Positions 1-64,000 of a stretch of 64,000 nt of DNA are shown in pieces (the stretch's first letter is position 1; the number at the start of each line of letters is the position of its first letter). The stretch comes from Rebecca billardiae RCC1528 (lineage: Eukaryota; Protista; Haptophyta). Location: NCBI GenBank assembly GCA_965240325.2, contig OZ251246.1, positions 620,001 to 684,000 on the forward strand. The letters are read 5' to 3'. Made by a program: the position numbers and the translations under genes. The notes beneath the pieces are model-generated. The model searched no databases, had not been told where the DNA came from, and worked only from the letters and a program-made list of their open reading frames with translations.

Positions 1-776
1 TGGCGTGCCTCGTGCTGTTGCCGCGCTTGATGGCCGACCGCAAGCCGATGAAGCTGTACACGTTCACGCTATGGTGGAACATTGCGCTCACGGTGTTCAG
101 CATGCTGGGCGCGATCAACACGATGCCGACGCTCGTGCGCGTCCTGTCGACCCGCGGCTTCCGCTACTCGTGCTGCGCCGATGTGTTTGAGATGGTTGGC
201 GGCGGCGGCCGGGGCGCCCCGTACGCCTGGGCCGCGCTTTTCGTGCTGTCGAAGCTGTTTGAGTACGGCGACACCGTGCTGCTTATGCTGAAGAAGAAGG
301 AGGTCATCTTCCTGCACGGCTTCCACCACGTCTCCGTCGGCCTGATCGCGTGGTACGGCTGTGGCAAGAACGCGCCGGTCGCGATGTGGTGTGGGACGAT
401 GAACTACACGGTGCACTCGTTCATGTACCTGTACTACTCGGCGATGGCGGCGCCGGCAGCACGCCCGCTCGCAAAGCCGTTCGCGGGGCTGATCACGCTG
501 CTGCAGATCTCGCAGATGGTTATGGCCACCGTCATCCACCTCGCCATTGTCTACTGGCACGTCACTGGCGCCGAGGGCGCCGGCTGCTGGTGGGACCCCC
601 CGGTGCTGCTCTGCACGCTCGGCGCATACATTGTCTACCTCGTGCTCTTCGCCAAGATCTTCGTCGAGCGCTACATGATGAAGCCGGCGGAGAAGCGCGC
701 CACGAACGCGGCTGCCAATGGCCGGGCCAAGTCCAATGGCCACACCAAGTCCAACGGCCACTCCAAGGCGGAATGA
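1..776 (+). CDS. ELO/GNS1-family fatty acid elongase (5' end outside window)
   Basis: ORF with SKLFEYGDT, FLHGFHH His-box, MNYTVHSFMYLYY, ITLLQISQM and multiple TM helices; open from the window edge. Confidence 0.93.
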   Translation, partial: ACLVLLPRLMADRKPMKLYTFTLWWNIALTVFSMLGAINTMPTLVRVLSTRGFRYSCCADVFEMVGGGGRGAPYAWAALFVLSKLFEYGDTVLLMLKKKEVIFLHGFHHVSVGLIAWYGCGKNAPVAMWCGTMNYTVHSFMYLYYSAMAAPAARPLAKPFAGLITLLQISQMVMATVIHLAIVYWHVTGAEGAGCWWDPPVLLCTLGAYIVYLVLFAKIFVERYMMKPAEKRATNAAANGRAKSNGHTKSNGHSKAE

Positions 777-1049
777 GGTCCGCCTCCGACGGTCGGGCGG
801 TGGCCGGTTCGCAGACCCGGTTCGCCGCGGACAGCGCGTTGAGAACGTGCAGCAGGCTTCTTGCCCTTATCGCAGCGCGCCGATGCAGCAGCCCTCGTCG
901 TAGCAGACGATCCTCGTCGGGCGAGACGTGGCTTTTCGGCTATGGCACCAGAGCAGTGCTGAATCGTGCGCGCGCCAAGCAGGCGGCTTGCTCGCGATAG
1001 ATTACACACGTCACGCGACATGCTGCACGCAGCACCATCATTTACCCGG

Positions 1050-1148
1050 CGGCGCTACCATCGGCGACGGCTTCATGGGCGGTGACAGTTGGCGGGCGTC
1101 AATCTCGCCTGCCTGAGCTGTGTGCGTCTCTTATTCTTAGTAAACTGT
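1050..1148. repeat. 99-bp dispersed repeat, copy 1
   Basis: Near-identical to 41958-42056 (2 differences seen); its 3' half is also at 54370-54417. Confidence 0.9.
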
Positions 1149-1206
1149 TGCTGTTTATTACACTAATAAATCAGTACGCGTAATTACATACTGAGCTGCT
1201 ACGTAC

Positions 1207-1323
<117 letters not shown>

Positions 1324-2616
1324 CCGCGGTGCAGGGCGGAGCGCGCAGCGTGGAGCCCGCACCAGCGGGCCCGAACCACGTTTCAAAAAGATCTTTGATC
1401 AAGAAAAAAGGGACGGGGGGCGGCGGAAAAAAATTAAGGGACGGGGGGCGATTTTTAGGGCTGGCGGAGACCGAGTTTCGAGTTTTTGAGATCGCATTGA
1501 GAGGTCTATCAGGCCAAAAAAAACCGCGCCCAGCTGATTCCCTTAAGTAAAGTGCGATCTGGACGTCAGCTGGACGTGACATTAGTGTAACGGTTCGTTA
1601 CGAGCGAATCGTACTCGTCTTCCCGGATCGCGTGACGTCCGGACTGGGCCACATCCGGATCGTCGGAGGTGACGTGCCCCGGCACGATGGGCGATGGCGG
1701 ATATGCGGGACGGCGCCTGCACGTGCCTCCGGACCCGCCTCCCGCTTGCTGCTCACGCAGTCAGCTGCGACCGTGGCGCATGATCGCAGAAGCAGTGCCG
1801 GCAGTACGGCCTGCATCAGCTAGTGCCGCGCCGTCGTGGCGCGCGCGGTACGGTTGCGGCGTTGCGCGTTTGCAGCGCTCGCAGCTCGGCGACGGCACGC
1901 GCGTGCGGCTCAGGTGTGTCAAATGCGGTCTCGTCGGCGCGCTTTCGCCTGCCACCTCGTGCACCCGTGCCGCCAGTTTCATCGTCTTCATGAGGACTGC
2001 TGCTGCTGTCGCCATCCGCTCTCCATCACCCCGCCTTATCGTCCCCTGACGAGAAGGTTACATCCGCACACCTACTAGACGCTGATAGTAACACCTAGTA
2101 CGACGCGGAGGATAATCAGATTCGTCACTGGAGACAACGAAACATCCGAAACCTCAAACCACACACACACAAATATATATAAATTAATGTCAAAATATAA
2201 AGAACACAAAATTAAAAACAAAAATAAAATTCACCATTTACGCATGCCAACGGCATCATGATCATTTTTATTACTATCTAAATTTTATTTTGATAGTAAC
2301 ATTGTTATTACTGACTAGTATAATGACGTTGTTACTGCTATGTAGTTAGTAACATTGGTAACTATCTCGGTAGTGACACTGTCACTACTAAGCTAGATCT
2401 ATACTTCAATCTATACTTGCTATAATACTATACTTCAATCCCGGTCAGTCATCTCAGACATTGATAGATAGATATCCGACTCGAGTCGTCTCGGCGTCTG
2501 TCATTCTCTTGAAAGTTATTCTGGCGTCCGCCGGAACAGTCATCAGCATAGTCTAGCTGCTCTCTCTCTCGTCTCTAGCTAAGCTGCTACTAGAATCATT
2601 ATCATCATCATCATCA

Positions 2617-2649
<33 letters not shown>

Positions 2650-2776
2650 GTCGTCTGAATAGTAAAGCTTGTTACAAAGTACTTACGACTACTAAATATA
2701 CTAACTTTGGCGTGTATCTGTGAAGTCCTGTCTAACTTAAACTCTATGAGTCTACCCGTTCGACCGCCTATGCCCT

Positions 2777-3235
2777 ATCCGGACGGGGCATCGAGCTCGA
2801 GCCAGGCCCGCATCCAGACCTGCGTGTAAAGTTGTAAAGTGTAAAGTAGGTCCGGGATCCCAGCCGGACATGTCCGGCCAGTCCGACCGGACGCGTGCGG
2901 CCGGGCCGTGCCAGCTGCCACCGGGCCCGGCACTCTCCGGCGCCTCCGCCCAGCGCCGGCCGGTCGCCGGGGCGCCGCGGCCGAGAGGCAGTGCAAAGTT
3001 GTAAAGTGTAAAGTACATCCGGGAGCCAGGCCGGACCTATCCGGACAGCCGTCCGGCCACGCACGCGTGCGGGCTGTGCCGACGCGCCGCGCCGGCCGGC
3101 TGCCGGGCGCACGAGGGCGTGTATGACAGTGTGAAAAAGTAAATCCGGGCGCCTCCGGACGGGGCATCGCGCGCCGCGCAAGCTGCTTGGCCCAGCAACC
3201 CCCCGTAAAAGTTGTAAAGTGTAAAGTAAGTCCGG
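2777..3235 (-). repeat. Diverged inverted copies of the 198-bp satellite unit
   Basis: GTAAAGTTGTAAAGTGTAAAGTA..TCCGG-type motifs near 2826, 2993 and 3206, plus CCGGACATGTCCGGCCAGTCCGACCGGACGCGTGC, are the reverse complement of the array unit. Confidence 0.88.
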
Positions 3236-3624
3236 GGCTTTCGCGGGTCCAATCCGGGATCCCGCAGCCCGAGCGGCGGCGCGATGTTCGCCGCCATGGT
3301 CGATGGTGTTCGCAAGCACGTTCAGAAGCCGCCCGCCCTCGACGACGCGATCTGCACGTGCGCGCGTTGGTCAGAGCACACGCGTGACGTGGGTGAGTCG
3401 GGGGACTACCCACTACGAAGCAAAGTAGAGCGTGAAGCAAGGTAGATGTGTTTCCGCGTGCGCGCTCGGGCAGCTCTGCTGTGACCCCTCGGCCACGTCG
3501 TGATGTGTGCGTCCGCGCGCACGGCCACGCCAGCGTGGCCAGTGCGCTTCCTCTTCAACGACACCAACGAGCTCGCCCTGGCGCACAACGTTGGCAGCAG
3601 CGCCGTGACTACACGGCTGCTGGT

Positions 3625-4180
3625 GGTGCGCGCGTCCGGTTGGCCACACCCTCGTGACTCTGCGGCTGCGCGCAGAAGCAGCGCCACCGGCGTGCTGCTG
3701 CCTGCCGGCATGCTGGTGGCGCCCGCGCCCGCGCCGCCGCCGCCATTTTGTGACCGTCCCACAGTGCGCCCCGCTGCATGCGCCATGTGGCGCGCGTCCG
3801 GTTGGCCACAGCCTCGTGACTCTGCGGCTCTGCGGCTGCGCGCACAAGCAGCGCCACCGGCGTGCTGCCGCTGCCGGCATGCTGATGGCGCCCGCGCCCG
3901 CGCCGCCGCCGCCATTTTGTGACCTTCCCGCGCCGTGCGCCCCGCTGCATGCGCCGTCTGGGGCGCGTCCGGTTGACCGCAGCCTCATGACTCTGCGGCT
4001 GCGCGCGCAAGCATCGCCGCTGGCGTGCTGCCGCTGCTCGCATGCTGATGGCGCCCGCGCCCGCGCCGCCGCCGCCATTTTGTGACCTTCCCGCGCGGTG
4101 CGCCCCGCTGCATGCGCCGTCTGGGGCGCGTCCAGTTAGCCACAGCCTCGTGACTCTGCGTCTCTGCGGCTGCACGCGCA
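3625..4180. repeat. Tandem repeat, ~160-175-bp unit, ~3.5 copies
   Basis: Recurring GCGCGTCCGGTT...GTGACTCTGCGGCTGCGCG...CCGCCGCCATTTTGTGACC. Confidence 0.85.
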
Positions 4181-5373
4181 TCTACCGCGGCGGGCTGCGC
4201 CTGCTGTTCACGGCCAAGGCGGACGGCGACCCCCGTACATCCCCGCCGCGGTCGTTGCCACCGCCGGCGACGGCGTCGTGCGCTGCGAGTGGCTTGCGCG
4301 CCTGCCCGCGTGGCACGCCCTCCGCACCCGCACTGTGCCCGCGGCTTGGCCCACACGCGTGCACAACGAGGCGGTCGAATGGGCAGCGCGTGCGTAGACG
4401 GCACCTGCGCCGTCGGGTCAGCGCCGCCCGTGCGCCGGGCGTGCGCACCTTCCCGCCTCGCCAGCTGGCGCGCGAACCGCCCTCGCCGCGTGGCTAAACG
4501 AGCAGCTCGGCTCGCGCGGCGCGGGCGAGCCGATCAGTGCGCGCCCGGCGGCGCCGGGCGCTGGCCGCCGATTACGCGCGTGTACGCGGGGCGCTCGCCG
4601 GGTCTACTGGCGACGTGCTCGACGGCGAGTCGATGGTGTGACTACAAGCGCAGTGAGCACTGGCGGCGGATTGTCTTCTACTTCGCCAAGCTAGACGGCA
4701 TCGACCTCTGCTGCGTGGACGACGCGTGTGTCCACGCGCACGGCCGCGCAGGCGCAGCTGCCGTGCGCCTTCGTGGCTTCCTTTTGACGGTGCCGACGGG
4801 CTCGCCCCCTCACCACGCGTGGCCTGCGCGGCCGTGCAGCGCAGGCACGGTGGCTCGCGCGGCAAGGCGCCGGTTGCGCGCTCGCAGCAGTTTGCAGCCC
4901 TCCGGCGCGCGGCGTTTGCTGCAGCGCCGTGACCACGCGGCTGTGGGCCGCGCCACTGGTGCTGCTGGCCGCCGCGGCCATGCCGCCGCCGCCATGATAC
5001 GACCTTTTCGCGCTGTGCGCCCCGCTACACACAGCATGCGTGGACGACCGCGCTGCCCCTCGCGCCAAATGGCGCCCAGCAATACGGATGCGCACTGCAC
5101 ACTGCGTGCAGCGGGTTGAACGGCCCTGGCTGTGGCGTGCAACGTGCGCCGTAGAGGCGTGACTCGCCAGCCCGCGGCGGGCGTAGCGCGCGCACGCACG
5201 GGCGAGCAGCACTACTGCGTGTTGCTCAGCCGCGCCCGCGCCGCGCCATCGGTAGGTGGTGGCGCCCTCGACCGGCATCGAATCGCCCTCCCTCACCTAC
5301 CTCCCTCGCCCGGGCGGGTCGATCGCGGGCGCCGGCATCGCGATCCAAATCGCGTCCGGCCGCGTCGTCCCGC

Positions 5374-7340
5374 CCGGACTTACTTTACACTTTACAACTT
5401 TACAGGCCCTCTCGCGCCCGCGGCCGGCGGCGCGGCGGCCAGCACGCGTCCGGTCGGACTGGCCGGACATGTCCGGCTGGGCTCCCGGACCTACTTTACA
5501 CTTTACAACTTTACACGCCGGGCTGGGTGCTGGCCTGGCTCGTGCTCGATGCCTCGTCCGGACGTGCGCTCCCGGACCTACTTTACACTTTACAACTTTA
5601 CAGGCCCTCTCGCGCCCGCGGCCGGCGGCGCGGCGGCCAGCACGCGTCCGGTCGGACTGGCCGGACATGTCCGGCTGGGCTCCCGGACCTACTTTACACT
5701 TTACAACTTTACACGCCGGGCTGGGTGCTGGCCTGGCTCGTGCTCGATGCCCCGTCCGGACGTGCGCTCCCGGACTTACTTTACACTTTACAACTTTACA
5801 GGCCCTCTCGCGCCCGCGGCCGGCGGCGCGGCGGCCAGCACGCGTCCGGTCGGACTGGCCGGACATGTCCGGCTGGGCTCCCGGACCTACTTTACACTTT
5901 ACAACTTTACACGCCGGGCTGGGTGCTGGCCTGGTTCGTGCTCGATGCCCCGTCCGGACGTGCGCTCCCGGACTTACTTTACACTTTACAACTTTACAGG
6001 CCGCCCTCTCGCGCCCGCGGCCGGCGGCGCGGCGGCCAGCATGAGCACGCGTCCGGTCGGACTGGCCGGACATGTCCGGCTGGGCTCCCGGACCTACTTT
6101 ACACTTTACAACTTTACACGCCGGGCTGGGTGCTGGCCTGGCTCGTGCTCGATGCCTCGTCCGGACGTGCGCTCCCGGACCTACTTTACACTTTACAACT
6201 TTACAGGCCCTCTCGCGCCCGCGGTCGGCGGCGCGGCGGCCAGCACGCGTCCGGTCGGACTGGCCGGACATGTCCGGCTGGGCTCCCGGACCTACTTTAC
6301 ACTTTACAACTTTACACGCCGGGCTGGGTGCTGGCCTGGTTCGTGCTCGATGCCCCGTCCGGACGTGCGCTCCCGGACTTACTTTACACTTTACAACTTT
6401 ACAGGCCCTCTCGCGCCCGCGGCCGGCGGCGCGGCGGCCAGCACGCGTCCGGTCGGACTGGCCGGACATGTCCGGCTGGGCTCCCGGACCTACTTTACAC
6501 TTTACAACTTTACTACACGCCGGGCTGGGTGCTGGCCTGGTTCGTGCTCGATGCCCCGTCCGGACGTGCGCTCCCGGACTTACTTTACACTTTACAACTT
6601 TACAGGCCCTCTCGCGCCCGCGGCCGGCGGCGCGGCGGCCAGCACGCGTCCGGTCGGACTGGCCGGACATGTCCGGCTGGGCTCCCGGACCTACTTTACA
6701 CTTTACAACTTTACACGCCGGGCTGGGTGCTGGCCTGGTTCGTGCTCGATGCCCCGTCCGGACGTGCGCTCCCGGACTTACTTTACACTTTACAACTTTA
6801 CAGGCCCTCTCGCGCCCGCGGCCGGCGGCGCGGCGGCCAGCACGCGTCCGGTCGGACTGGCCGGACATGTCCGGCTGGGCTCCCGGACCTACTTTACACT
6901 TTACAACTTTACACGCCGGGCTGGGTGCTGGCCTGGCTCGTGCTCGATGCCTCGTCCGGACGTGCGCTCCCGGACCTACTTTACACTTTACAACTTTACA
7001 GGCCCTCTCGCGCCCGCGGCCGGCGGCGCGGCGGCCAGCACGCGTCCGGTCGGACTGGCCGGACATGTCCGGCTGGGCTCCCGGACCTGCTTTACACTTT
7101 ACAACTTTACACGCCGGGCTGGGTGCTGGCCTGGTTCGTGCTCGATGCCCCGTCCGGACGTGCGCTCCCGGACCTACTTTACACTTTACAACTTTACAGG
7201 CCCTCTCGCGCCCGCGGCCGGCGGCGCGGCGGCCAGCACGCGTCCGGTCGGACTGGCCGGACATGTCCGGCTGGGCTCCCGGACCTACTTTACACTTTAC
7301 AACTTTACACGCCGAAGTGGGTGGTGGCCTGGCTCATGGT
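5374..7340 (+). repeat. 198-bp tandem array (~10 units, 20 copies of a 31-bp TTTACA core)
   Basis: Units start at 5374, 5572, 5770, 5968, 6175, 6373, 6574, 6772, 6970 and 7168; each carries two CCGGAC(C/T)TACTTTACACTTTACAACTTTACA motifs separated by two alternating GC-rich linkers. Confidence 0.97.
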
Positions 7341-7774
7341 CGCGCCGGCCAGATCAGTCGCGCGCGCGCGGCGGCACTGCGCGCGCGCGGGGCGCGCGTG
7401 CCTTTCCTAGAAACTTCCGCAGAGCCGCGAGAAGGTTACACTTTACATAGTGACAGGGCTGGACCGGGCTTACTAGTTACACATCGGAGACCACGACGTT
7501 ACATATAGGAGGCATAGGCTACATTTCTACTAGTACTATACGGCTTTTCTGGGGGGTGTAACCTTCTCGTGACAGGACCACCACCTCACCCCGAGTCGCC
7601 GGTCGCGCGGCGCGCGCGGTAGGCACTAGGCAGGGCGTACGGTCACTCACCCGTGCAACGGGTCAAGTGGCCAGAGTACGTCTGGTCGTTGGCTGGCACG
7701 GGCCGCAGCGCTAAAGCACCCTGCTGTCACACCCGACTCCTTCAGTACTCCGAGCTCCGCGGCACGACTCACTC

Positions 7775-7920
7775 GGCACGATCGCGGACGGGTCGGATCC
7801 GAGCTGATCAGCCAGAGTTGGACACAGTTTGGCAGCTACCAGTAGTAATTCCGATGCCGATGGCACGATCGCGGACGGGTCGGATCCGAGCTGATCAGCC
7901 AGTTGGACATTTGGCAGCTA
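7775..7920. repeat. Local direct duplication (~60 bp x2)
   Basis: GGCACGATCGCGGACGGGTCGGATCCGAGCTGATCAGCCAG at ~7775 and ~7862. Confidence 0.85.
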
Positions 7921-8172
7921 GTTGTCAGACGGACGTCCGATTTGACGACCGGTGCCGGGTGCGGTCTCAGGTCCGCTGCTGTGATTGTGTGAAGTGTGAA
8001 TGAGTCTCGCGGTCGCGCAGGCAGGGCGACGGTCGGACTAATATAGCTTCAGTCATCTCAGAACCGACTTCAACTGGCGAACTGCCACTACGGCGGAGAG
8101 CCGCGATTGCACGGCCACCGCGGGCCCCCAACTGCGTTGATTCTATGCAGATTAAAGGACCGCGGAACGCGG

Positions 8173-8211
<39 letters not shown>

Positions 8212-9390
8212 GTGTTATTGGCACAATAATCGATTGTGTCCGCTGGCGAGAAGTACGTGGCCATACCACCCGCCGCCGATCGACTTTGCCCGCTAGCGTC
8301 GTACAGGTACAGGGCGAACCTGTTGGCTCTCATCGAGGTCAATAACGCACCCTCGCGAACGCGCTTGCTGCAGCCGCTTACCTCGGTACCCCGTACGCCT
8401 CCAGCCGAGCTGGCCCACTGCTGGTGACGAAGCGCTATACCTGTTCGCGCATACAGCATCATGGCGGATACAAATAATCCGTCCGCCATCATGCTGACAA
8501 CGGAGCAGTCACCACGTGCGCTCACCATCTCCGCCATCAAGCATCATACAAGCAGCAGCTTTGATTCATCAATGACTACAAACTCGGCGGTCGTCGTCCA
8601 GCAATATTCCAGCTCATCGATTGGCTTTCGTCTACTCATCTGCTGCAGCCAGGCGACGAAGCTGCAGTATCCGCTCGCCAAAGAGCGGGCTCGCCGAAGC
8701 TTCCGCCTCGTCAGATTCGATCTCGGCTTTTCACCCGCACCGGCTGCTTGGCGAGCCAGCCGAGCTCGATTTTCAGCTGCGCTGCTTTCAGCTGTGTGCC
8801 GCCTGTTTCGCAGCCGCTTTCGTGCCAACGCGCACGACGACGAGAAAATCCCAACAAGGAGTGTCTGCATCATATAAGTATGCGCCTGCCGCATCCAGGC
8901 ATTGGTTACGTATGCAGGGTCAAGGACACATATATATATATATACATCATCCTCATCGATATCGAATCACGTCGCGTCATCACGTCAGTCGTCGTCGTCA
9001 TCATCATCAAATTCAATCGCCGGATATCGAAATCGATCATATCTAGCTATACTACTGCTGTCAATTATTATAATATATATATTATATATATGAAAATATG
9101 CCGCCATTATCACATTCATTATTTCACCGCCGCGCCCGCCCGGGCGGCGGGCGACGCCGCCGGCGCCCGCGCCGGCCGGCCGGCCCTGACTCGCCGCCGG
9201 CGGCATCCTTTTAAAATATTTATTATATATAATTATTATATATTATATTATTGCATCATATCATCGCGTCGGTGACTCATGCAGCTGCATCTGCGGCCGC
9301 GCCGCGCCCGCGACTCTGGACGACGCGGACGCCGGCGGAATAATCATCATCATCATCATCATATAGTCATATACTGCGCGGGCGGCATTG

Positions 9391-10932
9391 TCAGATTTCA
9401 TCCTCGCGACTCTCTGGGATGGCGTAGTCCCTTGGCAGCAGTGCCGCCGAGAGGGATTGCCCGATCGGCCCGGCGGGCTCTTGGCGCAGGTCGAACTTGA
9501 GCAGGTCAAGCGTCGACTCGAACATCGCGATCGACGACCGCCTTCGCGACGTGGAGCCCTTCGGCGGCGCCGACATGAGCGACGCGAGTGACCGAGACGC
9601 GAGCGGCGACGCGACCAGTGGGGCCTCGATGAGAGTGTGTAGCGACTCGACGGCCAGAATGCCCGAGGTCGACGCCATCAGGACGGAGGCGCGCCGCGCG
9701 TGGCTGCGCGCCATCGTCGGAGTGGGTGGCGGCTCTGGCGCGCGCTCGCGGCAGCGGCGGAGCGCCGTGTCGAAGAAGCGGTAGACACACAGCCCGGCCA
9801 TGATCACGACGAGCCCGCTGAAGTTGGCCAGCGTGAGCGGCGCCGCGCCTGGCATGAAGGGCAGGGCGAACGCGCAGTTGCCCAGCGGCACGAGCAGCGT
9901 CATCGCGAGGTAGAGCAGGCTCGACGAGCCGTACTTGAGCATCAGCACGATCAGCACGTTGTACATCTGGTTGAAGAGCAGGTAGGCTGCGAGGTAGACT
10001 AGCCCGCCCGGCCAGCAGTGGTCGGCTGGCCGCGACGAGGTTGCGTCAGCCCAGCCGACGGTGTCGACGCCGACGAAGCACGCGGCGCCATTGAGCAGGT
10101 TGGCCGGCACGTCGAGCGGGCGCACGCCCGAGAGCGGCGCGGCGAGGAACGCCACGGGGATCGTGAAGAGGAACTGCCACACTGCCACCCAGCCGTTCAG
10201 GTAGATCGGATCAATGTCAATCTTGGCAAGCGCGCGCTCCTTGAAGACCGTCGACATGCACATTGGGACGCACGAGAGGACGAGGACGGCGGACCAGAGG
10301 ATCGGGCTGCACAGGGCGGAGGTGCATCCCGACGACTCCGCCGAGCCCGGCCGGAACGTCGGCGCGAGGATCACCGCGATGCCGCCGATCACGATCAGAG
10401 CGCCGGCGCACTGCGCGCGCGAGTAGCGCGCGCCGAGCGACACAGCAGAGATAGCCATCGACAAGGGGATGCTCGCCTGCTGCAGCAGGATCAGCAGGGA
10501 GCCCGATTTGATGTACGTCGTGGCGAAGAGCTGCATGATGCCGGCGAGCGAGTCGAGCGCGCCCATCGTGAAGAAGACGAGCTGCGGCACGGAGCGGTCG
10601 GTCTCAGTGATTCGGCCGGCGCGCTGCGCGGGGATGATGTACGCGAAGGAGGTGGGGATGTAGATTGCGGTGCTGGCGAGCGTGACGAAAATGGGGTAGT
10701 TGAATAGCGGAATCGTCGCCAGCTTGATGAACACCTTGTTGCCTAGACCTGGGCAGCATGCGGGCGGCGGCCGCCTGGGTCAGTCATTGGCAGCCCGCGG
10801 GCAGCATGCAGCGCGCCGACGGGCGGGACGCAACGCACCACAGACGAGAAGGGACACAAACGTGATGGCGAGGCGCTGCTTCCGCGAGCTTCGCTCCGCC
10901 TCCTCCTCCGTGTAATCGTCCTGCTTTCCCAT
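9391..10932 (-). CDS. CRT-like (chloroquine-resistance-transporter/CLT family, DMT superfamily) transporter; 2 exons (10932-10839, 10748-9391)
   Basis: Removing a GT-AG intron gives ...LVCGLGNKVFIKLA...; motifs LDSLAGIMQ, LLQQASIP, STVFKE, NGWVAVWQ; ~10 TM helices. Confidence 0.85.
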
Positions 10933-11142
10933 GTCGGTCCCGTCGTCGTCAACGGCGGCTGAGCAAGCCCGAGCGACGCGAGAGTCGGCGTTTGATCGAC
11001 GTGACGACGGATTGCGATTCGATGACGACGATCGCTCGCTAATCTCTATGCCGTTACAATACAATACCCGCCTTCAAATCATTTGGATTGAGATAACGTT
11101 CCGTTTGTTACTTCTTTCTCGAGCGGCCTCCGCGAGTCCGCG

Positions 11143-12285
11143 ATGGCCGCTCGCGCAGGGGCCTCCTTGACTGCGGTCGACGACCGCTTCCTGGCTGCCC
11201 TTGAAACCGCCGGCGTGTCCGAGGCGACGCGCGCGCTGCTTCAGGCAGAGCTTATCGCCACACCACGCGCCGTCATCGCCCTCCCCGACCTCGCGTGGTC
11301 ACACCTGCTCGCGCGCGGCGTGCGCATCGGTGAGCACCCCGTGATCCTGGACGTGGCTCATGCAACCAGGGGCGATGAGCGCTTCGAGAAGCACGGGAGC
11401 CGGCGCGACTTCCAGATCTCGGCGTACGTCGTGAGCGGCTTCTCCGCCGGCCCCGCTCTCGTGCTGGGCATCGTCGACGAGTTCGGCCCGTACTCGGCCA
11501 GCCGGCCACTCACGTGGCTCGAGCAGGCGCTACTGGTCGCGCTGCCGGGCGTGATCTACCAGCTTTTGCTCAAGCGGCTGGTCGAGAAGGTCCGCACGGC
11601 TTTTTCGCTCGATGTGCTGCGCCAGCGCTCGAACGGCATCTCCCTGCGCGAGTCACAGCGCTCAAATCTCACCAATATGGCGATTGTCGCCGCGCTGTTG
11701 CTCACGGTGATCATTGCGATGATCCAGGCGGATCCGCCTTCGGCCGAGGGCGCGGACCGGCTGCTCGCGCAGTGGTACGCGCTCTTCCTCGCCGCGTCCA
11801 CCGTGCCGCTCTTTGGCGCGGTCGTCATGTCCTCGCTGCTCCTGCTGTACATCGAACCGCTCGACGACGACGCCGCGCTGAATTTCATCAGCAGCTTCAT
11901 CAATTACTTTGGCGAGCCAATCATCTCGACGGTCGTCGGCATCTTCAACTTTGTGCCCGCCCTGTCGCTGTGGGCGTTCGGTGTGTACGGCTTCTGGATG
12001 GGCGTGCTCTACACCTTCTCGTCGCTCATGCTCATGCGCAAGGTCGTGCTCACGCAGCTTTACCTCTCAACGTGGGAGAACAGCGCGCTCGATGCTGAGA
12101 CGCGCGAGCAACGCGAGCGCCAGGCGGACACCAAGGTGCACAAGCTCGCCAAGGCGGCCGCCGCGCGCGGCGGCGGCAGCCCACGCAAGCACGCGCGCGC
12201 CGCAGCGGCCGATGAGACACCGTCGGCAGTACCACCCGGGGTGGTGGCTTCCAGTCGGCTCGGGCCGGCAGTTCAGCGTCAATAG
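11143..12285 (+). CDS. Membrane protein with a SAM-like N-terminus and a PGG-like multi-TM C-terminal region
   Basis: 380-aa ORF with coding-like codon use; hydrophobic segments NMAIVAALLLTVIIAM, WYALFLAASTVPLFGAVVMSSLLLLY and others; the domain names are my inference. Confidence 0.7.
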   Translation: MAARAGASLTAVDDRFLAALETAGVSEATRALLQAELIATPRAVIALPDLAWSHLLARGVRIGEHPVILDVAHATRGDERFEKHGSRRDFQISAYVVSGFSAGPALVLGIVDEFGPYSASRPLTWLEQALLVALPGVIYQLLLKRLVEKVRTAFSLDVLRQRSNGISLRESQRSNLTNMAIVAALLLTVIIAMIQADPPSAEGADRLLAQWYALFLAASTVPLFGAVVMSSLLLLYIEPLDDDAALNFISSFINYFGEPIISTVVGIFNFVPALSLWAFGVYGFWMGVLYTFSSLMLMRKVVLTQLYLSTWENSALDAETREQRERQADTKVHKLAKAAAARGGGSPRKHARAAAADETPSAVPPGVVASSRLGPAVQRQ

Positions 12286-13137
12286 GGCTCTGCCCCCGCT
12301 CTGTGAGGCACTGCCTGATGCGGCGCCCGCGGGCGCGGCTCAGGAGTTGCCAAGACGCCGATCGTGATCGACTCATGCCGTGATCGAGGCGGGCCACCGC
12401 CGCCACCGGCCAGACGGGAGAGGCGCCGCAGCGGACCGCGGCCGGCGCCGCTGAGCCTGAGAATTATTTCACCATCGGCAAGGCGGCGACTCACTTGACA
12501 TTGCCAAGTCGTATGGCGGGCCGTAGGTCCGCCCCTTGTAGTGCCCGGGAAAAAGATAAGAAAAAGAAAAGGAAAAAAGAAAATCGCCTCGCAAAGTAGA
12601 AAAGAAAATCGCTTCGCTCACTACCGGGCGCCCTCGCAGCTCCCACTGGGGACGCTCGGCCGAAAACCATATGGCGCCTGGCGCGGAGCGCGTGGGCCGC
12701 GCGCGCCGAATCCAACGCCGGCGCGGACATCGCGCGAGGGATCCCTAGACGGGTTTTCGCCCGATTCGCGATTGCTGCCCTCGTCGTCTCGCGTGCAGGT
12801 CGAACGGGGCCCAAATCGGACCGTTTGATGCGGTACGCTCGGCGCGTCGACACGATCGTGAGACTTGGGGCGATCCTCGCCCGACGTGCACGTCGAAAGC
12901 TCGCACCGGCCATAGCATCATGCGCTGCGCACGATGACCGCCTCGCGCGATCCACCGTCGCGCGTCGGGCTCGGTGCGAGAAAGCCCTCATCACGAGGCG
13001 TCTCGCGGGCGGGAAGCGCCATCGCACGCGACGCAAGATTTGGCGCGGCCTTCTGAACTCGATCGCCGGAATCCGCGCACCGGACTCAGTCCTCGCTCGC
13101 GGTCCGGTCCCTCAGACGAAGCCCACGTCCGGCCTGC

Positions 13138-13790
13138 ATGGCGTCGACGGTGACCAATGCGACGGAAGCGCAGCGCCACACGGCGTACGACGCGCAGCGG
13201 ACGCACCTCCCGGGTCTGTCGCCGTGGCAGCAACCGCGTCATCGCGAGTTGGCGACCCTCGCCGCAGCGCGACACAGACAAGCCCGTGATGCCATCTGCA
13301 GAGAGACGGGACGTCGAGCATGCAACATCGCCGCGCCATCCTCGTCCATGGCGCAGGCGCTGCGGGACGAGGCGGACGTCGTCACGCCGGTGACGGATGC
13401 GCTGCGAATCGTGTGTTTGCTCGAGCAGCTCGTGCCCACTCTCGATCGCGAGTGGCACACGCTGTCGCTGTGCGCGCGCGCGCACAACCAACAGCTCCTT
13501 GTGCCGCCGAACACGCAGGCGCCAGACCTGTCGCACGAGGCGAAGAGCGACGACCGCGCGAACGTCAACGCGCTCGTGCTCAGCGTGGCAGCCGTGCACG
13601 ACGCCAACGCGACCTGCGCCGAGCCCATCATGCCCGGAGCAGACATCGGCAAGCATCCTCGCGACGACCGCTCTCGGCTGGCGGCAGGAGGACATGCACA
13701 TGATCTACTCTGGCGGCTTCGTCGGCGGCGAGGCGCTCGATTACGCCATCGCGGTCGAGATGCGGCACATACAGTGCGTACCCGCGCTCG
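13138..13790 (+). pseudogene. Frameshifted coding remnant, possibly related to Ulp1/C48 peptidases
   Basis: Coding-like frames switch near 13630; ...GWRQEDMHMIYSGGFVGGEALDYAI loosely resembles the Ulp1 DL..L....WLNDEVINFY block; weak. Confidence 0.3.
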
Positions 13791-14072
13791 CGCGGAGCAA
13801 CGGGCTACCCGCCCCGCCCCGCGCGCTGCACATTCCCTCGTGGGTGTGGGCCTCGCTGATGCGCATAAGAGTACAGACTGAGACGTGTCACACGTCGGGG
13901 AGCCAACTTCACGTGTCATCACTGGTCCTTGCACTCGACTGTCCGTAACCCACGGCCACGAGCGAATGTGGAAAGACGCGAACCCGCAAAGGATACATTG
14001 CGACAGCACTGGCACGGCCCGCCGACTCCCCCGCCCGCCAGGGCACAGTGACAGTTTTTAATATAATATTAC

Positions 14073-15913
14073 GAGATAATGTCAGCTGTATTGCCGTTTT
14101 GGAAAGTGTGGTCATTCATCGATCGCGGTTCAGGCTATGCTCTGCCACCAGCGCCGACTTCGTGTCGACGATCGGGCACTGCCGACGACGAATCAGGAGA
14201 CCTGCGCCGTCCTACCTGTGTCGTTAAATCATAGAATGGGTCAGGTGTATTGCCAAACGCACGTTTTGACTACCGCGGTCAGTTGTATTGCCGTTTTCCA
14301 TGTTTGGGAATCACGTGTCAATCTTGTTGCCAACGTCGAATACTTGTGTCAGGTGTATTGCCGTGGATGATGGCCCAATACTTTGTCCAGCTGTATTGCC
14401 GTCGCGCAGTGTGGGTCAGTAATCAGTTGTGTTGCCGTTTGCGCATCTTTGATTCAGGTTTGTTGCCGCGATCGCCCACGCGCTGATGATATGGCGCTGG
14501 CGCCCACGCGTCGCCGGCGTGCGCGGCGTGCCCTTGAGCAGGCCTAGCTGATCCCAGGCCAGAAGAGTGACGTTCAACGACGACGATCTCTGCCGGGGTA
14601 GCGCCGTGTTCCTCGACATCATCAAGCCGAACGACGAGCTGAACCGTGGACCGGAATCTGCACAAACGCTTCCGCATGCGCGCGCAGTGCAACACGCGCG
14701 TGCACCTCGGGCTACTCGCCGTCTACGCGGAGACGGGCGAGAATCCGTCGCGACTTCTATCGAATCGGCGTTGCTCCGTGCTCACTTCGACTCCGGGACC
14801 GTCAAGCGCGCAGTCGATGACATTGCGACGGCAGCGCATGCAGGTGCATGCGTGAAGCAGGGTGAGCGTGAGTTGCCGCGCCCCAATTCGCGGGAGTCGA
14901 ACGTGCACGACGGGCGTGTGCTCTTCAACGGCCTCAAGGAGCTTGACTAACGCGACGCGCGTCCCCCTCACTGCCTGCCATCGACTGTCATTCACACCGT
15001 GGCGATCAACCAACGCGCGTCGCTCTCGCTCGTGCAACACTGCTGGCGCGTGCCTTTTTGCGATTGTCATCACTCCAACAGCAGACTGCCCTGTGGTCAA
15101 CCGTGTGCAGGTGGCTGACCGTGCGCCAGTCGCACTCGTCAACGCAGGCTGATTGGCCCGTGGAGGAGGAAGTCCAAGGCGTACTGCCAGCTGGGACACA
15201 ACGCACCGACCGGCGGGCGGTGCGCCGCGCGCGCCTCGACGAGCCAGCAAGCAGGCGGGGCAGGCGACGCTTCCTGCTGCTGCTGGAACCCGAGTGGCAG
15301 GCTTGGCGAGCGCGGTCGCAGCTTGAGGCGGCGCGTGCAGCGGCACGGGACGCGATGCGGCTCACATGGCCGCTGAAGTAGCAGCAGTCCCGATGGCGCT
15401 GGCGGCCGGCCGCCGGCGGGCGGCAAGCGCGACGGCGACGGGAAGCGCCGACTGCTACTGGAAGTCAAGATGAGCTACGCAGGCCGCATGATGATGGCAT
15501 GTCGGTTGGTTGCAGTCGCGTATCCTGCATGCCGCGCGCAGGCAGTCGCAGCTCTGCACGCACGCGCACACGGGCTGCGCGCGTCTCTTGTCTGAGTGCG
15601 AGTCGTGCCCCAGCCACCAGCTGCTGGCGGCAATACAACTGACACATAGTTATGGAAAGGGCAATATTTCTGAGCAGACTATGTTCAAGCTCGAAAACGG
15701 CAATATTCGTGAACCAAGTAGTGTGAAAGGGTCATTGGTTTGAAACCAGTATTTGAGGGGCAATATTGTTATTGGCACACTATCCAAAAGCGGCAATATT
15801 CTTGACCCATACTACTGAAAACGGCAATACAACTGACCACGGTAGTCATAACGTGCTTTTGGCAATACAACTGACCACACTATCCAAAGCGGCAATACAA
15901 CTGACGTCGACTC
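14073..15913. mobile_element. MULE/foldback-like non-autonomous element
   Basis: GAG...CTC termini; flanks TAATATTAC (14064-14072) / TAATATTAA (15914-15922); inverted arms each built from ~8 GTATTGCC/GGCAATAC-type motifs; 14081-14114 matches the reverse complement of ~15871-15905. Confidence 0.72.
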
Positions 15914-15922
15914 TAATATTAA

Positions 15923-15978
15923 TGATATGATGATGATTGATGATGATGATGACGATGATGATGATGATATGATAATAA

Positions 15979-16009
<31 letters not shown>

Positions 16010-16047
16010 AAGAAGAAGAAGAAGAAGAAGAAGATGATGATGATGAT
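15923..16047. repeat. (GAT)n/(GAA)n compound microsatellite
   Basis: Directly visible. Confidence 0.95.
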
Positions 16048-16862
16048 AACTACTGAGAATATTTAATATAATATATTATTTGAATTATTAGTAATAATAA
16101 TTATTATAAATATGATACCGTACGTGATTTGACACATGACTCTGCCACAGTCCGAACTGCTTCCTCCGAGGCTACCTCCTAGGCTTGCAGTTGGCGCGTC
16201 ATCCCGCATCCGGCCTGAGCACGGGAATTCAGTTGCTTCCTCGGGCCGGGCCCGCAGCTGTGCGGCTGCCGTTTTGTGTGATGGCTTCTGCCATGTCGTC
16301 GTCGTCGTCGTCGTCGGCTGCGGCGGGCGCGTTTGGCTCTTCCTCGTCATCGTCATCGTCGTCATCCAGGTCTTCGATCACCTCGATGTCCCCGCCCAGT
16401 GTTTCGTGCATATCACTTGCTGCGGCGCGCGCGCACGCTCGGGACGAGTCAATCGCATGCCTCTGCAGTTAGACTGCACGCACTGCCGAGGGTCCGTAAT
16501 GCGGCAAGTCGCGCGGTGCACGCAAGTCAGCATACCATCTGCGCTGTAGAAGGGCTTCCCCGACATGAGTCGGCGGTCGCCCGGCTCACGAATGGTGAGG
16601 ACGTCAAAGATGTCGCGAGTAGCAGCCGGGGCTCCGCCATCGTTCGTCATGGGGAGGCCGTGCTGGACTGCCCGGGTGACTAGTCCGAGTTGTGAGTGTC
16701 GGCCTTGCCTTTTGCCGGTTCGATGCTGACGACGACCTCAGGCAGGCGAGATTACGGTACGGCAGGCACGCCTCGTTGAGGATGGCGGTCACACCGACGA
16801 CGCCAGCAACAGTCGATGCCGCCGACAGCAGCTAGGCGGCGGCCAGCGCGCTCATCTGCTCA

Positions 16863-19800
16863 CTATGCCGGCTGCGCCCTGAGCCTCACATACACAGAGT
16901 AGCGCTCGTCGATCACCTCGTTCAGTGGCACGAGCAGCAGCGTGCCGGCAGGCAGCGCGTGCGCGCGCTCGGCCGCGCCGGCGGCTGCCGCGTGCACGCG
17001 CTCAGCCTCCGCCAGCTCTCGCGCACACCAGAAGCTCCCTGCGGGCAGCTGCGCCAGGGGGGCGTGCAGCTCGAACGTGCTCGCTCGCGCGAACGCGAGC
17101 GGGTGGTACTTTCCGTCGCGCGGCGGCGGCTTGCGCGCGACGAGGTCGGACTCGACGCCCGCGGCGGGCTCCGCCAAGCTCGCCGGCCCGCTGGGCGCAG
17201 CGCCGTCCTCGGCAGTCCGGTGCGCGGAGAGGAAGAGCCCGGGGGCCGCCTCCGACTCGAGCGCGTAGAACGCGAGGCCCGGCACGAACCCGTCTCGCCG
17301 CCTCCACCGCGCCTCGCGCGCATTGGGCCCCAGGTCGCACCGAAGGCGCACCGCGCGCTCGGCCGGCATGGCGCCGCTCCGAGAGTCCGGGACAGCGGCG
17401 AGGGCGATGTAGCAGCCTGGCTGGCTGAGCGCCGCGAAGGCGACGGCGGCCGTGCCGTCAGCGGAGGCCACCTCGGCGAACGTCGCCGCGCCCAGCTCAT
17501 CCGTGCCGCCCGCGCGCTCGCTCTCCCGGAAGGGCGCGCGCGGCGCGTCGCCACGACGCAGGAAGAGGCGCCCGTGTCCGTCGTGGGCGAGCGCGCCCGC
17601 GGGCGCGACGAGCGACTTGAAGCGCGTGCGCGCCGCGTCTGGCACGAGGGCGCACGCGCGCGCCACGTCCGCCGGCGCGTACGGCAGCTCGGGCGTCGGC
17701 GACGCGCCGGCGCCGCCTTCGCCGCCGCGCGCGGACGCGCTCAGCACGGCCAGCACCAGGGGCCCCCACAGCAGAGCGTGCAGGCCTCTGAACTTGGCGC
17801 GCGCGTCGGCAAGCGGCTCGGCGCGGAGCTGCAGCGGCAGCTGCAGCTCCAGCGTGTCGCCGGGCTGCAGGCACTGCCCACGCACGCCCGCGAAGGCGGC
17901 GCGCGCCGCGGTGCTCGCGGCCGCGCCGCCGCCCTCGGTCGCCGCCGCCGCGGGCAGTTCGAGGGGGATGGGCTGCCGATTAAAGAGCGCCCGCACCGGT
18001 GCTGAAGGTTGGGACTCGGCCGCGGCGCGCGCCCAACCGGGCACGCGCACCGCGAGCTCCAGGTCGACGCTCTCGGCTTGCGCCGACCCGCCCGCTGCGG
18101 AGGCGGCGCCCCCGCCGCCGCCGAGGCCAGCCGTGCACCGCTGCGCGCGCGCATCCGCCCTGAGCACACGCAGCGAGACAGAGTGCACAGGGCTGGCGCC
18201 AAGCGGCGCCATCTCTGTCAGCTCGACTTCAAGCAGGGCAGCGGCCGGGGCGCCGATGGCCGGCGCGGGCGGCAGCACGGCCCAGCTCGCGCGCGAGGGC
18301 ACGAGCTGCGCGGCGAGCAGCGCCGCCGCCGCGCCGCCGCCGCCGCCGCCGCCGCGCGCCGCGCCGCTGTGCCACGCAGTCGTGTACCAGACGCGGTCGT
18401 TCAGCCGAGCGAAGTTCTCGATGCCAGTTCCAGAGCAGCACCAAAAGTCGCCGTGCGGGACAGCCCAGCCGGAGAGCCGCCACGCCTGCCGCTCGCGCTT
18501 GGAGACGTTGCTCCCGAGCGGCAGGAAGTAGAGCAGCTCGCCGGGCTCGAGCCCGCGCTGCGTGCCCAGGATCCCGTTCAGCACGGCGCGCTCGATGAAC
18601 TCCGCCACCGGCGCGTGCGCGTGCGCCGTCAGCAGAACGTCGGCGAGCCGCAGGTGGTTGTACGTGGTGCAACTCTCCTGGTGCTCCGCGCCCGCCGGGT
18701 GGTGGCCCGCGATCGCCTCGCCGAGCTCGTGCGGCCTTCCCCACATCTCGGCGTGCGACGTGCCGCCCGTCGCGTACGCGTGCGCGTCGCCGAGCGTCCG
18801 GTACAGCCGGCGTGTCAGCCGCGCAAAGTGCGCCTCGCCCGTGAGCGCGTGCCGGCGCGCCGCCCCGAGCGCGATGGGCAAGTGCGTGTTTGCGTGCAGC
18901 CCGTCGAGCGGGTGCAGCGGCCGCTCGGCCGGGGCGCCGGGCACAGGCTTCGCGCCGACGAAGCAGCGCTTGTCGTACAGCGAGGCGAGCCGGCTCCACC
19001 GCCGCTCACCCGTGAGCGCGGCCAGCCGCCACAGCACCTGCGGCGGCGTGGGCGCACGGGCGCGCGCGGACGCGAGGCGCACACGCGCGCGCGTGGGCGC
19101 GCGGGCCGCCACCGGTCTCGCGAGCTGCCGGGGGTGCGCGGGCGTGGCGCGGCTCCTTCGATCTGCCGTGGCGCGCGCGGCCGGCCCGCCCCTCCGGCGC
19201 GGCGCACCTCGTTGAACCCGCCGTACTCCATATTCAGACTCTCCTGGAAGTGGTCAAGGCCGTTCTTGGAGATTGCAATCTCGGCGCGCCGCTCCGCGTA
19301 TTCGCCAAACTTGAGCACGACGCCGAGCGCCGCCTCGCTGCCGGCGAGCTCGTGCATGTCGAGCAGCCCGGCGAGCACCTTGTGCAGCGTGTACAACGGC
19401 GCCCATACCGGCTTGTGCTCCTCAAAACGGTCGAGCAGCGAGTCCGGGAACGCCTGCGGGCGAGCGGCGCGCGGCGCAGGGCGAGCGAGGGCGGCGTGTG
19501 TGCCAAGGGCAGAGGCGGCGCGGGGATGCGCGCGCGCACGCGGCGCGGGCGTGAGCGGGCTTGCGCGCCGCGCCCTCGCGCGCGGGCCGCCGCGACGCGC
19601 ACACGCGCACGCCGCGCACGCGCGCGCGGCAGGCGCGCCGCGCGTGCGCGCCCACGCACAGACACGTAGCCTGTTCCCAGCTTGGCCTGGCACTCTGCGA
19701 TCGCGGCGACGACCGCGCGCGCCTTGGCGGCGAGGGCGGCGTGGTCGAGGCTGGCGATGAGCGCCGCGGCTGCGGAGAGCCAGTGCCCCAAGAAGTGCCC

Positions 19801-20436
19801 GCGCAGCTCCGAGCCCGGGTGCTCCCAGCCGGTGAGCGGCTGCGCTCCGCGTGTCGGCAGCTTGGCGAGCGTCCGCCAAGACCACAGCAGCGCGTCGTGG
19901 TCGAGCGCGAGCAGGTACTCGAGGTCGGAGGCCTGGGCGCGCTGGAGCCGCGTGCCCGGCGTGAGCACCACGGCCGAGAGCGGCAGGCCCTCGAGCTTGC
20001 TCCGCGGCCGCTCCGCCTCGCCGAGCGGAGGCGCATCGAACGGGACCTCGATTCGAATGAGCTCTCGCTCCTTCATCGGGAATCGCTCGAAGCGGAAGCC
20101 AGGCCCGGAGTAGTCAGGGCAGCGCTTCGTCTCGGTGGGCGGCGACACACCGCCGTCACCGTCGTCGCGCAGCTCGTCGTCCGCAAGCGGCCATGCCGCG
20201 AGCACCGCCGGCGGCGCGGCGCGGGGCAGCGCTGCGCGCGCTCGTCGCTCCTCGAGCCGGCGCATGCTCGCAGCAGTCGCGGCCGAGGCCGCGGCGGCAG
20301 CCTCGGGGGCCGAGGCGCGCGTGTTGGCGAGGAGTACAACCAGCGGGTACGCCATGCCGACGCCCAACGTCGCGGCGAGGAGCGCGCATCGACCGGGCCG
20401 GCCTGGTCGCCGCTGGTCCCGATGACGCGGCGCCAT
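16863..20436 (-). CDS. GH127/GH146 (DUF1680) beta-L-arabinofuranosidase-like glycosidase with a C-terminal AbfB-like region; exons 20436-19660, 19453-19208, 19037-16863
   Basis: Motifs GWE..ELRGHFLGHWLSA, GYVSAFP (across the splice), WAPLYTLHKVLAGLLD, EYGGFNE, HANTHLP, ESCTTYN, FWCCSGTGIE; N-terminal TM anchor; GT-AG introns in phase. Confidence 0.92.
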
Positions 20437-21114
20437 GATTATTATAATGTTGCGCAACCTTCCGCATTCCGTCTCAAGTACAGTTTATTTGTTTTAACGT
20501 GCGTAAGGCTCACGGTGGCAGGTTGCCGCGCCATCCTTCATCGCACGCTCTCCGAAGAGAGACCTGGAAACTGACAGTAGCCTACTCTGTCCCTGATCAA
20601 GACCGTGGATCTACAAGCAGTACAGCAAGGGCCCTTGAGTACAGTGCGTCTATACTTCGGATTGTAGTTGCCGATCGTACGCTGCCTCAGCCGAGTCTTC
20701 AGGCGAGTGTATCAGGGCGCCGCCGGGGTGCCGGTCGGACTCAGCCAACTAGCAGTGCTGAAGGAAAGAAATCGCGGTGCTGAGGATTTGCTGTCGTTGC
20801 TGTGGTCGTTCTGAATAATAACATGCTGCTGTTCATGGTCACGTACACCACACTGGAAATATATGCTGATGAGGCTTATGACGATGGAAGTGAAGTCGCC
20901 GAGCCTGCACGAGTCGTCAAGCCCGTGTGTCGCATGCGGTTGCGAGCCCCTGTCATCGCTGTCCGTGCAGGAGCCCGTCTGGTCCTAGTCCTACAATCTC
21001 GCATCAACACGGCCGCAGTAGCAGATGATGATGAGATGCCTGCCGTGATGATACACACGCGGCGATGCGCCACTGCATGTCCTCGATCAAATGAAGCAGA
21101 GTGCGACGCGCGCT

Positions 21115-24100
21115 CTACTTCTCGGCGACGTCCGTGTCCGAATCGTCGCTGGCCGCGCCCATCGCCTCGATCTCGCCCGGCGAGATGCCAAACTTGAGGA
21201 TGTGGATCTCCTCGCCGGTGAGCCCGGTCTTCTTGAGCGAGGAGAAGTCGACCTCGCCCAGCCGCGAGAAGGTGACGGACACCGACTCCTGCATCGCCAC
21301 GAGGTCGGCGGTCTGCGGGCCCAGAGGTGGGTGGGGAGGCGTTCGCGCGGGCGGTCGCGTGTCAGCGCGCGGGCGCGGGCGCGACTCGGCGGCTCGCGCG
21401 CGCCCGCGACCTCGCGCGACGGGCGCGCACCCTGCCGCGCAGCTCCGCGAGCGGGATGATGTCGAGGTCGTCCGCTGATCTCGCCGTCGTGTCGAGGTCC
21501 ACGCCGATCTTGCTCCGGAAGTACTCCACGCGCAGCGGGTTGCGCGCCGCGTACTTCTTGACCTCGACCCAAAAGTGCGCCTGGCTCGCCTTGACCGCGT
21601 CGGCGCCCTCGTCCGTCTCGAGGCGCGTCACCTCCTCGACCCGCTTCTTGAACTTGTACGCGACCTTGCGCTGCTCGCGCACCCACTTGGACAGCACGAC
21701 GGCGATGCCGCACAGCTCCTCGCGCTGCTGGACCGTCGCCATGTCCGCCGCGCGCTTCTTGGCCGCGTGCTCGGACAGGTTGCGGATCAGCCGCTCGTGC
21801 GAGCCGTTCTTGGCGCCGCGCAGGTTGAGCAGCATGCGCGTGAGCTGCACCTCGTTCGACTCCTCGCGCTCCGTGTCGTCGAGCGAGGTGTTGCCGTAGA
21901 AGTCCTCGACGTTCGGGTCGATGCCCTCGCAGTCGAGCAGGAAGTGGCACGCGCCCACGTGCCCGTTCGCCGATGCGAGGTGCAGCGCCGTCCGGCCCTG
22001 GTGGTCCTGGATGTTGACGTTGCACCGGTACTTGACGAGCCGCTCGAGCTGCGCCACGTTGCCCTCCGCGCCCGCCGTGCACATGTACGCGGCGCTGTCG
22101 AACGTGGCGCCGAGGTTGGCGTCGCGCGCGAGCAGCAGGTCGCACACGTCCTCGTGCTTGGCGTGCACCGCGTCCTGCAGCGGCGTCACGCCGTACCGGT
22201 CGACCGCGTTGATGTCGGCCTTGAGCTCGAGCAGCAGCTTGACGTTCTCGATGATCCCCTCCGCCGCGGCCACGTGCAGCGGCGTGCGCTTGTTCGCGTC
22301 GCGGCAGGTCACCTCGCCCACCGTGTCGTACCGCAGGATGTAGCGCAGCGTCTCGAGCCCCTCCGGCTTGCCCGCGGCCGCGCACAGCTTCTCGACCGGG
22401 TCCTTCATCAGGCGCTTCGCGCCCGCGGCCTCGAGCATCTTGGCCGCCTCCATGTGCTTCTCGCGCAGCGCCTCCTCGAGCGGCGTGCCGCCGTACCGGT
22501 CGGCCACGTTCACGTCCGCGCGGTGGCCGAGCAGGAACTGGACCACGCCGAGGTGGCCGAAGCACGCGGCGAGGTGCAGCGGGCGGCGGCCGTTGACGTT
22601 GGCGTGGTTGACGCTCACGCCGCTCGCCGAGATGATGCGCCGCGCCTTATCGCGCTCGCCGTTCGCGCACGCCGCGCACAGCTTGGTGAGCATCAAGTCC
22701 TCGCGCTTGCGCTTGATGTCCTTGATCATCATGCGCACGTTGTCGAGGTGCGAGGAGACGTCGGAGGACGAGTCGGCGAGCGAGTTGCTCATCGTCGTCG
22801 ACGACTTAGTCGTCGACGACTTGGCCGCGGAGTACTTGCTCGAGTGCGCGGACGTCTTCGAGCGGCCCGAGCGAGCCGTCATCGCGCCTGCATCCCGCGC
22901 GGCACCCGGCGCGGCGCGGCGCGCGCATGTGAGCGCGCATGCGCGCGCGCTCGCGCTGTCGCGGCGCGTCCGACGGCCGGCTCGCGGTGACGGGCGTGGC
23001 GAGGGCCGCGGAGCGTGTGCTCGCGCGGCGTGCGTGCGGGCGGGCGCGCACCGTCATACTGGCGGATCGCGTTGTCCATGATGTTGTCCTCGTCATCGGG
23101 GAAGGCCTTGAGCAGCTCGACATAGTCCACGCGCTGCACAATGATCACCTTGGACTCCATGCCGGCCGCGGCGCGCGCGTTCTGGAAATGGCGGATGCCG
23201 AAGACGAAGGGCACCTCGCCGAGCGTGTCGCCAGGGCCGGCGTTGCCCGCGGGCTCGGGCTCGGCGTCCGCCACCTCGGCCTCGTTCGTGATGTCGAGCG
23301 AGCCCGTCCACACGATGCAGAGCTCCTTGCAGGCCTCGCCCGCGCGGAAGAGGAACGCCTCCTCCTCGAGGATCCGCTCGCGGAGCACGGCGGCGAGGCG
23401 GTTGAGGAAGCCGTTCGAGGTGTTCTCGAGCAGCGACGCCTGGCCCACGATCGCGCGGTACATGTACACCGACACGTCGATCTGCAGCGCCACCGGCATC
23501 GCGGCGAACATGTCCTCCGCCTTGACGGACGAGCCGGACGACTCGGTGACGTGCGCGCGGAAGAAGGACTCGATGTCCTCCTTGAGCTTGGTCGAGATGA
23601 TCGCGTGCTTGAGGAACTCCTGCACCGTCTCGATCTGCGCGCGCTTACCCACCAGCTCCGCGTCCTGGTTCATCACCAGCGTGGAGATCTGGCCGACGCA
23701 CCACGCGTCTGCGGCGCGCGCGCGGCGCGGGCGGCGCGCGGGCACCGGGCGTGCGTGAGCGTGAGCGCGCGGCGCGCGGCGCGCGGCGCGCGGCGTGCGC
23801 GCGCGGCGCGGCGCGGCCGGCACGCACAGATGGTGAGGTTGAGCAGCATGAGGATCAAGAAGAGCGCGATCTCGGCGAAGTTGACCGGCACCTGCGTCAG
23901 CCCGAGCGTGGTGATCATGCTCATCACGAAGTAGAGGTTGATCAGGTAGCGCGTGAAGAGCGCCTGCTCGGCCGGCACGGTGACAAAGTCGAGGTGCTTG
24001 CCGATGGCCGCGGCGTCCTCGGTGTACGCGTCGAGCCACGTGCGCTCGCTGAACGAGTGCTCGGAGATGAGGTTCCAGAAGCACGCCATGTAGTGCGAGG

Positions 24101-26620
24101 CGAGCAGCAGCACCGAGATGTAGTGCCACAGCCAGCTCGACATGTCGTCGTCGCCGAGCGACGCGAGCCACGCCTTGTGCACGCGCCACGCGTGGCGCAG
24201 GTTGATGAGGCGCATGAGGCGCAGGCCATACACGACCTCGTACGGCTCGTTGAAGAGCAGCGCGATCCCGTCCTGCGGCAGCGCCGCGATCAGGTCGGGC
24301 ATGCAGTCCGTCATCAGGTAGCGCGCGCGGATCATCTTGGGGTCGACGACGGTGACAGAGTTCTCGTTCACAAACGACGTGCAGAACTTCATCACGATGC
24401 GCAGCCAGTACAGCGCGTCGATCGCGCCGTTGAGCACGGGCATCCAGTGCAGCCGGCTCGTCTCCGAGAGGAAGCACAGCATGATGGGCACGAACATCGC
24501 GTCGTACGTCACGCACGCGATGAAGACGCGGTGGAAGTTGACGTAGAACTTGGACGTGTGGTCGAGCACGTACCACGGCTTGATCTCGACGCGGCCCTCG
24601 CCGCCGTTGGTCATCTCGCGCAGCCGCTGCTTGCGCTGCACGAGGTGGTTGCGCACGCGCTCGTACGGCGTGAGCTTCATGCCCTGCTCGGCCACGCCGA
24701 TGCTCGCGATGCGCAGCTTGTTGCCCTGCTCGCGCAGCTCCTCCGCGACGCGCATCCACGACACGTAGCCCTCCGACTCGGCCGTCATCGCCTGGCCAGC
24801 CCACTGGTCGACGCCCGTCTCGGCAGCCTGGGCGGCGGTGGCGGCGGCGTGCCCCGGCGGCGCGAGCTTGATCTCGAGGTTCTGCTCGCACCACTGCCGC
24901 AGGTGCTCCGCCGATTCCGGCCCCATCTTGCGCAGCGTGACCGTGTGCGACGCGAACGTCAGCAGCACCTCGGGGTCGGCGAGGTCCTGCGCCTGGAGGC
25001 GCGCCGTGTCGATGCGCTGGTCGATGAGGTCGGCGAGCGCGATGTACGCCGCCCACGACCTGAGCGCGGTGTCCAGGTCCTCGATCGACGCCGGCGCGTC
25101 CACCTCCTCCGACTTCTTGCCCGCAAGCTTGAGGACACCGGCGCCGGCGCCGTGCGAGTCGCGGCCCTTGGTCACGCCCAGCTTGAGCTTGAGCGGCGAC
25201 TCGACGGCCTGGGCGCCGCCGAGGTCGTCGCCGCCCTCCTGCTCCGACGCGCGCTCGCTGTCCTCCTCGCCCTCCTCCGCCGGCGCCTTCTCGTTCGCCT
25301 CCGTCTCGGCGCTCGCGAGGATCCAGCGCGAGACGCCGATCGCAAAGTGCGTGCGCGAGAACGACTTGGGCTGCTTCTTCGCCTTCTCGGGGTTCATGAG
25401 GGCGTCGGCGTCGTCGGGCACCTCCTCGGGCAGCATCGCCTTGTACACCTTCGAGCGCAGCGCCTCGACCTCGCCCGTCGCGTCGCGCAGCGCCCCGAGC
25501 AGCGCCTTGATCTCCGAGCCGCCCATCTCGCCCAGCTCGTACTGCACGATGCGCACGTCGCTCAGCTTGATCGCGTCGCGCCGGTTGCGGTCGAAGACGC
25601 GGAACATGCGGCTGATGACGTACGCGGCCTCGGCGGCGGAGCCCGGGGCATTCATGGCCTCGCCCAGCGCGTTGAGCAGCGCGTCGCCGCTCTGCTGGTT
25701 CTCCTCGCCCTCCGCGGCGCCGGCCGTCATCCCCGGCTGAATCTTCTGCCCACTGCGACGCCAGCGGCTGTTGCGCCCGCCTCCGACCGGCGAGTCGGGC
25801 GGCGTGTGCGGCGGCGTGCTGCCCGTGCCGCTCGTGCGCGCCTTGGAGTGGCGGCCGCGCGGCTGCGGCGAGTCGTCCGCCTCCTCCTCGCCGCCGGCGG
25901 CGGCGGCGGCGGCCTCGGCCGGCGTCATCGACACGCGCACCGTGCGCGCGTGCCGCGCCGCGAGCGTCTCCACAAACTTGCGCGAGCTGAAGATCGCGAC
26001 GTGGCCGACCTCAGAGAGGTAGAGCTTGCGCACCGGCCCGGCGAGCGAGGCGCGCCGCGCCGCCTCCATCGCCGACGCGCGCCGCGCCGACGACGACTTG
26101 GGGTTGCGCGTGCCGTCGATGACCACCGGCTTGCCGAGGCCCTCAGACACGACCTTGGATGGCGAGGTCAGCTGCTCGGCGTCGGCGTCGGCGTCGGCCG
26201 CGCTCGCGGGCGCGTCGGCGACGGCGGCCTCGACGGCGCTGGGCGGCGCGACGGCGCCGATCCCCGGGAACGCCGGCGGCGCGTCCGCCTCCGCCTCCAT
26301 CGTCGCCAGCATCGCCTGCTCCGCCTCGAACTCGTCCGGCTGCGGGGGCGCGACGTCGCCCAGCATCACCCGCATCTCCTGATAGATCTCGTCCGCCGCG
26401 CGGACCGACTCGGACTCGGAGAGGCCGTACGAGGCGAGCAGCTTCTTGACGGCCTCGTGCTCGGCGCGCCGGCGCGCGAGCTCGTCGCTCGTCGTCGCGC
26501 CCGCCAGCCCGACGTGCTCCTCGTACTCCGCCTTGATGCGCTGCAGCCCGGCCTCCGCCTTGGGCAGCCGCAGCACGAGCCGCACAAACTCCTTGGCCTG
26601 CGTCGTCTCCTCCGTCTCGC

Positions 26621-26651
<31 letters not shown>

Positions 26652-29600
26652 CTTGGCGTCGGCGTTGGCTGCGGCGGCTGCGGCGGCGGCCACCTTCGCC
26701 TCCGCCTTCGCCGCGGCGATGCTCGCGCTCTGGGCGCCCACGCCGCCCTCCTCCTCCTCCTCCTCCTCCTCGTCGTCCAGCTCGGCCTCCTCCTCGTCGT
26801 CCTCGAGGCCGTACGCGGTGATCCAGTGGTCGGTGTGCCGCAGGATGGCCTTGTACAGCGCGGCGTGCAGCTTCTGCAGCTTGTGCAGCTGCTCGTTCAG
26901 GTCGTTGAACGAGAGGCCGACCTCGCGCCGCTTGGCGTTCTTGGTCACCGTCAGCTGCCGCCGCTCCTCCTGCAGCGCGTGCAGCTTGTGGATCATCTCG
27001 TACATGGGCAGCACGAGGCACTGCTGGTAGAGGTCCTGCAGCACCTGGTCGTGCGCGCAGCTCTTGGGCAGCGTCGCGTCGTTGTGCTTGACCAGGATCG
27101 CCGCGGCCTCCAGGTTGGTCTTGAGCGCGTCGACGAGCGGCGTGTTGCCCCAGCGGTCGATCGCGTTCACGTTGGCCGCCTTGCCGACGAGGTAGTGCGT
27201 CGCGGCGAGCGAGCCCGAGGCGACGACGAGGTGGAGCGGCGTGCGCCCGTCGTAGTCGAGCGCCTCGAGCGACGCGCCCACCTCGACGAGGAACTGCAGG
27301 TTCTCCGCGTCGCCCTCGTTCGCCGCCTTGCGCATCTTCTTCGCCATCCGCTCCGGGTCGGGGATCGCCATGTTGACCGCGAGCAGCTGCGTCACGATGC
27401 GCTGCTCGTTGGCGATCGCGTCGTCGATGGCGGTCATGCCCCAGCGGTCGACCGCGTTCACATCGGCGAGCTTGGTGAGCAGGTAGTCGACGACGCGCAC
27501 GTTGCCGATCGCCGACGCGAGGTGGAGCGCCGTCACGCCGTCGTGGTTCGCCACGTTGATCGCGACGCCCTGCGAGACGAGCAGCGTCATGTAGTTGAGG
27601 TCGCCCGAGATCGCGGCCTCGTGCATGCGCGCCGCCGCCTCCGCGAGCTCCAGGATGCCGCCAAAGCGCTGCAGCTCCTCGGCGACGGCGGTGTGCCGGC
27701 CGGTGACCGCGTCGGCGATGGGCGTGGCCTCCCAGCGGTCGCGCGCGTCGATCTGCGCGCCGAGCGAGCACAGCGTCGCCACGACCGCCGTGTGGCCCGA
27801 CGACGCGGCGAGGTGGAGCGTGGTGCGGCCGTCAAAGTCGCCCGTGTTGATGTCGAAGCCGCGCGCGACGAGCGAGCGCACGGTCTCGACGTCGCCGGTG
27901 ACCGCGGCCGTGAACATCTGCTGCAACGCGTTCACCTTGCGCTCGAGGATCGCGAGCCGGATCACCGCCTTGATCTCGGCCAGCTCCTTCGCCTCGTCCT
28001 CGTCGAGCTCGCCCGTCGACTCCATGTTGAGCTCCTCGCCGCTCTTGCTCAGGCCGAACTTGCGCAGCACGTTGCGCACGATCAGGTCGGACTGCTCGGG
28101 GTACGTCTTGATGATCTCCTCGTACGAGTCGTGCGAGAAGACGAGCAGCTTCACGTCCGAATCGGGCGTCGCGCGCACCGTGTACGGCTGCGGTACGCCG
28201 AGGAAGAAGGCGGTCTCGCCGACGAGCTGCCCCTCGCCCAGGTCGGAGCGGATCGTCGTGATGTGCACGTCGCCCTTCATCACGTTGAGCGCGCCGAGCA
28301 CGCACCAGAGCAGCTCGTGCGAGCCGTCGCCGCGGAGGAGCACCTGCTCGCGCGGCATCACGAACCGCTCGGTGACCTCGAGCGCGATGGCGCCGAGGAG
28401 CTGCTCCGTCGTGCCGAAGAAGCACCACGACGCCTTGCAGTGGCCCATGTACTGCTCCGACGCGTAGCGGAAGCGGAGCGCGTGCGGCATCATGCCGATG
28501 ACGCGGAGCGCGCCCGTCGCGGCCTTCTTCTGGCGGTACTCGAAGTAGTCGCGCATCAGCTCGGCGAGCTCCTCGGGCAGCTTCTTCGTCTCGATGAACG
28601 TGTCGAGCGTCTTGATCAGCGCCTTGAAGTGCACGACGTTCTCGTCGGTGCGCACGAGGTAGTGAAAGAGCGTACCGAGCACGAAGGCGTAGAAAATGAT
28701 CTGGATGACGGCGATCAGGCAGGCCATGACGACCTCGTACTCGTTCGCGATCATCACGCCCGCGTAGCCCATCGCGGTGACGCCGCCCCACGCCATGAAC
28801 GACGACATCAGGTAGCGCTCGATGCCCTCGGTCAGGCCGGGCGTGAACTCCTCGGTGCGCGCCATCGCGTGCAGCTGCGCCGGCCACGAGGGCAGCTCGA
28901 GCGGGCCGTGGTCGTGCTGCTCCTGCTCGGCGATGAACCACCAGACGCAGCCGACCCAGTGCGGCACGGAGACGAGCACGAGCGAGAACTTGAACACGCT
29001 CAGGAACGTCACGTTGGTCGAGAGGTCCTGGTTGATGTCCTCCATCGCGATCGTGAGGTCGTACACGCGCAGCAGGCGCACGAGCTGGATGAGGAGGAAC
29101 GGGTCCACGCCGCCGCGCAGGAAGAAGAAGGCGCGTGCGGCGTACAGGCCGACGATCGAGAGCGCGTCGACGAGCACCCAGCGCGCCGTGTACCGCCAGT
29201 GCACGATCACGGCGTGGTTGTTGTTGTGGGCGGCGCGGCCGTCCTTGGTCTTGTAGTTCTCGCGCACCTCCGACCAGATCCAGACCATCTCGAAGATCTG
29301 CCACGCGGCGCGCGAAGCCGAGCCGACATGACGCGCAAGGCATGCACGCACGCGCGCGCGCACGCGGGGCCGTGAGCGGCTCGGCCGGCGGCGTGGGCGC
29401 GCGCGCGCGCGCGGCGCTCGCGTCGCTGCACTCGCGCTGCGCGCACGTCTGTGATCAGGTCGATGGCGATGAAGAAGGGGTCGGCGATGACCCACAGCGG
29501 GTAGGCGACGCGCACGGGGAGTGCCAGCTCCTCGTACATCAGCATCAGCAGATGGATCAGCTTGTAGAGCGACGACCACTTGTCGTACAACTCGCGCTCG

Positions 29601-29770
29601 ATCTCGCGGTTGAACTCGTCGGCTTCCTTGTCGTTCTGTGCGGTGAGCACCTGGCGCCAGCGGATGTGCTTATCCGCGCCGCGAGGCCGCTCGTGCGCGT
29701 GGAGGATGCCCTTCAGCGATGCCGGGCCATGGCGCGCTCCGAAGAGCACGGCTTTCAATGCTTCGAGCAT
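21115..29770 (-). CDS. Tandem two-module Shaker/CNBD/ankyrin cation channel (~2701 aa); exons 29770-29447, 29297-23828, 23708-23052, 22887-21431, 21312-21115
   Basis: Four GT-AG introns join in frame (8106 nt). Module 1: S4 LVRLLRV, pore TAMGYAG, CNBD GETAF..PQPYTVR, ankyrins (DFDGRTTLHLAA). Module 2: S4 LRLMRLINLR, pore TTLGLTQVP, CNBD LGEVPF, ankyrins (NGRRPLHLAA). Confidence 0.9.
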
Positions 29771-30062
29771 GGTGCGCGCGTGCAGCGCGTCTGCGTTCAC
29801 GCGTCCGTCGGTGGGCGGACAAAATTTGCTCGTCGCGGCTCGGGTCGCTTCGGTTGCTCAGATCGACGCCCGGAGCCGGGCTGTAGGCGAAAACGGATTG
29901 GATGACGAGTGAACAGCTACAAAAGCAGCTAGGAGGGTGAAAGTGGGTGAGTCATGCGGATGTGTTTTGACGTTTTCGAAGCTCGTGCCTATGAAGATCC
30001 AAGCTTCGCATGAGCTCATTTGGAACCAGGGAACGGCTCGTGGGTATGCGTCCACGCCGTCC

Positions 30063-31116
30063 GAGGCCACTCGAGCGACTTCGTGTCTGGCGAGGCAGAT
30101 CGCGCCAGTGCGTGGCGAGGCAGACGCTCGCCTGCCTCGCCGCTTGGCGAGGCAGCTAAGCTAGTAACGCCGCGGCCGAACTTTACGAAAGCCAAATGTC
30201 TGCCGGTGCGCCGCCCGTCTTTTGCGCACGGTGACAAGGGCGCGCGAGGGCGCTTCCTCACGATCCCGAAGAGCGCTGCGCGCGGCGTCGCGTTGGCGGC
30301 GGCAGCGGCGCTGGGGTGTATCTTGCCCATTCTGCGTGGCGGCGCGCTCTCATGACGCCTCGGCCGCCGCCACGCCATGCGCGACCGGGCGTGTCGCCTT
30401 CTTGACGGGCAGTGCACACGCCCTTGCAAGCGCACAGCCGTGAAGAGCCGAGAGCGTCCGTCGCGAGCACGCCGCCCACGCGGGATGCGTTGCCAGGGCT
30501 ATTCGTATGACACTGGGTGCTCGCGCTCTGGCATGTGCGAGCCAGGATGACCATGGGTAGCAGCTACGATGAGCACTGCTAACCTGCATTTCAGCCGATG
30601 ACATCCTCTCGTTCAGCGATCTTGACTGCTCTGAACGCATGGCGAACTCGGCGAAGCGCATGCGCAAGGTGGCTTCGGTGACAGCATAACGCATCCCGCG
30701 TGGGCGGCGTGCTCGCGACGGACGCTCTCGGCTCTTCACGGCTGTGCGCTTGCAAGGGCGTGTGCACTGCCCGTCAAGAAGGCGACACGCCCGGTCGCGC
30801 ATGGCGTGGCGGCGGCCGAGGCGTCATGAGAGCGCGCCGCCACGCAGAATGGGCAAGATACACCCCAGCGCCGCTGCCGCCGCCAACGCGACGCCGCGCG
30901 CAGCGCTCTTCGGGATCGTGAGGAAGCGCCCTCGCGCGCCCTTGTCACCGTGCGCAAAAGACGGGCGGCGCACCGGCAGACATTTGGCTTTCGTAAAGTT
31001 CGGCCGCGGCTTTACTAGCTTAGCTGCCTCGCCAAGCGGCGAGGCAGGCGAGCGTCTGCCTCGCCACGCACTGGCGCGATCTGCCTCGCCAGACACGAAG
31101 TCGCTCGAGCGGCCTC
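30063..31116. repeat. Long near-perfect inverted repeat (429-bp arms, 196-bp spacer); possible foldback element
   Basis: 30063-30491 is the reverse complement of 30688-31116 with ~2 mismatches seen; CGTCC directly flanks both ends. Confidence 0.95.
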
Positions 31117-33591
31117 CGTCCCGGGTAGGGGAAGCCACATAATTCGCAGACCCAAAAGCAATTGTGCATAGATAAGTAGCACGCGGAGGCATAGATGAGT
31201 ACTTGATTACAGCGATTCTCCTCATGTATGACCGAGCTGCGAGCGCGTGGGGTACGAAAAAAGCCCTAATGAGGCGCAATCGCATGACTAGGTTCCGAAT
31301 CCGGCAGGTTTTGGCGGTCCACGAATCTTCGGCGGTAATATCAATAATCATTCTGCCCAGATTACATCTGGGCGAACATCGAGAACCGTCCTGAGCCACT
31401 TTGCCCTTTCGGCGGGTAAACGCACGTTTTTATTGCTCCAGAGTCCAGGCGGAAGGTGACAAATGTTTTAAAATGTACACCCTCGGATGAAACGTCTTAT
31501 CAAGAGTTCAAGACGACTTGCATGGCTTGACTACCGCCAAGTGCTTTTTGCGAAAGTCCGCACGGGGCGTGCGTTCGCTCCATGATGCGTCGAATGGATT
31601 CCGAACGTCCTAAAATTTCTCCGAAATTCTCACAGTCATCACGTACTCACATACACCTCTATTTTTAGCAGACAAGTCGTCAAGACCATGATCGCATAAT
31701 CAGGGCTCAATGTTCCATATATAGTAATCGAGTAGTATATACATTCAATATATATAGGTGAGAGCTTCGGTCATTTGCTTTCCAACGCGCATATGCGAAT
31801 ATGCACCTACCTACCCTTACATAAATAGCGGGTTTTCATGACATGGGAATATTTGATGGTGATCTTACACATGTTCCATATTCCGTCCGACCCCATCGCA
31901 CACCCCGGTAGGTAGCTCTTGATCACCATTAACGAACCGACAAAACACGCAAGGAAGCATACACAACGCTTGACGATCACGCAGGGGGCGGGGTAGTTAA
32001 AAGAATCGATTGTGATGCCGGAGTAGCAGGCAATACCACTAGCAATTAACGGAATGAATGAAGTTCAGAAGACAGTAGCTGCGCAGACCAATATATTTCG
32101 TGCCGAATGTGGGTACAGCAAAGCAAGAACTTGCCTATCGTAATCGTGGCACCGCCGCTGCGCCGCACGCTGGGCGTGGCAAGCACGCGGGCTTTGCAAT
32201 GCCCGCGAGTGGTGACGTTCGCAAGTAGCACTGATGGGTCCTTTGTCGGGCGTGGCGAGCGACACTGAGCAGCGGCGGTACGCACGGTCCCTTGCCACAC
32301 CCCGGTTCACCCCACCGAACCCAGTGCGACCAGATGAGTATGACACCCGGACTCTGGAGCGCACGGCGCACCTCTCCAGAGGTGGGCGGATGGGGCCTCG
32401 TGGCGTGTAATGGGCATGCCGCTGTCGTGTGAAAGTGCTCTAAACATCCGAACGCTTGCTCCCCGCGCAAGGCCCCGCGCCGCTATCTAGTGCAACCCAC
32501 TTGATGTGCCGACGTGCCGAGTTGTGCCGACGGTGCCGTGCCAGGCGGCCGACGGCAGTGCCACGCCTGCGACCTGCCGTGCTGCTGGGCTTTTGTCCGT
32601 CGAGATCACCGTCGCGCTTTGCTCACCGAAGCGGCCTGCGCGTGCAATTGCGTCATTAAGCCAGCACCTCTTGCGCGAGGAACACTGGCGTTTGGACGGC
32701 GCCCTCGGCCTCGGCACCGTGAGCCACTGACTGCATCCGGCTGGCAGGGCGGCGCCGGCGCCCCGGCCCCCGCGGGCTTGTTGCCTTGCTGTCCCGATGA
32801 CCGGCCCGGCGGCCCGTCCGCTAGCCCGGCTGCGGCGGTGCGGCGCCTCACGGTCCGAGATGTAATGTCAGCCACGACTCACATACTACTCATAGTCCCG
32901 ATGTGTCACTCGGCCAGTTAGCTGCTGACACTACCGACTCATAACTGTCTCATACAGTACGGCCGCGACGGCTTCAGAGTTGAACACGCCCATGGGCGGT
33001 GACAGAAGGTGCCAATCCGCCCGCATTGACGTGGCTGACTGAGGACTTCCTGATGATGTCAGTCCTGCGCTGTGTGTGTGCTTTCTGAGTCAGAGTCATC
33101 TGCTTTGGTCATCACAGCTCGAGCACTGTCAAGGCGGACATCCACACGTGCACCGAGCTCACCGACGACAACGTCTTGCGCGCCACGGAGGCGTTTGCCC
33201 GCGCGCACGGCGGACCGCGCGGTGATGATGCACGTCTGCAGTCTGCGGCGCCTGCCGCCTGCGCGCGGGCATGGCCGGTGCGCAGCGCGCCGCCCGTGAT
33301 TGACCCAACTCGCAGCTTTTGCGGAGCTGGCAAGGACGACTGCAGCTGTTTTCCGTCCGACCTGTCGTCGGGCGCTGGGGTCAGCCAGCGCTCCCCGACT
33401 CCCCGTTGGTCATGGGGAGGCCGCCAGCCGCTCCGCACGCGTTCGTGATCGGAGTTCTTGATCAGAGGCCACCGTCACTGATCGGATCGCCGATCGCCGA
33501 GGATCCGTCCCGAGATCCAGGCTCGCGAGCGGCGGCGGCATTCGATCCGAGCTGCACGCCACGGGGAACTCCCGGCGTGAACCTCGGCGCC

Positions 33592-35088
33592 ATGTTCGCC
33601 TCGCGCGTTGTCGCCGCCTCGTTGCTGCTGCTCGCGGCCCCGTGCCTCGGCCGCGGCAACGACGTGCCGACGTCGGGCGAGGTCGAGTCGGCCGCATGGA
33701 CCTACATCCTCTCCGCCGCCGCGCACATGCCCGAGTCGAGCCCCGAGTCGTTCTGCAAGACGGCGCTGATCAGCATCATCAAGTACTTCCCGGACGAGAA
33801 AGTTCGCGACCGGCTGATGAGCGTCGCGCAGTCGCCGGTGGTGGGTCAGAAGCTGCAGTGGCTCCCAACCATGGACGACTGCAACATCCTCCTCTGGTAC
33901 GTCCGCACCGCGGACCTCGTCGCCAAGGACGACGCGCCGCGCTACCTGCGAGACATGGGCCTGAGCTCGAGGCTCTTCGCGACCGCGCCGGATGAGGCGA
34001 CGGTGCAAGAGGTGCTCGCGTTCTGGACGAGCGCGACGCGCGCGAAGATCCTCTCCCACCTTGACGCCGCGTGGGTCGGGCACCACGTCGACCACGCCCA
34101 GCTCACCGCCGAGCGGCCGACGGTCGACCTCGCCGTCTACTCTGCGTGCCCGTATGGCATCGTCGCCGAGGAGGCGATGCTGGAGACGGTGCTGCCGCTC
34201 TTCGGCGACAAGGTGGAGTTCACGGTGCGGTACATCGGGATGTCGCGCTTCGACGGGCCCAACGGCACGGCGATCGACGAGCGGTACTGCGCCGCCGCGA
34301 AGAAGGTCTTCAAGGTCGAGCTGGGGCCGACCGAGCTGAACGTTTGCTCGATGCACGGCACGGGCGAGGCGAACGAGGACCTGAGGCAGATGGCGGTGCG
34401 CGAGCTGTACGGCGCGGAGACGCTGCACAAGTACATCCTCGCGTTCAACAAGCTCGACTGCGACGTGGAGAAGTACGACTCGTGCGCCGACAAGGCCGCG
34501 AAGCAGCTCGACCTCGACCCGAAGGCAATCGTGGCGAAGGCGGGCGAGCGGCTTCAGCAGTACGCGGCCGAGATGGCTGAGTACGAGGACACGGTGGGGC
34601 GGAAGGCGGTGGGGCCGGAGAGGCCGGGGCTGAGCTCGCCCACGCTGATCGTGAACGGCCTCCTCGGCGCCGTCGGCGCGCTCGAGCCCGCGGACTACGC
34701 GCGGCGCATCTGCTACTTCTTCGACGAGGCCTCGCGGCCCGCGGCGTGCGCGCCCGAGCTGCTCGGCGATCTGGAGGCGCAGGCGGCCAAGGCCGCGGAG
34801 GAGGCGGCGAGCGGTAAGGACGACGACAAGCGGGGAGGGCGGCGCGTGCCGAAGGGCGGCGCGTGCCTTCGGTCCGAGGTGCTGCCGAGCACCGTGCCGC
34901 GGCCCGACATGCCGCCCGGCTGGCGCCACGCCGGCGCGGCGCGCGAGGCCCAGCCCGGCACGGGCGCGCGCATGCTGCTCGCAGCTGTCGGCGCGGCCGG
35001 GCTGCCTATTGCCCTCGTCGCGGCCGTGCTCGGCCTGCGCGCGCGCACAAACAGCGGCGCCTCCGCGCGATCGCACCCGCTCGTGTGA
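33592..35088 (+). CDS. Secreted/membrane-anchored thioredoxin-fold (GILT/DsbA-like) protein
   Basis: Signal peptide MFASRVVAASLLLLAAPCLG; VDLAVYSACPYG, CSMHGTGEANEDLRQ and SSPTLIVNG motifs; C-terminal TM helix. Confidence 0.75.
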   Translation: MFASRVVAASLLLLAAPCLGRGNDVPTSGEVESAAWTYILSAAAHMPESSPESFCKTALISIIKYFPDEKVRDRLMSVAQSPVVGQKLQWLPTMDDCNILLWYVRTADLVAKDDAPRYLRDMGLSSRLFATAPDEATVQEVLAFWTSATRAKILSHLDAAWVGHHVDHAQLTAERPTVDLAVYSACPYGIVAEEAMLETVLPLFGDKVEFTVRYIGMSRFDGPNGTAIDERYCAAAKKVFKVELGPTELNVCSMHGTGEANEDLRQMAVRELYGAETLHKYILAFNKLDCDVEKYDSCADKAAKQLDLDPKAIVAKAGERLQQYAAEMAEYEDTVGRKAVGPERPGLSSPTLIVNGLLGAVGALEPADYARRICYFFDEASRPAACAPELLGDLEAQAAKAAEEAASGKDDDKRGGRRVPKGGACLRSEVLPSTVPRPDMPPGWRHAGAAREAQPGTGARMLLAAVGAAGLPIALVAAVLGLRARTNSGASARSHPLV

Positions 35089-35624
35089 TCGCGCGCCGCG
35101 GGCCCAGCAGTGATGGCGATGGCCGCCGCACCTCGGCGCGCGCTGGACAGCTGCGACGCTTCCGCCTGCCCCCGCCCTCCGGCGAAGCGGCTGACCGGCC
35201 AGTCCAGACCTGATCGATTGTGGACACAGGACAGCTCGCACTCGCGTCTCGGCTCTCGCCGAGATGAGCTGCCACCGGCTCGGGCCTTCGAGCGCGCGCT
35301 CTTCGGAAGCTCTTCTGCCTGCGCCCGCATGGCGCCCGCATGACGAGTCAATGATGACGCCCGTCAGCAGACCGCCAGCACGGCCAGGCACCGCCAGAGG
35401 GGCCCGCCGGGCCCCGGTGATTGCCCGGACTCCGGGCCCGAAGGGCAGCGAGCTCGTCGTGATCGTGAGCCGCACGCCGTGATCGTGATCGGGCGCCGGC
35501 CGTGCCGCAATAACGCGGCGGTGATGACTGCGAGTAGTGTCGTCCGAATGCTGACGGACCCGGTGTCATCGGGACGGACATTACTATTTACTCGTCGGGA
35601 GTATAACGACAGCATATATATGAG

Positions 35625-35626
<2 letters not shown>

Positions 35627-35666
<40 letters not shown>

Positions 35667-35668
35667 CA

Positions 35669-35714
<46 letters not shown>
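35627..35714. repeat. (TA)n microsatellite (interrupted)
   Basis: Directly visible. Confidence 0.97.
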
Positions 35715-35717
<3 letters not shown>

Positions 35718-38349
35718 AGTGCAGGATTGGAATTTTCCGTGACGCTTCGGACGGTCCGCAGCTCGAGTCAGCGAATCCGGTCTCGGCCGGACAGTGGAAC
35801 TCGGGTGGAAGCCGCGACTTCGCGGCGGACGGAGCCTCAAACGAGCGGTGCCTCGGCTCGCGGCGCGATCTACTCGGCGAAGACCGACGAGGCTGCTCGC
35901 GGGCCCGACTATGCGTCGACGCGGGCTGGGGTCGTCTTCCGCGTGGCGCTGGGCAAGTTCCTCGCCGCCCTGACGGGTGCTCTCCTTTCGCCCTCACGGC
36001 GCGCGCGGTGCGTTTCGCGCCAGCTTCTTGCATGCGCCGCCCGCGGTTGCGCCCGAGCCTGATGCTTCAGTCGACACGGCAGGTGGCTCGCGCAGGGTGG
36101 GATTGTGTGCGGGTGCCGCTGGCGGTGCGTCTCACCCTCCTGAAATTGTGTGGGAGGCTGTGACATTGCACGCGTACACCCCGCCACGCCCGCGGCCCGC
36201 CCGCGCAAACGCCGCGCCGCGCAGTTGTCTTTGACCTCGAGCGAGCCTGAGGCGTGGAGGCGACCGACGGCGGGGTGCGACTTGCCCACCGACCCGAGCC
36301 GCATCACCCAGCGCAGCCTCGCCCGCGACGACGCTTCGCCTGGCTGCCACTGCTCAGCCGCGTGCAAGGCGGGCTGGGCGACGTCTTTGCCGAGCGCGGC
36401 TGCAGCGCAGCACGCGAGAGGCTGGAGCGCCATGACGCGGATGGCGGAGCGGGCTTTGGGCTGGCTGGCATGAGCCGCCAGGCTGTACCGTCCGCGCAGA
36501 TCGCGCTCGGCCCGGCCGCAGCCCTCCTGAGCGCGCGCCTCAGAGCTGAGACTGATCACGTGCACGCGCACAAGCCACACTGCCGTGGCTGTGTCGAGCA
36601 GCTGCGTGTGCTCGAGGCGCGGCGCTCGCACGGGCCACGCGGGCGCAGCGGGTGCGCGCAGCTGGCGCACGCAGTGCCACGTCCTGCCGCGCCAGTTTGG
36701 CGGCCGTCCGCCCCCCCGAGCTCGAGTTCTGCGCGCTTTGCGACGGCGCGGCCGGCCGCGCCCATCTTCATGCTTGGGCACGCCAGCATGGCCGCCGCCG
36801 GGCCTGCTGCGCGCGCCGAAGCTGGAGGGCGGAGGAGGGCGCTGGGCTGCTCCTACGGCGTGCTGCAGCCCGGGCAGGCTTTTCCGCGGCGCGGCGAGGC
36901 CGTCGCGCCTGCTCGCCGCCGTCGAGTCGCCCGTGCTGAGTGACCGTCGGCCGCATGTGCTCGGCGGCACCGCAGGCAGGCGTCCCATACCAGTGTGCTC
37001 GAGCCGCTGCGCGCACCCAAGGCGAGCTGCTCGAGCGGGCTAGGTGGGCCCACGGAGTGCGCGCAGCTGGCGCACGCAGCCCCGCGTCATGGGGTGTCGG
37101 TTTGACGGTCGCCAGCCCCCGTGGGCTCGAGCTCTGTGCGCTTCACCACGGAGGTGCCGACGGCGCCCCGCGGCGCGCAACGGCGTGGCAGCATGGCCGC
37201 CGCCGGCGCCGCCGCACATGCCGCCGCTTACGGGCAGTCGAGAGCTTGGGGCAGCACCTACGGCATGCTGCAGCTCGGGCGGGCTCTGCCAGCCTGCTGT
37301 GGCGTGATCGCGCATTTTCCAGACCGTCGACTCGCCCGCGCTGCATATTTGTTTGCTGCGCGTGCTCGACGGCGCCGCTGCTGCCGCTACGGCCGCGCGT
37401 TGCTGCGTCGCGAGCGAGCCCGATGCGAGCTGAACGGCGGCGTGCTCATCGCTGCTGGCGCAGATGGGCGCGTCATGGTGGCCACGCACGATGCTGAGTG
37501 CTCGCGCGTGCCAGACGAGGCGCGTGCTCGCGCTGTGGCTCAATGTCCGGCAGTGCGCGTGGCAGGCCGCAGCTGCTCGACAACAGAACCAGCGGGCAGT
37601 GATCGGGCTGCGCGCGCGCAGCTGATGGCGGCGAACGAGCGAGCCCGCACCGCCGCGCAAGGGCTGGGCGACTGGCGCCGAGGTGGCGCGCACGTCGTCC
37701 GCTGCCGTTGGCATCGCGGCGGACGCTTCAAGCTCGTTCGGCCGGCGTGTTTTCTCCGACGCCCACCTGCGAGCGCTGCCGGCACCGTGCTCGGGCGTCA
37801 GTATCGGTGGGCTCGAGCACGCGTGGTGAGGCGCTCGGAGCGGTCGACGGCCATGATCGGGCAGCGCACGGTGGGCGCAGGCCACGCGCACGCCAGCGCC
37901 CCGCGTGGCGTGGCTTCACGGGGCGCAGCCACCAGGAGACTGTGCTGCGACGAGCTCGAGCGCGCTCGGGCGCCGCTGCTCTGCATTTTCCCGAAAAATC
38001 GGTTTTCGTGCCCTCGACCGGCGTTATGCCGCCGGGGTGGCCGCAGCTGCGCTCGGAGCAGCGCGCACGGGCACCGCCGTGTGCGCCCGCCCGCTTTCGC
38101 CGCCGCCGAGCTCGAGCACAGCGCTGCGCGGGGCTGCGTAATGCCAACGGCGCATGATTTTTTGCCCGCGCCGAGCGCGCGTCGGCGCGCGCAGCGCGCT
38201 CAGGTGTGGCCTGCTACCAAGGTCTGTGCCACGATTCGACGCGCCTATGGTGCGCCGAATTTAGGCGCACCGCTTCAGAATTGTCCGATGATTCGACTAG
38301 TGGTGCGGACAACTTAAAACGTCACCCTGAGCAGTTTTCCGGCACTGTG
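35715..38349. mobile_element. Non-autonomous DNA transposon with CACAGTG-initiated, block-conserved 46-bp TIRs
   Basis: Left end CACAGTG-17bp-GTGACG-9bp-GTCCGCA; right end (reverse complement) has the same blocks and the same spacing; ATAT on both flanks; internal degenerate ~370-400-bp repeats. Confidence 0.78.
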
Positions 38350-38645
38350 ATATACAGTCTCATCAGTGAGACTGAGCCTACTCCGTGCCGTACTGCCGTA
38401 ATCGTATACTATACTGCTGTCAACAGCGCGGGTGACCCGGACTGCGATGTCGTCGACGTCGTGACTCGTGTACGAGCGATGACGATGCTGCGCGCACTCG
38501 CACGACTTATTATTTGCCGTTCAGCGGATGATGACTGTCTGGCGGCGCAACGCCCAACGAGAATCATATAACGTCAGTCTGTGAGTCTGTGACTGTCGTC
38601 GGCTTTTCGAGCGCGGCGGCGGCGCGCCGCGCTTTGGCCCGGCGA

Positions 38646-41600
38646 TCACCACACGTCGCCGTCGGCGTCGACGGCATCCGCGCCCCCGTGCTCGTCAAAC
38701 TCGGAGGGCGACCCCCACTGCGTGTCTGCCGAGTCGGAGCCGTCGGCGCTCGAGCCGCCCACGATCTCGAGCGCCTCGAGCAGCTGCGTGGCGAGCGCGA
38801 GCAGCTGCGAGGCTGCGGGGCTGGCGCCGCCCCGCTCGCCGCCGCCGCCCGCGCTGCCGCCATCGAGGGGCGACTCGACGACGGCGGCAGCGGTGGCCGC
38901 CGCCGCGTCGCACTGCTGCGCGAGCGTCTCGGCGTGCGCGCCAAACGAGGAGTTCTCACTCATCCCGGCGCGCGCGCACGTCGCGCCCACGTTCGCCGCC
39001 AGCCGCAGCAGGGCGGGTCTCGGCGCGTGCGCAATGGCCAGATGCGCGCGCAGCGCCGCGCGCAGCACGATCGCCAGCGATCCGAGCAGAGGCGGGTGCG
39101 CGCCGATGAGCGCGCCGTGCGCGGAGGCGGTGGCGCTCAGCGCGTCGACGAGCTCGGACGCGAGCGTCGCGCCCGCGCTGCCGTTGCTCGCGAACGGCGT
39201 GTGCGCGGGCTTGCTCACGCCCGCCGCGCTCGCGGCCGCGTGTGACGCGAGCGCCGCCGCCGCGACAGCACCATAGTCATCGACCCGAGCGGTGATTAGT
39301 CTCGGCGAGGCGTCGAGCGCGGCGGCGAGGGCTGAGAGCGCGCGCAGCGCGGCGTCGGGCCGCTCGCAGCGGCGCGCGAGCACGCCCAGCGGCGCGAGCA
39401 TCCGCGCCGAGCCCTCGATGGCCGCGGGCTCGGCGAGCGCGCCGGCGGAGGAGGCGTTCACGATGGCGCGCACGGCGGAGACCGCCGCCAGCCGCGCGGC
39501 CGCGTCCCGAGCGCGTAGGGCGATGTCACCGAGCCACGCGCACGCGTTGGCGCCGTCGGCGGCGTCGACGGCGTCGTCGCCGGACGAGCCGAAAGCCCAC
39601 CAGCACGCGAGCAGCCACGGCGCGCGCCGCTCGAGCAGCGCCAGCGTCCACCACGCGTCGCGCGCGCGCGCGCCCGCCGCGGCCACGCTCGCGTGCGACG
39701 GCTGCGCCCACGTGCTGGCGCGCGCTCGCGCCTCCTCCTCGACAGCGACGTCCATCGCTTGGAGCGCGGCCTCGCGGCGCTGCATCAGCTCGGCTAGCAG
39801 CGCGCCGAAGCGCACGCCGCCCGCCTCGCTCATCTCGTACGGCGCGAGGCCGAGCGCCGCGCACCGCCCGTCGTACGAAAGTGCATGGGACAGGCCGCCG
39901 CCCGGCCGCGCCGGCGCCGCCGCGCTCGAGCCCGCCGCCGCGCCGGGCGGCGGCCGGGCTGGCTGCCTCGGCTCTGGCTGGGCTGCTGCCCCGTGGCCGG
40001 GCGGTGCCGCTGCGCCGCCGCCCTCCGCGCCCGCGCGCCGCCCGTCCGCGCCCGCCCACGCGTGCGCCGCGGGCTCCGGCTCGGCGCCCCTCGCCGCCGT
40101 GGCCGCGTCGTCTGTGCGCCACGCCTGCGCGAGCGCGTTCGCGGAAGCTTCCGGGCGCGCGGCGACGAGCGCAACCCACAGCCTCTCAGCCTGCGCACGC
40201 AGCGAGGCGCGGTCGCCGACGCCGCCGTCGTCCGCGCCGAGCAGCGCGAACGCCTCCGGGTCGGCCTCCCACTCCGCGAGCACCGCCGAGTTCGGCTCGA
40301 GCAGCGCAGGCAAGGCCGCGGCGAGCGCAGACGCAGTGGCGTCGGCCGACGCGGCCGCTGCGCCGCCGTCGGCCGCGCCGCCGCCCGCGCCGCGCCCGTC
40401 AGTCGATGCGGGCTCAAGCGCCCATGACGGCGCGGCGTGCGGCGCGGCGTGCGCCATCTCCGCCGCCGTCGCGAGCAGCCGCGCGAGCTGCAGCGCCATT
40501 CGTCGCGCCTCGTGCTCCGACGCCAGCGGCTCCGACTCCCCGCCGCCGCCGTCGCCTCGGCCCGCGGCCGCGCCCGGTTGCTCAGCAGTCGCGGCGGCGC
40601 GCGCGCCCGCGTCCGCGCCGTCCGCTCCCGCCGCGGCGGCGGCGAGTGCGCGCTGCCGCGTGGCCGAGGCGGAGCACGCGCAGAGCGGCGCGACGCGCAC
40701 GAGCGCGCACGCCGCGGGCTCGAGCGCCGCGCGCGCGCTCGCCGCCGCCACCGCAGCGCTCTCATCGCGCCCTGGCGCCCGGTCGCCTTCGACCGCCCGA
40801 ACTAACGTGACGAGGGCGCACTTGGCGAGCGAGCGGACGAGCCGCGCTCGGCGGTCGGTGAGGCGGCCGGTGGAGGCGATGGCGGAGAGCGCGGGCGCGA
40901 GGGCCGCGCACGCGCTGTCCACCATCGCGCTCGCCAGCCCGTCCGCCGCCGCCGCGGCGGGCGGCAGCGAAAGCACAGGAAGCACCGCGCGCGTGTGCAC
41001 GGTCGCGCGGTCTAGCAAAGGGCCCTCGACGGGCGCGCTCGCGGCCGAGGCGGCGGCGGCGAGCGCGGTGCGCCAGCGCTCGAGGAGGGAGGGGCCGAGG
41101 GAGCTCGCCGCGAGCGCGAGCGCGCCCGCCGCCCCGCGAAGCGTCGCGCCGCCCCCGCTCCCACCGCCGCCGCCGCCGCTCGCCGCAGCGCCCGCCGTGC
41201 CGCCCGCGCCGCCACCGTCGGGCGCGTCGGCGCGCGAGGTGTGGTGCAGCGCGAGGAGCTCCTTGAGCGAGCGGCGGAGCGCCGTGAGCGCGCCCTCCTC
41301 CGCATCGGGCGCGCTCGGCAGCGCCTCGTGCGCCACGCGCGCGCACAGCGCCCCGAGCATCAGCGCGTTGCCGCGCGCACTCGGAGGCTTGGTGTCTGCG
41401 TCTGCGAGCGCCGCATCCGCCCGCACGCACGCGGCGACAGTGGCCGCGGCGTGGGTGCGCGCGCGCGGATCGGGTGTGCCGAGGAGTTCAAACACGTGCG
41501 GTATCAACGCGGCGCGCTCCTCCGAGGAGAATGTCGCCCAGCACGTCGGCAGGCGCGCGCGCAGGCACGCGCTCGCCAGAAAGCGATCGGTCGCGTCCGG

Positions 41601-41744
41601 CGCGCCGCGCACGAGGCGGGCGAGCTCGGTGAAGAAAGGCACCGGCATCCGCTCCGCCTCATAGAGCGCCCGTTCGCCGTCGTGCCGCACCGCGGCATCG
41701 GCGCTCGCGGCCGCGCGGAGCGCCGCCGCCAGCGCCGCGTCCAT
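38646..41744 (-). CDS. Importin-beta family HEAT-repeat protein (importin-11-like, Ala-rich, divergent)
   Basis: IBN_N-like start (AVRHDGERAL..RFLASACLR..W); later WEADPEAF..LRAQAERLW and RRAPWLLACW resemble importin-11 blocks. Confidence 0.65.
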   Translation of the reverse strand: MDAALAAALRAAASADAAVRHDGERALYEAERMPVPFFTELARLVRGAPDATDRFLASACLRARLPTCWATFSSEERAALIPHVFELLGTPDPRARTHAAATVAACVRADAALADADTKPPSARGNALMLGALCARVAHEALPSAPDAEEGALTALRRSLKELLALHHTSRADAPDGGGAGGTAGAAASGGGGGGSGGGATLRGAAGALALAASSLGPSLLERWRTALAAAASAASAPVEGPLLDRATVHTRAVLPVLSLPPAAAAADGLASAMVDSACAALAPALSAIASTGRLTDRRARLVRSLAKCALVTLVRAVEGDRAPGRDESAAVAAASARAALEPAACALVRVAPLCACSASATRQRALAAAAAGADGADAGARAAATAEQPGAAAGRGDGGGGESEPLASEHEARRMALQLARLLATAAEMAHAAPHAAPSWALEPASTDGRGAGGGAADGGAAAASADATASALAAALPALLEPNSAVLAEWEADPEAFALLGADDGGVGDRASLRAQAERLWVALVAARPEASANALAQAWRTDDAATAARGAEPEPAAHAWAGADGRRAGAEGGGAAAPPGHGAAAQPEPRQPARPPPGAAAGSSAAAPARPGGGLSHALSYDGRCAALGLAPYEMSEAGGVRFGALLAELMQRREAALQAMDVAVEEEARARASTWAQPSHASVAAAGARARDAWWTLALLERRAPWLLACWWAFGSSGDDAVDAADGANACAWLGDIALRARDAAARLAAVSAVRAIVNASSAGALAEPAAIEGSARMLAPLGVLARRCERPDAALRALSALAAALDASPRLITARVDDYGAVAAAALASHAAASAAGVSKPAHTPFASNGSAGATLASELVDALSATASAHGALIGAHPPLLGSLAIVLRAALRAHLAIAHAPRPALLRLAANVGATCARAGMSENSSFGAHAETLAQQCDAAAATAAAVVESPLDGGSAGGGGERGGASPAASQLLALATQLLEALEIVGGSSADGSDSADTQWGSPSEFDEHGGADAVDADGDVW

Positions 41745-41957
41745 TGGCCACAGGCTCAGCCCGTCGCGGCCCTCTTCGCGACGCCCTTGGGACGCTGACC
41801 CGCGATGGGTAGCGGCTCGCGCCTCTCATTGGCTGGCGCGCCCAGGTCTAGATAACCAGCGACTCGCCGGGTCGGCCTCCCAGTCGGAGTGGCGAGGCCG
41901 GAGGGCCCGGAGGCGGTCGGCGGAGTCCCTAGGCGGACGGCTGAACGAATCTTCCGA

Positions 41958-42056
41958 CGGCGCTACCATCGGCGACGGCTTCACGGGCGGTGACAGTTGG
42001 CGGGCGTCAATCTCGCCTGCCTGAGCTGTGTGCGTCTCTTATTCTTAGTCAACTGT
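41958..42056. repeat. 99-bp dispersed repeat, copy 2
   Basis: Matches 1050-1148 with the same end points. Confidence 0.9.
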
Positions 42057-42095
42057 AGACCGCGCGACCGCGATCGCCCACCGACCCTGAGGGTC

Positions 42096-43637
42096 TTAGA
42101 GCTCGGCTCGCAATGATGCTGGCTCACTGCATGACGGTGGGGGCCGACGTGATGCGCCGCCTGCTCCAACGGGCGCAGCCTGCGCGCGCGACGACTGCTC
42201 CGGCTGGGCGCCAGCCGTCCAGTGCGCCGCAGTGCCACAGCCACAGCCACAGCCGGCGGCGCCCGTAGTCACGGCCGCCGCCGCTGATGCTGCCGCCTGG
42301 GCGGCGGGCGCGCCGCTGTCCCACGAGGGCAGCGCGTCCGAAGCCCCCGGCGTGGGTCCCCCGCTCGGCCCCGGCGCTCCACTGGCCGCCGCGTGCGCGG
42401 CGGGGCTCCACGAGCCGCACAGCGGCTGGTCGTCATCCTCGGCCGCAGCGCGCGTCGCATCCGCGCTACCCCGGGCGGCGCGCGCCGCCGCAGCCACGCT
42501 CAGCCGCCTGCCAGCCTCCACACCCGAGCGGACAGCGGCTCTGCCGTGCCGCACGCTGTGCCCGAGCACGCCCACGGCGACGCTCGCCGTCCGCGCCACA
42601 CGCCGCAGCGCCGCCTCCTCCGGCGGCATCTCGCCAGCCATGCCGCCGCTGCAGCTGAGCGCTGAGCCCGCGCTCGGCTGAGCGGCGCCGAATGCGCCGC
42701 CGCCGGCAGCGCCGAGTACGCCGCCACCGTCGAGACTCTGGCAGCCTGCTGCACCGCCCGAGCCGTCGACACCGTACGTGGCCGCTGGCCCGCACGCGGT
42801 GCCCGGCCCGCCCGCGCTCCCAACGGTAGGGCCCACGCTGCCGCCCGCCCCGAACCCCGCGCGAGGCTCGCCGCATGCCGCCCCGGACCTCAGCTCAGCC
42901 GCGGCCGCGCCGCCAGCCGCCGCGCCCGCGCCGGCACCGCCCGCGCCCGCGCACGCCGTGCCAACCCCGCCAGCGTGCTCGCCGGCGTCCAGCGGCGGCG
43001 GCGGGTTGGCCGGCCCGGCGCCCGGCGCGCGCACGTCCCCGGCCCCGCCGCCGTCCACGAAGAACGCGCCTGACGCCGCCTCCTTCTCGTCGACCCGAAA
43101 CCGCATGAGCAGCACGTGCACGTACTTGAGAATCGTGCCCGCGATGCCGAGCCCGACGATGGACGCGACGACCTGGCCGCCGATGGGGAGCGTGGAGCCC
43201 CAGACGAAGGCGACGACGGTGAGCATCATCAGCTGGATCGCGATGATGTACAGCAGCAGCGCGTACGAGTAGAACGCGCGCACGCCCGAGACGGCGAGGT
43301 GCATGGCGCCATCCGGACCGCGGAGCGCAAGGCCGGGGCCGAGCATCGCGGTGCACATGGCGACGAGGAGCGCCTGCAGGGAGCAGCCCATCGTGATCGT
43401 GAGCATGCACACGTACACCCCCTCCGAGAACGAGCCGCTCTGCATCGAGTGCCCGCCGAGCCCAAACCGCTTCTTGGTTCGGTAGTAGAGCCCAGAGTAG
43501 GCGAAGCCGGCGAGAAGGGCGGTCTTGCGGCCGAGCTGGCGGCAGTTGGCCGCGTACAGCTGGAGCTCGCGCTCGCGGATGGCGATCATGCGCACGCGCG
43601 TGTTGTTCGCCAGCGCCTCCTTCCGCGCGTTCAGCAT
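42096..43637 (-). CDS. 4-TM membrane protein, Orai-like protist family, with a low-complexity C-tail
   Basis: RERELQLY..N....KTALLAGFAY, GPGLALRGPDGAM; four hydrophobic helices; the Orai relationship is inferred from the ALLAGFA TM1 similarity. Confidence 0.65.
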   Translation of the reverse strand: MLNARKEALANNTRVRMIAIRERELQLYAANCRQLGRKTALLAGFAYSGLYYRTKKRFGLGGHSMQSGSFSEGVYVCMLTITMGCSLQALLVAMCTAMLGPGLALRGPDGAMHLAVSGVRAFYSYALLLYIIAIQLMMLTVVAFVWGSTLPIGGQVVASIVGLGIAGTILKYVHVLLMRFRVDEKEAASGAFFVDGGGAGDVRAPGAGPANPPPPLDAGEHAGGVGTACAGAGGAGAGAAAGGAAAAELRSGAACGEPRAGFGAGGSVGPTVGSAGGPGTACGPAATYGVDGSGGAAGCQSLDGGGVLGAAGGGAFGAAQPSAGSALSCSGGMAGEMPPEEAALRRVARTASVAVGVLGHSVRHGRAAVRSGVEAGRRLSVAAAARAARGSADATRAAAEDDDQPLCGSWSPAAHAAASGAPGPSGGPTPGASDALPSWDSGAPAAQAAASAAAAVTTGAAGCGCGCGTAAHWTAGAQPEQSSRAQAAPVGAGGASRRPPPSCSEPASLRAEL

Positions 43638-44289
43638 GGCGCCGGCCCGCCGCGCGCGGCGATGCACACGCCCCGGGGCGCGGGCTTGGCCGCCGCCGCC
43701 GGGTCGCTCGCGGACAGATCAGCATGGCGCGCGGGCGGGCTGCTTTTTGACATTTTCTATTGCATCAAAAATGCGCTGGATGCGCTACAGCCTCAGGAGG
43801 AGAAGACATTACCCCCATAGTCAGAAGACCTCCGACTACTCCAAACCACCAGTTCCACACTCAGTAGAACTAGCTCTGAGACGGAGGGCCTGAGACACAG
43901 TTTACTACTGCGCTAAGATTTAGCGACGTGCACACTGGACAGCACAGTACTTAGCGACGACTGTCCATACGACATATACGGCCTGATGATCGACGACGGC
44001 TGGCCGAGCGCCGCTGGCCCGGACTCGCGGCTCAATCACTGGGACCAGGCGGTGCGCCGTTTGCTGCGGGCGTTGCACAGCGCCTGCGCCGCGCGCGCGC
44101 GGTCACTGTTGCTCGGTCTGCGTCGTCGACGTCCGCCTGAATATTATCAGCCATCGTCGGCTGACGATGTCATGCTGCGCCGCGCACGGCTGGCGCAACG
44201 TCCCAGCAGCGCGGTGGCAGCGCAGCCAGTGCAAGCGAGCCTTCTGCCGCGCACGGCCGCGCGGCTGCCGCGCGCGCGCGCCCGCCCTC

Positions 44290-44928
44290 TCAGAACGGGT
44301 CCTCCCCGTCATCGGACGAGCCTTCAAAGTCGTCGTCCTCGTCTACAAACTCGACCTTGTATCGCAAGATGCCTGGGGAGGCGGCGCGGCGCGCGGCGCG
44401 CGGCGGAGGGGCGGATGGGGCGGGTGCGTGGGCGAGGGGCGCGATGTGTGTGCGCGGTGGAGGCGGGGGGTTCGGGAGGAGGGCGGCGTGCAGCCGGCGT
44501 GTGCGCGTGCGCACGCGCTGCGGCGCATGCGCGCGCGCGCGGTGCGGCATAGCTCCTGCCACGCGCTGGCGCGGCCGCGCACACGCCGCCGCACACGCCG
44601 CGCACGGCGCGCACGCCAACACGCCCGCGTGCAGCGCGCACCGCCAATGCCGCCGAACCCCTTCACGAACTGCGAGCCCTCCTGCGAGCGATTGGTCACA
44701 AACTCGAGGGTGGTGCCAAAGGACTTGTAGTTATTTGCAAACCATTCGACAAGCTGCATCTTCTCGATCACCTGCGCGGCGGTCGGGGGCGGAGCCGCGG
44801 GCGGGCGCGCGCCCGGCGCAGCCAAGGCGGCTCAGCCACGCGCCTACTGGAGCGCGCACGCGCGCGCGCGCTCGCGCCGCGCACGCGGTGCCGTCGGCGT
44901 GTCCCGTGGGCGAGCGCGCGGCGCAGGC

Positions 44929-44964
<36 letters not shown>

Positions 44965-47731
44965 GCAGCAGCAGCAGCGGCAGCAGCGGCAGCAGCAGCG
45001 GCAGCAGCAGCGGCAGCGGCAGCGGCGGCAGCAGTACCTCGAGCTCCGTCCCCGTCTCCGCGTCGTGGAAGTTCGCCTGGTTCGCCTCCTGCTCCTTGTT
45101 CAGGTAGAGCACGTTCTCCTCGCCGCTCGTGTTGTTCTTGATCACGAACCGATTCGTCTCGAGATTCTCGTATACGATCAGCGTCTCGACCGCGCCCATC
45201 TCGAGGGCCTTGATCGTGTCGCCGACGCCGAAGCAGTATCGGCCCGTGTCCTGCGAGATGTGCTCGAAGTACTGCGAGATCAGCTTCTTCTCCTTGATGA
45301 ACTTGACGTTCGAGAGCACCTCCGCCGAGAGCTCGATCGCCTGCGCCACGCGGGGCAGCAGCCGAGCGCGGGGCGTGCGCGTGAGTGGGGCGCGCGCAAG
45401 CACACGGGCGGCGCGGCGCGCGCGGCGAGGGGCGGTCGGGGGACACGGCAGCGCGGACGCGCGCGCGGGAGGGCGTGCGCGCACACCTGGTTGAACCCGT
45501 TCTCGCCGCCGTACGACACGTCCACCACCTTGAGCACCTTCACGGCGAGCCGCGGGTCCCAATGGTCGTTCTGCTGCAGGTCGTTTTTGAAGTCGGCGGA
45601 GCCGGCAAGCACCAGCCCGGACACGTTGCACTTGTCATTGGTGATGAACATCTGCGTGGCGATCTCGGCGACCTTGCGCACGTAGTTCTGCCGCTTCTCG
45701 AGCCGGAGCCGCGCGAAGCGCAGCGCGGACTGCCCGCCGCGCCCGTGCTTCTTCGGGAGGTCGACCGAGAACTTGTGCAGAATCTCGCGCGTGTTGCCCG
45801 CGAGGGTGCCGTATAGCGCGCCGTTGCCGTCCATGATGATGAAGCCTGCACGCGCGCGGAGGCGGCGGAGGCGGAGGGAAGCGCGGAGGGCGGCGGGCGC
45901 GGGGCCGGCGTGAGCGCCGAGCTGGGGAGAGGGCGGGCTGCCGCGCCGGCCGACCAGCCGCCGGCGCCGCCGCGCCCGCGGTGCGAACGTCACACGCGCC
46001 ACGCGCCGAGCACGGCTGCGGCGGCGCTGCGCCGCCTCCCACGCACACCCGCCGGCCCCGCGCCCCGCGCTCGCACGCGTGTGCTCGCGCGCGCGCTGCG
46101 CGGCCCAACACTGGCGCGCGCGTGCGCACGCGCCGGGGCAGCACCCGCCACCGTCCACACCGGCCGGGGCCATCGCTCGCCCCCCGCGCTCGGCGACGCC
46201 GCGGCCCACACCGGCGCGCCGCGGCTGCGCACACACGCCCGCGCAGCCCCGCGCCCGTGTGGGCGGAGGAGGCCGGGCGTGCAGGCAGCGGCGCCCGCGC
46301 GTGGCGGCGTCGCCGGCCTCTGGCACACACGAGGGACGGAATGCGCCGCCCGCCCGCGCCAGGCCAGCGCGCCTCCGCGGCGGCGCTTCGCGCGCAGCGC
46401 CCCCACCGCCCACGCCCTGTCCAGGCCACCCCGCTACGCTGGCGGCGGCGCCGCGGCCGCGGCCAAGAGCGCACGCACGCACGCATGCCACGCACGCGGC
46501 ACGCGCAGAAGCGAGCAACCGCACGCGGCGCGAGGTCTGCCACAGGGCGCACACGCGCAGCCGCGCACCGAACTTGTCGTCGTCCTCCATCAGCTCCGCG
46601 AGCGCCTCGACGTGGAACTTGTTGTCGCACAGGTACAACGACGTGTTAATAGGCTTGAAGGGCTCGAAGTCGATGTTGACCTTCTTCTCCTTGCCCTCGT
46701 CCGTCAGGATCGTGCCGCAGTAGATGATCAGCCCGTTCGGCGGCACCTGCGCGCGGAGAGACGCGGCGCGGAGCGCGCGGCGCGGCGCAGCCCGAGCGGT
46801 GAGGCGCGGCGCGCGCGGCCGCATGCGGCGCAGCGGCAGCGGGGGTTGGCGGCCTCCTCCCGCGCGCGGGGGCGCGGGCACGCCGCCCGCCCGGGCAGCG
46901 CTGGCCGCCCGCCCCAGCACGCCCGGCCCAGCGCTCGACACTCGACCCAGGCTGCCCACAGCCGCTGCTCTCAGCACCGACTCACTCGCACCAGCGCGGG
47001 CGCGGCCGGCGCCGAGCTGAGCGCCAGGCCCGCCGGGGGGGCCTCCGCCGTGCACGCCGCCCAGCGCACGGCCGCCCAGCCCGCCGCCGCGCGTGCACTC
47101 TGCCCGCACGGCCGCGGGCTCGGCCCGCGGTCGGGCTGTCTGTCGCATGGCCGGGCTGCACGCCGCAGGGCGCGTGGCGGGGTGTCTGTCCGTCCGTTTG
47201 TCTGTGTGTCGCTCGCACCTTTGTGAACAGCTTGAGCCTCTGCTGGGTGGAGGTGATGGCGGAGAGCACGGAGAGCCGGTTGACGCGCGACTTGATGTTC
47301 GACGCGGTGCCGTACTCGTCCGCGAGCATCTTTGACGCGCGCGAGATCTGATCCTTCGGCGGCAGGATCAGCGAGATCATGCTCGTGCCGTTGCTGTGGC
47401 GAGTCACAGTCGGTCGCGGCCGGAGCGAGCGGGCGCGCGCGCGCAGCATAGGCGTGAGCCGCGGCGGCAGGCGGCGGGGCGGGTCTGGGAGCGTGCGGGG
47501 TGGCCATCGCCGCCTGGCCGGGGCGTGCCCTGCCCAGCTGCACCCGCCCTGCCACCGCCAGGGCCTGCCCACTGCAGCATGCTCGCGCGCCATCCAGCAC
47601 GCCGCGGCGCGTGCGAGCGGTCTGGGGCGTCGCGCGGCGGCTTACCCCCGAGCGGCGGCCAGGGACTTGACGAGCTTCTTGATCTTCCAGATCTCGATGT
47701 TCTTGTCGTCATCCGCCGCTCCGGACGACAT
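44290..47731 (-). CDS. eRF1: Eukaryotic peptide chain release factor 1; 7 exons (47731-47646, 47393-47219, 46746-46569, 45845-45487, 45340-45038, 44771-44642, 44372-44290), 437 aa
   Basis: [41 protein letters not shown]; all six introns are GT-AG and in phase. Confidence 0.98.
44929..45033. repeat. (CAG/CGG)n trinucleotide repeat in eRF1 intron 5
   Basis: Starts immediately after the donor site at 45037. Confidence 0.93.
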
Positions 47732-48004
47732 GGCCGCCGCGGCCTCCGCTGGCTCACGCGCGATTCGCCAGGCGCGCGTGGCCTGTCTACTGGCTTGGGG
47801 CGCCGCTCCGCTGGGCTGAGGCACCGGACTTTTCTCAGACTGTTGGGCGGGTACGGTACGCACGGGTGCGCAGCGGAAAGGGAAGATCGATTGCAGATTC
47901 AAGATCCCACGCCCACGATCGAGAGGACCGCCATCGTGCATATCGTTCCCACTGGCGGGACACTCTCGCAGCTCGCTCGGCCGGCCGCGAGAGCCCACGC
48001 GAGG
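47732..48004. promoter_or_regulatory. Probable bidirectional promoter between eRF1 and the sirtuin
   Basis: Divergent ATGs only 273 bp apart; no specific motif identified. Confidence 0.5.
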
Positions 48005-50126
48005 ATGAGCGCGAAGCGGCCCCGGGAGGAGCTCTTCGACTCGCTCGGCGACGGCCTCTACGTCGAGCGCGCCGACGCCCACCGGCCCGGCTGGGACGCG
48101 CTGCCGTTCCCGGCCACGTCGGTCGGCGGCGACTTGGGCGGCGTGAGCGCGCTCGGCGGCGGCGAGAGCGCGCGGGGCGACGAGGGCGTGCTGGGCGGGG
48201 AGAGCGTGGTCGGCGGGGGGTCCGCGCACGGCGCCGCGGCGCGCGCCGCCTTCCTCGACGGCGAGGACGCCGACGAGGGCCACGCCGACGACGAGGAGAA
48301 CGGCGGCGGCTCGGCCGACGAGGACGAGTTGCTTGACGAGTTCTTCGGCGACGACGAGGACGAGGCGGAGCTGGGCGCGTGCGACCCGGAGGAGTGGATA
48401 CGGCGGCACCGCGCGGCGCACACGAGCCCGGACGAGATCCTCGCGCAGCTCGGCCTTCGCGTGCGGGTGCGCGCGCGCGCGCGTGCGTGCGCGGGGGAGC
48501 CACCACGCGTGCGCGCGCGGCCGCGCGTGCGCGTGCGCACGCGCTGAGGCGCTCGGCCCGTGCCGTGCGCGCCGCGTCCGGCCCCGCCGCCCCCGCGCCG
48601 CGCAGCACGCGGCGAGCCAGGACGAGATGTGGGAGCTCGTCGCGCAGCTCGTCGCGCAGTTCCGAGAGCGCATGCTGCCGCGCCGCCGGCTGCCCGCCTT
48701 CTCGACGATTGAGCACGCGGTCGGTCTCGTGCAGCGCGCGCGGCGGATCGTGGTGCTGTCCGGCGCGGGGATCTCGGTCTCGGCGGGGATCCCGGACTTC
48801 CGCTCGAAGCACGGCGTGTACCAGCTCGTCGAGGAGCGCTTCGACCTGCCCGACCCGCAGTCGCTCTTCGACATCCACTACTTTGTCGACGACCCGGTCC
48901 CGTTCTTCACGTTTGCAAAGAACCTCTACCCGGGTACGTACTCGCCCACGCCCGCGCACTACTTCATCCGCGCGCTGGAGCAGCGGGAGAAGCTGCTGTG
49001 CAACTACACGCAGAACATCGACACGCTCGAGAAGGTCGCGGGCATCGAGCGCAAGGTCACGTGCCACGGCTCGTTCGAGACGGCCTCGTGTCTCGCGTGC
49101 AAGCACACCGTGCCTTGCGACGAAATCCACACCGACATCGTCGCGGGGCGCGTGCCGACGTGCCCGCGGTGCACGCACGAGCTGAACATCCTGAAGCCGG
49201 ACATCGTCTTCTTCGGCGAGCCCCTCGGCGAGGGCTTCGAGCGGCACATCCAGGACGACCTGCCGCAGTGCGACCTGCTCGTCGTGATGGGCTCCTCGAT
49301 GCGCGTGCAGCCAGTCGCGACCATTCCGTCAATGCTCGCGCGTGACGTTCCCCAAATCCTCATCAACCGGGAGCTGGTGATGAGCCCGCACCAGTTCGAC
49401 GTCGAGCTGCTCGGTGCGCGCGCGGCCGCGCGTGGCGCACGGCGCCTGCGCGCGCCCGCCGCCCACCGCGCGCGCGCGCGCCTGGCGCCTGAACTCGGCG
49501 GGGTCCCGCCCGCGTGCGCGCCGCGCGCGCTGCGCGCCGCGCGGCGTCGGCGCTCGCGCGGCGGCGGCGGTACAGGCAACTGCGACGCAATCGTGCACGA
49601 GCTGTGCGATCGGTTGGGCTGGCAGCTGCCCGTCGGGCCGAGCGCCGCCGCCACATCGGCGCCGGCTGGCGGGCGCCCGTCGGCTGAGCACGTGGCCGGC
49701 GCACCGGGCGCGCCGAGCGCGGCGCCGCCGACGGGCGTGGGCAGCGGCAGCGCCGCTGGCGCGCCGGCCGCGCCGGCCGCGGCCGGCGGCTCGGCGGCGG
49801 CCCCTGGAAGGTTCGAATTCGAGCCTCCGAACCGCTACCTGTTCGAGGGCGCTGTGCGGCCTTCCATGCCGATCCCGCCCAGCCCCGCGGGCGCGGGTGC
49901 GCCCGCCGCGAGCCCGGCCGGCCCGGACCCACCAGTGCCGGAGGCGGAGGCACAGCGGGGCCAGCCCGCTGCGATGCCAGCGGCCGACGCAGCCGCAGGC
50001 GGCGGCGCGGGCGCGCTGGGCGACGCGACGGCGGCCGTCGCGCCTGCTGAGGTTGGCGTGCCCAACGCCGCCGAGGACGTCTCGCCGGTACCAGCGGCCT
50101 CCGTGCTCCTCGAAGCAGGGGTATAG
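48005..50126 (+). CDS. SIR2: Class I sirtuin (SIR2/SIRT1-like NAD-dependent deacetylase); exons ~48005-48460, 48606-49413, 49576-50126
   Basis: GAGISVSAGIPDFRS, YTQNIDTLE, CHGSF..ASC..C, C..C, KPDIVFFGE, GSSMRVQPV, INRE, LLGNCD after splicing; the first donor could be 48461 or 48467. Confidence 0.95.
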
Positions 50127-50394
50127 TGGCTCGCACGCCCGCGAGCACGGGCAACTCAGCAGCAGCCGACATGATGCGCTGCATGATGCCTTCTTCCGTG
50201 ACGCGCTTCATTCGGGAAGCGGGGAAGGCACAGGGCACGTGCGCGGCGCACGCCGTGGCACGGCTGACGGCAGCCAGCGCTGCTCGTCGCCTGCCGGCTG
50301 CACCGCCGCGCCGCTTATTCTTCATCTATATCATATTCATATCATCGTATAGTCCGGCCTGTATGCGGCCCGGGCGTGATGGCGTAAGCCGTAA

Positions 50395-52367
50395 CTAGAC
50401 CAGCATCATTGAATCGTCTTCTGCTCGGCGCCTGCGTCCGCGGCGGCCATCCCCGGGCCCATGATCAGTACTGCAGCAGAGCGGGAGGCAGAGTGACGCG
50501 CGTCGTGGTCGTGTTCCCATCAGAGTGTCGTCGTCTTCTTGCACTGCACCCTCCGACGCGCGCTCGTCGCCGCCTGTGGCAAGGTGCTGCACGCCGGCGG
50601 CCTCGAGAAGCGTGGCCCGGATCGCGCGGTTGAAGGCCTCGTACCCACCAAACCCGGCCTCGATCGTGCCCAGCAGCCGCTCCCTGTCGGCCTCGAGCTT
50701 GCAGCTCGCGCCGCCCGCGTCGAATGCGGCGATGCGTCGAGCCCAGAGCGCGCGCCCGCCCTCGGCCCTCGCCTCGCGCTCCGTGGCGACCTGCTTGATC
50801 TCCACGCGCTTCATCGAGCCGCCCATCTCGAGGAAGACGAAGAGCTCAACCACGCTGCGAGGTGCGCGCGCGCGCGCGCGCACCACGCAGCGTGAGGGGC
50901 GGGCGATGGGTGGCTGGCCGCTGCGCGCGCGCGCTGCGGTCGGGCTACTCACCACCACAGCCTGGAGAGGTACGTGCTGCCTGCGAGGATCAGGAGCTGG
51001 TTGCAGCCCGCCAGGAAGACAGGCAGGCACATCAGGTTGTCCTCGATCTGCGTCTGGTCGAGGCACACCTTGTCGATCCACAGCCGTGGCTGCCGCCCGG
51101 CGCGCCGCTGGAAGGCGGCGCACCACTCGCTCAGCTCGGTCCACTTGGCGTCGGCGTCGTCGCGCCAGCTGCAAGTGCAAGGCGCGGCGCGCGGGCCCGA
51201 CGCCCCACCACCGCCGCGCGCGGGTTGCTGGGTGCTCAGCTCGGGCCGACGCGGCACGGCCGCGTGTGTGCGCGCGCGCACACTCGCGCGCGCCGCGCGC
51301 GGCGCGTGCCTGTGCGAGACGAACGCGTCGACGCGCGCGAACGTGGCGGGCTCCGAGCGGGTGTAGAGTGCTGGGTTGGGCGTGGACTCGCGCATATCCG
51401 CGAGCGTCAGCCTGTCGAGGGTGACGCTTCGGAAGATCTCAGCAGCCTTGGCCTGCACGGCCTCGGGCGCGTGGTTGCCGAGCAGCCCGGCCACGCCCGC
51501 CGCCGCCGAGATCGCCTCGCCCCTGCTCGCCAGCCACGTCTGCATCCGCTGCCGCAGCCCGCCGTGCACGAGCAGAGGCCCGACTAGCAGAAGCTCGGCC
51601 GTGAGCGCACAGAACACGAGCCAGAAGCCGCGCTGCGGGTGGTGCGGCTCGAAGCGGTACACGCCGACGATGGCGCTGGCGAGGAGGCCGAAGAGCTGCA
51701 CCAGCCCCACCGTGACCAGCGTCCGGCCGAGGATGCGCGGCACCGGCTCGACACGCGCGCCGCCGCCGCCGCGCCCGATCGCGCTCACGAGCTGCGCAAT
51801 CTGCTTACCGTCGTACAGCGGGAAGAGCGTGCACATGAGGTGCCACGCGAGCGGGAAGGCGGCGAACCAGCACGGCATCTCGCCGAGCTGCCAGTGCACG
51901 CACGACCCCGCGCCGGCCCGCCGCGGCCTCGACATCTCGATCGCGTCCAGCACCGCCTGCCACGCGGAGATGGCGGAGAACATCAAGCACCCCGAGAACG
52001 CACCGCCGTACGCGAGCTTGAGGATGACGCCCGTGTCGGTCGGGAGCAGCGCGAAGAGGATGAAGATGGCGGCGAGTGGGCCGGGCAGGAGCAGCACGTA
52101 GTACACCACAGTCACCGCGTCGCTCCGCGCGCTGCCGGTGAGCATGTGCGCAATCATCACCACGCCGACCGCCATCACCGTGACGTTGATCAGCATCCCG
52201 AGGGCGACGAGCGGGAGCTGGACGCGGAGGCGAAAGCGCTGGCCTTCGGCGCGCGCCGTGTCGAGGCGCTCGCGCACGGACACGTCCGCCGTTGACATGC
52301 GCTTCAGTGACGCGTGGCCATCTTGCCCTCCCGCTCGGGCAACGAAGTGCTCGGAGGAGGCGGCCAT
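50395..52367 (-). CDS. Multi-TM protein with a C-terminal TIR/HET-like domain; exons 52367-51310, 51168-50953, 50854-50395
   Basis: ~6-7 TM helices, then after splicing DAFVSHSW..LWIDKVCLDQ..LPVFLAGC..YLSRLWCVVELFVF. Confidence 0.8.
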
Positions 52368-52645
52368 CGTCGCGCGCAAATTTGGTGGGCTTGGCCGGCC
52401 GGGAGTACGGGACGACGACGGAAAAAGTGAGCATGCTGCATGCAGCGCCAAAATGAGTACCGTGCCTGAATTCGTCGCGTGCGCGTTCTGGCAGAACGCG
52501 CGACACGGCCGTTATTGCGCCGTTGCTGGTGACTGGTGACCTGTCTGGTGCTGCGATGTCAGAGGCAGAGTGCGAGAATGCGTCATGTGTATATCGTGTA
52601 ACGCCATGAACTTGATGCCGTCGTTGCTCGATCATCAAATCATCC

Positions 52646-54058
52646 TCACAGCAGGCAGACTGCCCCACCAGCTGCTGCTGTCCGCCCGGCGTGGCCGGCG
52701 TCGGCGTCGCGGGCGGTGCTGATGTCTGAGTAGTCGCAGACTCGCCGTTCCGCCGGCTGCTGGCGACACGGCTCATCGATGACCGGGGCGGCGGTAGTCG
52801 TGACGACATCGATCCTCGTCGCGCGCGACTCCCTCGGCCCGTCGTGCTTGGAGTTGGGACGATGCTGGCCAGGAGCAGGCTCGACGCCGGCAGCGTGGCG
52901 GCCACGCGCGCCCGCGCGCCCGAGCGGGCCCAGCGCGACCGCGGCCATCACGCCGAGCACAGCCATAGCTGCGAGCAGCGCGATCGTGGCAGGCGCCACG
53001 GCGCCCGGCTCCGCGCCGGCACGGGCACCCGGTGGCCGTGGCCCGCGACTCGTGGATGTGGCGCTGCGCGGGTGGCTTGCTTGCGCTGGAGAGAGGGCCC
53101 GGATGAGACTGGCAAGGTCAGCACGCTCGCCGTCCGCCGGCGGCGGCGGTGACGGTGGCGGCGGCGAGGGCGGGCTCGGCGGCTGCGGTGGCAGTGGCGG
53201 CGGTGATGACGGCGGCGGCGAGGGCGAGGGCGGAGGTGGCGGGCTTGGTGGCGGTGGTGGCGGCGCCGAGGGTGGCGAACCGGGCGCGGGCGGTGGTGAG
53301 GGCGAAGGTGGCGGCGGCGGCCTCGGCGGCGGCGGCGAGGGCGAAGGTGGCGGCGGTGAGGGCAGCGGCGGCGGTGGGGGCGGCGGAAGGGGTGGCGGCG
53401 GCGGCGAGGGCGAAGGTGGCGGCGGTGGGCTCGGCGGCGGTGGCGGCGGCGGCGACGGTGGCGGGCTCGGCGGCGGTGGCGGCGAGGGCGATGGCGGCGG
53501 TGGCGAGGGCGACGGCGGCGGTGGGGAGCGGAGAGGTGACGGCAGAGTCGACAGTGCGCGCAGAGGTCGCAAGGAGGGCATGCGCAACGGCGGGTGCAAA
53601 GACGGCAGCGTGTCCGGCGGCACGCTCTTCTTGACGTCTGTCAGGCCATGCGCGCCGCCCCGGGGCCGCTCGCCGCTCACGGTCGCCCACTGCGGCATGC
53701 CGCGAGGACCCGTCTGGCTCAGCTTCGCAGACTCGACGAACGCGGGCTTGGCCGGCTCCGTGGTGCCATGCAGCGATAATTGGGCAACGTCACCCTCGGC
53801 GAGTCGCCGCACCCGCGTAGCGCCGCTCCTGTGGGCGGCAGCTGCCCCCGTCGCGAGCTGGGCAAGCAGCACCACGAGAATCAGACTTGTCCGGCCGAGC
53901 AGCAGACTCGCGCACGGCACGCGCCGAGCGGAGGCCGCGGGCGCGAGCTCCGCACAGTACCGCACGTGCCGTTCCTCCCGTGCTGGAAGCAGGCGACCAG
54001 GCCTGTCACGACGTCCGCGCCGCGCGGCATCGTCTGCCTGCTTGTTGACGGCCGGCAT
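52646..54058 (-). CDS. Ser-Pro(n) extensin/HRGP-like membrane protein, paralog 1 (most divergent)
   Basis: Hydrophobic SLILVVLLAQLATG, SPn tract, TM IALLAAMAVLGVMAAVALG, C-end AVCLL. Confidence 0.75.
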   Translation of the reverse strand: MPAVNKQADDAARRGRRDRPGRLLPAREERHVRYCAELAPAASARRVPCASLLLGRTSLILVVLLAQLATGAAAAHRSGATRVRRLAEGDVAQLSLHGTTEPAKPAFVESAKLSQTGPRGMPQWATVSGERPRGGAHGLTDVKKSVPPDTLPSLHPPLRMPSLRPLRALSTLPSPLRSPPPPSPSPPPPSPSPPPPPSPPPSPPPPPPPSPPPPPSPSPPPPPLPPPPPPPLPSPPPPSPSPPPPRPPPPPSPSPPPAPGSPPSAPPPPPPSPPPPPSPSPPPSSPPPLPPQPPSPPSPPPPSPPPPADGERADLASLIRALSPAQASHPRSATSTSRGPRPPGARAGAEPGAVAPATIALLAAMAVLGVMAAVALGPLGRAGARGRHAAGVEPAPGQHRPNSKHDGPRESRATRIDVVTTTAAPVIDEPCRQQPAERRVCDYSDISTARDADAGHAGRTAAAGGAVCLL

Positions 54059-54369
54059 CGACTTAAGCCGCCGCGAATCATCGGCGGTTCGGAAACCAGT
54101 TTTGCTTCGTCATCGGCCAGCGCGATCCCAGATCTTCAATCTCGAGATCGGGGTGACGACAACCTCCGCCGCCAAAAAGCTGAAGAGCTCGAGATCGCGG
54201 CATGCAATTACCACCACAGTCGTGTGACACTGTCACTGTGACACGGTACGTACATACTGGTCTTTCAATAGTTCCACAACTCTGACAACTCGCAAGTCCG
54301 CGACACGGCGCCGGCGCCGCCCGGGCCATTCCCGTTGGCGTTATAGTGCCTGCTACATACTGTTAGCTA

Positions 54370-54417
54370 CTCGCCTGCCTGAGCTGTGTGCGTCTCTTAT
54401 TCTTAGTAATAAACTGT
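54370..54417. repeat. Truncated copy 3 of the 99-bp dispersed repeat
   Basis: CTCGCCTGCCTGAGCTGTGTGCGTCTCTTATTCTTAGTA(AT)AAACTGT. Confidence 0.85.
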
Positions 54418-55252
54418 ATTTTTAAAAACATATTGTAATTGGGCGGCGGATTCACATATTTCTGAGCAGGGCAGGCGCGGCCCGAACTTCAACTTGCCGC
54501 CGCAAGCCTGCATTAGTACAGTAGTTACGTACAGTCCCAGTGAAGTCGATGGTCACATCACTCTTCTGTCGTCAGTCACTTCACTGACGGAGCGACTGCA
54601 GCAAGCGGCGTGCCCGCCCCGCAGTGCCAGGCCCGCTGGCCACTCACAGTCACACCCAGGTCCGCAGGAGGCGTCCCGCACGTGCCCCTCACCCTGGCAG
54701 CCCTGCGGGCGCGGCTCGGCGGGCCACCTGACCGGCCCACCTGACTGTCCTGAGTCACTGAGTGTGAGTACTGACCGGCCGCGGCCCCACGGGCTTGCAG
54801 CCGCGGCGCAGGCCGATCAGTCGGACCGGAGCCGCGCCCGTGCTGAGTCCGCCTACGAGCGGGCGCCGCCGGGTGATGTCAACGTTCTGACGTCGTAGTG
54901 AGTATAACTATAACAAGTTCAGACCTGCTGTCCGGCCAGAGCCCAGAGCAGTCCGCTTATTGACGACGAATTAAGCGAGCAGCATGATGTAGTTCGTCAC
55001 CTTCACTCGGACGACCGAGCAGACACAGCCACAATGATATATATATATCCTAAGAGTCAAGCTGGTGTGTGTGATGAACTGATGATCGACGGTCTCATGA
55101 CGACGACTATCGTCGCCATCGTCGACGACGGCGCTGCCGCTGGACCGAGCACCCACTCCGAGTCGCGATCCGACGAATTTGGCTTACGCCGGACGGTCGG
55201 TGACAGCAGCGCCGCCGTGTTCCCAGTCGAGCTGCTCCGAACGCCTCCCGGA

Positions 55253-57067
55253 TTACAGCAACCACACCGCTGACCCACCGCTGTGGCCGCCCGCCGGAGG
55301 CCCAGGCTGCTGCGGCTGATGAGCGCGAGCGTGCGGCTCGCCGGCGTCGCCACCCCGCCCGCGCTCGAGGCGGCGGTACGGGGCGGTGCCCAGTGCGTGC
55401 GCGCGGCCGAGGAGGACGAGAAGCCCCACGAGCACACCAAGCACAGCCACGGCTGCGACCAGCGCAATCGTCGGCGGCACAACGCCGGCACCCCATGGCC
55501 GCGCCAAAATCGAGGTCGCGCCGCGCGGGCGGCTTGCCTGCGCGGGCGCATGCTCCGTGACGAGACTGGCGCCGTCAAGCCCATCGGCTGAGCGGACGAA
55601 GCCGGGGCCGTTCGTCGGCGGTGGCGGCGACGGGGGCGGCGGAGGGCTCGGTGGCGGCGGGTAGGGCGGCGGCGGCGGTGATGGCGGCGGCGAGGGCGGT
55701 GGCGGCGGCGAGGGCGAGGGCGGAGGCGGTGGGCTCGGCGGTGGTGGCGAGGGCGGCGGAGGCGGCGAGGGCGGCGGCAGCGGCGGCGGCGGCGGTGAGG
55801 GCGAGGGCGGCGGCGGCGGGCTGGGCGGCGGCGGCGGCGGCGGCGAGGGTGGCGGGCTGGGCGGTGGTGGCGGCGAGGGCGATGGCGGCGGTGGCGGGCT
55901 CGGCGGCGGCGGCAAGGGCGGCGGAGGTGGGGAGGGCGGCGGGATTGGCGGCGGTGGCGGGGAGGGCGAGGGCGGCGGCGGCGGGCTTGGCGGCGGCGGT
56001 GGCGGCGGCGAGGGTGGCGGGCTGGGCGGCGGTGGCGGCGAGGGCGAGGGCGGCGGCGGTGAGCTCGGCGGCGGCGGCGAGGGCGGCGGCGGCGGTGAGG
56101 GCGGCGGCAGCGGCAGCGGCGGCGGCGAGGGCGAGGGCGGCGGCGGCGGGCTTGGTGGCGGCGGCGGCGGCGGCGAGGGTGGTGGGCTGGGCGGTGGCGG
56201 CGGCGAGGGCGAGGGTGGTGGCGGCGGTGGCGGCGAGGGCGAGGGCGGCGGCGGAGGCGAGCTTGGCGACGTTGGCGGCAAGGGTGGCGCAGGGAACTCT
56301 GGTGAGGGTGGCGCTGGCGGGCGCGGCGACGGTGGTGGCGGCGGCGGAGGCGAGGGCGAGGGCGGCGGTGGTGGCAGCGGTGGCGGAGGCGGCGGAGGCG
56401 GACTGGGCGGCGGCGGCGGCGGCGGCGGTGCTGGGCTTGGCGGCGGAGGCGGCGGCGGTGAGGGCGAATGTGGCGGTGGTGGAAGCGGTGGTGGCGGCGG
56501 CGGCGGTGAGGGCGAGGGCGGCGGCGGCGGGCTTGGTGGCGGTGGCTGCGGTGCCGGACTGGGCGGCGGCGGCGGTGCAGGGCTTGGTGGCGGAGGGGGC
56601 GGCGGCGAGGGCGAGGGTGGTGGCGGTGGCAGCGGTGGCGGTGGCTGCGGTGGCGGACTGGGCGGCGGCGGCGGTGCAGGGCTTGGTGGCGGAGGCGGCG
56701 GCGGTGATGGCGAAGGTGGTGGTGGTGGTGGTGGCAGCGGCGGCGGACTGGGCGGCGGTGGCGGTGCTGGGCTTGGTGGCGGGGGCGGCGGCGAGGGCGA
56801 GGGCGGCGGCGGTGGCAGCGGTGGCGGTGGCTGCGGTGGCGGACTGGGCGGCGGCGGCGGTGCTGGGCTTGGTGGCGGCGGCGGCGGCGGTGAGGGCGAA
56901 GGAGGCGGTGGTGGCGGCGGACTGGGCGGCGGCGGAAGCGGCGGCGACGGGACGAGTGGCAGGAGTGGCGAGGGCGATGGCAGCGGTGCCGTGGTGAGGC
57001 TCCCAGCGACGGGTGCCCCCGTCGCGAGCTGCGCGAGCAGCACGACGAGCATCAGACTTCGCGTCAT
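55253..57067 (-). CDS. Ser-Pro(n) HRGP-like membrane protein, paralog 2 (longest Pro tract; start uncertain, ORF open to 57229)
   Basis: MTRSLMLVVLLAQLATG signal-like segment, ~460-aa SPn tract, TM, C-end AVWLL. Confidence 0.75.
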   Translation of the reverse strand: MTRSLMLVVLLAQLATGAPVAGSLTTAPLPSPSPLLPLVPSPPLPPPPSPPPPPPPSPSPPPPPPPSPAPPPPPSPPPQPPPPLPPPPPSPSPPPPPPSPAPPPPPSPPPLPPPPPPPSPSPPPPPPPSPAPPPPPSPPPQPPPPLPPPPPSPSPPPPPPPSPAPPPPPSPAPQPPPPSPPPPPSPSPPPPPPPLPPPPHSPSPPPPPPPSPAPPPPPPPPSPPPPPPPPLPPPPPSPSPPPPPPPSPRPPAPPSPEFPAPPLPPTSPSSPPPPPSPSPPPPPPPSPSPPPPPSPPPSPPPPPPPSPPPPPSPSPPPLPLPPPSPPPPPSPPPPSSPPPPSPSPPPPPSPPPSPPPPPPPSPPPPPSPSPPPPPIPPPSPPPPPLPPPPSPPPPPSPSPPPPPSPPPSPPPPPPPSPPPPPSPSPPPPPLPPPSPPPPPSPPPPSPPPPPSPSPPPPPSPPPSPPPPPYPPPPSPPPPPSPPPPTNGPGFVRSADGLDGASLVTEHAPAQASRPRGATSILARPWGAGVVPPTIALVAAVAVLGVLVGLLVLLGRAHALGTAPYRRLERGRGGDAGEPHARAHQPQQPGPPAGGHSGGSAVWLL

Positions 57068-57700
57068 CGGCGTACGTGTGTGGCTGTGCGAGTGTGCGCA
57101 CCGCTTCGCCCGCGACTCTACGATACTGGTACGCACTACCATAGTTAGCTCTTGAATCTGAGACAGCAATCCTTCGCAGGGCGAGGGGACCAGGCAGGGT
57201 ACCACTTTTCGGAAGGTCGGCTTCGTCATTCGTCAACAGCCAACAGGCACTGGGTCCGGGACGGTCTTGTACCGGACGACTCGGACGAGGCCCCCCGCCC
57301 CGGGCCCGGCATCAGACCGGTGAGACCGCGATAATTCATGCGACGTCCGCGCACCGGCACTCGGCATCGCCGCATCAGGCCGCACGACTTGTTTAATATA
57401 ATAACGTGCAGAACGAATTCAGCGGCCCGAGCGCGCAGGGTCCGGCCGGCGGCCCGGCGGGCCGCGCATCACGCATGACTGGCGCCGGCGGCCGCGCCGC
57501 CGCAGGCGACTGAATGAACGGAGCGGCCGCGCCGACAGAACTCCGGTGACTGCGTAGTCACCGGTCAGGCCACGAACGGCCCAAGGGGCCAATGCCTGCA
57601 GTCCGGCAAGTCACCGCAGTGAGCGACGACGGTCAGCGAGAGCGACTCTGCCGCTCTCGAACACATCCGAGCCGCTCCCTAAGGCGTGGCAATCTCCGAA

Positions 57701-58280
57701 TCACAGCAGGCAAACCGCCGCCCCGCCATTGTGGCCGCGCTCCGGAGGCCCAGGCTGCTGCGGCTGATGAGCGCGAGCGTGCGGCTCGCCGGCGTCGCCA
57801 CCCCGCCCGCGCTCGAGGCGGCGGTACGGGGCGGTGCCCAGTGCGTGCGCGCGGCCGAGGAGGACGAGTAGCCCCGCGAGCACACCTAGCACAGCCACGG
57901 CTGCGACCAGCGCGATCGTCGGCGGCACAACGCCGGCACCCCATGGCCGCGCCAAAATCGAGGTCGCGACGCGCGGGCGGCTTGCCTGCGCGGGCGCATG
58001 CTCCGTGACGAGACTGGCGCCGTCAAGCCCATCGGCTGACGACCGGGAGCGGACGAAGCCGGGGCCGTTCGTCGGCGGTGGCGGCGACGGGGGCGGCGGA
58101 GGGCTCGGTGGCGGCGGGTATGGCGGCGGCGGCGGTGAGGGTGGTGGCTGCGGTGGTGGCGGCGGCGAGGGCGAGGGCGGAGGCGGTGGGCTTGGCGGTG
58201 GTGGCGAGGGCGGCGGAGGCGGCGAGGGCGGTGGGAGGGGTGGCGGTGGCGGCGAGGGCGAGGGCGGTGGCGGCGGGCTG

Positions 58281-58312
<32 letters not shown>

Positions 58313-58609
58313 GCTGGGCGGCGGCGGTGGCGAGGGCGAGGGCGGAGGCGGCGAGCTCGGCGGTGGTGGCGAGGGCGGAGGTGGCAGTGAGGGCGGTGGG
58401 AGGGGTGGCGGTGGCGGCGAGGGTGAGGGCGGCGGCGGCGGGCTGGGCGGCGGTGGCGGCGGCGGCGAGGGCGGCGGGCTGGGCGGCGGCGGCGGCGAGG
58501 GCGAGGGCGGAGGCGGCGAGCTTGGCGGTGGTGGCGAGGGCGGCGGCGGCAGTGAGGGCGGCGGCGTGGGCGGCGGTGGTGGCGAGGGCGAGGGCGGCGG
58601 CGGCGGGCT

Positions 58610-58640
<31 letters not shown>

Positions 58641-59251
58641 GGGTCGGGAGGCGGCGGCGGCGAGGGCGAGGGCGGCGGCGGTGGCGGCGGCGAGGGCGAG
58701 GGCGGCGGCGGCGGCGGGCTTGGAGACTTGGGCGGCGAGGGTGGCGCAGGGAACTCTGGTGAGGGTGGCGCTGGCGGGCGCGGCGATGGTGGTGGCGGCG
58801 GCGGCGGCGCCGGCGAGGGTGGCGGCGGTGGCAGCGGTGGCGGCGGCGGCGGCGGCGGACTGGGCGGCGGCGGCGGCGGCGGCGGTGCTGGGCTTGGCGG
58901 CGGAGGCGGCAGCGGTGAGGGCGAAGGTGGCGGTGGTGGCAGCGGACTGGGGGGCGGCGGAAGCGGCGGCGACGGGACGAGTGGCGGGGGTGGCGAGGGC
59001 GATGACAGCGGTGCCGTGGCGAGGCTCCCAGCGGCGGGAGCCCCCGTCGTGAGCTGGGCGAGCAGCACCACGAGCATCAGACTTGTGCGGCTGAGCAGCA
59101 GACCCGCGCACGGCGCGCGCCGAGCGGAGGCCGCGGGCGCGAGCTCGGCACAGTGCTGTCCGTGCCGTGCCTCCCGTGCTGACAACAGGCGTCCAAGTCC
59201 TACGGGAAGCCGTGCTCGCCCATCGCCTGCCTCGTGACAGGCGACCGACAT
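57701..59251 (-). CDS. Ser-Pro(n) HRGP-like membrane protein, paralog 3
   Basis: MSVACHEA... N-terminus shared with paralog 4; SPn tract; TM; C-end AVCLL. Confidence 0.78.
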
Positions 59252-59814
59252 CGCCCAGGTGCGATCGCGCGTGGTCCGATCGGGCGTGTTTGCGCGTCGC
59301 GACCTCAATCCCGCCTTGATCACGGCCGCGCGCGCGCCTTGACCTGGATGCACCTCACCCGCACCGAAGGGCGACCAGTTTTCATCCGGACGCCGCCGGA
59401 CGAACCCACCACGCCCGCCTGGTCGGCAGCACGGTGCCGCGGAATCACGCGGTCTCTCGGGCCGACCACTCGCCCTCGAACGACCCGAGTCCCGAGCCGG
59501 CCCGTGAGCCGGCGCGGTTGAGGCCGGCTGCTCGCGGAACGGCGCCAGTGCAGAGATGGCATTGCCACAGTTTTAGACCCGAACTCGCGGCAGCAGAGCG
59601 GTACGGAGCCTCACGGCGGAGTCACGCGGCCCGTGTCCGCGATGCTACGGTTACTGTGATTTATAATAAATATGTGAACTTTGTCTATTAGCTACTCGGT
59701 CACTGGTACTAATCACTCACTCACACCCGTGCGCATGGCACAGAGTGACACTGACAGCGGTAAAACTACCGCCTCTAATAAAACCATCACTCCCAGCCCC
59801 AGACCGCCCACTCT

Positions 59815-60253
59815 TAGTGGGGTCAGAGCTCCGACCGTTACACTCTCGGGTGCCACAATCTCCCGAAATCTCTTAGCATGAACTATCACACGGGTATTTA
59901 CTTGGACGAACTAGTTAGTAGGCGTTAAGGCTTAATTCCAGGGTGTAGAATCCGCCTGTGCCAATTTCAGACTGCCAAAATGTGATCTAGACGGTGCGAT
60001 TCTGGTGCAAATTATAGCGAGATCACCTTGGAGATCGTGTATCTCCTCTACTAATGTTGCCGAGATCGCGTCGAGATTGAGGCGGTCGTATATCTCCAGT
60101 ATGTGACATTTTTTCGCAAAACTTGTGAGCGTGACCCCAGCTCATTTCAGGCGAATACTTTGACATCCCGAAGTTTGAGAGCCTCCTCTCAAGACGATGC
60201 CAGGAAGTTGGATTTTGGGCCACGCACCCCCCAGTGGGGCTCTGACCCCTCTA
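59815..60253. mobile_element. MITE-like element (439 bp)
   Basis: TIRs TAGTGGGGTCAGAGCTCC / reverse complement TAGAGGGGTCAGAGCCCC; flanking direct repeat CGCCCACTC(T/A) at 59805-59814 and 60254-60263; interior is lower in GC and non-coding. Confidence 0.75.
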
Positions 60254-60474
60254 CGCCCACTCACTCACTCGATTCTGATCAGTAGTTAGTGTAATATATT
60301 ACTAATTCATCTCACAACCCCATTGTAATGTCACCCGGCCAGTGAGTCACACTGAGTGACTCCGTGTCAGTGATGACACTGACAGCGGCCGCGCGGCGCG
60401 TCATTATTATTAAATAATTTAATAACCGTCCGCGCTGCCACGCGGACTAATGCCATAGGCATATTATCGGCATT

Positions 60475-60480
60475 ATGATT

Positions 60481-60544
<64 letters not shown>

Positions 60545-60560
60545 GTAATCATCATCATTA
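60475..60560. repeat. Head-to-head (ATG)n/(ATC)n microsatellite
   Basis: (ATG)10-ATT-(ATC)10, self-complementary. Confidence 0.9.
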
Positions 60561-60867
60561 TTATTCCGGGCGGCGAGCGCCGCCCGAATCGGGCCGTCAA
60601 TTCAGAATCAGGGGCCGCAGACACGGCCCATTAACAGCGGCCAACATATATCGTGCCACGAACCCAAGGGGGGCAAGGCCTGCGGGCTGGGGCCCTGGCA
60701 GCGGGCTGAGATGTCAGGGGCGGGCGGATAGACCGTGTTCCGTCCGCTGGCGCTTGCGCGGCTGCTCGGTCAGTCCGGGAAGTCGCCGCAGTTGGAGATG
60801 GTCGGCGCGGGCGGCTGTGCCGCATTCGCACAGCCGGGCTGCTGCGTGTGGCGTGGCAATCTCCGAA

Positions 60868-62265
60868 TCACAGCAGGCAAACCGCCGCCCCGCCGCTGTG
60901 GCCGCCCGCCGGAGGCCCAGGCTGCTGCGGCTGATGAGCGCGAGCGTGCGGCTCGCCGGCGTCGCCACCCCGCCCGCGCTCGAGGCGGCGGTACGGGGCG
61001 GTGCCCAGTGCGTGCGCGCGGCCGAGGACGACGAGAAGCCCCGCGAGCACACCTAGCACAGCCACGGCTGCGACCAGCGCAATCGTCGGCGGCACAACGC
61101 CGGCACCCCATGGCCGCGCCAAAATCGAGGTCGCGCCGCGCGGGCGGCTTGCCTGCGCGGGCGCATGCTCCGTGACGAGACTGGCGCCGGGGCCATTCGT
61201 CGGTGGTGGCGGCGACGGGGGCGGCGGTGGGCTCGGTGGCGGCGGGTATGGCGGCGGCGGCGGTGAGGGTGGTGGCTGCGGTGGTGGCGGCGGCGAGGGC
61301 GAGGGCGGAGGCGGTGGGCTTGGCGGTGGTGGCGAGGGCGGCGGAGGCGGCGAGGGCGGTGGGAGGGGTGGCGGTGGCGGTGAGGGCGAGGGCGGCGGCG
61401 GCGGGCTGGGCGGCGGCGGCGGCGGCGGCGAGGGTGGCGGACTGGGCGGTGGTGGCGGCGAGGGCGAGGGCGGAGGCGGTGGGCTTGGCGGAGGTGGCGA
61501 GGGTGGCGGAGGCGGTGAGGGCGGTGGGAGGGGTGGCGGTGGCGGCGAGGGCGAGGGCGGCGGCGGCGGGCTCGGCGGCGGCGGCGGCGGCGGCTTGGGT
61601 GGCGGGAGGGGAGGCGGCGGTGGCGAGGGCGAGGGCGGCGGCGGTGGGCTCGGCGGCGGCGGCAAGGGCGGCGGCGGCGGTGAGGGCGGCGGCAGCGGCG
61701 GCGGCGGCGGTGAGGGCGAGGGCGGCGGCGGCGGGCTTGGCGGCGGCGGCGGCGGCGGCGAGGGTGGCGGGCTTGGCGGCGGCGGCGGCGAGGGCGAGGG
61801 CGGCGGCGGTGAGCTCGGTGGCGGCGGCAAGGGTGGTGGCGGTGGTACGGGCGGCGGGAGCGGCGGCGGCGGCGGCGAGGGCGAGGGCGGTGGCGGCGGG
61901 CTTGGCGGCGGCGGCGGCGGCGGCGAGGGTGGCGGGCTGGGCGGCGGCGGCGGCGAGGGCGAGGGCGGCGGCGGCGGCGGCGGCGAAGGTGATGGTGGCG
62001 GTGGCGAGGTACGGATTGCCGTCCCCGCCTTAGCGAGGCTTCCGGCGGCAGCTGCCCCCGTCGTGAGCTGGGCGAGCAGCACCACGAGAATCAGACTTGT
62101 CCGGCCGAGCAGCAGACCCGCGCACGGCGCGCGCCGAGCGGAGGCCGCGGGCGCGAGCTCCGCACAGCACCGCACGTGCCGAACCTGCCGTGCTGAAAGC
62201 AGGCGTTCGTGCCGTACGGGAAGCCGTGCTCGCGCATCGTCTGCCTCGTGACAGGCGACCGACAT
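60868..62265 (-). CDS. Ser-Pro(n) HRGP-like membrane protein, paralog 4
   Basis: Same architecture as paralog 3. Confidence 0.78.
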   Translation of the reverse strand: MSVACHEADDARARLPVRHERLLSARQVRHVRCCAELAPAASARRAPCAGLLLGRTSLILVVLLAQLTTGAAAAGSLAKAGTAIRTSPPPPSPSPPPPPPPSPSPPPPPSPPPSPPPPPPPSPPPPPSPSPPPPPLPPPVPPPPPLPPPPSSPPPPSPSPPPPPSPPPSPPPPPPPSPPPPPSPSPPPPPLPPPSPPPPPLPPPPSPPPPPSPSPPPPPLPPPKPPPPPPPSPPPPPSPSPPPPPLPPPSPPPPPSPPPPSPPPPPSPSPPPPPSPPPSPPPPPPPSPPPPPSPSPPPPPLPPPSPPPPPSPPPPSPPPPPSPSPPPPPQPPPSPPPPPYPPPPSPPPPPSPPPPTNGPGASLVTEHAPAQASRPRGATSILARPWGAGVVPPTIALVAAVAVLGVLAGLLVVLGRAHALGTAPYRRLERGRGGDAGEPHARAHQPQQPGPPAGGHSGGAAVCLL

Positions 62266-62828
62266 CGCCCGTACGTACGGTGCGGTCGCGTGTTCCGCTC
62301 GGCGGTTCGTTTGTTGTGAGAGGCGACTCGACGGTACCGATTCGCCGCTTCCATGGCGACCAGTTTTCTAGTCGTTCGTAGTACAGATCAGGCTCCGGCG
62401 CTCTGATCAGGTCGCATCCGGAGGACACAGGTGTGCCGGACCAGCCCAACCACCCCTGGCCTACTACCGGTACGGCCCTTGCCTGGCCTGGCCCTTGTCC
62501 CGACCGCTAAGAGTATTATAAGACTGAAGGTTCAGCCAAGGGCAGTCGTTAGCCTTCAGTTCAGTGCACGGGCAAAAGCAGCCCGCTGGGCCGGGCCGGC
62601 CTCGGGGCCGGGCAGCCGGGGCTCAGAGTCGTTCTAGCAGTACGCCAGCCCCAGCCGCAGCGGGCCAGCCCCAGGGGCACGACACTGCTCACACTGACGT
62701 GAGAGTCCGTCCGCTTGCGCGGCTGCTCGGCCAGTCCGGGAAGTCGCCGCAGTTGGAGATGGTCGGCGCGGGCGGCTGTGCCGCATTCGCACAGCCGGGC
62801 TGCTGCGTGTGGCGTGGCAATCTCCGAA

Positions 62829-63936
62829 TCACAGCAGGCACACCGCCGCCCCGCCGCTGTGGCCGCCCGCCGGAGGCCCAGGCTGCTGCGGCTGATGAGC
62901 GCGAGCGTGCGGCTCGCCGGCGTCGCCACCCCGCCCGCGCTCGAGGCGGCGGTACGGGGCGGTGCCCAGTGCGTGCGCGCGGCCGAGGAGGACGAGAAGC
63001 CCCGCGAGCACACCTAGCACAGCCACGGCTGCGACCAGCGCAATCGTCGGCGGCACAACGCCGGCACCCCATGGCCGCGCCAAAATCGAGGTCGCGCCGC
63101 GCGGGCGGCTTGCCTGCGCGGGCGCATGCTCCGTGACGAGACTGGCGCCGCCAATCCCGCCATCCGACACGCCTGTCGGTGGCGACAGGCCTGTGGGTGG
63201 CGGCGGCGACGGTGGCGGCGGCGAGGGCGGGCTCGGCGGCTGCGGTGGCAGCGGCGGCGGTGACGCCGGTGGCGGTGAGGGCGAGGGCGGCGGCGGCGGG
63301 CTGGGCGGCGGTGGTGGCGGCGGCGACGGTGGCGGGCTGGGCGGCGGTGGCGGCGAGGGCGAGGGCGGCGGCGGCGAGCTGGGCGGCGGTGGTGCGGGCG
63401 GCGAGCGCGGCTGCGGGGGCGGAGAGGGCGAGGGCGGCGGCGGCGAGCTGGGCGGCGGTGGTGCGGGCGGCGAGCGCGGTTGCGGCGGCGGTGAGGGCGA
63501 GGGCGGCGGCGGCGGGCTGGGCGGCGGCGGCGGCGGCGGCGAGGGTGGCGGGCTGGGCGGCGGCGGCGGCGAGGGCGAAGGCGGCGGCGGTGGGCTCGGC
63601 GGCGGTGGCGAGGGCGGCGGCGGCGGCGAGGGCGGCGGGAGGGGAGGCGGCGGCGGCGAGGGCGAGGGCGGCGGCGGAAGGCTCGGTGGTGGTGGCGAGG
63701 GCGGCGGCGGCGGCGAGGCCGGGGGTTGCTTCCCCGGCGGCGGTGAGGGCGAGGGCGGCGGCGGCGGGCTGGGCGGCGGCGGTGGCGGCGGCGAGGGCGG
63801 CGGGCTGGGTGGCGGCGGCGGCGAGGGCGAGGGCGGCGGCGGTGGGCTCGGTGGCGGCGGTAAGGGCGGCGGCGGCGGTGAGGGCGGCGGCAGCGGCGGC
63901 GGCGGCGGTGAGGGCGAGGGCGGCGGCGGCGGGCTT

Positions 63937-63968
<32 letters not shown>

Positions 63969-64000
63969 GCTGGGCGGCGGCGGTGGCGAGGGCGAGGGCG
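62829..64000 (-). CDS. Ser-Pro(n) HRGP-like membrane protein, paralog 5 (5' end outside window)
   Basis: C-terminus nearly identical to paralog 4; the frame continues through SPn repeats to the window edge. Confidence 0.75.

What the first reader, a model, noticed from the sequence alone, without database searches (positions are those of the whole stretch)
23880..28790. The two pore loops are of different classes: K-type spacing (TAMGYAG) and CNG-type spacing (TTLGLTQVPV)
Seen: pore 1 reads GVTAMGYAGVMIANEYE and pore 2 reads MITTLGLTQVPVNFAE. Established: K-selective filters are TxGYGD (e.g. TTVGYGDLHPVN), while non-selective CNG channels have a two-residue-shorter TTIGETPPPV. Pore 1 keeps the K-channel register but has GYA instead of GYG; pore 2 has the CNG register but lacks the Glu. 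Inference: a dimer would form a 2+2 asymmetric filter that is probably not K-selective, possibly a new Ca/Na or non-selective channel type.
Basis: partly seen in the sequence, partly recalled or inferred. Interest (0 to 1): 0.8.

Follow-up and report, generated by a model that had tools for sequence, protein, structure and literature searches.

The report
Tandem two-pore CNBD-ankyrin channel gene
This alga encodes a giant protein made of two complete plant-Shaker-like channel subunits joined head to tail; their two pore loops differ from each other and from potassium channels in a way conserved across relatives, so it is probably a hybrid-pore cation channel that has never been tested.

Summary
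Pore 1 (GVTAMGYAGVMIANEYE) lies at 28734-28784 and pore 2 (MITTLGLTQVPVNFAE) at 23871-23918, both on the minus strand.

They belong to one five-exon gene (29770-21115) encoding 2,701 aa: two complete modules, each 6TM, then a CNBD-like domain, then ankyrin repeats. The modules are joined by a linker of about 800 aa.

This is a conserved family. Diacronema lutheri has at least seven paralogues, two MMETSP cDNAs carry uninterrupted 8-kb ORFs, and Rhodelphis marinus has three members. Unchecked first-stage notes list about ten more copies in this same genome, and this same stretch was also noted before.

- **Pore 1:** it keeps K-channel length and an invariant G-Y. Here it reads A-M-G-Y-A, so it lacks both the filter Thr and the last Gly.
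- **Pore 2:** it keeps only T-L-G. It is one residue (not two) shorter than AKT1 and aligns to CNGA1 without gaps. Its Y and G positions are the most variable columns, flanked by invariant Pro and Glu.

The pores are therefore under constraint, not decaying. The CNG likeness is convergence: the whole module is closest to KCNH and AKT channels. Both CNBDs lack the phosphate-binding Arg.

Non-K-selective cation conduction through a 2+2 pore is a reasonable inference, but it is untested. [quoted passage not shown]

The parts
21115..29770 (-). Whole gene: five exons at 29770-29447, 29297-23828, 23708-23052, 22887-21431 and 21312-21115 (TAG stop); encodes 2,701 aa
   Evidence: the spliced CDS is 8,106 nt, in frame, with one terminal stop. 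All introns run GTGCG[CT]GC...CAG. Junctions 1-3 are colinear with cDNA-derived homologues.
28650..29590 (-). Module 1 transmembrane domain, S1-S6 (aa ~63-316). S1 lies in exon 1 and the rest in exon 2.
   Evidence: PDB phmmer hits AKT5, hERG, KAT3 and SKOR at E 1e-14 to 1e-17. AF2 model has pLDDT 88.
29058..29099 (-). Module 1 S4 (FLLIQLVRLLRVYD): only two Arg, with Asp at the position of the third Arg of AKT5
   Evidence: Alignment to AKT5; family alignment.
28734..28784 (-). Pore loop 1, GVTAMGYAGVMIANEYE. The filter equivalent is A-M-G-Y-A, against T-V-G-Y-G in K channels.
   Evidence: G-Y is invariant in haptophyte-type relatives; the third position is G, A, S or E.
28101..28358 (-). CNBD-like domain 1. 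Its phosphate-binding cassette reads GETAFFLGVPQPYTVRA (28170-28220), with Gln where the Arg belongs, as in plant Shaker channels.
   Evidence: Pfam cNMP_binding scores 26.3 bits, just under the 27.5 cut-off. The alignment to AKT5 runs through the domain. The AF2 beta-roll has pLDDT 96-98.
27030..27920 (-). Ankyrin repeat block 1
   Evidence: Pfam Ank_2 at 4e-34.
24582..27029 (-). Inter-module linker of about 800 aa, partly low-complexity. It contains a conserved EF-hand-like element at 25557-25607.
   Evidence: Continuous ORF. Residues 1330-1382 are 45% identical to P0001. Weak EF-hand_7 hits at E 0.03-0.08 appear in three homologues.
23829..24581 (-). Module 2 transmembrane domain, S1 to mid-S6 (aa 1681-1931). 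S6 is completed in exon 3.
   Evidence: PDB hits KCNH5 at 2.7e-15 and AKT1 at 9e-11. AF2 pLDDT is 92.8 and pTM 0.86. Foldseek finds hERG, HCN1, AKT1, EAG and CNG at TM 0.65-0.76.
24174..24227 (-). Module 2 S4 (GLRLMRLINLRHAWRVHK), with about five basic residues
   Evidence: Alignment to KCNH5; family consensus LRLxRxINxRYAxRxYR.
23871..23918 (-). Pore loop 2, MITTLGLTQVPVNFAE. The filter equivalent is T-L-G-L-T.
   Evidence: T, G, P, N and E are conserved; the two positions after G are the most variable.
23709..23827 (-). Intron 2, which splits S6 of module 2 (phase 1)
   Evidence: The joined sequence LNLTI-Y-AWCVGQIS matches LNMSAYAWCVGGIS in cDNA-derived P0001.
23107..23373 (-). CNBD-like domain 2. 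Its cassette reads GEVPFVFGIRHFQNARA, with His aligned to the Arg of LliK.
   Evidence: Pfam cNMP_binding at 29.8 bits; alignment to 5v4s.
21908..22618 (-). Ankyrin repeat block 2
   Evidence: Pfam Ank_2 at 1.7e-38.

Best explanation
The stretch lies inside an intact 2,701-aa gene for a covalent tandem of two complete CNBD-clade channel subunits. Each module is 6TM, then a C-linker and CNBD-like domain, then ankyrin repeats, which is the plant AKT/SKOR layout, here duplicated in one chain. By analogy with TPC and K2P channels, two chains most likely assemble so that two copies of pore loop 1 alternate with two of pore loop 2 around one pore (inferred). Pore loop 1 has K-channel length and keeps G-Y, but it has lost the site-4 Thr and the last Gly (A-M-G-Y-A). 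Pore loop 2 keeps only the inner T-L-G and then follows a shorter, CNG-length path to a conserved Pro. A complete four-site carbonyl cage therefore cannot form. The predicted result is a weakly selective or non-selective cation pore, closer to NaK, CNG or HCN than to a K channel (inferred). Gating is more likely driven by voltage through the charge-rich S4 of module 2, because the S4 of module 1 has only two Arg. It is less likely driven by cyclic nucleotides, because both CNBDs lack the phosphate-binding Arg, as in plant Shaker CNBHDs (inferred from sequence).
For: Gene model and single chain: a clean five-exon CDS is colinear with two uninterrupted cDNA ORFs of 2,647 and 2,704 aa. Domain order comes from Pfam and PDB sequence matches. 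The folds are confident and match CNBD-clade structures. The asymmetry is conserved: ten haptophyte-type full-length members all have G-Y-[GAES] in pore 1 and a short non-GYG pore 2. In 21-22 module-2 representatives, T is 17/21, G 19/22, P 21/21, N 15/21 and E 21/21, while the Y and G positions have entropy of about 2.9 bits. None of the 22 representatives scoring at least 150 bits has G[YF]G, against 161 of 191 other repeats. All module 1 sequences form one clade at 100/99, and the module 2 sequences are split from everything else at 100/99, with Rhodelphis inside both groups. The tandem and its division of labour are therefore old. Register: AKT1 needs one gap and CNGA1 none. The selectivity rule is that two or three sites, or loss of the site-4 Thr, give non-selective pores, and that the TVG-x-TPP filter of CNG mimics is non-selective even with a neutral x (PMC3082925).
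Against: There are no functional data for any member. Stoichiometry is not shown. P0010 carries a module-2-type channel alone behind PAS and RGS domains, so this pore type may also work without pore 1. Four relatives keep a canonical G-Y-G-[DN] in pore 1, and pore 1's third position varies, so selectivity may differ among paralogues. Monomer AF2 models say nothing about filter geometry in the assembled pore. No RNA run was listed for this locus, so expression here is unverified.
Confidence: 0.6

Rival explanations
1. It is still an essentially K+-selective channel. The two K-like pore 1 loops plus the T-L-G of pore 2 would suffice, much as K2P channels tolerate different P1 and P2 loops.
For: Pore 1 keeps K-channel length and G-Y, and paralogues have a full GYG[DN] there. 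The nearest solved relatives of both modules are K channels.
Against: Pore 2 lacks both Y and the second G and is one residue shorter. Pore 1 of this gene lacks the site-4 Thr and the last Gly. Filters with fewer than four sites, or without the Thr, lose selectivity (PMC3082925). K2P P2 loops still keep G-[FLY]-G (my recollection).
Confidence: 0.2
2. Four chains assemble into two separate pores, a module-1 tetramer and a module-2 tetramer, tethered by the long linkers. There would then be no 2+2 hybrid filter.
For: The linker plus CNBD and ankyrin block between the pores is about 1,350 aa, long enough to allow it. A module-2-type channel occurs alone in P0010. Each module has its own complete C-linker, CNBD and ankyrin set.
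Against: Known covalent multi-repeat channels (K2P, TPC, CNGK, Cav/Nav) build one pore from their repeats (established knowledge). Module 1 and module 2 trees are broadly congruent, which suggests co-evolution in one unit.
Confidence: 0.12
3. The pore no longer conducts, and the protein serves as a voltage or ligand sensor or an ankyrin scaffold (a pseudo-channel).
For: Both filters depart from every characterised selective motif. Filter positions vary greatly among paralogues.
Against: The pore helix, T-x-G, the invariant Pro and Glu, and the S6 motif N-x-T-x-Y-A-x-x-V-G are strongly conserved across representatives that share less than 50% identity. That pattern is expected for a working pore.
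Confidence: 0.06
4. It is a decaying duplicate or mis-joined gene: the pore variants are noise in a pseudogene, or two neighbouring genes were read as one.
For: No RNA run was listed for this locus.
Against: Exon 2 is a 5.4-kb uninterrupted ORF spanning both modules. Every splice site is consistent. Homologous cDNAs carry both modules in one ORF. The linker is conserved in part.
Confidence: 0.02

Closest known systems
[quoted passage not shown] 2020, PMC7576140)
   Same: Two 6TM-CNBD repeats sit in one polypeptide. First and second repeats form separate clades and co-diverge. S4-S5 linkers are short.
   Different: That survey reported no haptophyte tandems: its only haptophyte was Chrysochromulina, with no Pavlovales, and it does not mention ankyrin repeats. 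It states that filters follow the TVGY/FG consensus, with metazoan CNG as the only deviant clade. Here both repeats carry ankyrin blocks, proteins are about 2,500-2,900 aa, and pore 2 is never GYG. Environmental canonical tandems without ankyrin repeats fall outside both module clades.
Plant Shaker channels AKT1, AKT5, SKOR and GORK
   Same: The module order is 6TM, C-linker and CNBHD, then ankyrin repeats. CNBD1 has the plant-like cassette P-Q-x-[YF]-T-V-R without the Arg. These channels are among the best sequence and fold matches.
   Different: Plant channels are single subunits with a TxGYGD filter and a C-terminal KHA domain. Here two modules are fused, neither filter is canonical, and no KHA domain was found.
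Metazoan CNG channels (CNGA1-A4), filter T-I-G-E-T-P-P-P
   Same: Pore 2 has the same loop length and aligns without gaps. It shares T-[IL]-G-x-T...P-V...E. Some paralogues have an acidic residue in the loop (G-V-E-Q, G-M-E-S).
   Different: Leu replaces the Glu. Module 2 as a whole is far closer to KCNH and AKT than to CNG. The cyclic-nucleotide-contacting Arg is missing. The likeness is therefore convergent.
Two-pore channels (TPC1/2) and K2P channels
   Same: In both, two non-identical pore loops per chain are expected to dimerise into a pore with two-fold symmetry. In TPC1, only one of the two voltage sensors is charge-rich (my recollection).
   Different: These belong to different superfamily branches: no TPC or K2P chain appears among the PDB sequence hits. 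They have no CNBD or ankyrin domains.
CNGK (tetraKCNG), the four-repeat sperm K+-selective CNG channel
   Same: It is a covalent multi-repeat member of the CNBD clade.
   Different: It has four repeats, and it is K-selective and cGMP-gated (PMC4749565). Here there are two repeats with non-canonical filters and degenerate CNBDs.

Membership tests
CNBD-clade 6TM channels (KCNH / HCN / CNG / plant Shaker) | A 6TM voltage-sensor-plus-pore domain with a P-helix and re-entrant loop | tested here: met
   PDB phmmer E is 1e-17 for module 1 and 2.7e-15 for module 2. AF2 pLDDT is 88 and 92.8, with a P-helix followed by coil and S6. Foldseek hits hERG, HCN1, AKT1, EAG and CNG.
CNBD-clade 6TM channels (KCNH / HCN / CNG / plant Shaker) | A C-linker and cyclic-nucleotide-binding-fold domain directly after S6 | tested here: met
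   Pfam cNMP_binding scores 26.3 bits (just under the cut-off) and 29.8 bits. Alignments to AKT5, LliK and KAT1 run through the domain. The beta-roll is modelled at pLDDT 96-98.
CNBD-clade 6TM channels (KCNH / HCN / CNG / plant Shaker) | A short S4-S5 linker (non-domain-swapped architecture) | tested here: met
   In the module 2 model, the S4 helix (135-162) and S5 (168-195) are separated by five residues. This is a monomer model only.
K+-selective channels | The signature T-[VI]-G-[YF]-G in every pore loop | tested here: not met
   Pore 1 reads A-M-G-Y-A and pore 2 reads T-L-G-L-T.
Plant Shaker (AKT/SKOR type) | The order 6TM, CNBHD, ankyrin repeats | tested here: met
   Both modules have it.
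Plant Shaker (AKT/SKOR type) | One subunit per polypeptide, a GYGD filter and a C-terminal KHA domain | tested here: not met
   The chain is a tandem of two modules. The filters are non-canonical. No KHA domain appeared in Pfam scans of the C-terminus.
Metazoan CNG channels | Short pore loop of the T-I-G-E-T-P-P-P length | tested here: met
   A 40-residue ungapped alignment of pore 2 to CNGA1, against one gap to AKT1.
Metazoan CNG channels | An acidic residue after T-I-G | tested here: not met
   Leu is at that position. The site is highly variable in the family.
Metazoan CNG channels | A cyclic-nucleotide-competent phosphate-binding cassette (G-E...R-[ST]-A) | tested here: not met
   Gln is at the Arg position in CNBD1 (as in AKT5) and His in CNBD2.
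Metazoan CNG channels | Closest overall relatives are CNG subunits | tested here: not met
   CNGA4 scores 4e-4 and CNGA3 6e-3, against KCNH5 at 2.7e-15 and AKT1 at 9e-11.
Two-repeat tandem CNBD channels (PMC7576140) | Two 6TM-CNBD repeats in one ORF, supported by transcripts | tested here: met
   The continuous exon 2 spans both modules. Homologous cDNA contigs of 8.1 and 8.4 kb each carry one ORF.
Two-repeat tandem CNBD channels (PMC7576140) | Common descent with the dinoflagellate and oomycete tandem clades | tested here: inconclusive
   The published sequences were not in my set. Canonical environmental tandems without ankyrin repeats are separated from both module clades by starred branches.
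Two-pore channels (TPC) | Sequence membership in the TPC family | tested here: not met
   No TPC chain appears among PDB hits at E <= 0.01. This is an analogy of design only.

The most novel reading that the evidence does not exclude
These (6TM-CNBD-ankyrin)x2 proteins would be an uncharacterised class of pseudo-heterotetrameric channel. A K-like loop and a CNG-length loop alternate around the pore and give a selectivity not seen in either parent type, for example a Ca2+/Na+-permeable, voltage-gated conductance. The class is expanded in pavlovophyte algae and would be a CNBD-clade counterpart of TPCs.
Probability: 0.4. Interest if true: 0.75.

Novelty: new variant of a known kind. Interest (0 to 1): 0.58.

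Why it matters
If the hybrid pore conducts, it is a natural experiment in how many K-type filter strands a tetrameric pore needs. In this gene family, evolution has held one loop near the K-channel motif and let the other settle on a short T-x-G...P loop. The family could provide haptophytes and Rhodelphis with a Na+/Ca2+-permeable conductance built from plant-Shaker parts. It also extends covalent tandem CNBD channels beyond the SAR groups in which they were described. It offers compact targets for electrophysiology and cryo-EM.

Tried and rejected
- **RNA evidence:** The look-up of sequencing runs listed no run, so read laying was not used and expression at this locus is unverified.
- **Pore 1 alone against PDB:** the search gave no channel hit. 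The loop is only interpretable inside the whole-domain alignment.
- **Fold discrimination:** Foldseek cannot separate K, HCN and CNG relatives, which all score TM 0.65-0.76. Fold therefore does not classify the pore.
- **Model geometry:** model coordinates are not exposed to scripts, so filter backbone angles could not be measured.
- **Atlas search:** it was busy for new sequences. For the homologue P0005 it returned only generic Ion_trans and CNBD clusters.
- **Introns:** I considered that the four introns might be copies of one introner element. They share only the GTGCGCGC start and CG-rich low complexity.
- **Plant CNGC kinship of module 2:** rejected, because no plant CNGC structure is among the TM2 hits at E <= 0.01.
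- **Organism:** not identified. Its protein is not in the searched collections, and the best relatives are about 45% identical. It is therefore not the annotated D. lutheri assembly.


Full report
**The gene.** The finding lies on the minus strand, inside a very long ORF (23673-29579). Reading the junctions by eye and checking them by script gives a five-exon gene:
- exons at 29770-29447, 29297-23828, 23708-23052, 22887-21431 and 21312-21115;
- 8,106 coding bases, in frame, with one terminal stop, encoding 2,701 aa;
- every intron begins GTGCG[CT]GC and ends CAG.

The window is 58-79% G+C and clearly eukaryotic.

**Domain order.** Pfam and searches against solved structures give this order:
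- S1-S6 with pore 1;
- C-linker and CNBD-like domain 1;
- ankyrin repeats;
- a linker of about 800 aa;
- S1-S6 with pore 2;
- C-linker and CNBD-like domain 2;
- ankyrin repeats;
- a C-terminal tail.

The two halves are 24-26% identical to each other across the whole unit. An entire 6TM-CNBD-ankyrin subunit was therefore duplicated in tandem long ago.

**The observation.** The quoted peptides translate exactly from 28734-28784 (pore 1) and 23871-23918 (pore 2). Each sits between a predicted pore helix and S6 in a confidently folded domain. Module 2 has pLDDT 92.8 and pTM 0.86, and module 1 has pLDDT 88. The module 2 model matches hERG, HCN1, AKT1, EAG1, GORK, KAT1 and CNG structures about equally well, at TM 0.65-0.76.

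**The register claim.**
- Pore 1 aligns to AKT5 without a gap.
- Pore 2, searched alone, matches AKT1 best with a single one-residue gap (TTLGLTQV-PVN against TTVGYGDLHPVN). It then matches CNGA1 over 40 residues with no gap.
- In an HMM alignment of 298 repeats, canonical TVGYGD loops carry one extra residue before the conserved Pro.

The K-type against CNG-type spacing is therefore real, but the difference is one residue, not two. Its equivalent of T-V-G-Y-G is A-M-G-Y-A.

**Relatives.** A word-based search found five relatives at about 45% identity:
- D. lutheri KFE25_003141 (2,687 aa);
- D. lutheri KFE25_012280;
- two 2,647-aa and 2,704-aa proteins from JGI copies of transcriptome assemblies (one is also an MMETSP record), whose contigs are single uninterrupted ORFs;
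- one fragment.

A profile of module 2, run against 1.84 billion representatives, found 54 proteins below 1e-30. Cluster look-ups add D. lutheri KFE25_008060, _009088, _010589 and _000915, and three Rhodelphis marinus proteins of 2,487-2,739 aa with the same double architecture. No hit exceeds 50% identity, so the window's organism is not in those collections. Unchecked first-stage notes of this scan list about ten more tandem channels with asymmetric filters elsewhere in this same genome, and the same stretch was noted once before.

**Conservation.** In all ten haptophyte-type full-length members, pore 1 reads G-Y followed by G, A, S or E. G occurs in six, and GYA recurs in KFE25_010589. Pore 2 never has GYG. 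Across 21-22 module-2 representatives, each from a different 50%-identity cluster:
- the inner T is 17/21;
- G is 19/22;
- Pro is 21/21;
- Asn is 15/21;
- Glu is 21/21;
- the S6 motif N-x-T-x-Y-A-x-x-V-G is conserved;
- the two positions equivalent to Y and G of GYG are the most variable in the region, at about 2.9 bits.

None of the 22 representatives scoring at least 150 bits has G[YF]G, whereas 161 of 191 other repeats do. This is the pattern of a pore whose inner half is constrained and whose outer half has been freed. It is not decay.

**Phylogeny.** In a maximum-likelihood tree of 69 repeats:
- all module 1 sequences form one clade (100/99);
- the module 2 sequences, together with three proteins I had labelled single-module, are separated from everything else (100/99);
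- Rhodelphis and haptophyte members occur in both groups, and the two subtrees are broadly congruent;
- canonical (6TM-CNBD)x2 tandems from environmental data, which lack ankyrin repeats and carry TVGYGD in both repeats, cluster elsewhere with KCNH-like single channels.

The tandem, and the specialisation of its halves, therefore predates the paralogue radiation. It looks independent of those canonical tandems.

**How it probably works.** Shown:
- One chain carries two different pore loops.
- Both CNBDs lack the phosphate-binding Arg. CNBD1 reads P-Q-P-Y-T-V-R-A, like AKT5. CNBD2 has His aligned to the Arg of LliK.
- The S4 of module 1 has two Arg and an Asp at the third Arg position. The S4 of module 2 has about five basic residues.

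Inferred:
- Two chains form a pseudo-tetramer with alternating loops, as in TPC and K2P channels.
- Structural work on NaK and its mutants shows that filters with two or three sites, or without the site-4 Thr, are non-selective. It also shows that a T-V-G-x-T-P-P filter is non-selective whatever x is (PMC3082925).
- A pore with two A-M-G-Y-A strands and two T-L-G-L-T strands should therefore not be strictly K-selective.
- Voltage sensing would rest mainly on module 2.
- The CNBD folds would act as non-ligand-binding gating or regulatory rings, as in plant Shaker channels.

Caveats:
- No family member has been recorded electrophysiologically.
- P0010 has a module-2-type channel alone behind four PAS domains and an RGS domain, so this pore type may also assemble without pore 1.
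- A two-pore arrangement (a module-1 tetramer plus a module-2 tetramer) is not excluded.

**Comparison with what is known.** The only description of two-repeat tandem CNBD channels found in the held paper library is Pozdnyakov et al. 2020 (PMC7576140). It reports them in dinoflagellates and oomycetes. Its only haptophyte was Chrysochromulina, it does not mention ankyrin repeats, and it states that filter deviations are rare, with metazoan CNG as the only deviant clade. A search on Diacronema and Pavlovales channels returned only the EukCat papers. This family shares the tandem design. It differs in carrying ankyrin blocks in both repeats, in its size, in its taxa and in its conserved asymmetric filters. 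The CNG likeness of pore 2 is convergent: module 2 matches KCNH5 at 2.7e-15 and AKT1 at 9e-11, but CNG subunits only at 4e-4 to 6e-3.

**Verdict.** This is a real, intact, conserved gene for a hybrid-pore tandem channel. It is a new variant of a known kind, and its selectivity is an open and directly testable question.

Noticed in passing
window 30063-30491 and 30688-31116: A perfect 429-nt inverted repeat (100% complementary, 196-nt spacer) lies about 300 bp upstream of the channel gene's start codon. It might be a hairpin-forming element or a transposon remnant.
   Followed up: partly
window 25557-25607 (aa 1339-1355, inter-module linker): A conserved EF-hand-like element (MFRVFDRNRRDAIKLSD). 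It gives weak, sub-threshold Pfam EF-hand_7 hits at E 0.03-0.08 in the window protein and in two cDNA homologues. The loop residues are degenerate, so Ca2+ binding is doubtful.
   Followed up: partly
P0010 (JGI transcript-like contig, 2,567 aa): A relative in which a single module-2-type channel (pore STLGLAQLPSH) with CNBD and ankyrin repeats follows four PAS domains and an RGS domain. It may be a light- or redox- and G-protein-linked channel.
   Followed up: no
P0036, P0039, P0090 (Rhodelphis marinus): The same (6TM-CNBD-ankyrin)x2 architecture occurs outside haptophytes, but with the roles of the loops altered. Pore 1 there is short, with a Pro (N-L-G-N-L-G-I-Y-P), and one of the three (P0036) keeps G-Y in pore 2. 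Several distant module-2 relatives carry an acidic residue three positions before the Pro.
   Followed up: partly
window introns 29298-29446, 23709-23827, 22888-23051, 21313-21430: All four introns are 118-164 nt, extremely CG-rich, and start with the same octamer GTGCG[CT]GC. They are not copies of one element.
   Followed up: yes
window 21365-22882 and the opposite strand throughout 21000-29600: Because of the 70% G+C content, long spurious ORFs of up to 1,874 aa run antisense to the channel gene. They are Arg/Ala/Gly-rich and have no family matches, so they should not be taken for genes.
   Followed up: no

What the first reader, a model, noticed from the sequence alone, without database searches (positions are those of the whole stretch)
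21115..29770. Single polypeptide containing two complete Shaker-CNBD-ankyrin channel modules
Seen: five exons splice in frame to ~2701 aa with the order TM/pore-CNBD-ANK-linker-TM/pore-CNBD-ANK. Both pores lie in one 5.5-kb exon with no stop codon between them, so the fusion is not a splicing artefact. Established: plant Shaker channels (AKT1, SKOR/GORK) are single-module tetramers with CNBD+ANK, and the PQPYTVR CNBD motif recalls SKOR; two-domain TPCs lack CNBD/ANK, and sea-urchin CNGK has four domains without ANK. Inference: this is a two-repeat CNBD-ankyrin channel acting as a dimer, an architecture I do not recognise as characterised.
Basis: partly seen in the sequence, partly recalled or inferred. 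Interest (0 to 1): 0.85.

Follow-up and report, generated by a model that had tools for sequence, protein, structure and literature searches.

The report
Doubled GORK/SKOR-like ankyrin ion channel
One algal gene encodes two different, complete plant-Shaker-like channel units (voltage sensor, pore, nucleotide-binding-like domain, ankyrin repeats) in a single 2701-residue chain. It belongs to an old, untested family and is a new variant of the tandem CNBD channels described from sequence in 2020.

Summary
On the minus strand, five exons joined by four GT..AG introns give an 8106-nt CDS of 2701 aa. The domain order is 6TM/pore, C-linker-CNBD, ankyrin, an ~840-aa linker, then the same three parts again. 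Both pores lie in one 5470-nt exon. That exon has no stop and 95-100% GC at third codon positions throughout, linker included, so this is one coding sequence and not two genes.

Full-length collinear homologues of 2.3-3.0 kaa exist, several on intron-less transcript contigs. They come from Diacronema lutheri, MMETSP algae, Rhodelphis marinus, Cymbomonas and Bryopsis. First repeats and second repeats form two separate, well-supported clades, so the fusion is ancient.

By sequence profile and by predicted fold, each module is closest to the plant outward rectifiers GORK and SKOR. The pores differ: TAMGYAG in module 1 and TTLGLTQ in module 2. Neither CNBD has the cNMP-binding arginine.

Most likely it works as a dimer forming one two-fold-symmetric, non-K+-selective pore; this step is inferred. 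Two-repeat tandem CNBD channels without ankyrin were described from sequence in 2020 (PMC7576140), so this is a new variant.

The scan found paralogues of this gene before on other DNA of the same genome. No RNA run was listed for this gene.

The parts
21115..29770 (-). Whole gene: 5 exons, 4 introns, CDS 8106 nt, 2701 aa
   Evidence: All five exons show the same codon-position GC pattern (GC3 0.88-0.99), which is lost upstream of the ATG and in the introns.
29447..29770 (-). Exon 1 (aa 1-108): N-terminus, S1 and the start of S2 of module 1
   Evidence: The N-terminus aligns from residue 2 with residue 5 of the transcript-derived homologue P0001.
23828..29297 (-). Exon 2 (5470 nt, aa 109-1931): rest of module 1, the linker, and S1 to mid-S6 of module 2
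28656..29578 (-). Module 1 membrane part, S1-S6 (aa 65-322, spans intron 1). S4 (29043-29105) has only two arginines.
   Evidence: phmmer against AKT5, SKOR and hERG gives E about 1e-17. In the AF2 model the S4 and S5 helices are separated by about 5 residues.
28758..28778 (-). Pore filter of module 1: TAMGYAG, a K-channel-like GY with the second G replaced by A
   Evidence: Most first repeats of homologues keep GYG.
28047..28655 (-). C-linker and CNBD-homology domain 1 (aa 323-525). The phosphate-binding cassette (28170-28220) reads ..VPQPYTVRA, without the cNMP-binding Arg.
   Evidence: Pfam cNMP_binding 26.4 bits, alignments to AKT5 and GORK, beta-roll in the AF2 model.
27072..27896 (-). 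Ankyrin domain 1 (aa 576-850, about 8-9 repeats), preceded by a long bridge helix (27897-28001)
   Evidence: Pfam Ank_2 E 3e-34; AF2 helix pairs, pLDDT above 90; Foldseek alignments of about 620 columns to GORK/SKOR, long enough to reach past the CNBD into the ANK region.
24540..27071 (-). Cytosolic linker (aa 851-1694). It is coding throughout and partly low-complexity, with conserved blocks at aa 1001-1100, 1351-1450 and 1501-1550.
   Evidence: GC3 at least 0.90 in every 120-nt window and 0 stops. Conservation against four homologues. No Pfam domain.
25488..25607 (-). Degenerate EF-hand-like helix-loop-helix in the linker (aa 1339-1378)
   Evidence: The F..FD motif is invariant in five homologues. 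Weak EF-hand_7 match in P0001 (E 0.15) and real EF-hands at the same relative place in P0157 (E 2e-8). EF-hand clusters recur in the Atlas search at 0.87-0.88, which is a lead only.
23668..24539 (-). Module 2 membrane part, S1-S6 (aa 1695-1945, spans intron 2). S4 (24168-24236) has four Arg and one Lys.
   Evidence: Pfam Ion_trans 23.4 bits here and 39-49 bits in P0001/P0002.
23892..23912 (-). Pore filter of module 2: TTLGLTQ, with no GYG
   Evidence: Most second repeats in the family lack GY; one Rhodelphis second repeat has GY.
23052..23708 (-). Exon 3: end of S6, C-linker and CNBD-homology domain 2. The cassette (23170-23220) reads ..GIRHFQNARA, with the Arg shifted by one position.
   Evidence: Pfam cNMP_binding 30.9 bits; alignment.
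21431..22887 (-). Exon 4: Ser/Thr-rich spacer, ankyrin domain 2 (21779-22726) and a helical C-terminal region
   Evidence: Pfam Ank_2 E 1e-38; collinear with P0001 and P0016.
21115..21312 (-). Exon 5: acidic C-terminal tail and stop codon
   Evidence: GC3 0.97; no Pfam match.

Best explanation
This is an intact nuclear gene of a GC-rich, haptophyte-like alga. It encodes one 2701-aa membrane protein made of two non-identical GORK/SKOR-like channel modules. The modules are 24% identical to each other. Each has S1-S4, a pore, S6, a C-linker, a CNBD-homology domain, a bridge helix and an ankyrin domain. They are joined by an ~840-aa cytosolic linker that carries a degenerate EF-hand.

Shown here: the gene structure, the continuity of the coding sequence, the domain content, the family, and the age of the fusion.

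Inferred:
- Two chains dimerise so that two module-1 pore loops (TAMGYAG) and two module-2 pore loops (TTLGLTQ) surround a single pore. This would be a pseudo-tetramer with built-in two-fold symmetry.
- With only two GY-type strands, the pore is probably a weakly selective or non-selective cation pathway rather than a K+-selective one.
- Voltage sensing would rest mainly on module 2, because module 1's S4 has only two Arg.
- Both CNBDs lack the canonical cassette Arg, so they probably act as non-cNMP-binding gating rings, as in plant Shakers.
- The two different ankyrin domains may pair as a fixed version of the ANK-ANK latch that lowers GORK, SKOR and AKT1 from C4 to C2 symmetry.
For: Gene model and continuity:
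- GT..AG introns and a 2701-aa ORF.
- GC3 of 0.95-1.00 all along exon 2 and 0 stops in the linker against 13 expected.

Collinear full-length homologues:
- P0001 (2647 aa) is an uninterrupted ORF on an 8108-nt MMETSP transcript contig.
- P0016 (2704 aa) sits on an 8395-nt transcript-like contig with an in-frame stop upstream.
- The same M1-ANK-M2-ANK order occurs in 14 representatives. They include two from Diacronema lutheri, three from Rhodelphis marinus, and one each from Cymbomonas, Bryopsis and a Gymnodinium transcript.

Tree of 50 modules: first repeats form one clade (100/99) and second repeats another (100/97), with parallel branching inside each.

Kinship:
- Profile of first repeats against the PDB: GORK 210 bits, SKOR 206, KAT3 172, hERG 151, HCN 137.
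- Profile of second repeats: GORK 261, SKOR 251, AKT1 226.
- AF2 model of window module 1 plus ANK (pLDDT 84) and of module 2 of P0016 (pLDDT 82): the top 16 Foldseek hits of each are all GORK or SKOR chains, at E 1e-22 to 7e-31.

ANK-driven C4-to-C2 symmetry in GORK, SKOR and AKT1 is reported in PMC12742848.

From established knowledge: in K2P, TPC, Nav/Cav and CNGK, all pore repeats of one chain line the same pore.
Against: - There is no RNA or protein evidence for this particular gene; no sequencing run was listed.
- Dimerisation, the one-pore arrangement, selectivity and gating are all untested.
- The 840-aa linker is long enough to allow other assemblies or cleavage.
- Pfam scores for Ion_trans (23.4) and for the first cNMP_binding (26.4) fall just under the curated cut-offs when exon pieces are scanned.
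- The module 2 structure was modelled on a 40%-identical homologue, not on the window protein, because the window's module 2 is split by introns.
- No land-plant Shaker sequence could be put in the tree.
Confidence: 0.6

Rival explanations
1. Four chains assemble. The four module-1 units form one pore and the four module-2 units form a second, tethered pore. This would give a twin-pore complex rather than one heteromeric pore.
For: The linker is about 840 aa, long enough to let the modules separate. Each module is a complete GORK/SKOR-like unit. A stand-alone relative of the second-repeat lineage exists: P0100 is a full-length single-module transcript with stops in its 5' UTR.
Against: - The 1:1 fusion has been kept across haptophytes, green algae and Rhodelphis, with parallel branching of the two repeats.
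- The loss of GYG is almost entirely on the second-repeat side, which fits a shared pore.
- No concatenated channel I know of builds separate pores from its repeats (own knowledge).
Confidence: 0.15
2. The polypeptide is a precursor that is cut in the disordered linker. This would release two different subunits, which then form a 2+2 heterotetramer.
For: The linker has Ala-, Glu- and Ser-rich low-complexity stretches with poor conservation (aa 950-1000 and 1250-1300).
Against: No protease site or processing domain was found. Parts of the linker are conserved, including an EF-hand-like motif, which suggests it has a role in the mature protein.
Confidence: 0.1
3. Module 2 has lost conduction and serves only as a voltage-sensing or regulatory appendage, or the whole protein is a non-conducting scaffold.
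For: The module 2 filter has no GYG in this protein or in most relatives. Both CNBDs lack the binding Arg.
Against: The pore helix, the filter glycine, S6 and the Pro..Asn..Glu motif after the filter are conserved in second repeats. The module 2 model is confident through the pore domain.
Confidence: 0.1
4. The gene model is an artefact: two neighbouring single-module genes happen to be read through in one frame.
For: In 69% GC DNA long ORFs arise easily. The antisense strand of exon 2 is also open for 1874 codons.
Against: - GC3 of 0.95-1.00 in the same frame runs through the whole linker, with no UTR-like or promoter-like stretch.
- There are 0 stops against 13 expected.
- Linker blocks are conserved.
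- Homologues are single uninterrupted ORFs on transcript contigs.
Confidence: 0.03

Closest known systems
Plant outward-rectifying Shaker channels GORK and SKOR (Arabidopsis; solved structures such as 9l9u and 8jec)
   Same: Each module has the same order: non-swapped 6TM, C-linker, CNBD-homology domain, bridge helix, ankyrin domain. GORK and SKOR are the best matches of both modules by profile and by fold. The QP[FY]TVR cassette without the cNMP-binding Arg is shared with module 1. The ankyrin repeats are organised in triplets.
   Different: - Here there are two different modules in one chain instead of one per subunit.
- The filters are TAMGYAG and TTLGLTQ instead of TVGYG.
- Module 1's S4 has 2 Arg against 4 in GORK (PMC12742848).
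- There are about 8-9 ankyrin repeats instead of 6.
- No KHA domain was found.
- Identity to GORK/SKOR is about 20%.
[quoted passage not shown] 2020, PMC7576140)
   Same: Two 6TM-CNBD repeats lie in one chain. First and second repeats are at most 30% identical and form separate, co-branching clades. These channels are known from sequence only.
   Different: - The published ones have no ankyrin domains; the word is absent from the paper and its supplements.
- They have an R/K-rich S4.
- In the no-ANK two-repeat proteins of my sample, both repeats keep TVGYGD.
- Those proteins form their own clade, away from both repeats of this family (100/99), which points to an independent fusion.
CNGK, the four-repeat K+-selective CNG channel of sperm
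   Same: It is a concatenated CNBD-family channel in which the repeats of one chain build one pore.
   Different: It has four repeats, canonical GYG filters, an intact cNMP-binding Arg and no ankyrin. The four-repeat proteins in my sample form a separate clade.
Two-pore channels (TPC1)
   Same: Two 6TM repeats per chain; works as a dimer; asymmetric filter; the plant TPC1 linker carries EF-hands (own knowledge).
   Different: TPCs belong to the domain-swapped Nav/Cav-like lineage and have no C-linker, CNBD or ankyrin. The resemblance is convergent.

Membership tests
CNBD-channel superfamily (KCNH, HCN, CNG, plant Shaker, SthK) | 6TM voltage-sensor and pore core | tested here: met
   Module 1: phmmer E 1.7e-17 to AKT5 from S3 to the CNBD. 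Module 2: Ion_trans 23.4 bits in the window piece and 39-49 bits in P0001/P0002. Profile E-values of 1e-61 and 1e-76.
CNBD-channel superfamily (KCNH, HCN, CNG, plant Shaker, SthK) | C-linker and CNBD fold directly after S6, with a short S4-S5 link (not domain-swapped) | tested here: met
   cNMP_binding 26.4 and 30.9 bits. The AF2 model shows four C-linker helices, a beta-roll, and about 5 residues between the S4 and S5 helices.
Plant Shaker channels, ANK-bearing type (GORK, SKOR, AKT1) | Ankyrin domain after the CNBD-homology domain | tested here: met
   Found in both modules. Foldseek alignments of 620-740 columns to GORK/SKOR chains are long enough to reach past the CNBD into the ANK region.
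Plant Shaker channels, ANK-bearing type (GORK, SKOR, AKT1) | TxGYGD K+ selectivity filter in every subunit | tested here: not met
   Module 1 has TAMGYAG and module 2 has TTLGLTQ.
Plant Shaker channels, ANK-bearing type (GORK, SKOR, AKT1) | One module per polypeptide, four polypeptides per channel | tested here: not met
   Two modules lie in one 2701-aa chain.
Plant Shaker channels, ANK-bearing type (GORK, SKOR, AKT1) | C-terminal KHA domain | tested here: not met
   No Pfam match in exon 5 at E up to 1 or in exon 4 at E up to 0.01, and none in the C-terminus of P0016 at E up to 1.
Plant Shaker channels, ANK-bearing type (GORK, SKOR, AKT1) | Groups with land-plant Shakers in a tree | not tested
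   No land-plant sequence could be obtained; the word-based search returned only fragments of this family. The only evidence is ranking against solved structures.
Two-repeat tandem CNBD channels (PMC7576140) | Two 6TM-CNBD repeats in one chain, with first and second repeats in separate co-branching clades | tested here: met
Two-repeat tandem CNBD channels (PMC7576140) | Same lineage as the published dinoflagellate and oomycete tandems | tested here: inconclusive
   The no-ANK two-repeat proteins in my sample (one from Bicosoecida sp., the rest unnamed metagenomic) form a separate clade (100/99). They match the paper's description of an R/K-rich S4. The published sequences themselves were not in the tree.
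CNGK | Four repeats, with a cNMP-binding Arg in the cassette | tested here: not met
   Two repeats; the Arg is replaced by Gln in module 1 and shifted in module 2.
TPC | Two Nav/Cav-type 6TM repeats without a CNBD | tested here: not met
   Both repeats carry a C-linker and CNBD, and their best matches are CNBD-family channels.

The most novel reading that the evidence does not exclude
The family is a naturally hard-wired C2 version of the GORK/SKOR channel. GY-type and non-GY pore strands alternate around one pore, giving a selectivity class not seen in plant Shakers, for example Na+/Ca2+-permeable or non-selective. The two divergent ankyrin domains form a permanent ANK1-ANK2 latch, possibly tuned by the EF-hand-like linker. 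If so, the symmetry reduction recently seen in GORK, SKOR and AKT1 would be an ancient, genetically fixed design principle in algae.
Probability: 0.3. Interest if true: 0.75.

Novelty: new variant of a known kind. Interest (0 to 1): 0.55.

Why it matters
Plant Shaker channels are textbook homotetramers. Their ankyrin-bearing members were recently found to break four-fold symmetry through ANK pairing.

This algal family writes a two-fold arrangement into the gene itself, with two co-evolving, unequal modules and unequal pore filters. It is conserved across haptophytes, green algae and Rhodelphis.

It therefore offers a natural test of three things: how many GYG strands a pore needs for K+ selectivity, what ANK-ANK pairing does to gating, and how often concatenated channels arose. 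It also shows that tandem CNBD channels are not confined to the SAR group.

For annotation, it warns that gene callers split or truncate these loci. Examples are P0157, which is the second half of a tandem locus, and the D. lutheri model KFE25_003141, which appears to lack S1-S2.

Tried and rejected
- **RNA evidence for this gene.** The look-up of sequencing runs on 23650-29600 listed no run, so read laying was never used.
- **Second word-based homologue search** (module 1). It gave only five fragments of the same family and no named plant Shaker, so land-plant sequences could not be added to the tree.
- **Pfam on the linker and C-terminus** at E up to 1. Nothing credible came back for the window protein; SPX and PCM1_C at E 0.2-0.4 were dismissed as noise.
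- **Atlas search of the linker**. EF-hand clusters scored only 0.87-0.88, under the 0.9 level, so this is kept as a lead.
- **Naming the no-ANK two-repeat proteins**. They sit on unnamed metagenomic contigs, so their identity with the published oomycete and dinoflagellate tandems rests on shared features only.
- **Is the window from Diacronema lutheri?** Rejected on present evidence. The window is 69% GC against 75% for the D. lutheri locus, and the best D. lutheri protein is 43% identical.
- **Hidden intron or intergenic gap inside exon 2.** Rejected: no 120-nt window has GC3 below 0.90.
- **Plant-Shaker label as a generic CNBD-family resemblance.** Single-sequence searches could not separate the families, but profiles and folds put GORK and SKOR clearly first.

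Full report
**Observation**

The region is about 69% GC, so long ORFs occur on both strands. On the minus strand a 1998-codon open frame (29669-23676) contains two channel cores.

Reading the junctions gives five exons: 29770-29447, 29297-23828, 23708-23052, 22887-21431 and 21312-21115. The four introns are 149, 119, 164 and 118 nt. All start GTGCG and end CAG, and all keep the frame.

Pfam on the exon pieces gives the claimed order:
- Exon 2: cNMP_binding, then ankyrin, then Ion_trans.
- Exon 3: cNMP_binding.
- Exon 4: ankyrin.

The Ion_trans match (23.4 bits) and the first cNMP_binding match (26.4 bits) fall just under Pfam's cut-offs. The first membrane core is missed by Pfam because S1 lies on exon 1. 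It matches AKT5, SthK, hERG and SKOR at E about 1e-17.

**One gene or two?**

Third codon positions are 95-100% G+C in every 300-nt window of exon 2, in one frame, straight through the linker. No 120-nt window drops below 0.90. Introns and flanks lack this pattern.

The 2430-nt linker has no in-frame stop, against 13 expected from shuffles; none of 1000 shuffles had zero. So there is no room for a stop, a UTR or a promoter between the two pores.

No RNA run could be listed for this gene, so direct transcript evidence is missing. Relatives supply it:
- P0001 (2647 aa) is an uninterrupted ORF on an 8108-nt MMETSP transcript contig.
- P0016 (2704 aa) is an ORF at 83-8197 of an 8395-nt contig, with an in-frame stop upstream. 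Its composition matches the window's (GC 0.70, GC3 0.97).

The window protein is collinear with both. Module 1 pairs with module 1 at 34-43% identity and module 2 with module 2 at 35-40%. Cross-matches between modules reach only 24-27%. Blocks of the linker are conserved too.

**The family**

An exhaustive HMMER search with module 1 found 3283 relatives, many of 2200-3000 aa with two matched stretches. My domain mapping shows the order M1-ANK-linker-M2-ANK in 14 representatives.

Where named, they come from:
- Diacronema lutheri (two genes)
- Rhodelphis marinus (three transcripts)
- Cymbomonas tetramitiformis
- Bryopsis sp.
- a Gymnodinium smaydae transcript
- MMETSP transcripts and marine metagenomes

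One apparent single-module hit, P0157, is the second half of a tandem locus split by gene calling. P0100 is a true single-module transcript.

A careful tree of 50 modules gives these clades (the quick 82-row tree agrees):
- All first repeats, with a few single-module proteins including two from Mesostigma: 100/99.
- All second repeats, with P0100 as sister: 100/97.
- Two-repeat proteins without ankyrin: their own clade, 100/99.
- Four-repeat proteins: their own clade, 100/97.

Branching inside the two repeat clades runs in parallel: a haptophyte-type group, a Rhodelphis group and a green-algal group. The fusion is therefore old and inherited as a unit. It appears independent of the no-ANK tandems.

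**What each module is**

Single-sequence searches could not separate the CNBD-channel families. Profiles could:

| Profile | GORK | SKOR | Next best hits (bits) |
|---|---|---|---|
| First repeats | 210 | 206 | KAT3 172, AKT1 169, SthK 159, hERG 151, CNG 146, HCN 137 |
| Second repeats | 261 | 251 | AKT1 226, KAT1 213, hERG 211 |

Predicted structures agree:
- An AF2 model of the window's S2-to-ANK1 piece has pLDDT 84.4. Its 16 best Foldseek matches are all GORK or SKOR chains, at E 3e-26 to 1e-22 over about 620 columns.
- An AF2 model of module 2 plus ANK2 of the homologue P0016 has pLDDT 82.1. Its top 16 matches are also all GORK or SKOR, at E 7e-31 to 7e-26.
- Global TM-scores are only 0.3-0.5. 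This probably reflects differing domain orientations, which was not tested.

The module 1 cassette ..PQPYTVRA aligns with GORK's ..SQPFTVRV and AKT5's ..PQLFTVRT.

**Functional residues**

- **Filters.** Module 1 reads TAMGYAG; most first repeats in the family keep GYG. Module 2 reads TTLGLTQ, and most second repeats in the family lack GY (one Rhodelphis second repeat has it). By contrast, both repeats of the no-ANK tandems and all four repeats of the four-repeat proteins keep T-x-G-Y-G-D.
- **S4.** Module 1 has two arginines; GORK has four (PMC12742848). Module 2 has four Arg and one Lys.
- **Cassette Arg.** The cNMP-contacting Arg is Gln in module 1 and displaced by one position in module 2. 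The four-repeat proteins keep the canonical Arg-Thr-Ala.
- **Linker.** It carries a degenerate EF-hand-like motif (aa 1339-1378) with an invariant F..FD. P0157 has real EF-hands at the matching place. Atlas support is weak.

**Mechanism**

Shown: one chain holds two complete but unequal GORK/SKOR-like modules, and the topology is consistent. With six TM segments per module, the linker starts and ends in the cytosol.

Inferred: two chains supply four pore loops to one pore, as in every concatenated channel I know of (K2P, TPC, Nav/Cav, CNGK). The resulting two-fold pore, with only two GY strands, would be poorly K+-selective. The CNBDs would be structural gating rings rather than cNMP sensors.

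ANK pairing between neighbouring subunits lowers GORK, SKOR and AKT1 from C4 to C2 symmetry and autoinhibits GORK (PMC12742848). The two divergent ankyrin domains here may be a fixed form of that latch.

Rivals that remain open are a tetramer of chains with two separate pores, cleavage in the linker, and a silent module 2.

**Novelty**

PMC7576140 (2020) reported two-repeat tandem CNBD channels from dinoflagellate and oomycete sequences. It found none elsewhere, never mentions ankyrin, and lists haptophytes and chlorophytes only as single-repeat. It is the only paper in the library that uses such terms for channels. Searches on Shaker evolution in algae found no description of a doubled Shaker.

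So this is a new variant of a known kind, and it is functionally untested.

Earlier notes of this scan flag at least six other such genes in the same genome. One follow-up (s1-332070) reached the same reading as mine. I had reached mine before reading it, and I tested it independently here.

**Limits**

Earlier notes call it haptophyte-like, and the closest named relatives are from Diacronema.
- Module 2 was modelled on a homologue.
- No land-plant sequences are in the tree.

Noticed in passing
window 12-776 (+): ORF with a strong ELO (GNS1/SUR4) fatty-acid elongase match (E 1e-53). It runs from near the window start, so it may be incomplete at its 5' end.
   Followed up: partly
window 16863-20457 (-): The next gene downstream on the same strand matches the GH127 beta-L-arabinofuranosidase catalytic domain in two ORF pieces (E 2e-33 and 3e-17), so it probably has at least two exons.
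   Followed up: partly
window 23751-29375 (+): An 1874-codon ORF lies antisense to exon 2. It is a by-product of the ~98% GC3 codon bias of the sense gene, not a gene, and shows that ORF length alone means little here.
   Followed up: yes
window introns 29298-29446, 23709-23827, 22888-23051, 21313-21430: All four introns are short (118-164 nt), start GTGCG and end CAG. They are more GC-rich than the exons at all three positions (0.76-0.95), made largely of CGC/GCG runs.
   Followed up: partly
window about 1199-1582: A long (TA)n-type microsatellite, read as IYIYIY... in one ORF.
   Followed up: no
L006 (JGI metagenome contig), 2599-10123: The database proteins here, a 625-aa CNBD+ANK gene and the 1515-aa P0157, are two halves of one tandem channel locus split by prokaryote-style gene calling. 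'Single-module' hits in metagenomes can be artefacts.
   Followed up: yes
L001 (Diacronema lutheri JAGTXO010000038), gene 10001-20133: The deposited model KFE25_003141 (P0002) starts at the position matching residue 149 of the window protein. It probably lacks the exon or exons for S1-S2 of module 1.
   Followed up: partly
P0116 (Gymnodinium smaydae transcript, 2616 aa): A dinoflagellate transcriptome holds an ANK-bearing two-module protein of this family. Whether it belongs to the dinoflagellate, its prey or a contaminant is open.
   Followed up: no

Follow-up and report, generated by a model that had tools for sequence, protein, structure and literature searches.

The window, the 64,000-nucleotide stretch of DNA that we analyzed, contains a complete non-autonomous DNA transposon of 2,635 bp on the plus strand at positions 35715-38349, one of about 60 copies in the genome. 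Its left end opens with the heptamer CACAGTG (35715-35721), the putative cleavage site, followed after 17 nt by a first inner block, GTGACG (35739-35744), and after a further 9 nt by a second, GTCCGCA (35754-35760). The right end presents the same signals on the minus strand: the heptamer at 38343-38349, GTGACG at 38320-38325 (CGTCAC on the plus strand) and GTCCGCA at 38304-38310 (TGCGGAC on the plus strand). Both ends read CACAGTG + 17 nt + GTGACG + 9 nt + GTCCGCA, a signal of 46 bp, and the spacer sequences are unlike between the two. The base positions bear out the initial annotation, which had described identical blocks and spacer lengths with differing spacers. Each inner block occurs once per end, without CACTA-style subterminal repeats. 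An A-rich nonamer and a 12/23 asymmetry are both absent from the element ends, where spacing is equal on the two sides.

The element lies at the 3' edge of a (TA)n microsatellite with few interrupting bases (35622-35714), an AT-rich target with a G+C content of 0.45-0.49, against 0.7-0.8 in its surroundings. The dinucleotide AT flanks it on the left (35713-35714) and again on the right (38350-38351). The ATAT reported earlier is indeed present on both flanks, but it does not represent a 4-bp duplication. Only AT is duplicated, and the four bases match because the element landed in the (TA)n tract. The duplication is 2 bp long in 34 of 36 copies, with TA the most frequent of 12 different dinucleotides, and at one empty paralogous site, which forms a filled/empty pair, exactly 2 bp are duplicated. 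Lengths of 4 or 5 bp are ruled out by these 36 copies and the empty site. Around 34 distinct insertions, the mean A+T content of the flanks is 67%, against approximately 69% G+C in the genome and window. Insertion strongly prefers AT-rich islands of a GC-rich genome, and this preference is a usable clue to target choice by such enzymes.

The internal 2 kb (36180-38154) is passenger DNA with no coding signal and no likeness to the 6.2-kb relative described below. It includes two diverged direct repeats of about 290 bp on the plus strand (36590-37285; element positions 876-1166 and 1280-1571) that are 73% alike, and the corresponding self-matches are present in every copy compared. None of the eight open reading frames (ORFs) of the element matches a Pfam family, and the element has no codon periodicity. 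It encodes nothing, as expected from the earlier statement that no transposase is visible here. The long ORFs flanking it in the window do not match a Pfam family either. Taken by itself, the window element is nothing out of the ordinary among passenger transposons.

A young, high-copy family

A search of the 72-Mb genome with the end pattern, as the initial annotation had recommended, returned 59 + 60 = 119 matches, against 0 + 0 for the reversed control. This number is far above chance, and nearly all matches form inward-facing pairs approximately 2.63 kb apart, which yields about 60 paired, near-identical copies; the claim, which had been staked on the existence of other paired copies, stands. 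Full-length identity is 97-100% across 40 scored genomic copies, and 27 copies compared in pairs diverge by a median of 0.3%. The 2.6-kb family has been recently active. It is a candidate active transposon. The element is present in many copies with target duplications of their own, shares its ends with a coding relative and has no gene, which together define a non-autonomous transposon.

A coding relative and its predicted transposase

A 6.2-kb relative on contig 14 (G000:C14:815838-822041) carries the same three end blocks at identical positions and is bounded by a 2-bp duplication, AT. The heptamer CACAGTG, TGACG and GTCCGCA are invariant across the four ends that the 2.6-kb and 6.2-kb elements have between them. 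The two elements match only over positions 1-55, 161-465 and 2441-2635 of the shorter one, with 84-90% identity at the tips and 80% in the 161-465 segment; overall, the ends of the 6.2-kb element diverge by 10-20% from those of the 2.6-kb family. Because the internal 2 kb is unrelated to this relative, the 2.6-kb family is not its simple deletion derivative.

The gene on contig 14 is intact, and third-position G+C in its exons, which we searched one by one as separate queries, is 0.95-1.0. Besides this one intact copy, the genome holds a 94% fragment and a 23%-identical paralog. Relatives of the protein number 25 among 1.8 billion proteins (representatives). Where a source is named, it is the haptophyte Pavlovales sp. 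CCMP2436; the others are MMETSP, ENA and JGI records. As the only intact gene of its kind found in the genome, it is the sole plausible driver of the 2.6-kb family, which it would mobilize in trans. The expectation that a transposase resides elsewhere in the genome thus has a concrete candidate, with homologous ends and a predicted fold of RAG1/Transib type.

Sequence comparisons did not place this protein. Scanning Pfam with hmmscan at E-values up to 10, we found no match, including to RAG1, for the core, the paralog or all 27 family members; PF06918, PF06869, PF02992 and PF18759 were unmatched in every one of the 27. The profile scan for RAG1/Transib and CMC transposases suggested at the outset, carried out on the protein family of the 6.2-kb relative, thus matched no profile. 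Genome searches with PF02992 and PF12940 gave no match, as was also the case in control genomes. A word-index protein search with the transposase core found nothing, nor did one with the 27-sequence alignment, which missed known members too. Sequence searches of the PDB returned low-complexity matches and weak C2H2-like matches around the CxxC...H region only, and a metagenome scan for related loci gave 596 pattern matches, of which 0 were confirmed. Among language-model neighbors, RAG1 clusters score 0.93, DUF1280 0.93, Transposase_21 0.89 and Plavaka 0.85. DUF1280 is the Chapaev transposase family (PMC3985635). Within the family, D161, D251, H298, C311xxC314, H349, H372 and N376 are conserved, as are E696/E700, and the motif RE(D/Q)GQE is invariant. 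The contig-14 protein contains H380x3H384, an unconserved feature; in the aligned sequences a strict H(3-4)H does not appear to be kept.

An AlphaFold2 model of the contig-14 protein has a mean pLDDT of 76.5 and a pTM of 0.73, with 353 residues at or above 90. In Foldseek, the top 48 matches are all RAG1 or HzTransib (best E 6e-7), and amphioxus BbRAGL ranks 49th. VIA-align aligns residues 42-764 of the model with RAG1 460-1007 with a Z score of 18.0 (463 residues, 4.6 Å), ahead of BbRAGL (15.2), HzTransib (14.5), the P element transposase (10.0) and Hermes (6.9). A structure search independent of Foldseek gave the same ranking order. The N-terminal domain, conceivably an analogue of the nonamer-binding domain, was modeled poorly, from 5 sequences at a pLDDT of 58.6, and has no fold match. 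The model of the contig-14 protein points to a RAG1/Transib-type core fold in the partner transposase. The RAG1 core architecture belongs to the protein of the 6.2-kb relative; the window element has no gene.

These features suggest how the family may move. The transposase would pair two element ends, and its RNase-H-like core, with D161, D251, the E in RE(D/Q)GQE and the CxxC zinc site, would cut at the heptamer border, while the two inner blocks would be recognized by other parts of the protein, in a way comparable to the reading of heptamer and nonamer by RAG1. By analogy with RAG and Transib, cleavage may proceed via a hairpin on the flanking DNA. Reinsertion of the excised element would then involve a stagger of 2 bp and favor AT-rich sites, (TA)n tracts among them. 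We infer that the contig-14 gene acts in trans, that the catalytic residues are those named and that the blocks are recognized by the protein.

Placement of the family

We conclude that the window element probably represents an undescribed algal lineage of the CACTA/EnSpm-Mirage-Chapaev-Transib (CMCT) clade, as a non-autonomous member that a DDE transposase with a RAG1/Transib fold would move in trans. CMCT is defined by CA..TG termini, duplications of 2-5 bp and a C(2)C motif (PMC12730594, Kojima 2025), and the window element has both the 5'-CA..TG-3' termini and a duplication within this range. The narrower features of CMC elements, CAC... termini and a duplication of 2-4 bp, are found as well. 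The original proposal, which assigned the element to a Transib/RAG-like or CMC family as a non-autonomous member, is supported, although the affiliation reaches no further than the broad CMCT clade.

Could the copies have spread by segmental duplication, or be artefacts of assembly, and not reflect transposition? Three copies on contig 10 have identical flanks, so some copies did spread by segmental duplication. As an account of the family, however, this reading is extremely improbable, since there are 34 distinct flank pairs on more than 20 contigs, a separate 2-bp duplication bounds each distinct insertion and one filled/empty site pair exists. A more substantial question is which branch of CMCT the family belongs to. 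It might be a divergent member of a named CMC lineage, whether Chapaev, Mirage or the fungal ESTA/PlavakaA, the last with 2-bp or TA duplications. The 2-bp duplication, most commonly TA, and the CAC...GTG termini fit such a placement, as do the DUF1280 (Chapaev) clusters at 0.93 and Transposase_21 at 0.89. ESTA further combines strictly TA duplications with a RAG1 match in HHpred, and PlavakaA has 2-bp duplications with TGT..ACA termini (PMC12730594). Those termini are not the ones found here, however, and against this placement also stand the absence of any match to PF06918, PF06869, PF02992 and PF18759 in the 27 members, the 3-4-bp duplications of Chapaev, the lack of CACTA-style subterminal repeats and the few relatives, only 25 among 1.8 billion representatives, with Pavlovales sp. 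CCMP2436 as the named source. We consider membership in a named CMC lineage possible, but doubtful.

Slightly less probable still is that the family is part of the Transib superfamily in the strict sense, within the RAG1 lineage, and that its target duplication has simply shifted from 5 bp to 2 bp. Its termini are the exact recombination signal sequence (RSS) heptamer, the whole RAG1 core (460-1007) is matched at Z 18.0 and RAG1 clusters are among the best language-model neighbors. Duplication length is not decisive, because 3-bp and TA duplications are reported from within a bona fide Transib lineage (10.64898/2026.08.26.747230, 2026 preprint). However, no Pfam RAG1 model matches, Chapaev-type clusters score equal to RAG1 (0.93), and the 2-bp duplication, the AT-rich targets and the lack of an A-rich nonamer and of 12/23 asymmetry are the opposite of what is described for Transib (PMC1131882). 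Nor is the RAG1 fold specific to Transib, because HHpred also finds RAG1 matches for CMCT members of other lineages (PMC12730594). The present element is not a canonical Transib: it has no 5-bp duplication, no A-rich nonamer and no GC-rich targets. Its 2-bp rather than 5-bp duplication argues for a new offshoot of an established transposon group and against a RAG ancestor. To our knowledge, solved structures are lacking for CMC transposases, and for this reason the fold match does not discriminate between a position close to Transib and one anywhere in CMCT.

It is conceivable, though unlikely, that the family forms a deep lineage of haptophytes, sister to Transib and RAG1, which has retained the exact RSS heptamer together with a signal of heptamer, spacer and block that a RAG1-type core reads. 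If so, RAG1-like recombinases would extend well beyond the animals and fungi known as hosts of Transib, and the family would offer a young, probably still active system in which to study the evolution of signal architecture and stagger length (2 versus 5 bp) before V(D)J recombination. Under the CMCT assignment that we prefer, the clade gains a lineage, and the family provides a further example of a RAG1-like fold that does not go with a set duplication length. Its candidate driver was missed by every sequence profile tried, yet is predicted to fold like RAG1, and the exact V(D)J heptamer stands at element ends in a GC-rich algal host that is only distantly related to the animals used in work on Transib and RAG. 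Given its roughly 60 copies, which diverge by 0.3%, and a single intact master gene, the family could be put to use for insertional mutagenesis in such algae.

Comparison with known systems

Like the ends of Transib and RAG1 substrates, the terminal heptamer starts with CAC, and in the window element it is the exact RSS consensus. The end is likewise bipartite, with a heptamer, a variable spacer and a conserved inner block. The predicted core fold of the partner begins at the dimerisation domain and continues through the C-terminal domain (Z 18.0, 15.2 and 14.5 for RAG1, BbRAGL and HzTransib). It includes a DDE triad of putative catalytic role, whose second D is followed by a CxxC zinc motif. 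The known hosts of Transib are animals and fungi, whereas the host here is a haptophyte-like alga. The duplication is 2 bp and not 5 bp, the targets are AT-rich and not GC-rich, no RAG1/Transib sequence profile matches and no RAG2-like second gene is seen. In Transib termini, a spacer of 12 or 23 bp separates a CACAATG-like heptamer from an A-rich nonamer (PMC1131882); in place of the nonamer at 12/23 nt, the present family has two GC-rich blocks at 17 + 9 nt.

CMC elements (CACTA/EnSpm, Mirage, Chapaev) resemble the family in their CAC...GTG termini, in a duplication within the 2-4-bp range and in a DDE core with C(2)C; DUF1280 (Chapaev) and EnSpm-type clusters are its next-nearest language-model neighbors. 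Mirage duplications are 2 bp long and those of Chapaev 3-4 bp, longer than here. The family also differs from CMC elements in that PF02992, PF06869 and PF06918 are unmatched and CACTA subterminal arrays are absent. ESTA and PlavakaA, compared by description only, share 2-bp or TA duplications, and ESTA transposases, as here, are known by remote RAG1 similarity. Unlike the present family, they are fungal and often accompanied by a TET/JBP gene; ESTA duplications are only TA, against 12 dinucleotides here, and PlavakaA ends in TGT..ACA. Kodama and Nozomi, of the Drosophila Transib lineage, offer a further parallel (10.64898/2026.08.26.747230). Kodama derives from its master by a precise internal deletion, whereas the internal 2 kb here is unrelated to the candidate master. 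In both systems, though, one or a few autonomous copies accompany a strongly amplified short non-autonomous derivative, and duplication length is variable within a RAG1-like lineage.

Ends, targets and copies of the 2.6-kb family

The 2,635-bp transposon at 35715-38349 carries the heptamer CACAGTG at its tips, followed by 17 nt, GTGACG, 9 nt and GTCCGCA. The right end, read from 38349 on the minus strand, has the three blocks and distances of the left end, read from 35715 on the plus strand, with different spacers. Direct reading of the sequence confirmed this architecture, which the initial annotation had described, as well as ATAT on either side of the element, which borders directly on a (TA)n tract at 35622-35714. 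The genome search for the end pattern proposed at that stage gave 59 + 60 matches in the 72-Mb assembly and 0 for a reversed control, which excludes chance. Nearly all matches pair up, facing inward at a distance of about 2.63 kb. With the whole window element as query, a DNA search scored 40 full-length copies at 97-100% identity, and median divergence among 27 aligned copies is 0.3%. The family is young and has about 60 copies. GTGACG (end positions 25-30) and GTCCGCA (40-46) each occur only once per end in the window element, which thus has no CACTA-like subterminal arrays.

The window element is non-coding. Genuine exons of this genome have a third-position G+C of 0.95-1.0, and codon periodicity of this type is absent from the element. 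Its eight ORFs of 149-398 codons match no Pfam family and are what chance predicts at 72% G+C. Two direct repeats of about 290 bp (36590-36880 and 36994-37285; 73% identical) are present in every copy. Nested within one copy (L040, G000:C18:914462-917935) is an insertion of about 821 bp (locus positions ~3590-4419); by its 9-bp duplication, GACTCGAGC, and inverted termini, CAGGGATGC..., it is probably a Mutator-like miniature element. Another locus, L031 (from G000:C1:387831), has a right-type end (96.6% over 88 bp) that gives way to unrelated sequence, and no second terminus lies within 9.5 kb; this locus is either a truncated copy or a different family with the same end.

In 34 of 36 copies the same dinucleotide stands on both sides of CACAGTG...CACTGTG; one further copy has 3 bp and one a mismatch. 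Twelve different dinucleotides are duplicated, TA most often (11/34), and matches longer than 2 bp are confined to microsatellite targets, the window copy among them. These copies, together with an empty site, set the duplication at 2 bp and speak against one of 4 bp, as the flanking ATAT might suggest, or of 5 bp. The empty site concerns an insertion on contig 1 (3179914-3182546) into a repeat of which an uninterrupted paralog exists elsewhere. With the element, the sequence is ...GCATCTG[element]TGAAGTCATGA...; without it, in the paralog, ...gcatctg|AAGTCATGA.... The pair fixes where the element begins and ends as well as the length of the duplication, 2 bp. Across 34 distinct insertions, the flanking 20 nt average 67% A+T in contrast to a window of 69% G+C, and the insertions of the family thus fall in AT-rich islands. 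The window element itself sits in an AT-rich gap between long GC-rich ORFs (33319-35475 and 38646-41744) that match no Pfam family. Three copies on contig 10 (G000:C10:772460, 809683 and 831096; L048-L050) have identical flanks, and so reflect recent segmental duplication, in which 20-40 kb were copied with the element inside.

A coding relative on contig 14

Comparison of unpaired or variant ends with the window element identified a 6,204-bp element, L035 (G000:C14:815838-822041), whose ends are homologous to those of the 2.6-kb family. Its tips are 84-90% identical to the matching tips of that family (80% over positions 161-465), with the heptamer and two inner blocks in identical register, and it is flanked by a 2-bp duplication, AT. 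The interior 2 kb of the 2.6-kb family is unrelated to L035; since only the ends are common to both, the shorter family did not arise from it by simple deletion. The end-specific spacer sequences are also kept between the two, which is no more than common descent requires.

By codon periodicity, the L035 gene lies on the minus strand in three coding stretches: an N-terminal domain (~5376-6126), a coiled-coil segment (~3200-3900) and a 795-codon core ORF (778-3165). A candidate 46-nt GT..AG phase-0 intron (3223 to 3178) would link the coiled-coil segment to the core. Transcripts whose N-terminus is homologous to the N-terminal domain also carry the C-terminal half of the core, and the stretches therefore constitute one protein, whose exons were searched one by one. 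The N-terminal exon encodes an AT-hook-like GKRGRPR (6150-6190, minus strand), reminiscent of the GGRPR carried by the nonamer-binding domain of RAG1, and this motif may be linked to AT-rich target choice. An AlphaFold2 model of the N-terminal domain was of low quality, too poor for interpretation.

The core is present in one intact copy in the genome; in addition, contig 7 has a fragment (94% identical) that contains a stop codon, and contig 13 a paralog at 23% identity. The paralog is part of a subtelomeric 1,617-codon ORF adjoining CCCTAA telomere repeats (L045, G000:C13:2816000-2825999). It is bracketed by correctly oriented CACAGTG heptamers at 1234 (plus) and 6948 (minus), with a GTCCG block at position 39 of the 3' end. 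L045 probably belongs to the same superfamily, as one of its old members. When 1.84 billion representatives were screened exhaustively in HMMER with a profile built from two sequences, no more than 25 relatives reached E <= 0.001. The named source among them is Pavlovales sp. CCMP2436; the rest are MMETSP transcripts and marine metagenome records. A metagenome scan for related loci yielded no confirmed locus. In three transcripts (P0004, P0028 and P0029), which cluster with, among others, an NCBI protein from Pavlovales sp. CCMP2436, the conserved N-terminal domain is joined directly to the CxxC region, and the segment bearing the two predicted catalytic aspartates is missing. Deletion within elements, alternative splicing or domestication may have given rise to them.

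Predicted fold of the transposase core

No sequence search identified the protein. The core of the coding copy, its paralog and all homologs gave no Pfam match at E up to 10, RAG1 and CMC transposase families included. PDB sequence searches returned low-complexity or weak C2H2-like matches only. Word-index protein searches found no match with the core or with a 27-sequence alignment, and the latter missed known members too. Within the family, D161, D251, H298, C311xxC314, H349, H372 and N376 are conserved, and RE(D/Q)GQE at 695-700 is invariant. The language-model neighbours of the core are RAG1 clusters (0.91-0.93) and, with RAG1 excluded, DUF1280 (0.93), Transposase_21 (0.89) and Plavaka (0.85). 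DUF1280 is the Chapaev transposase family, which forms one clade with RAG1 (PMC3985635).

An AlphaFold2 model of the core, built on the 27-sequence alignment, reached a mean pLDDT of 76.5 and a pTM of 0.73; 353 of its residues score at least 90. Foldseek against the PDB placed RAG1 or the Transib transposase HzTransib at all of ranks 1-48 (best E 6e-7) and the amphioxus RAG1-like protein BbRAGL next, at rank 49 (E 1.4e-3). P element transposase was the highest-ranked unrelated match (E 0.045). VIA-align matched model residues 42-764 to RAG1 460-1007 (Z 18.0, 463 residues, 4.6 A), followed by BbRAGL (Z 15.2), HzTransib (14.5), P element (10.0), ISCth4 (8.2) and Hermes (6.9). A Foldseek-independent search of 48,161 representative chains gave the identical fold order. 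The model places D161 in the first strand of the RNase-H sheet, D251 where the fourth strand ends, the CxxC within a small hairpin and RE(D/Q)GQE at a helix start, an arrangement that would correspond to the usual DDE layout.

Proposed mobilization and relationship to known transposons

The 2.6-kb family has conserved tripartite ends, integrates with a 2-bp stagger at AT-rich targets and has amplified recently. A single intact DDE gene with a modelled RAG1 fold resides in an element with the same ends. We infer that the contig-14 protein binds the ends of 2.6-kb copies in trans, probably as a dimer, given its coiled-coil segment and a dimerisation region resembling that of RAG1. The core would engage the heptamer, at the cleavage site, and another surface, perhaps the conserved N-terminal domain with its AT-hook-like motif, would read GTGACG and GTCCGCA. 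By analogy with RAG and Transib, cleavage may run via a hairpin on flanking DNA. Block spacing is equal at both ends, which gives no sign of a rule of the 12/23 kind in the 2.6-kb family.

The initial annotation had proposed a non-autonomous Transib/RAG-like or CMC element with its transposase elsewhere in the genome. In essence that interpretation was correct: the element in the window is an unremarkable passenger copy, and a gene with a predicted RAG1 fold is on contig 14. The interest lies in its family, a new variant inside a known clade. Canonical Transib elements duplicate 5 bp, use GC-rich targets and have a 38-bp end in which CACAATG is followed by a 23-bp spacer and an A-rich nonamer (PMC1131882). 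The 5-bp duplication, the GC-rich targets and the A-rich nonamer are absent from the 2.6-kb family; what is shared is only the heptamer and, in the contig-14 protein, the predicted fold. True Transib elements with 3-bp and TA duplications have been described (2026 preprint, 10.64898/2026.08.26.747230), and the 2-bp duplication is thus compatible with Transib affinity. Members of the CACTA-Mirage-Chapaev-Transib (CMCT) clade have CA..TG termini, 2-5-bp duplications and C(2)C and H(3-4)H motifs, and its ESTA lineage matches RAG1 in HHpred (Kojima 2025, PMC12730594). The CMCT members among the solved structures searched are RAG1, Transib and RAG1-like proteins only, and the RAG1-like fold therefore indicates that the protein belongs to the clade, not that it is close to Transib. 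An orphan lineage of CMCT, assigned at the level of the clade and to no branch within it, is the defensible placement for the family.
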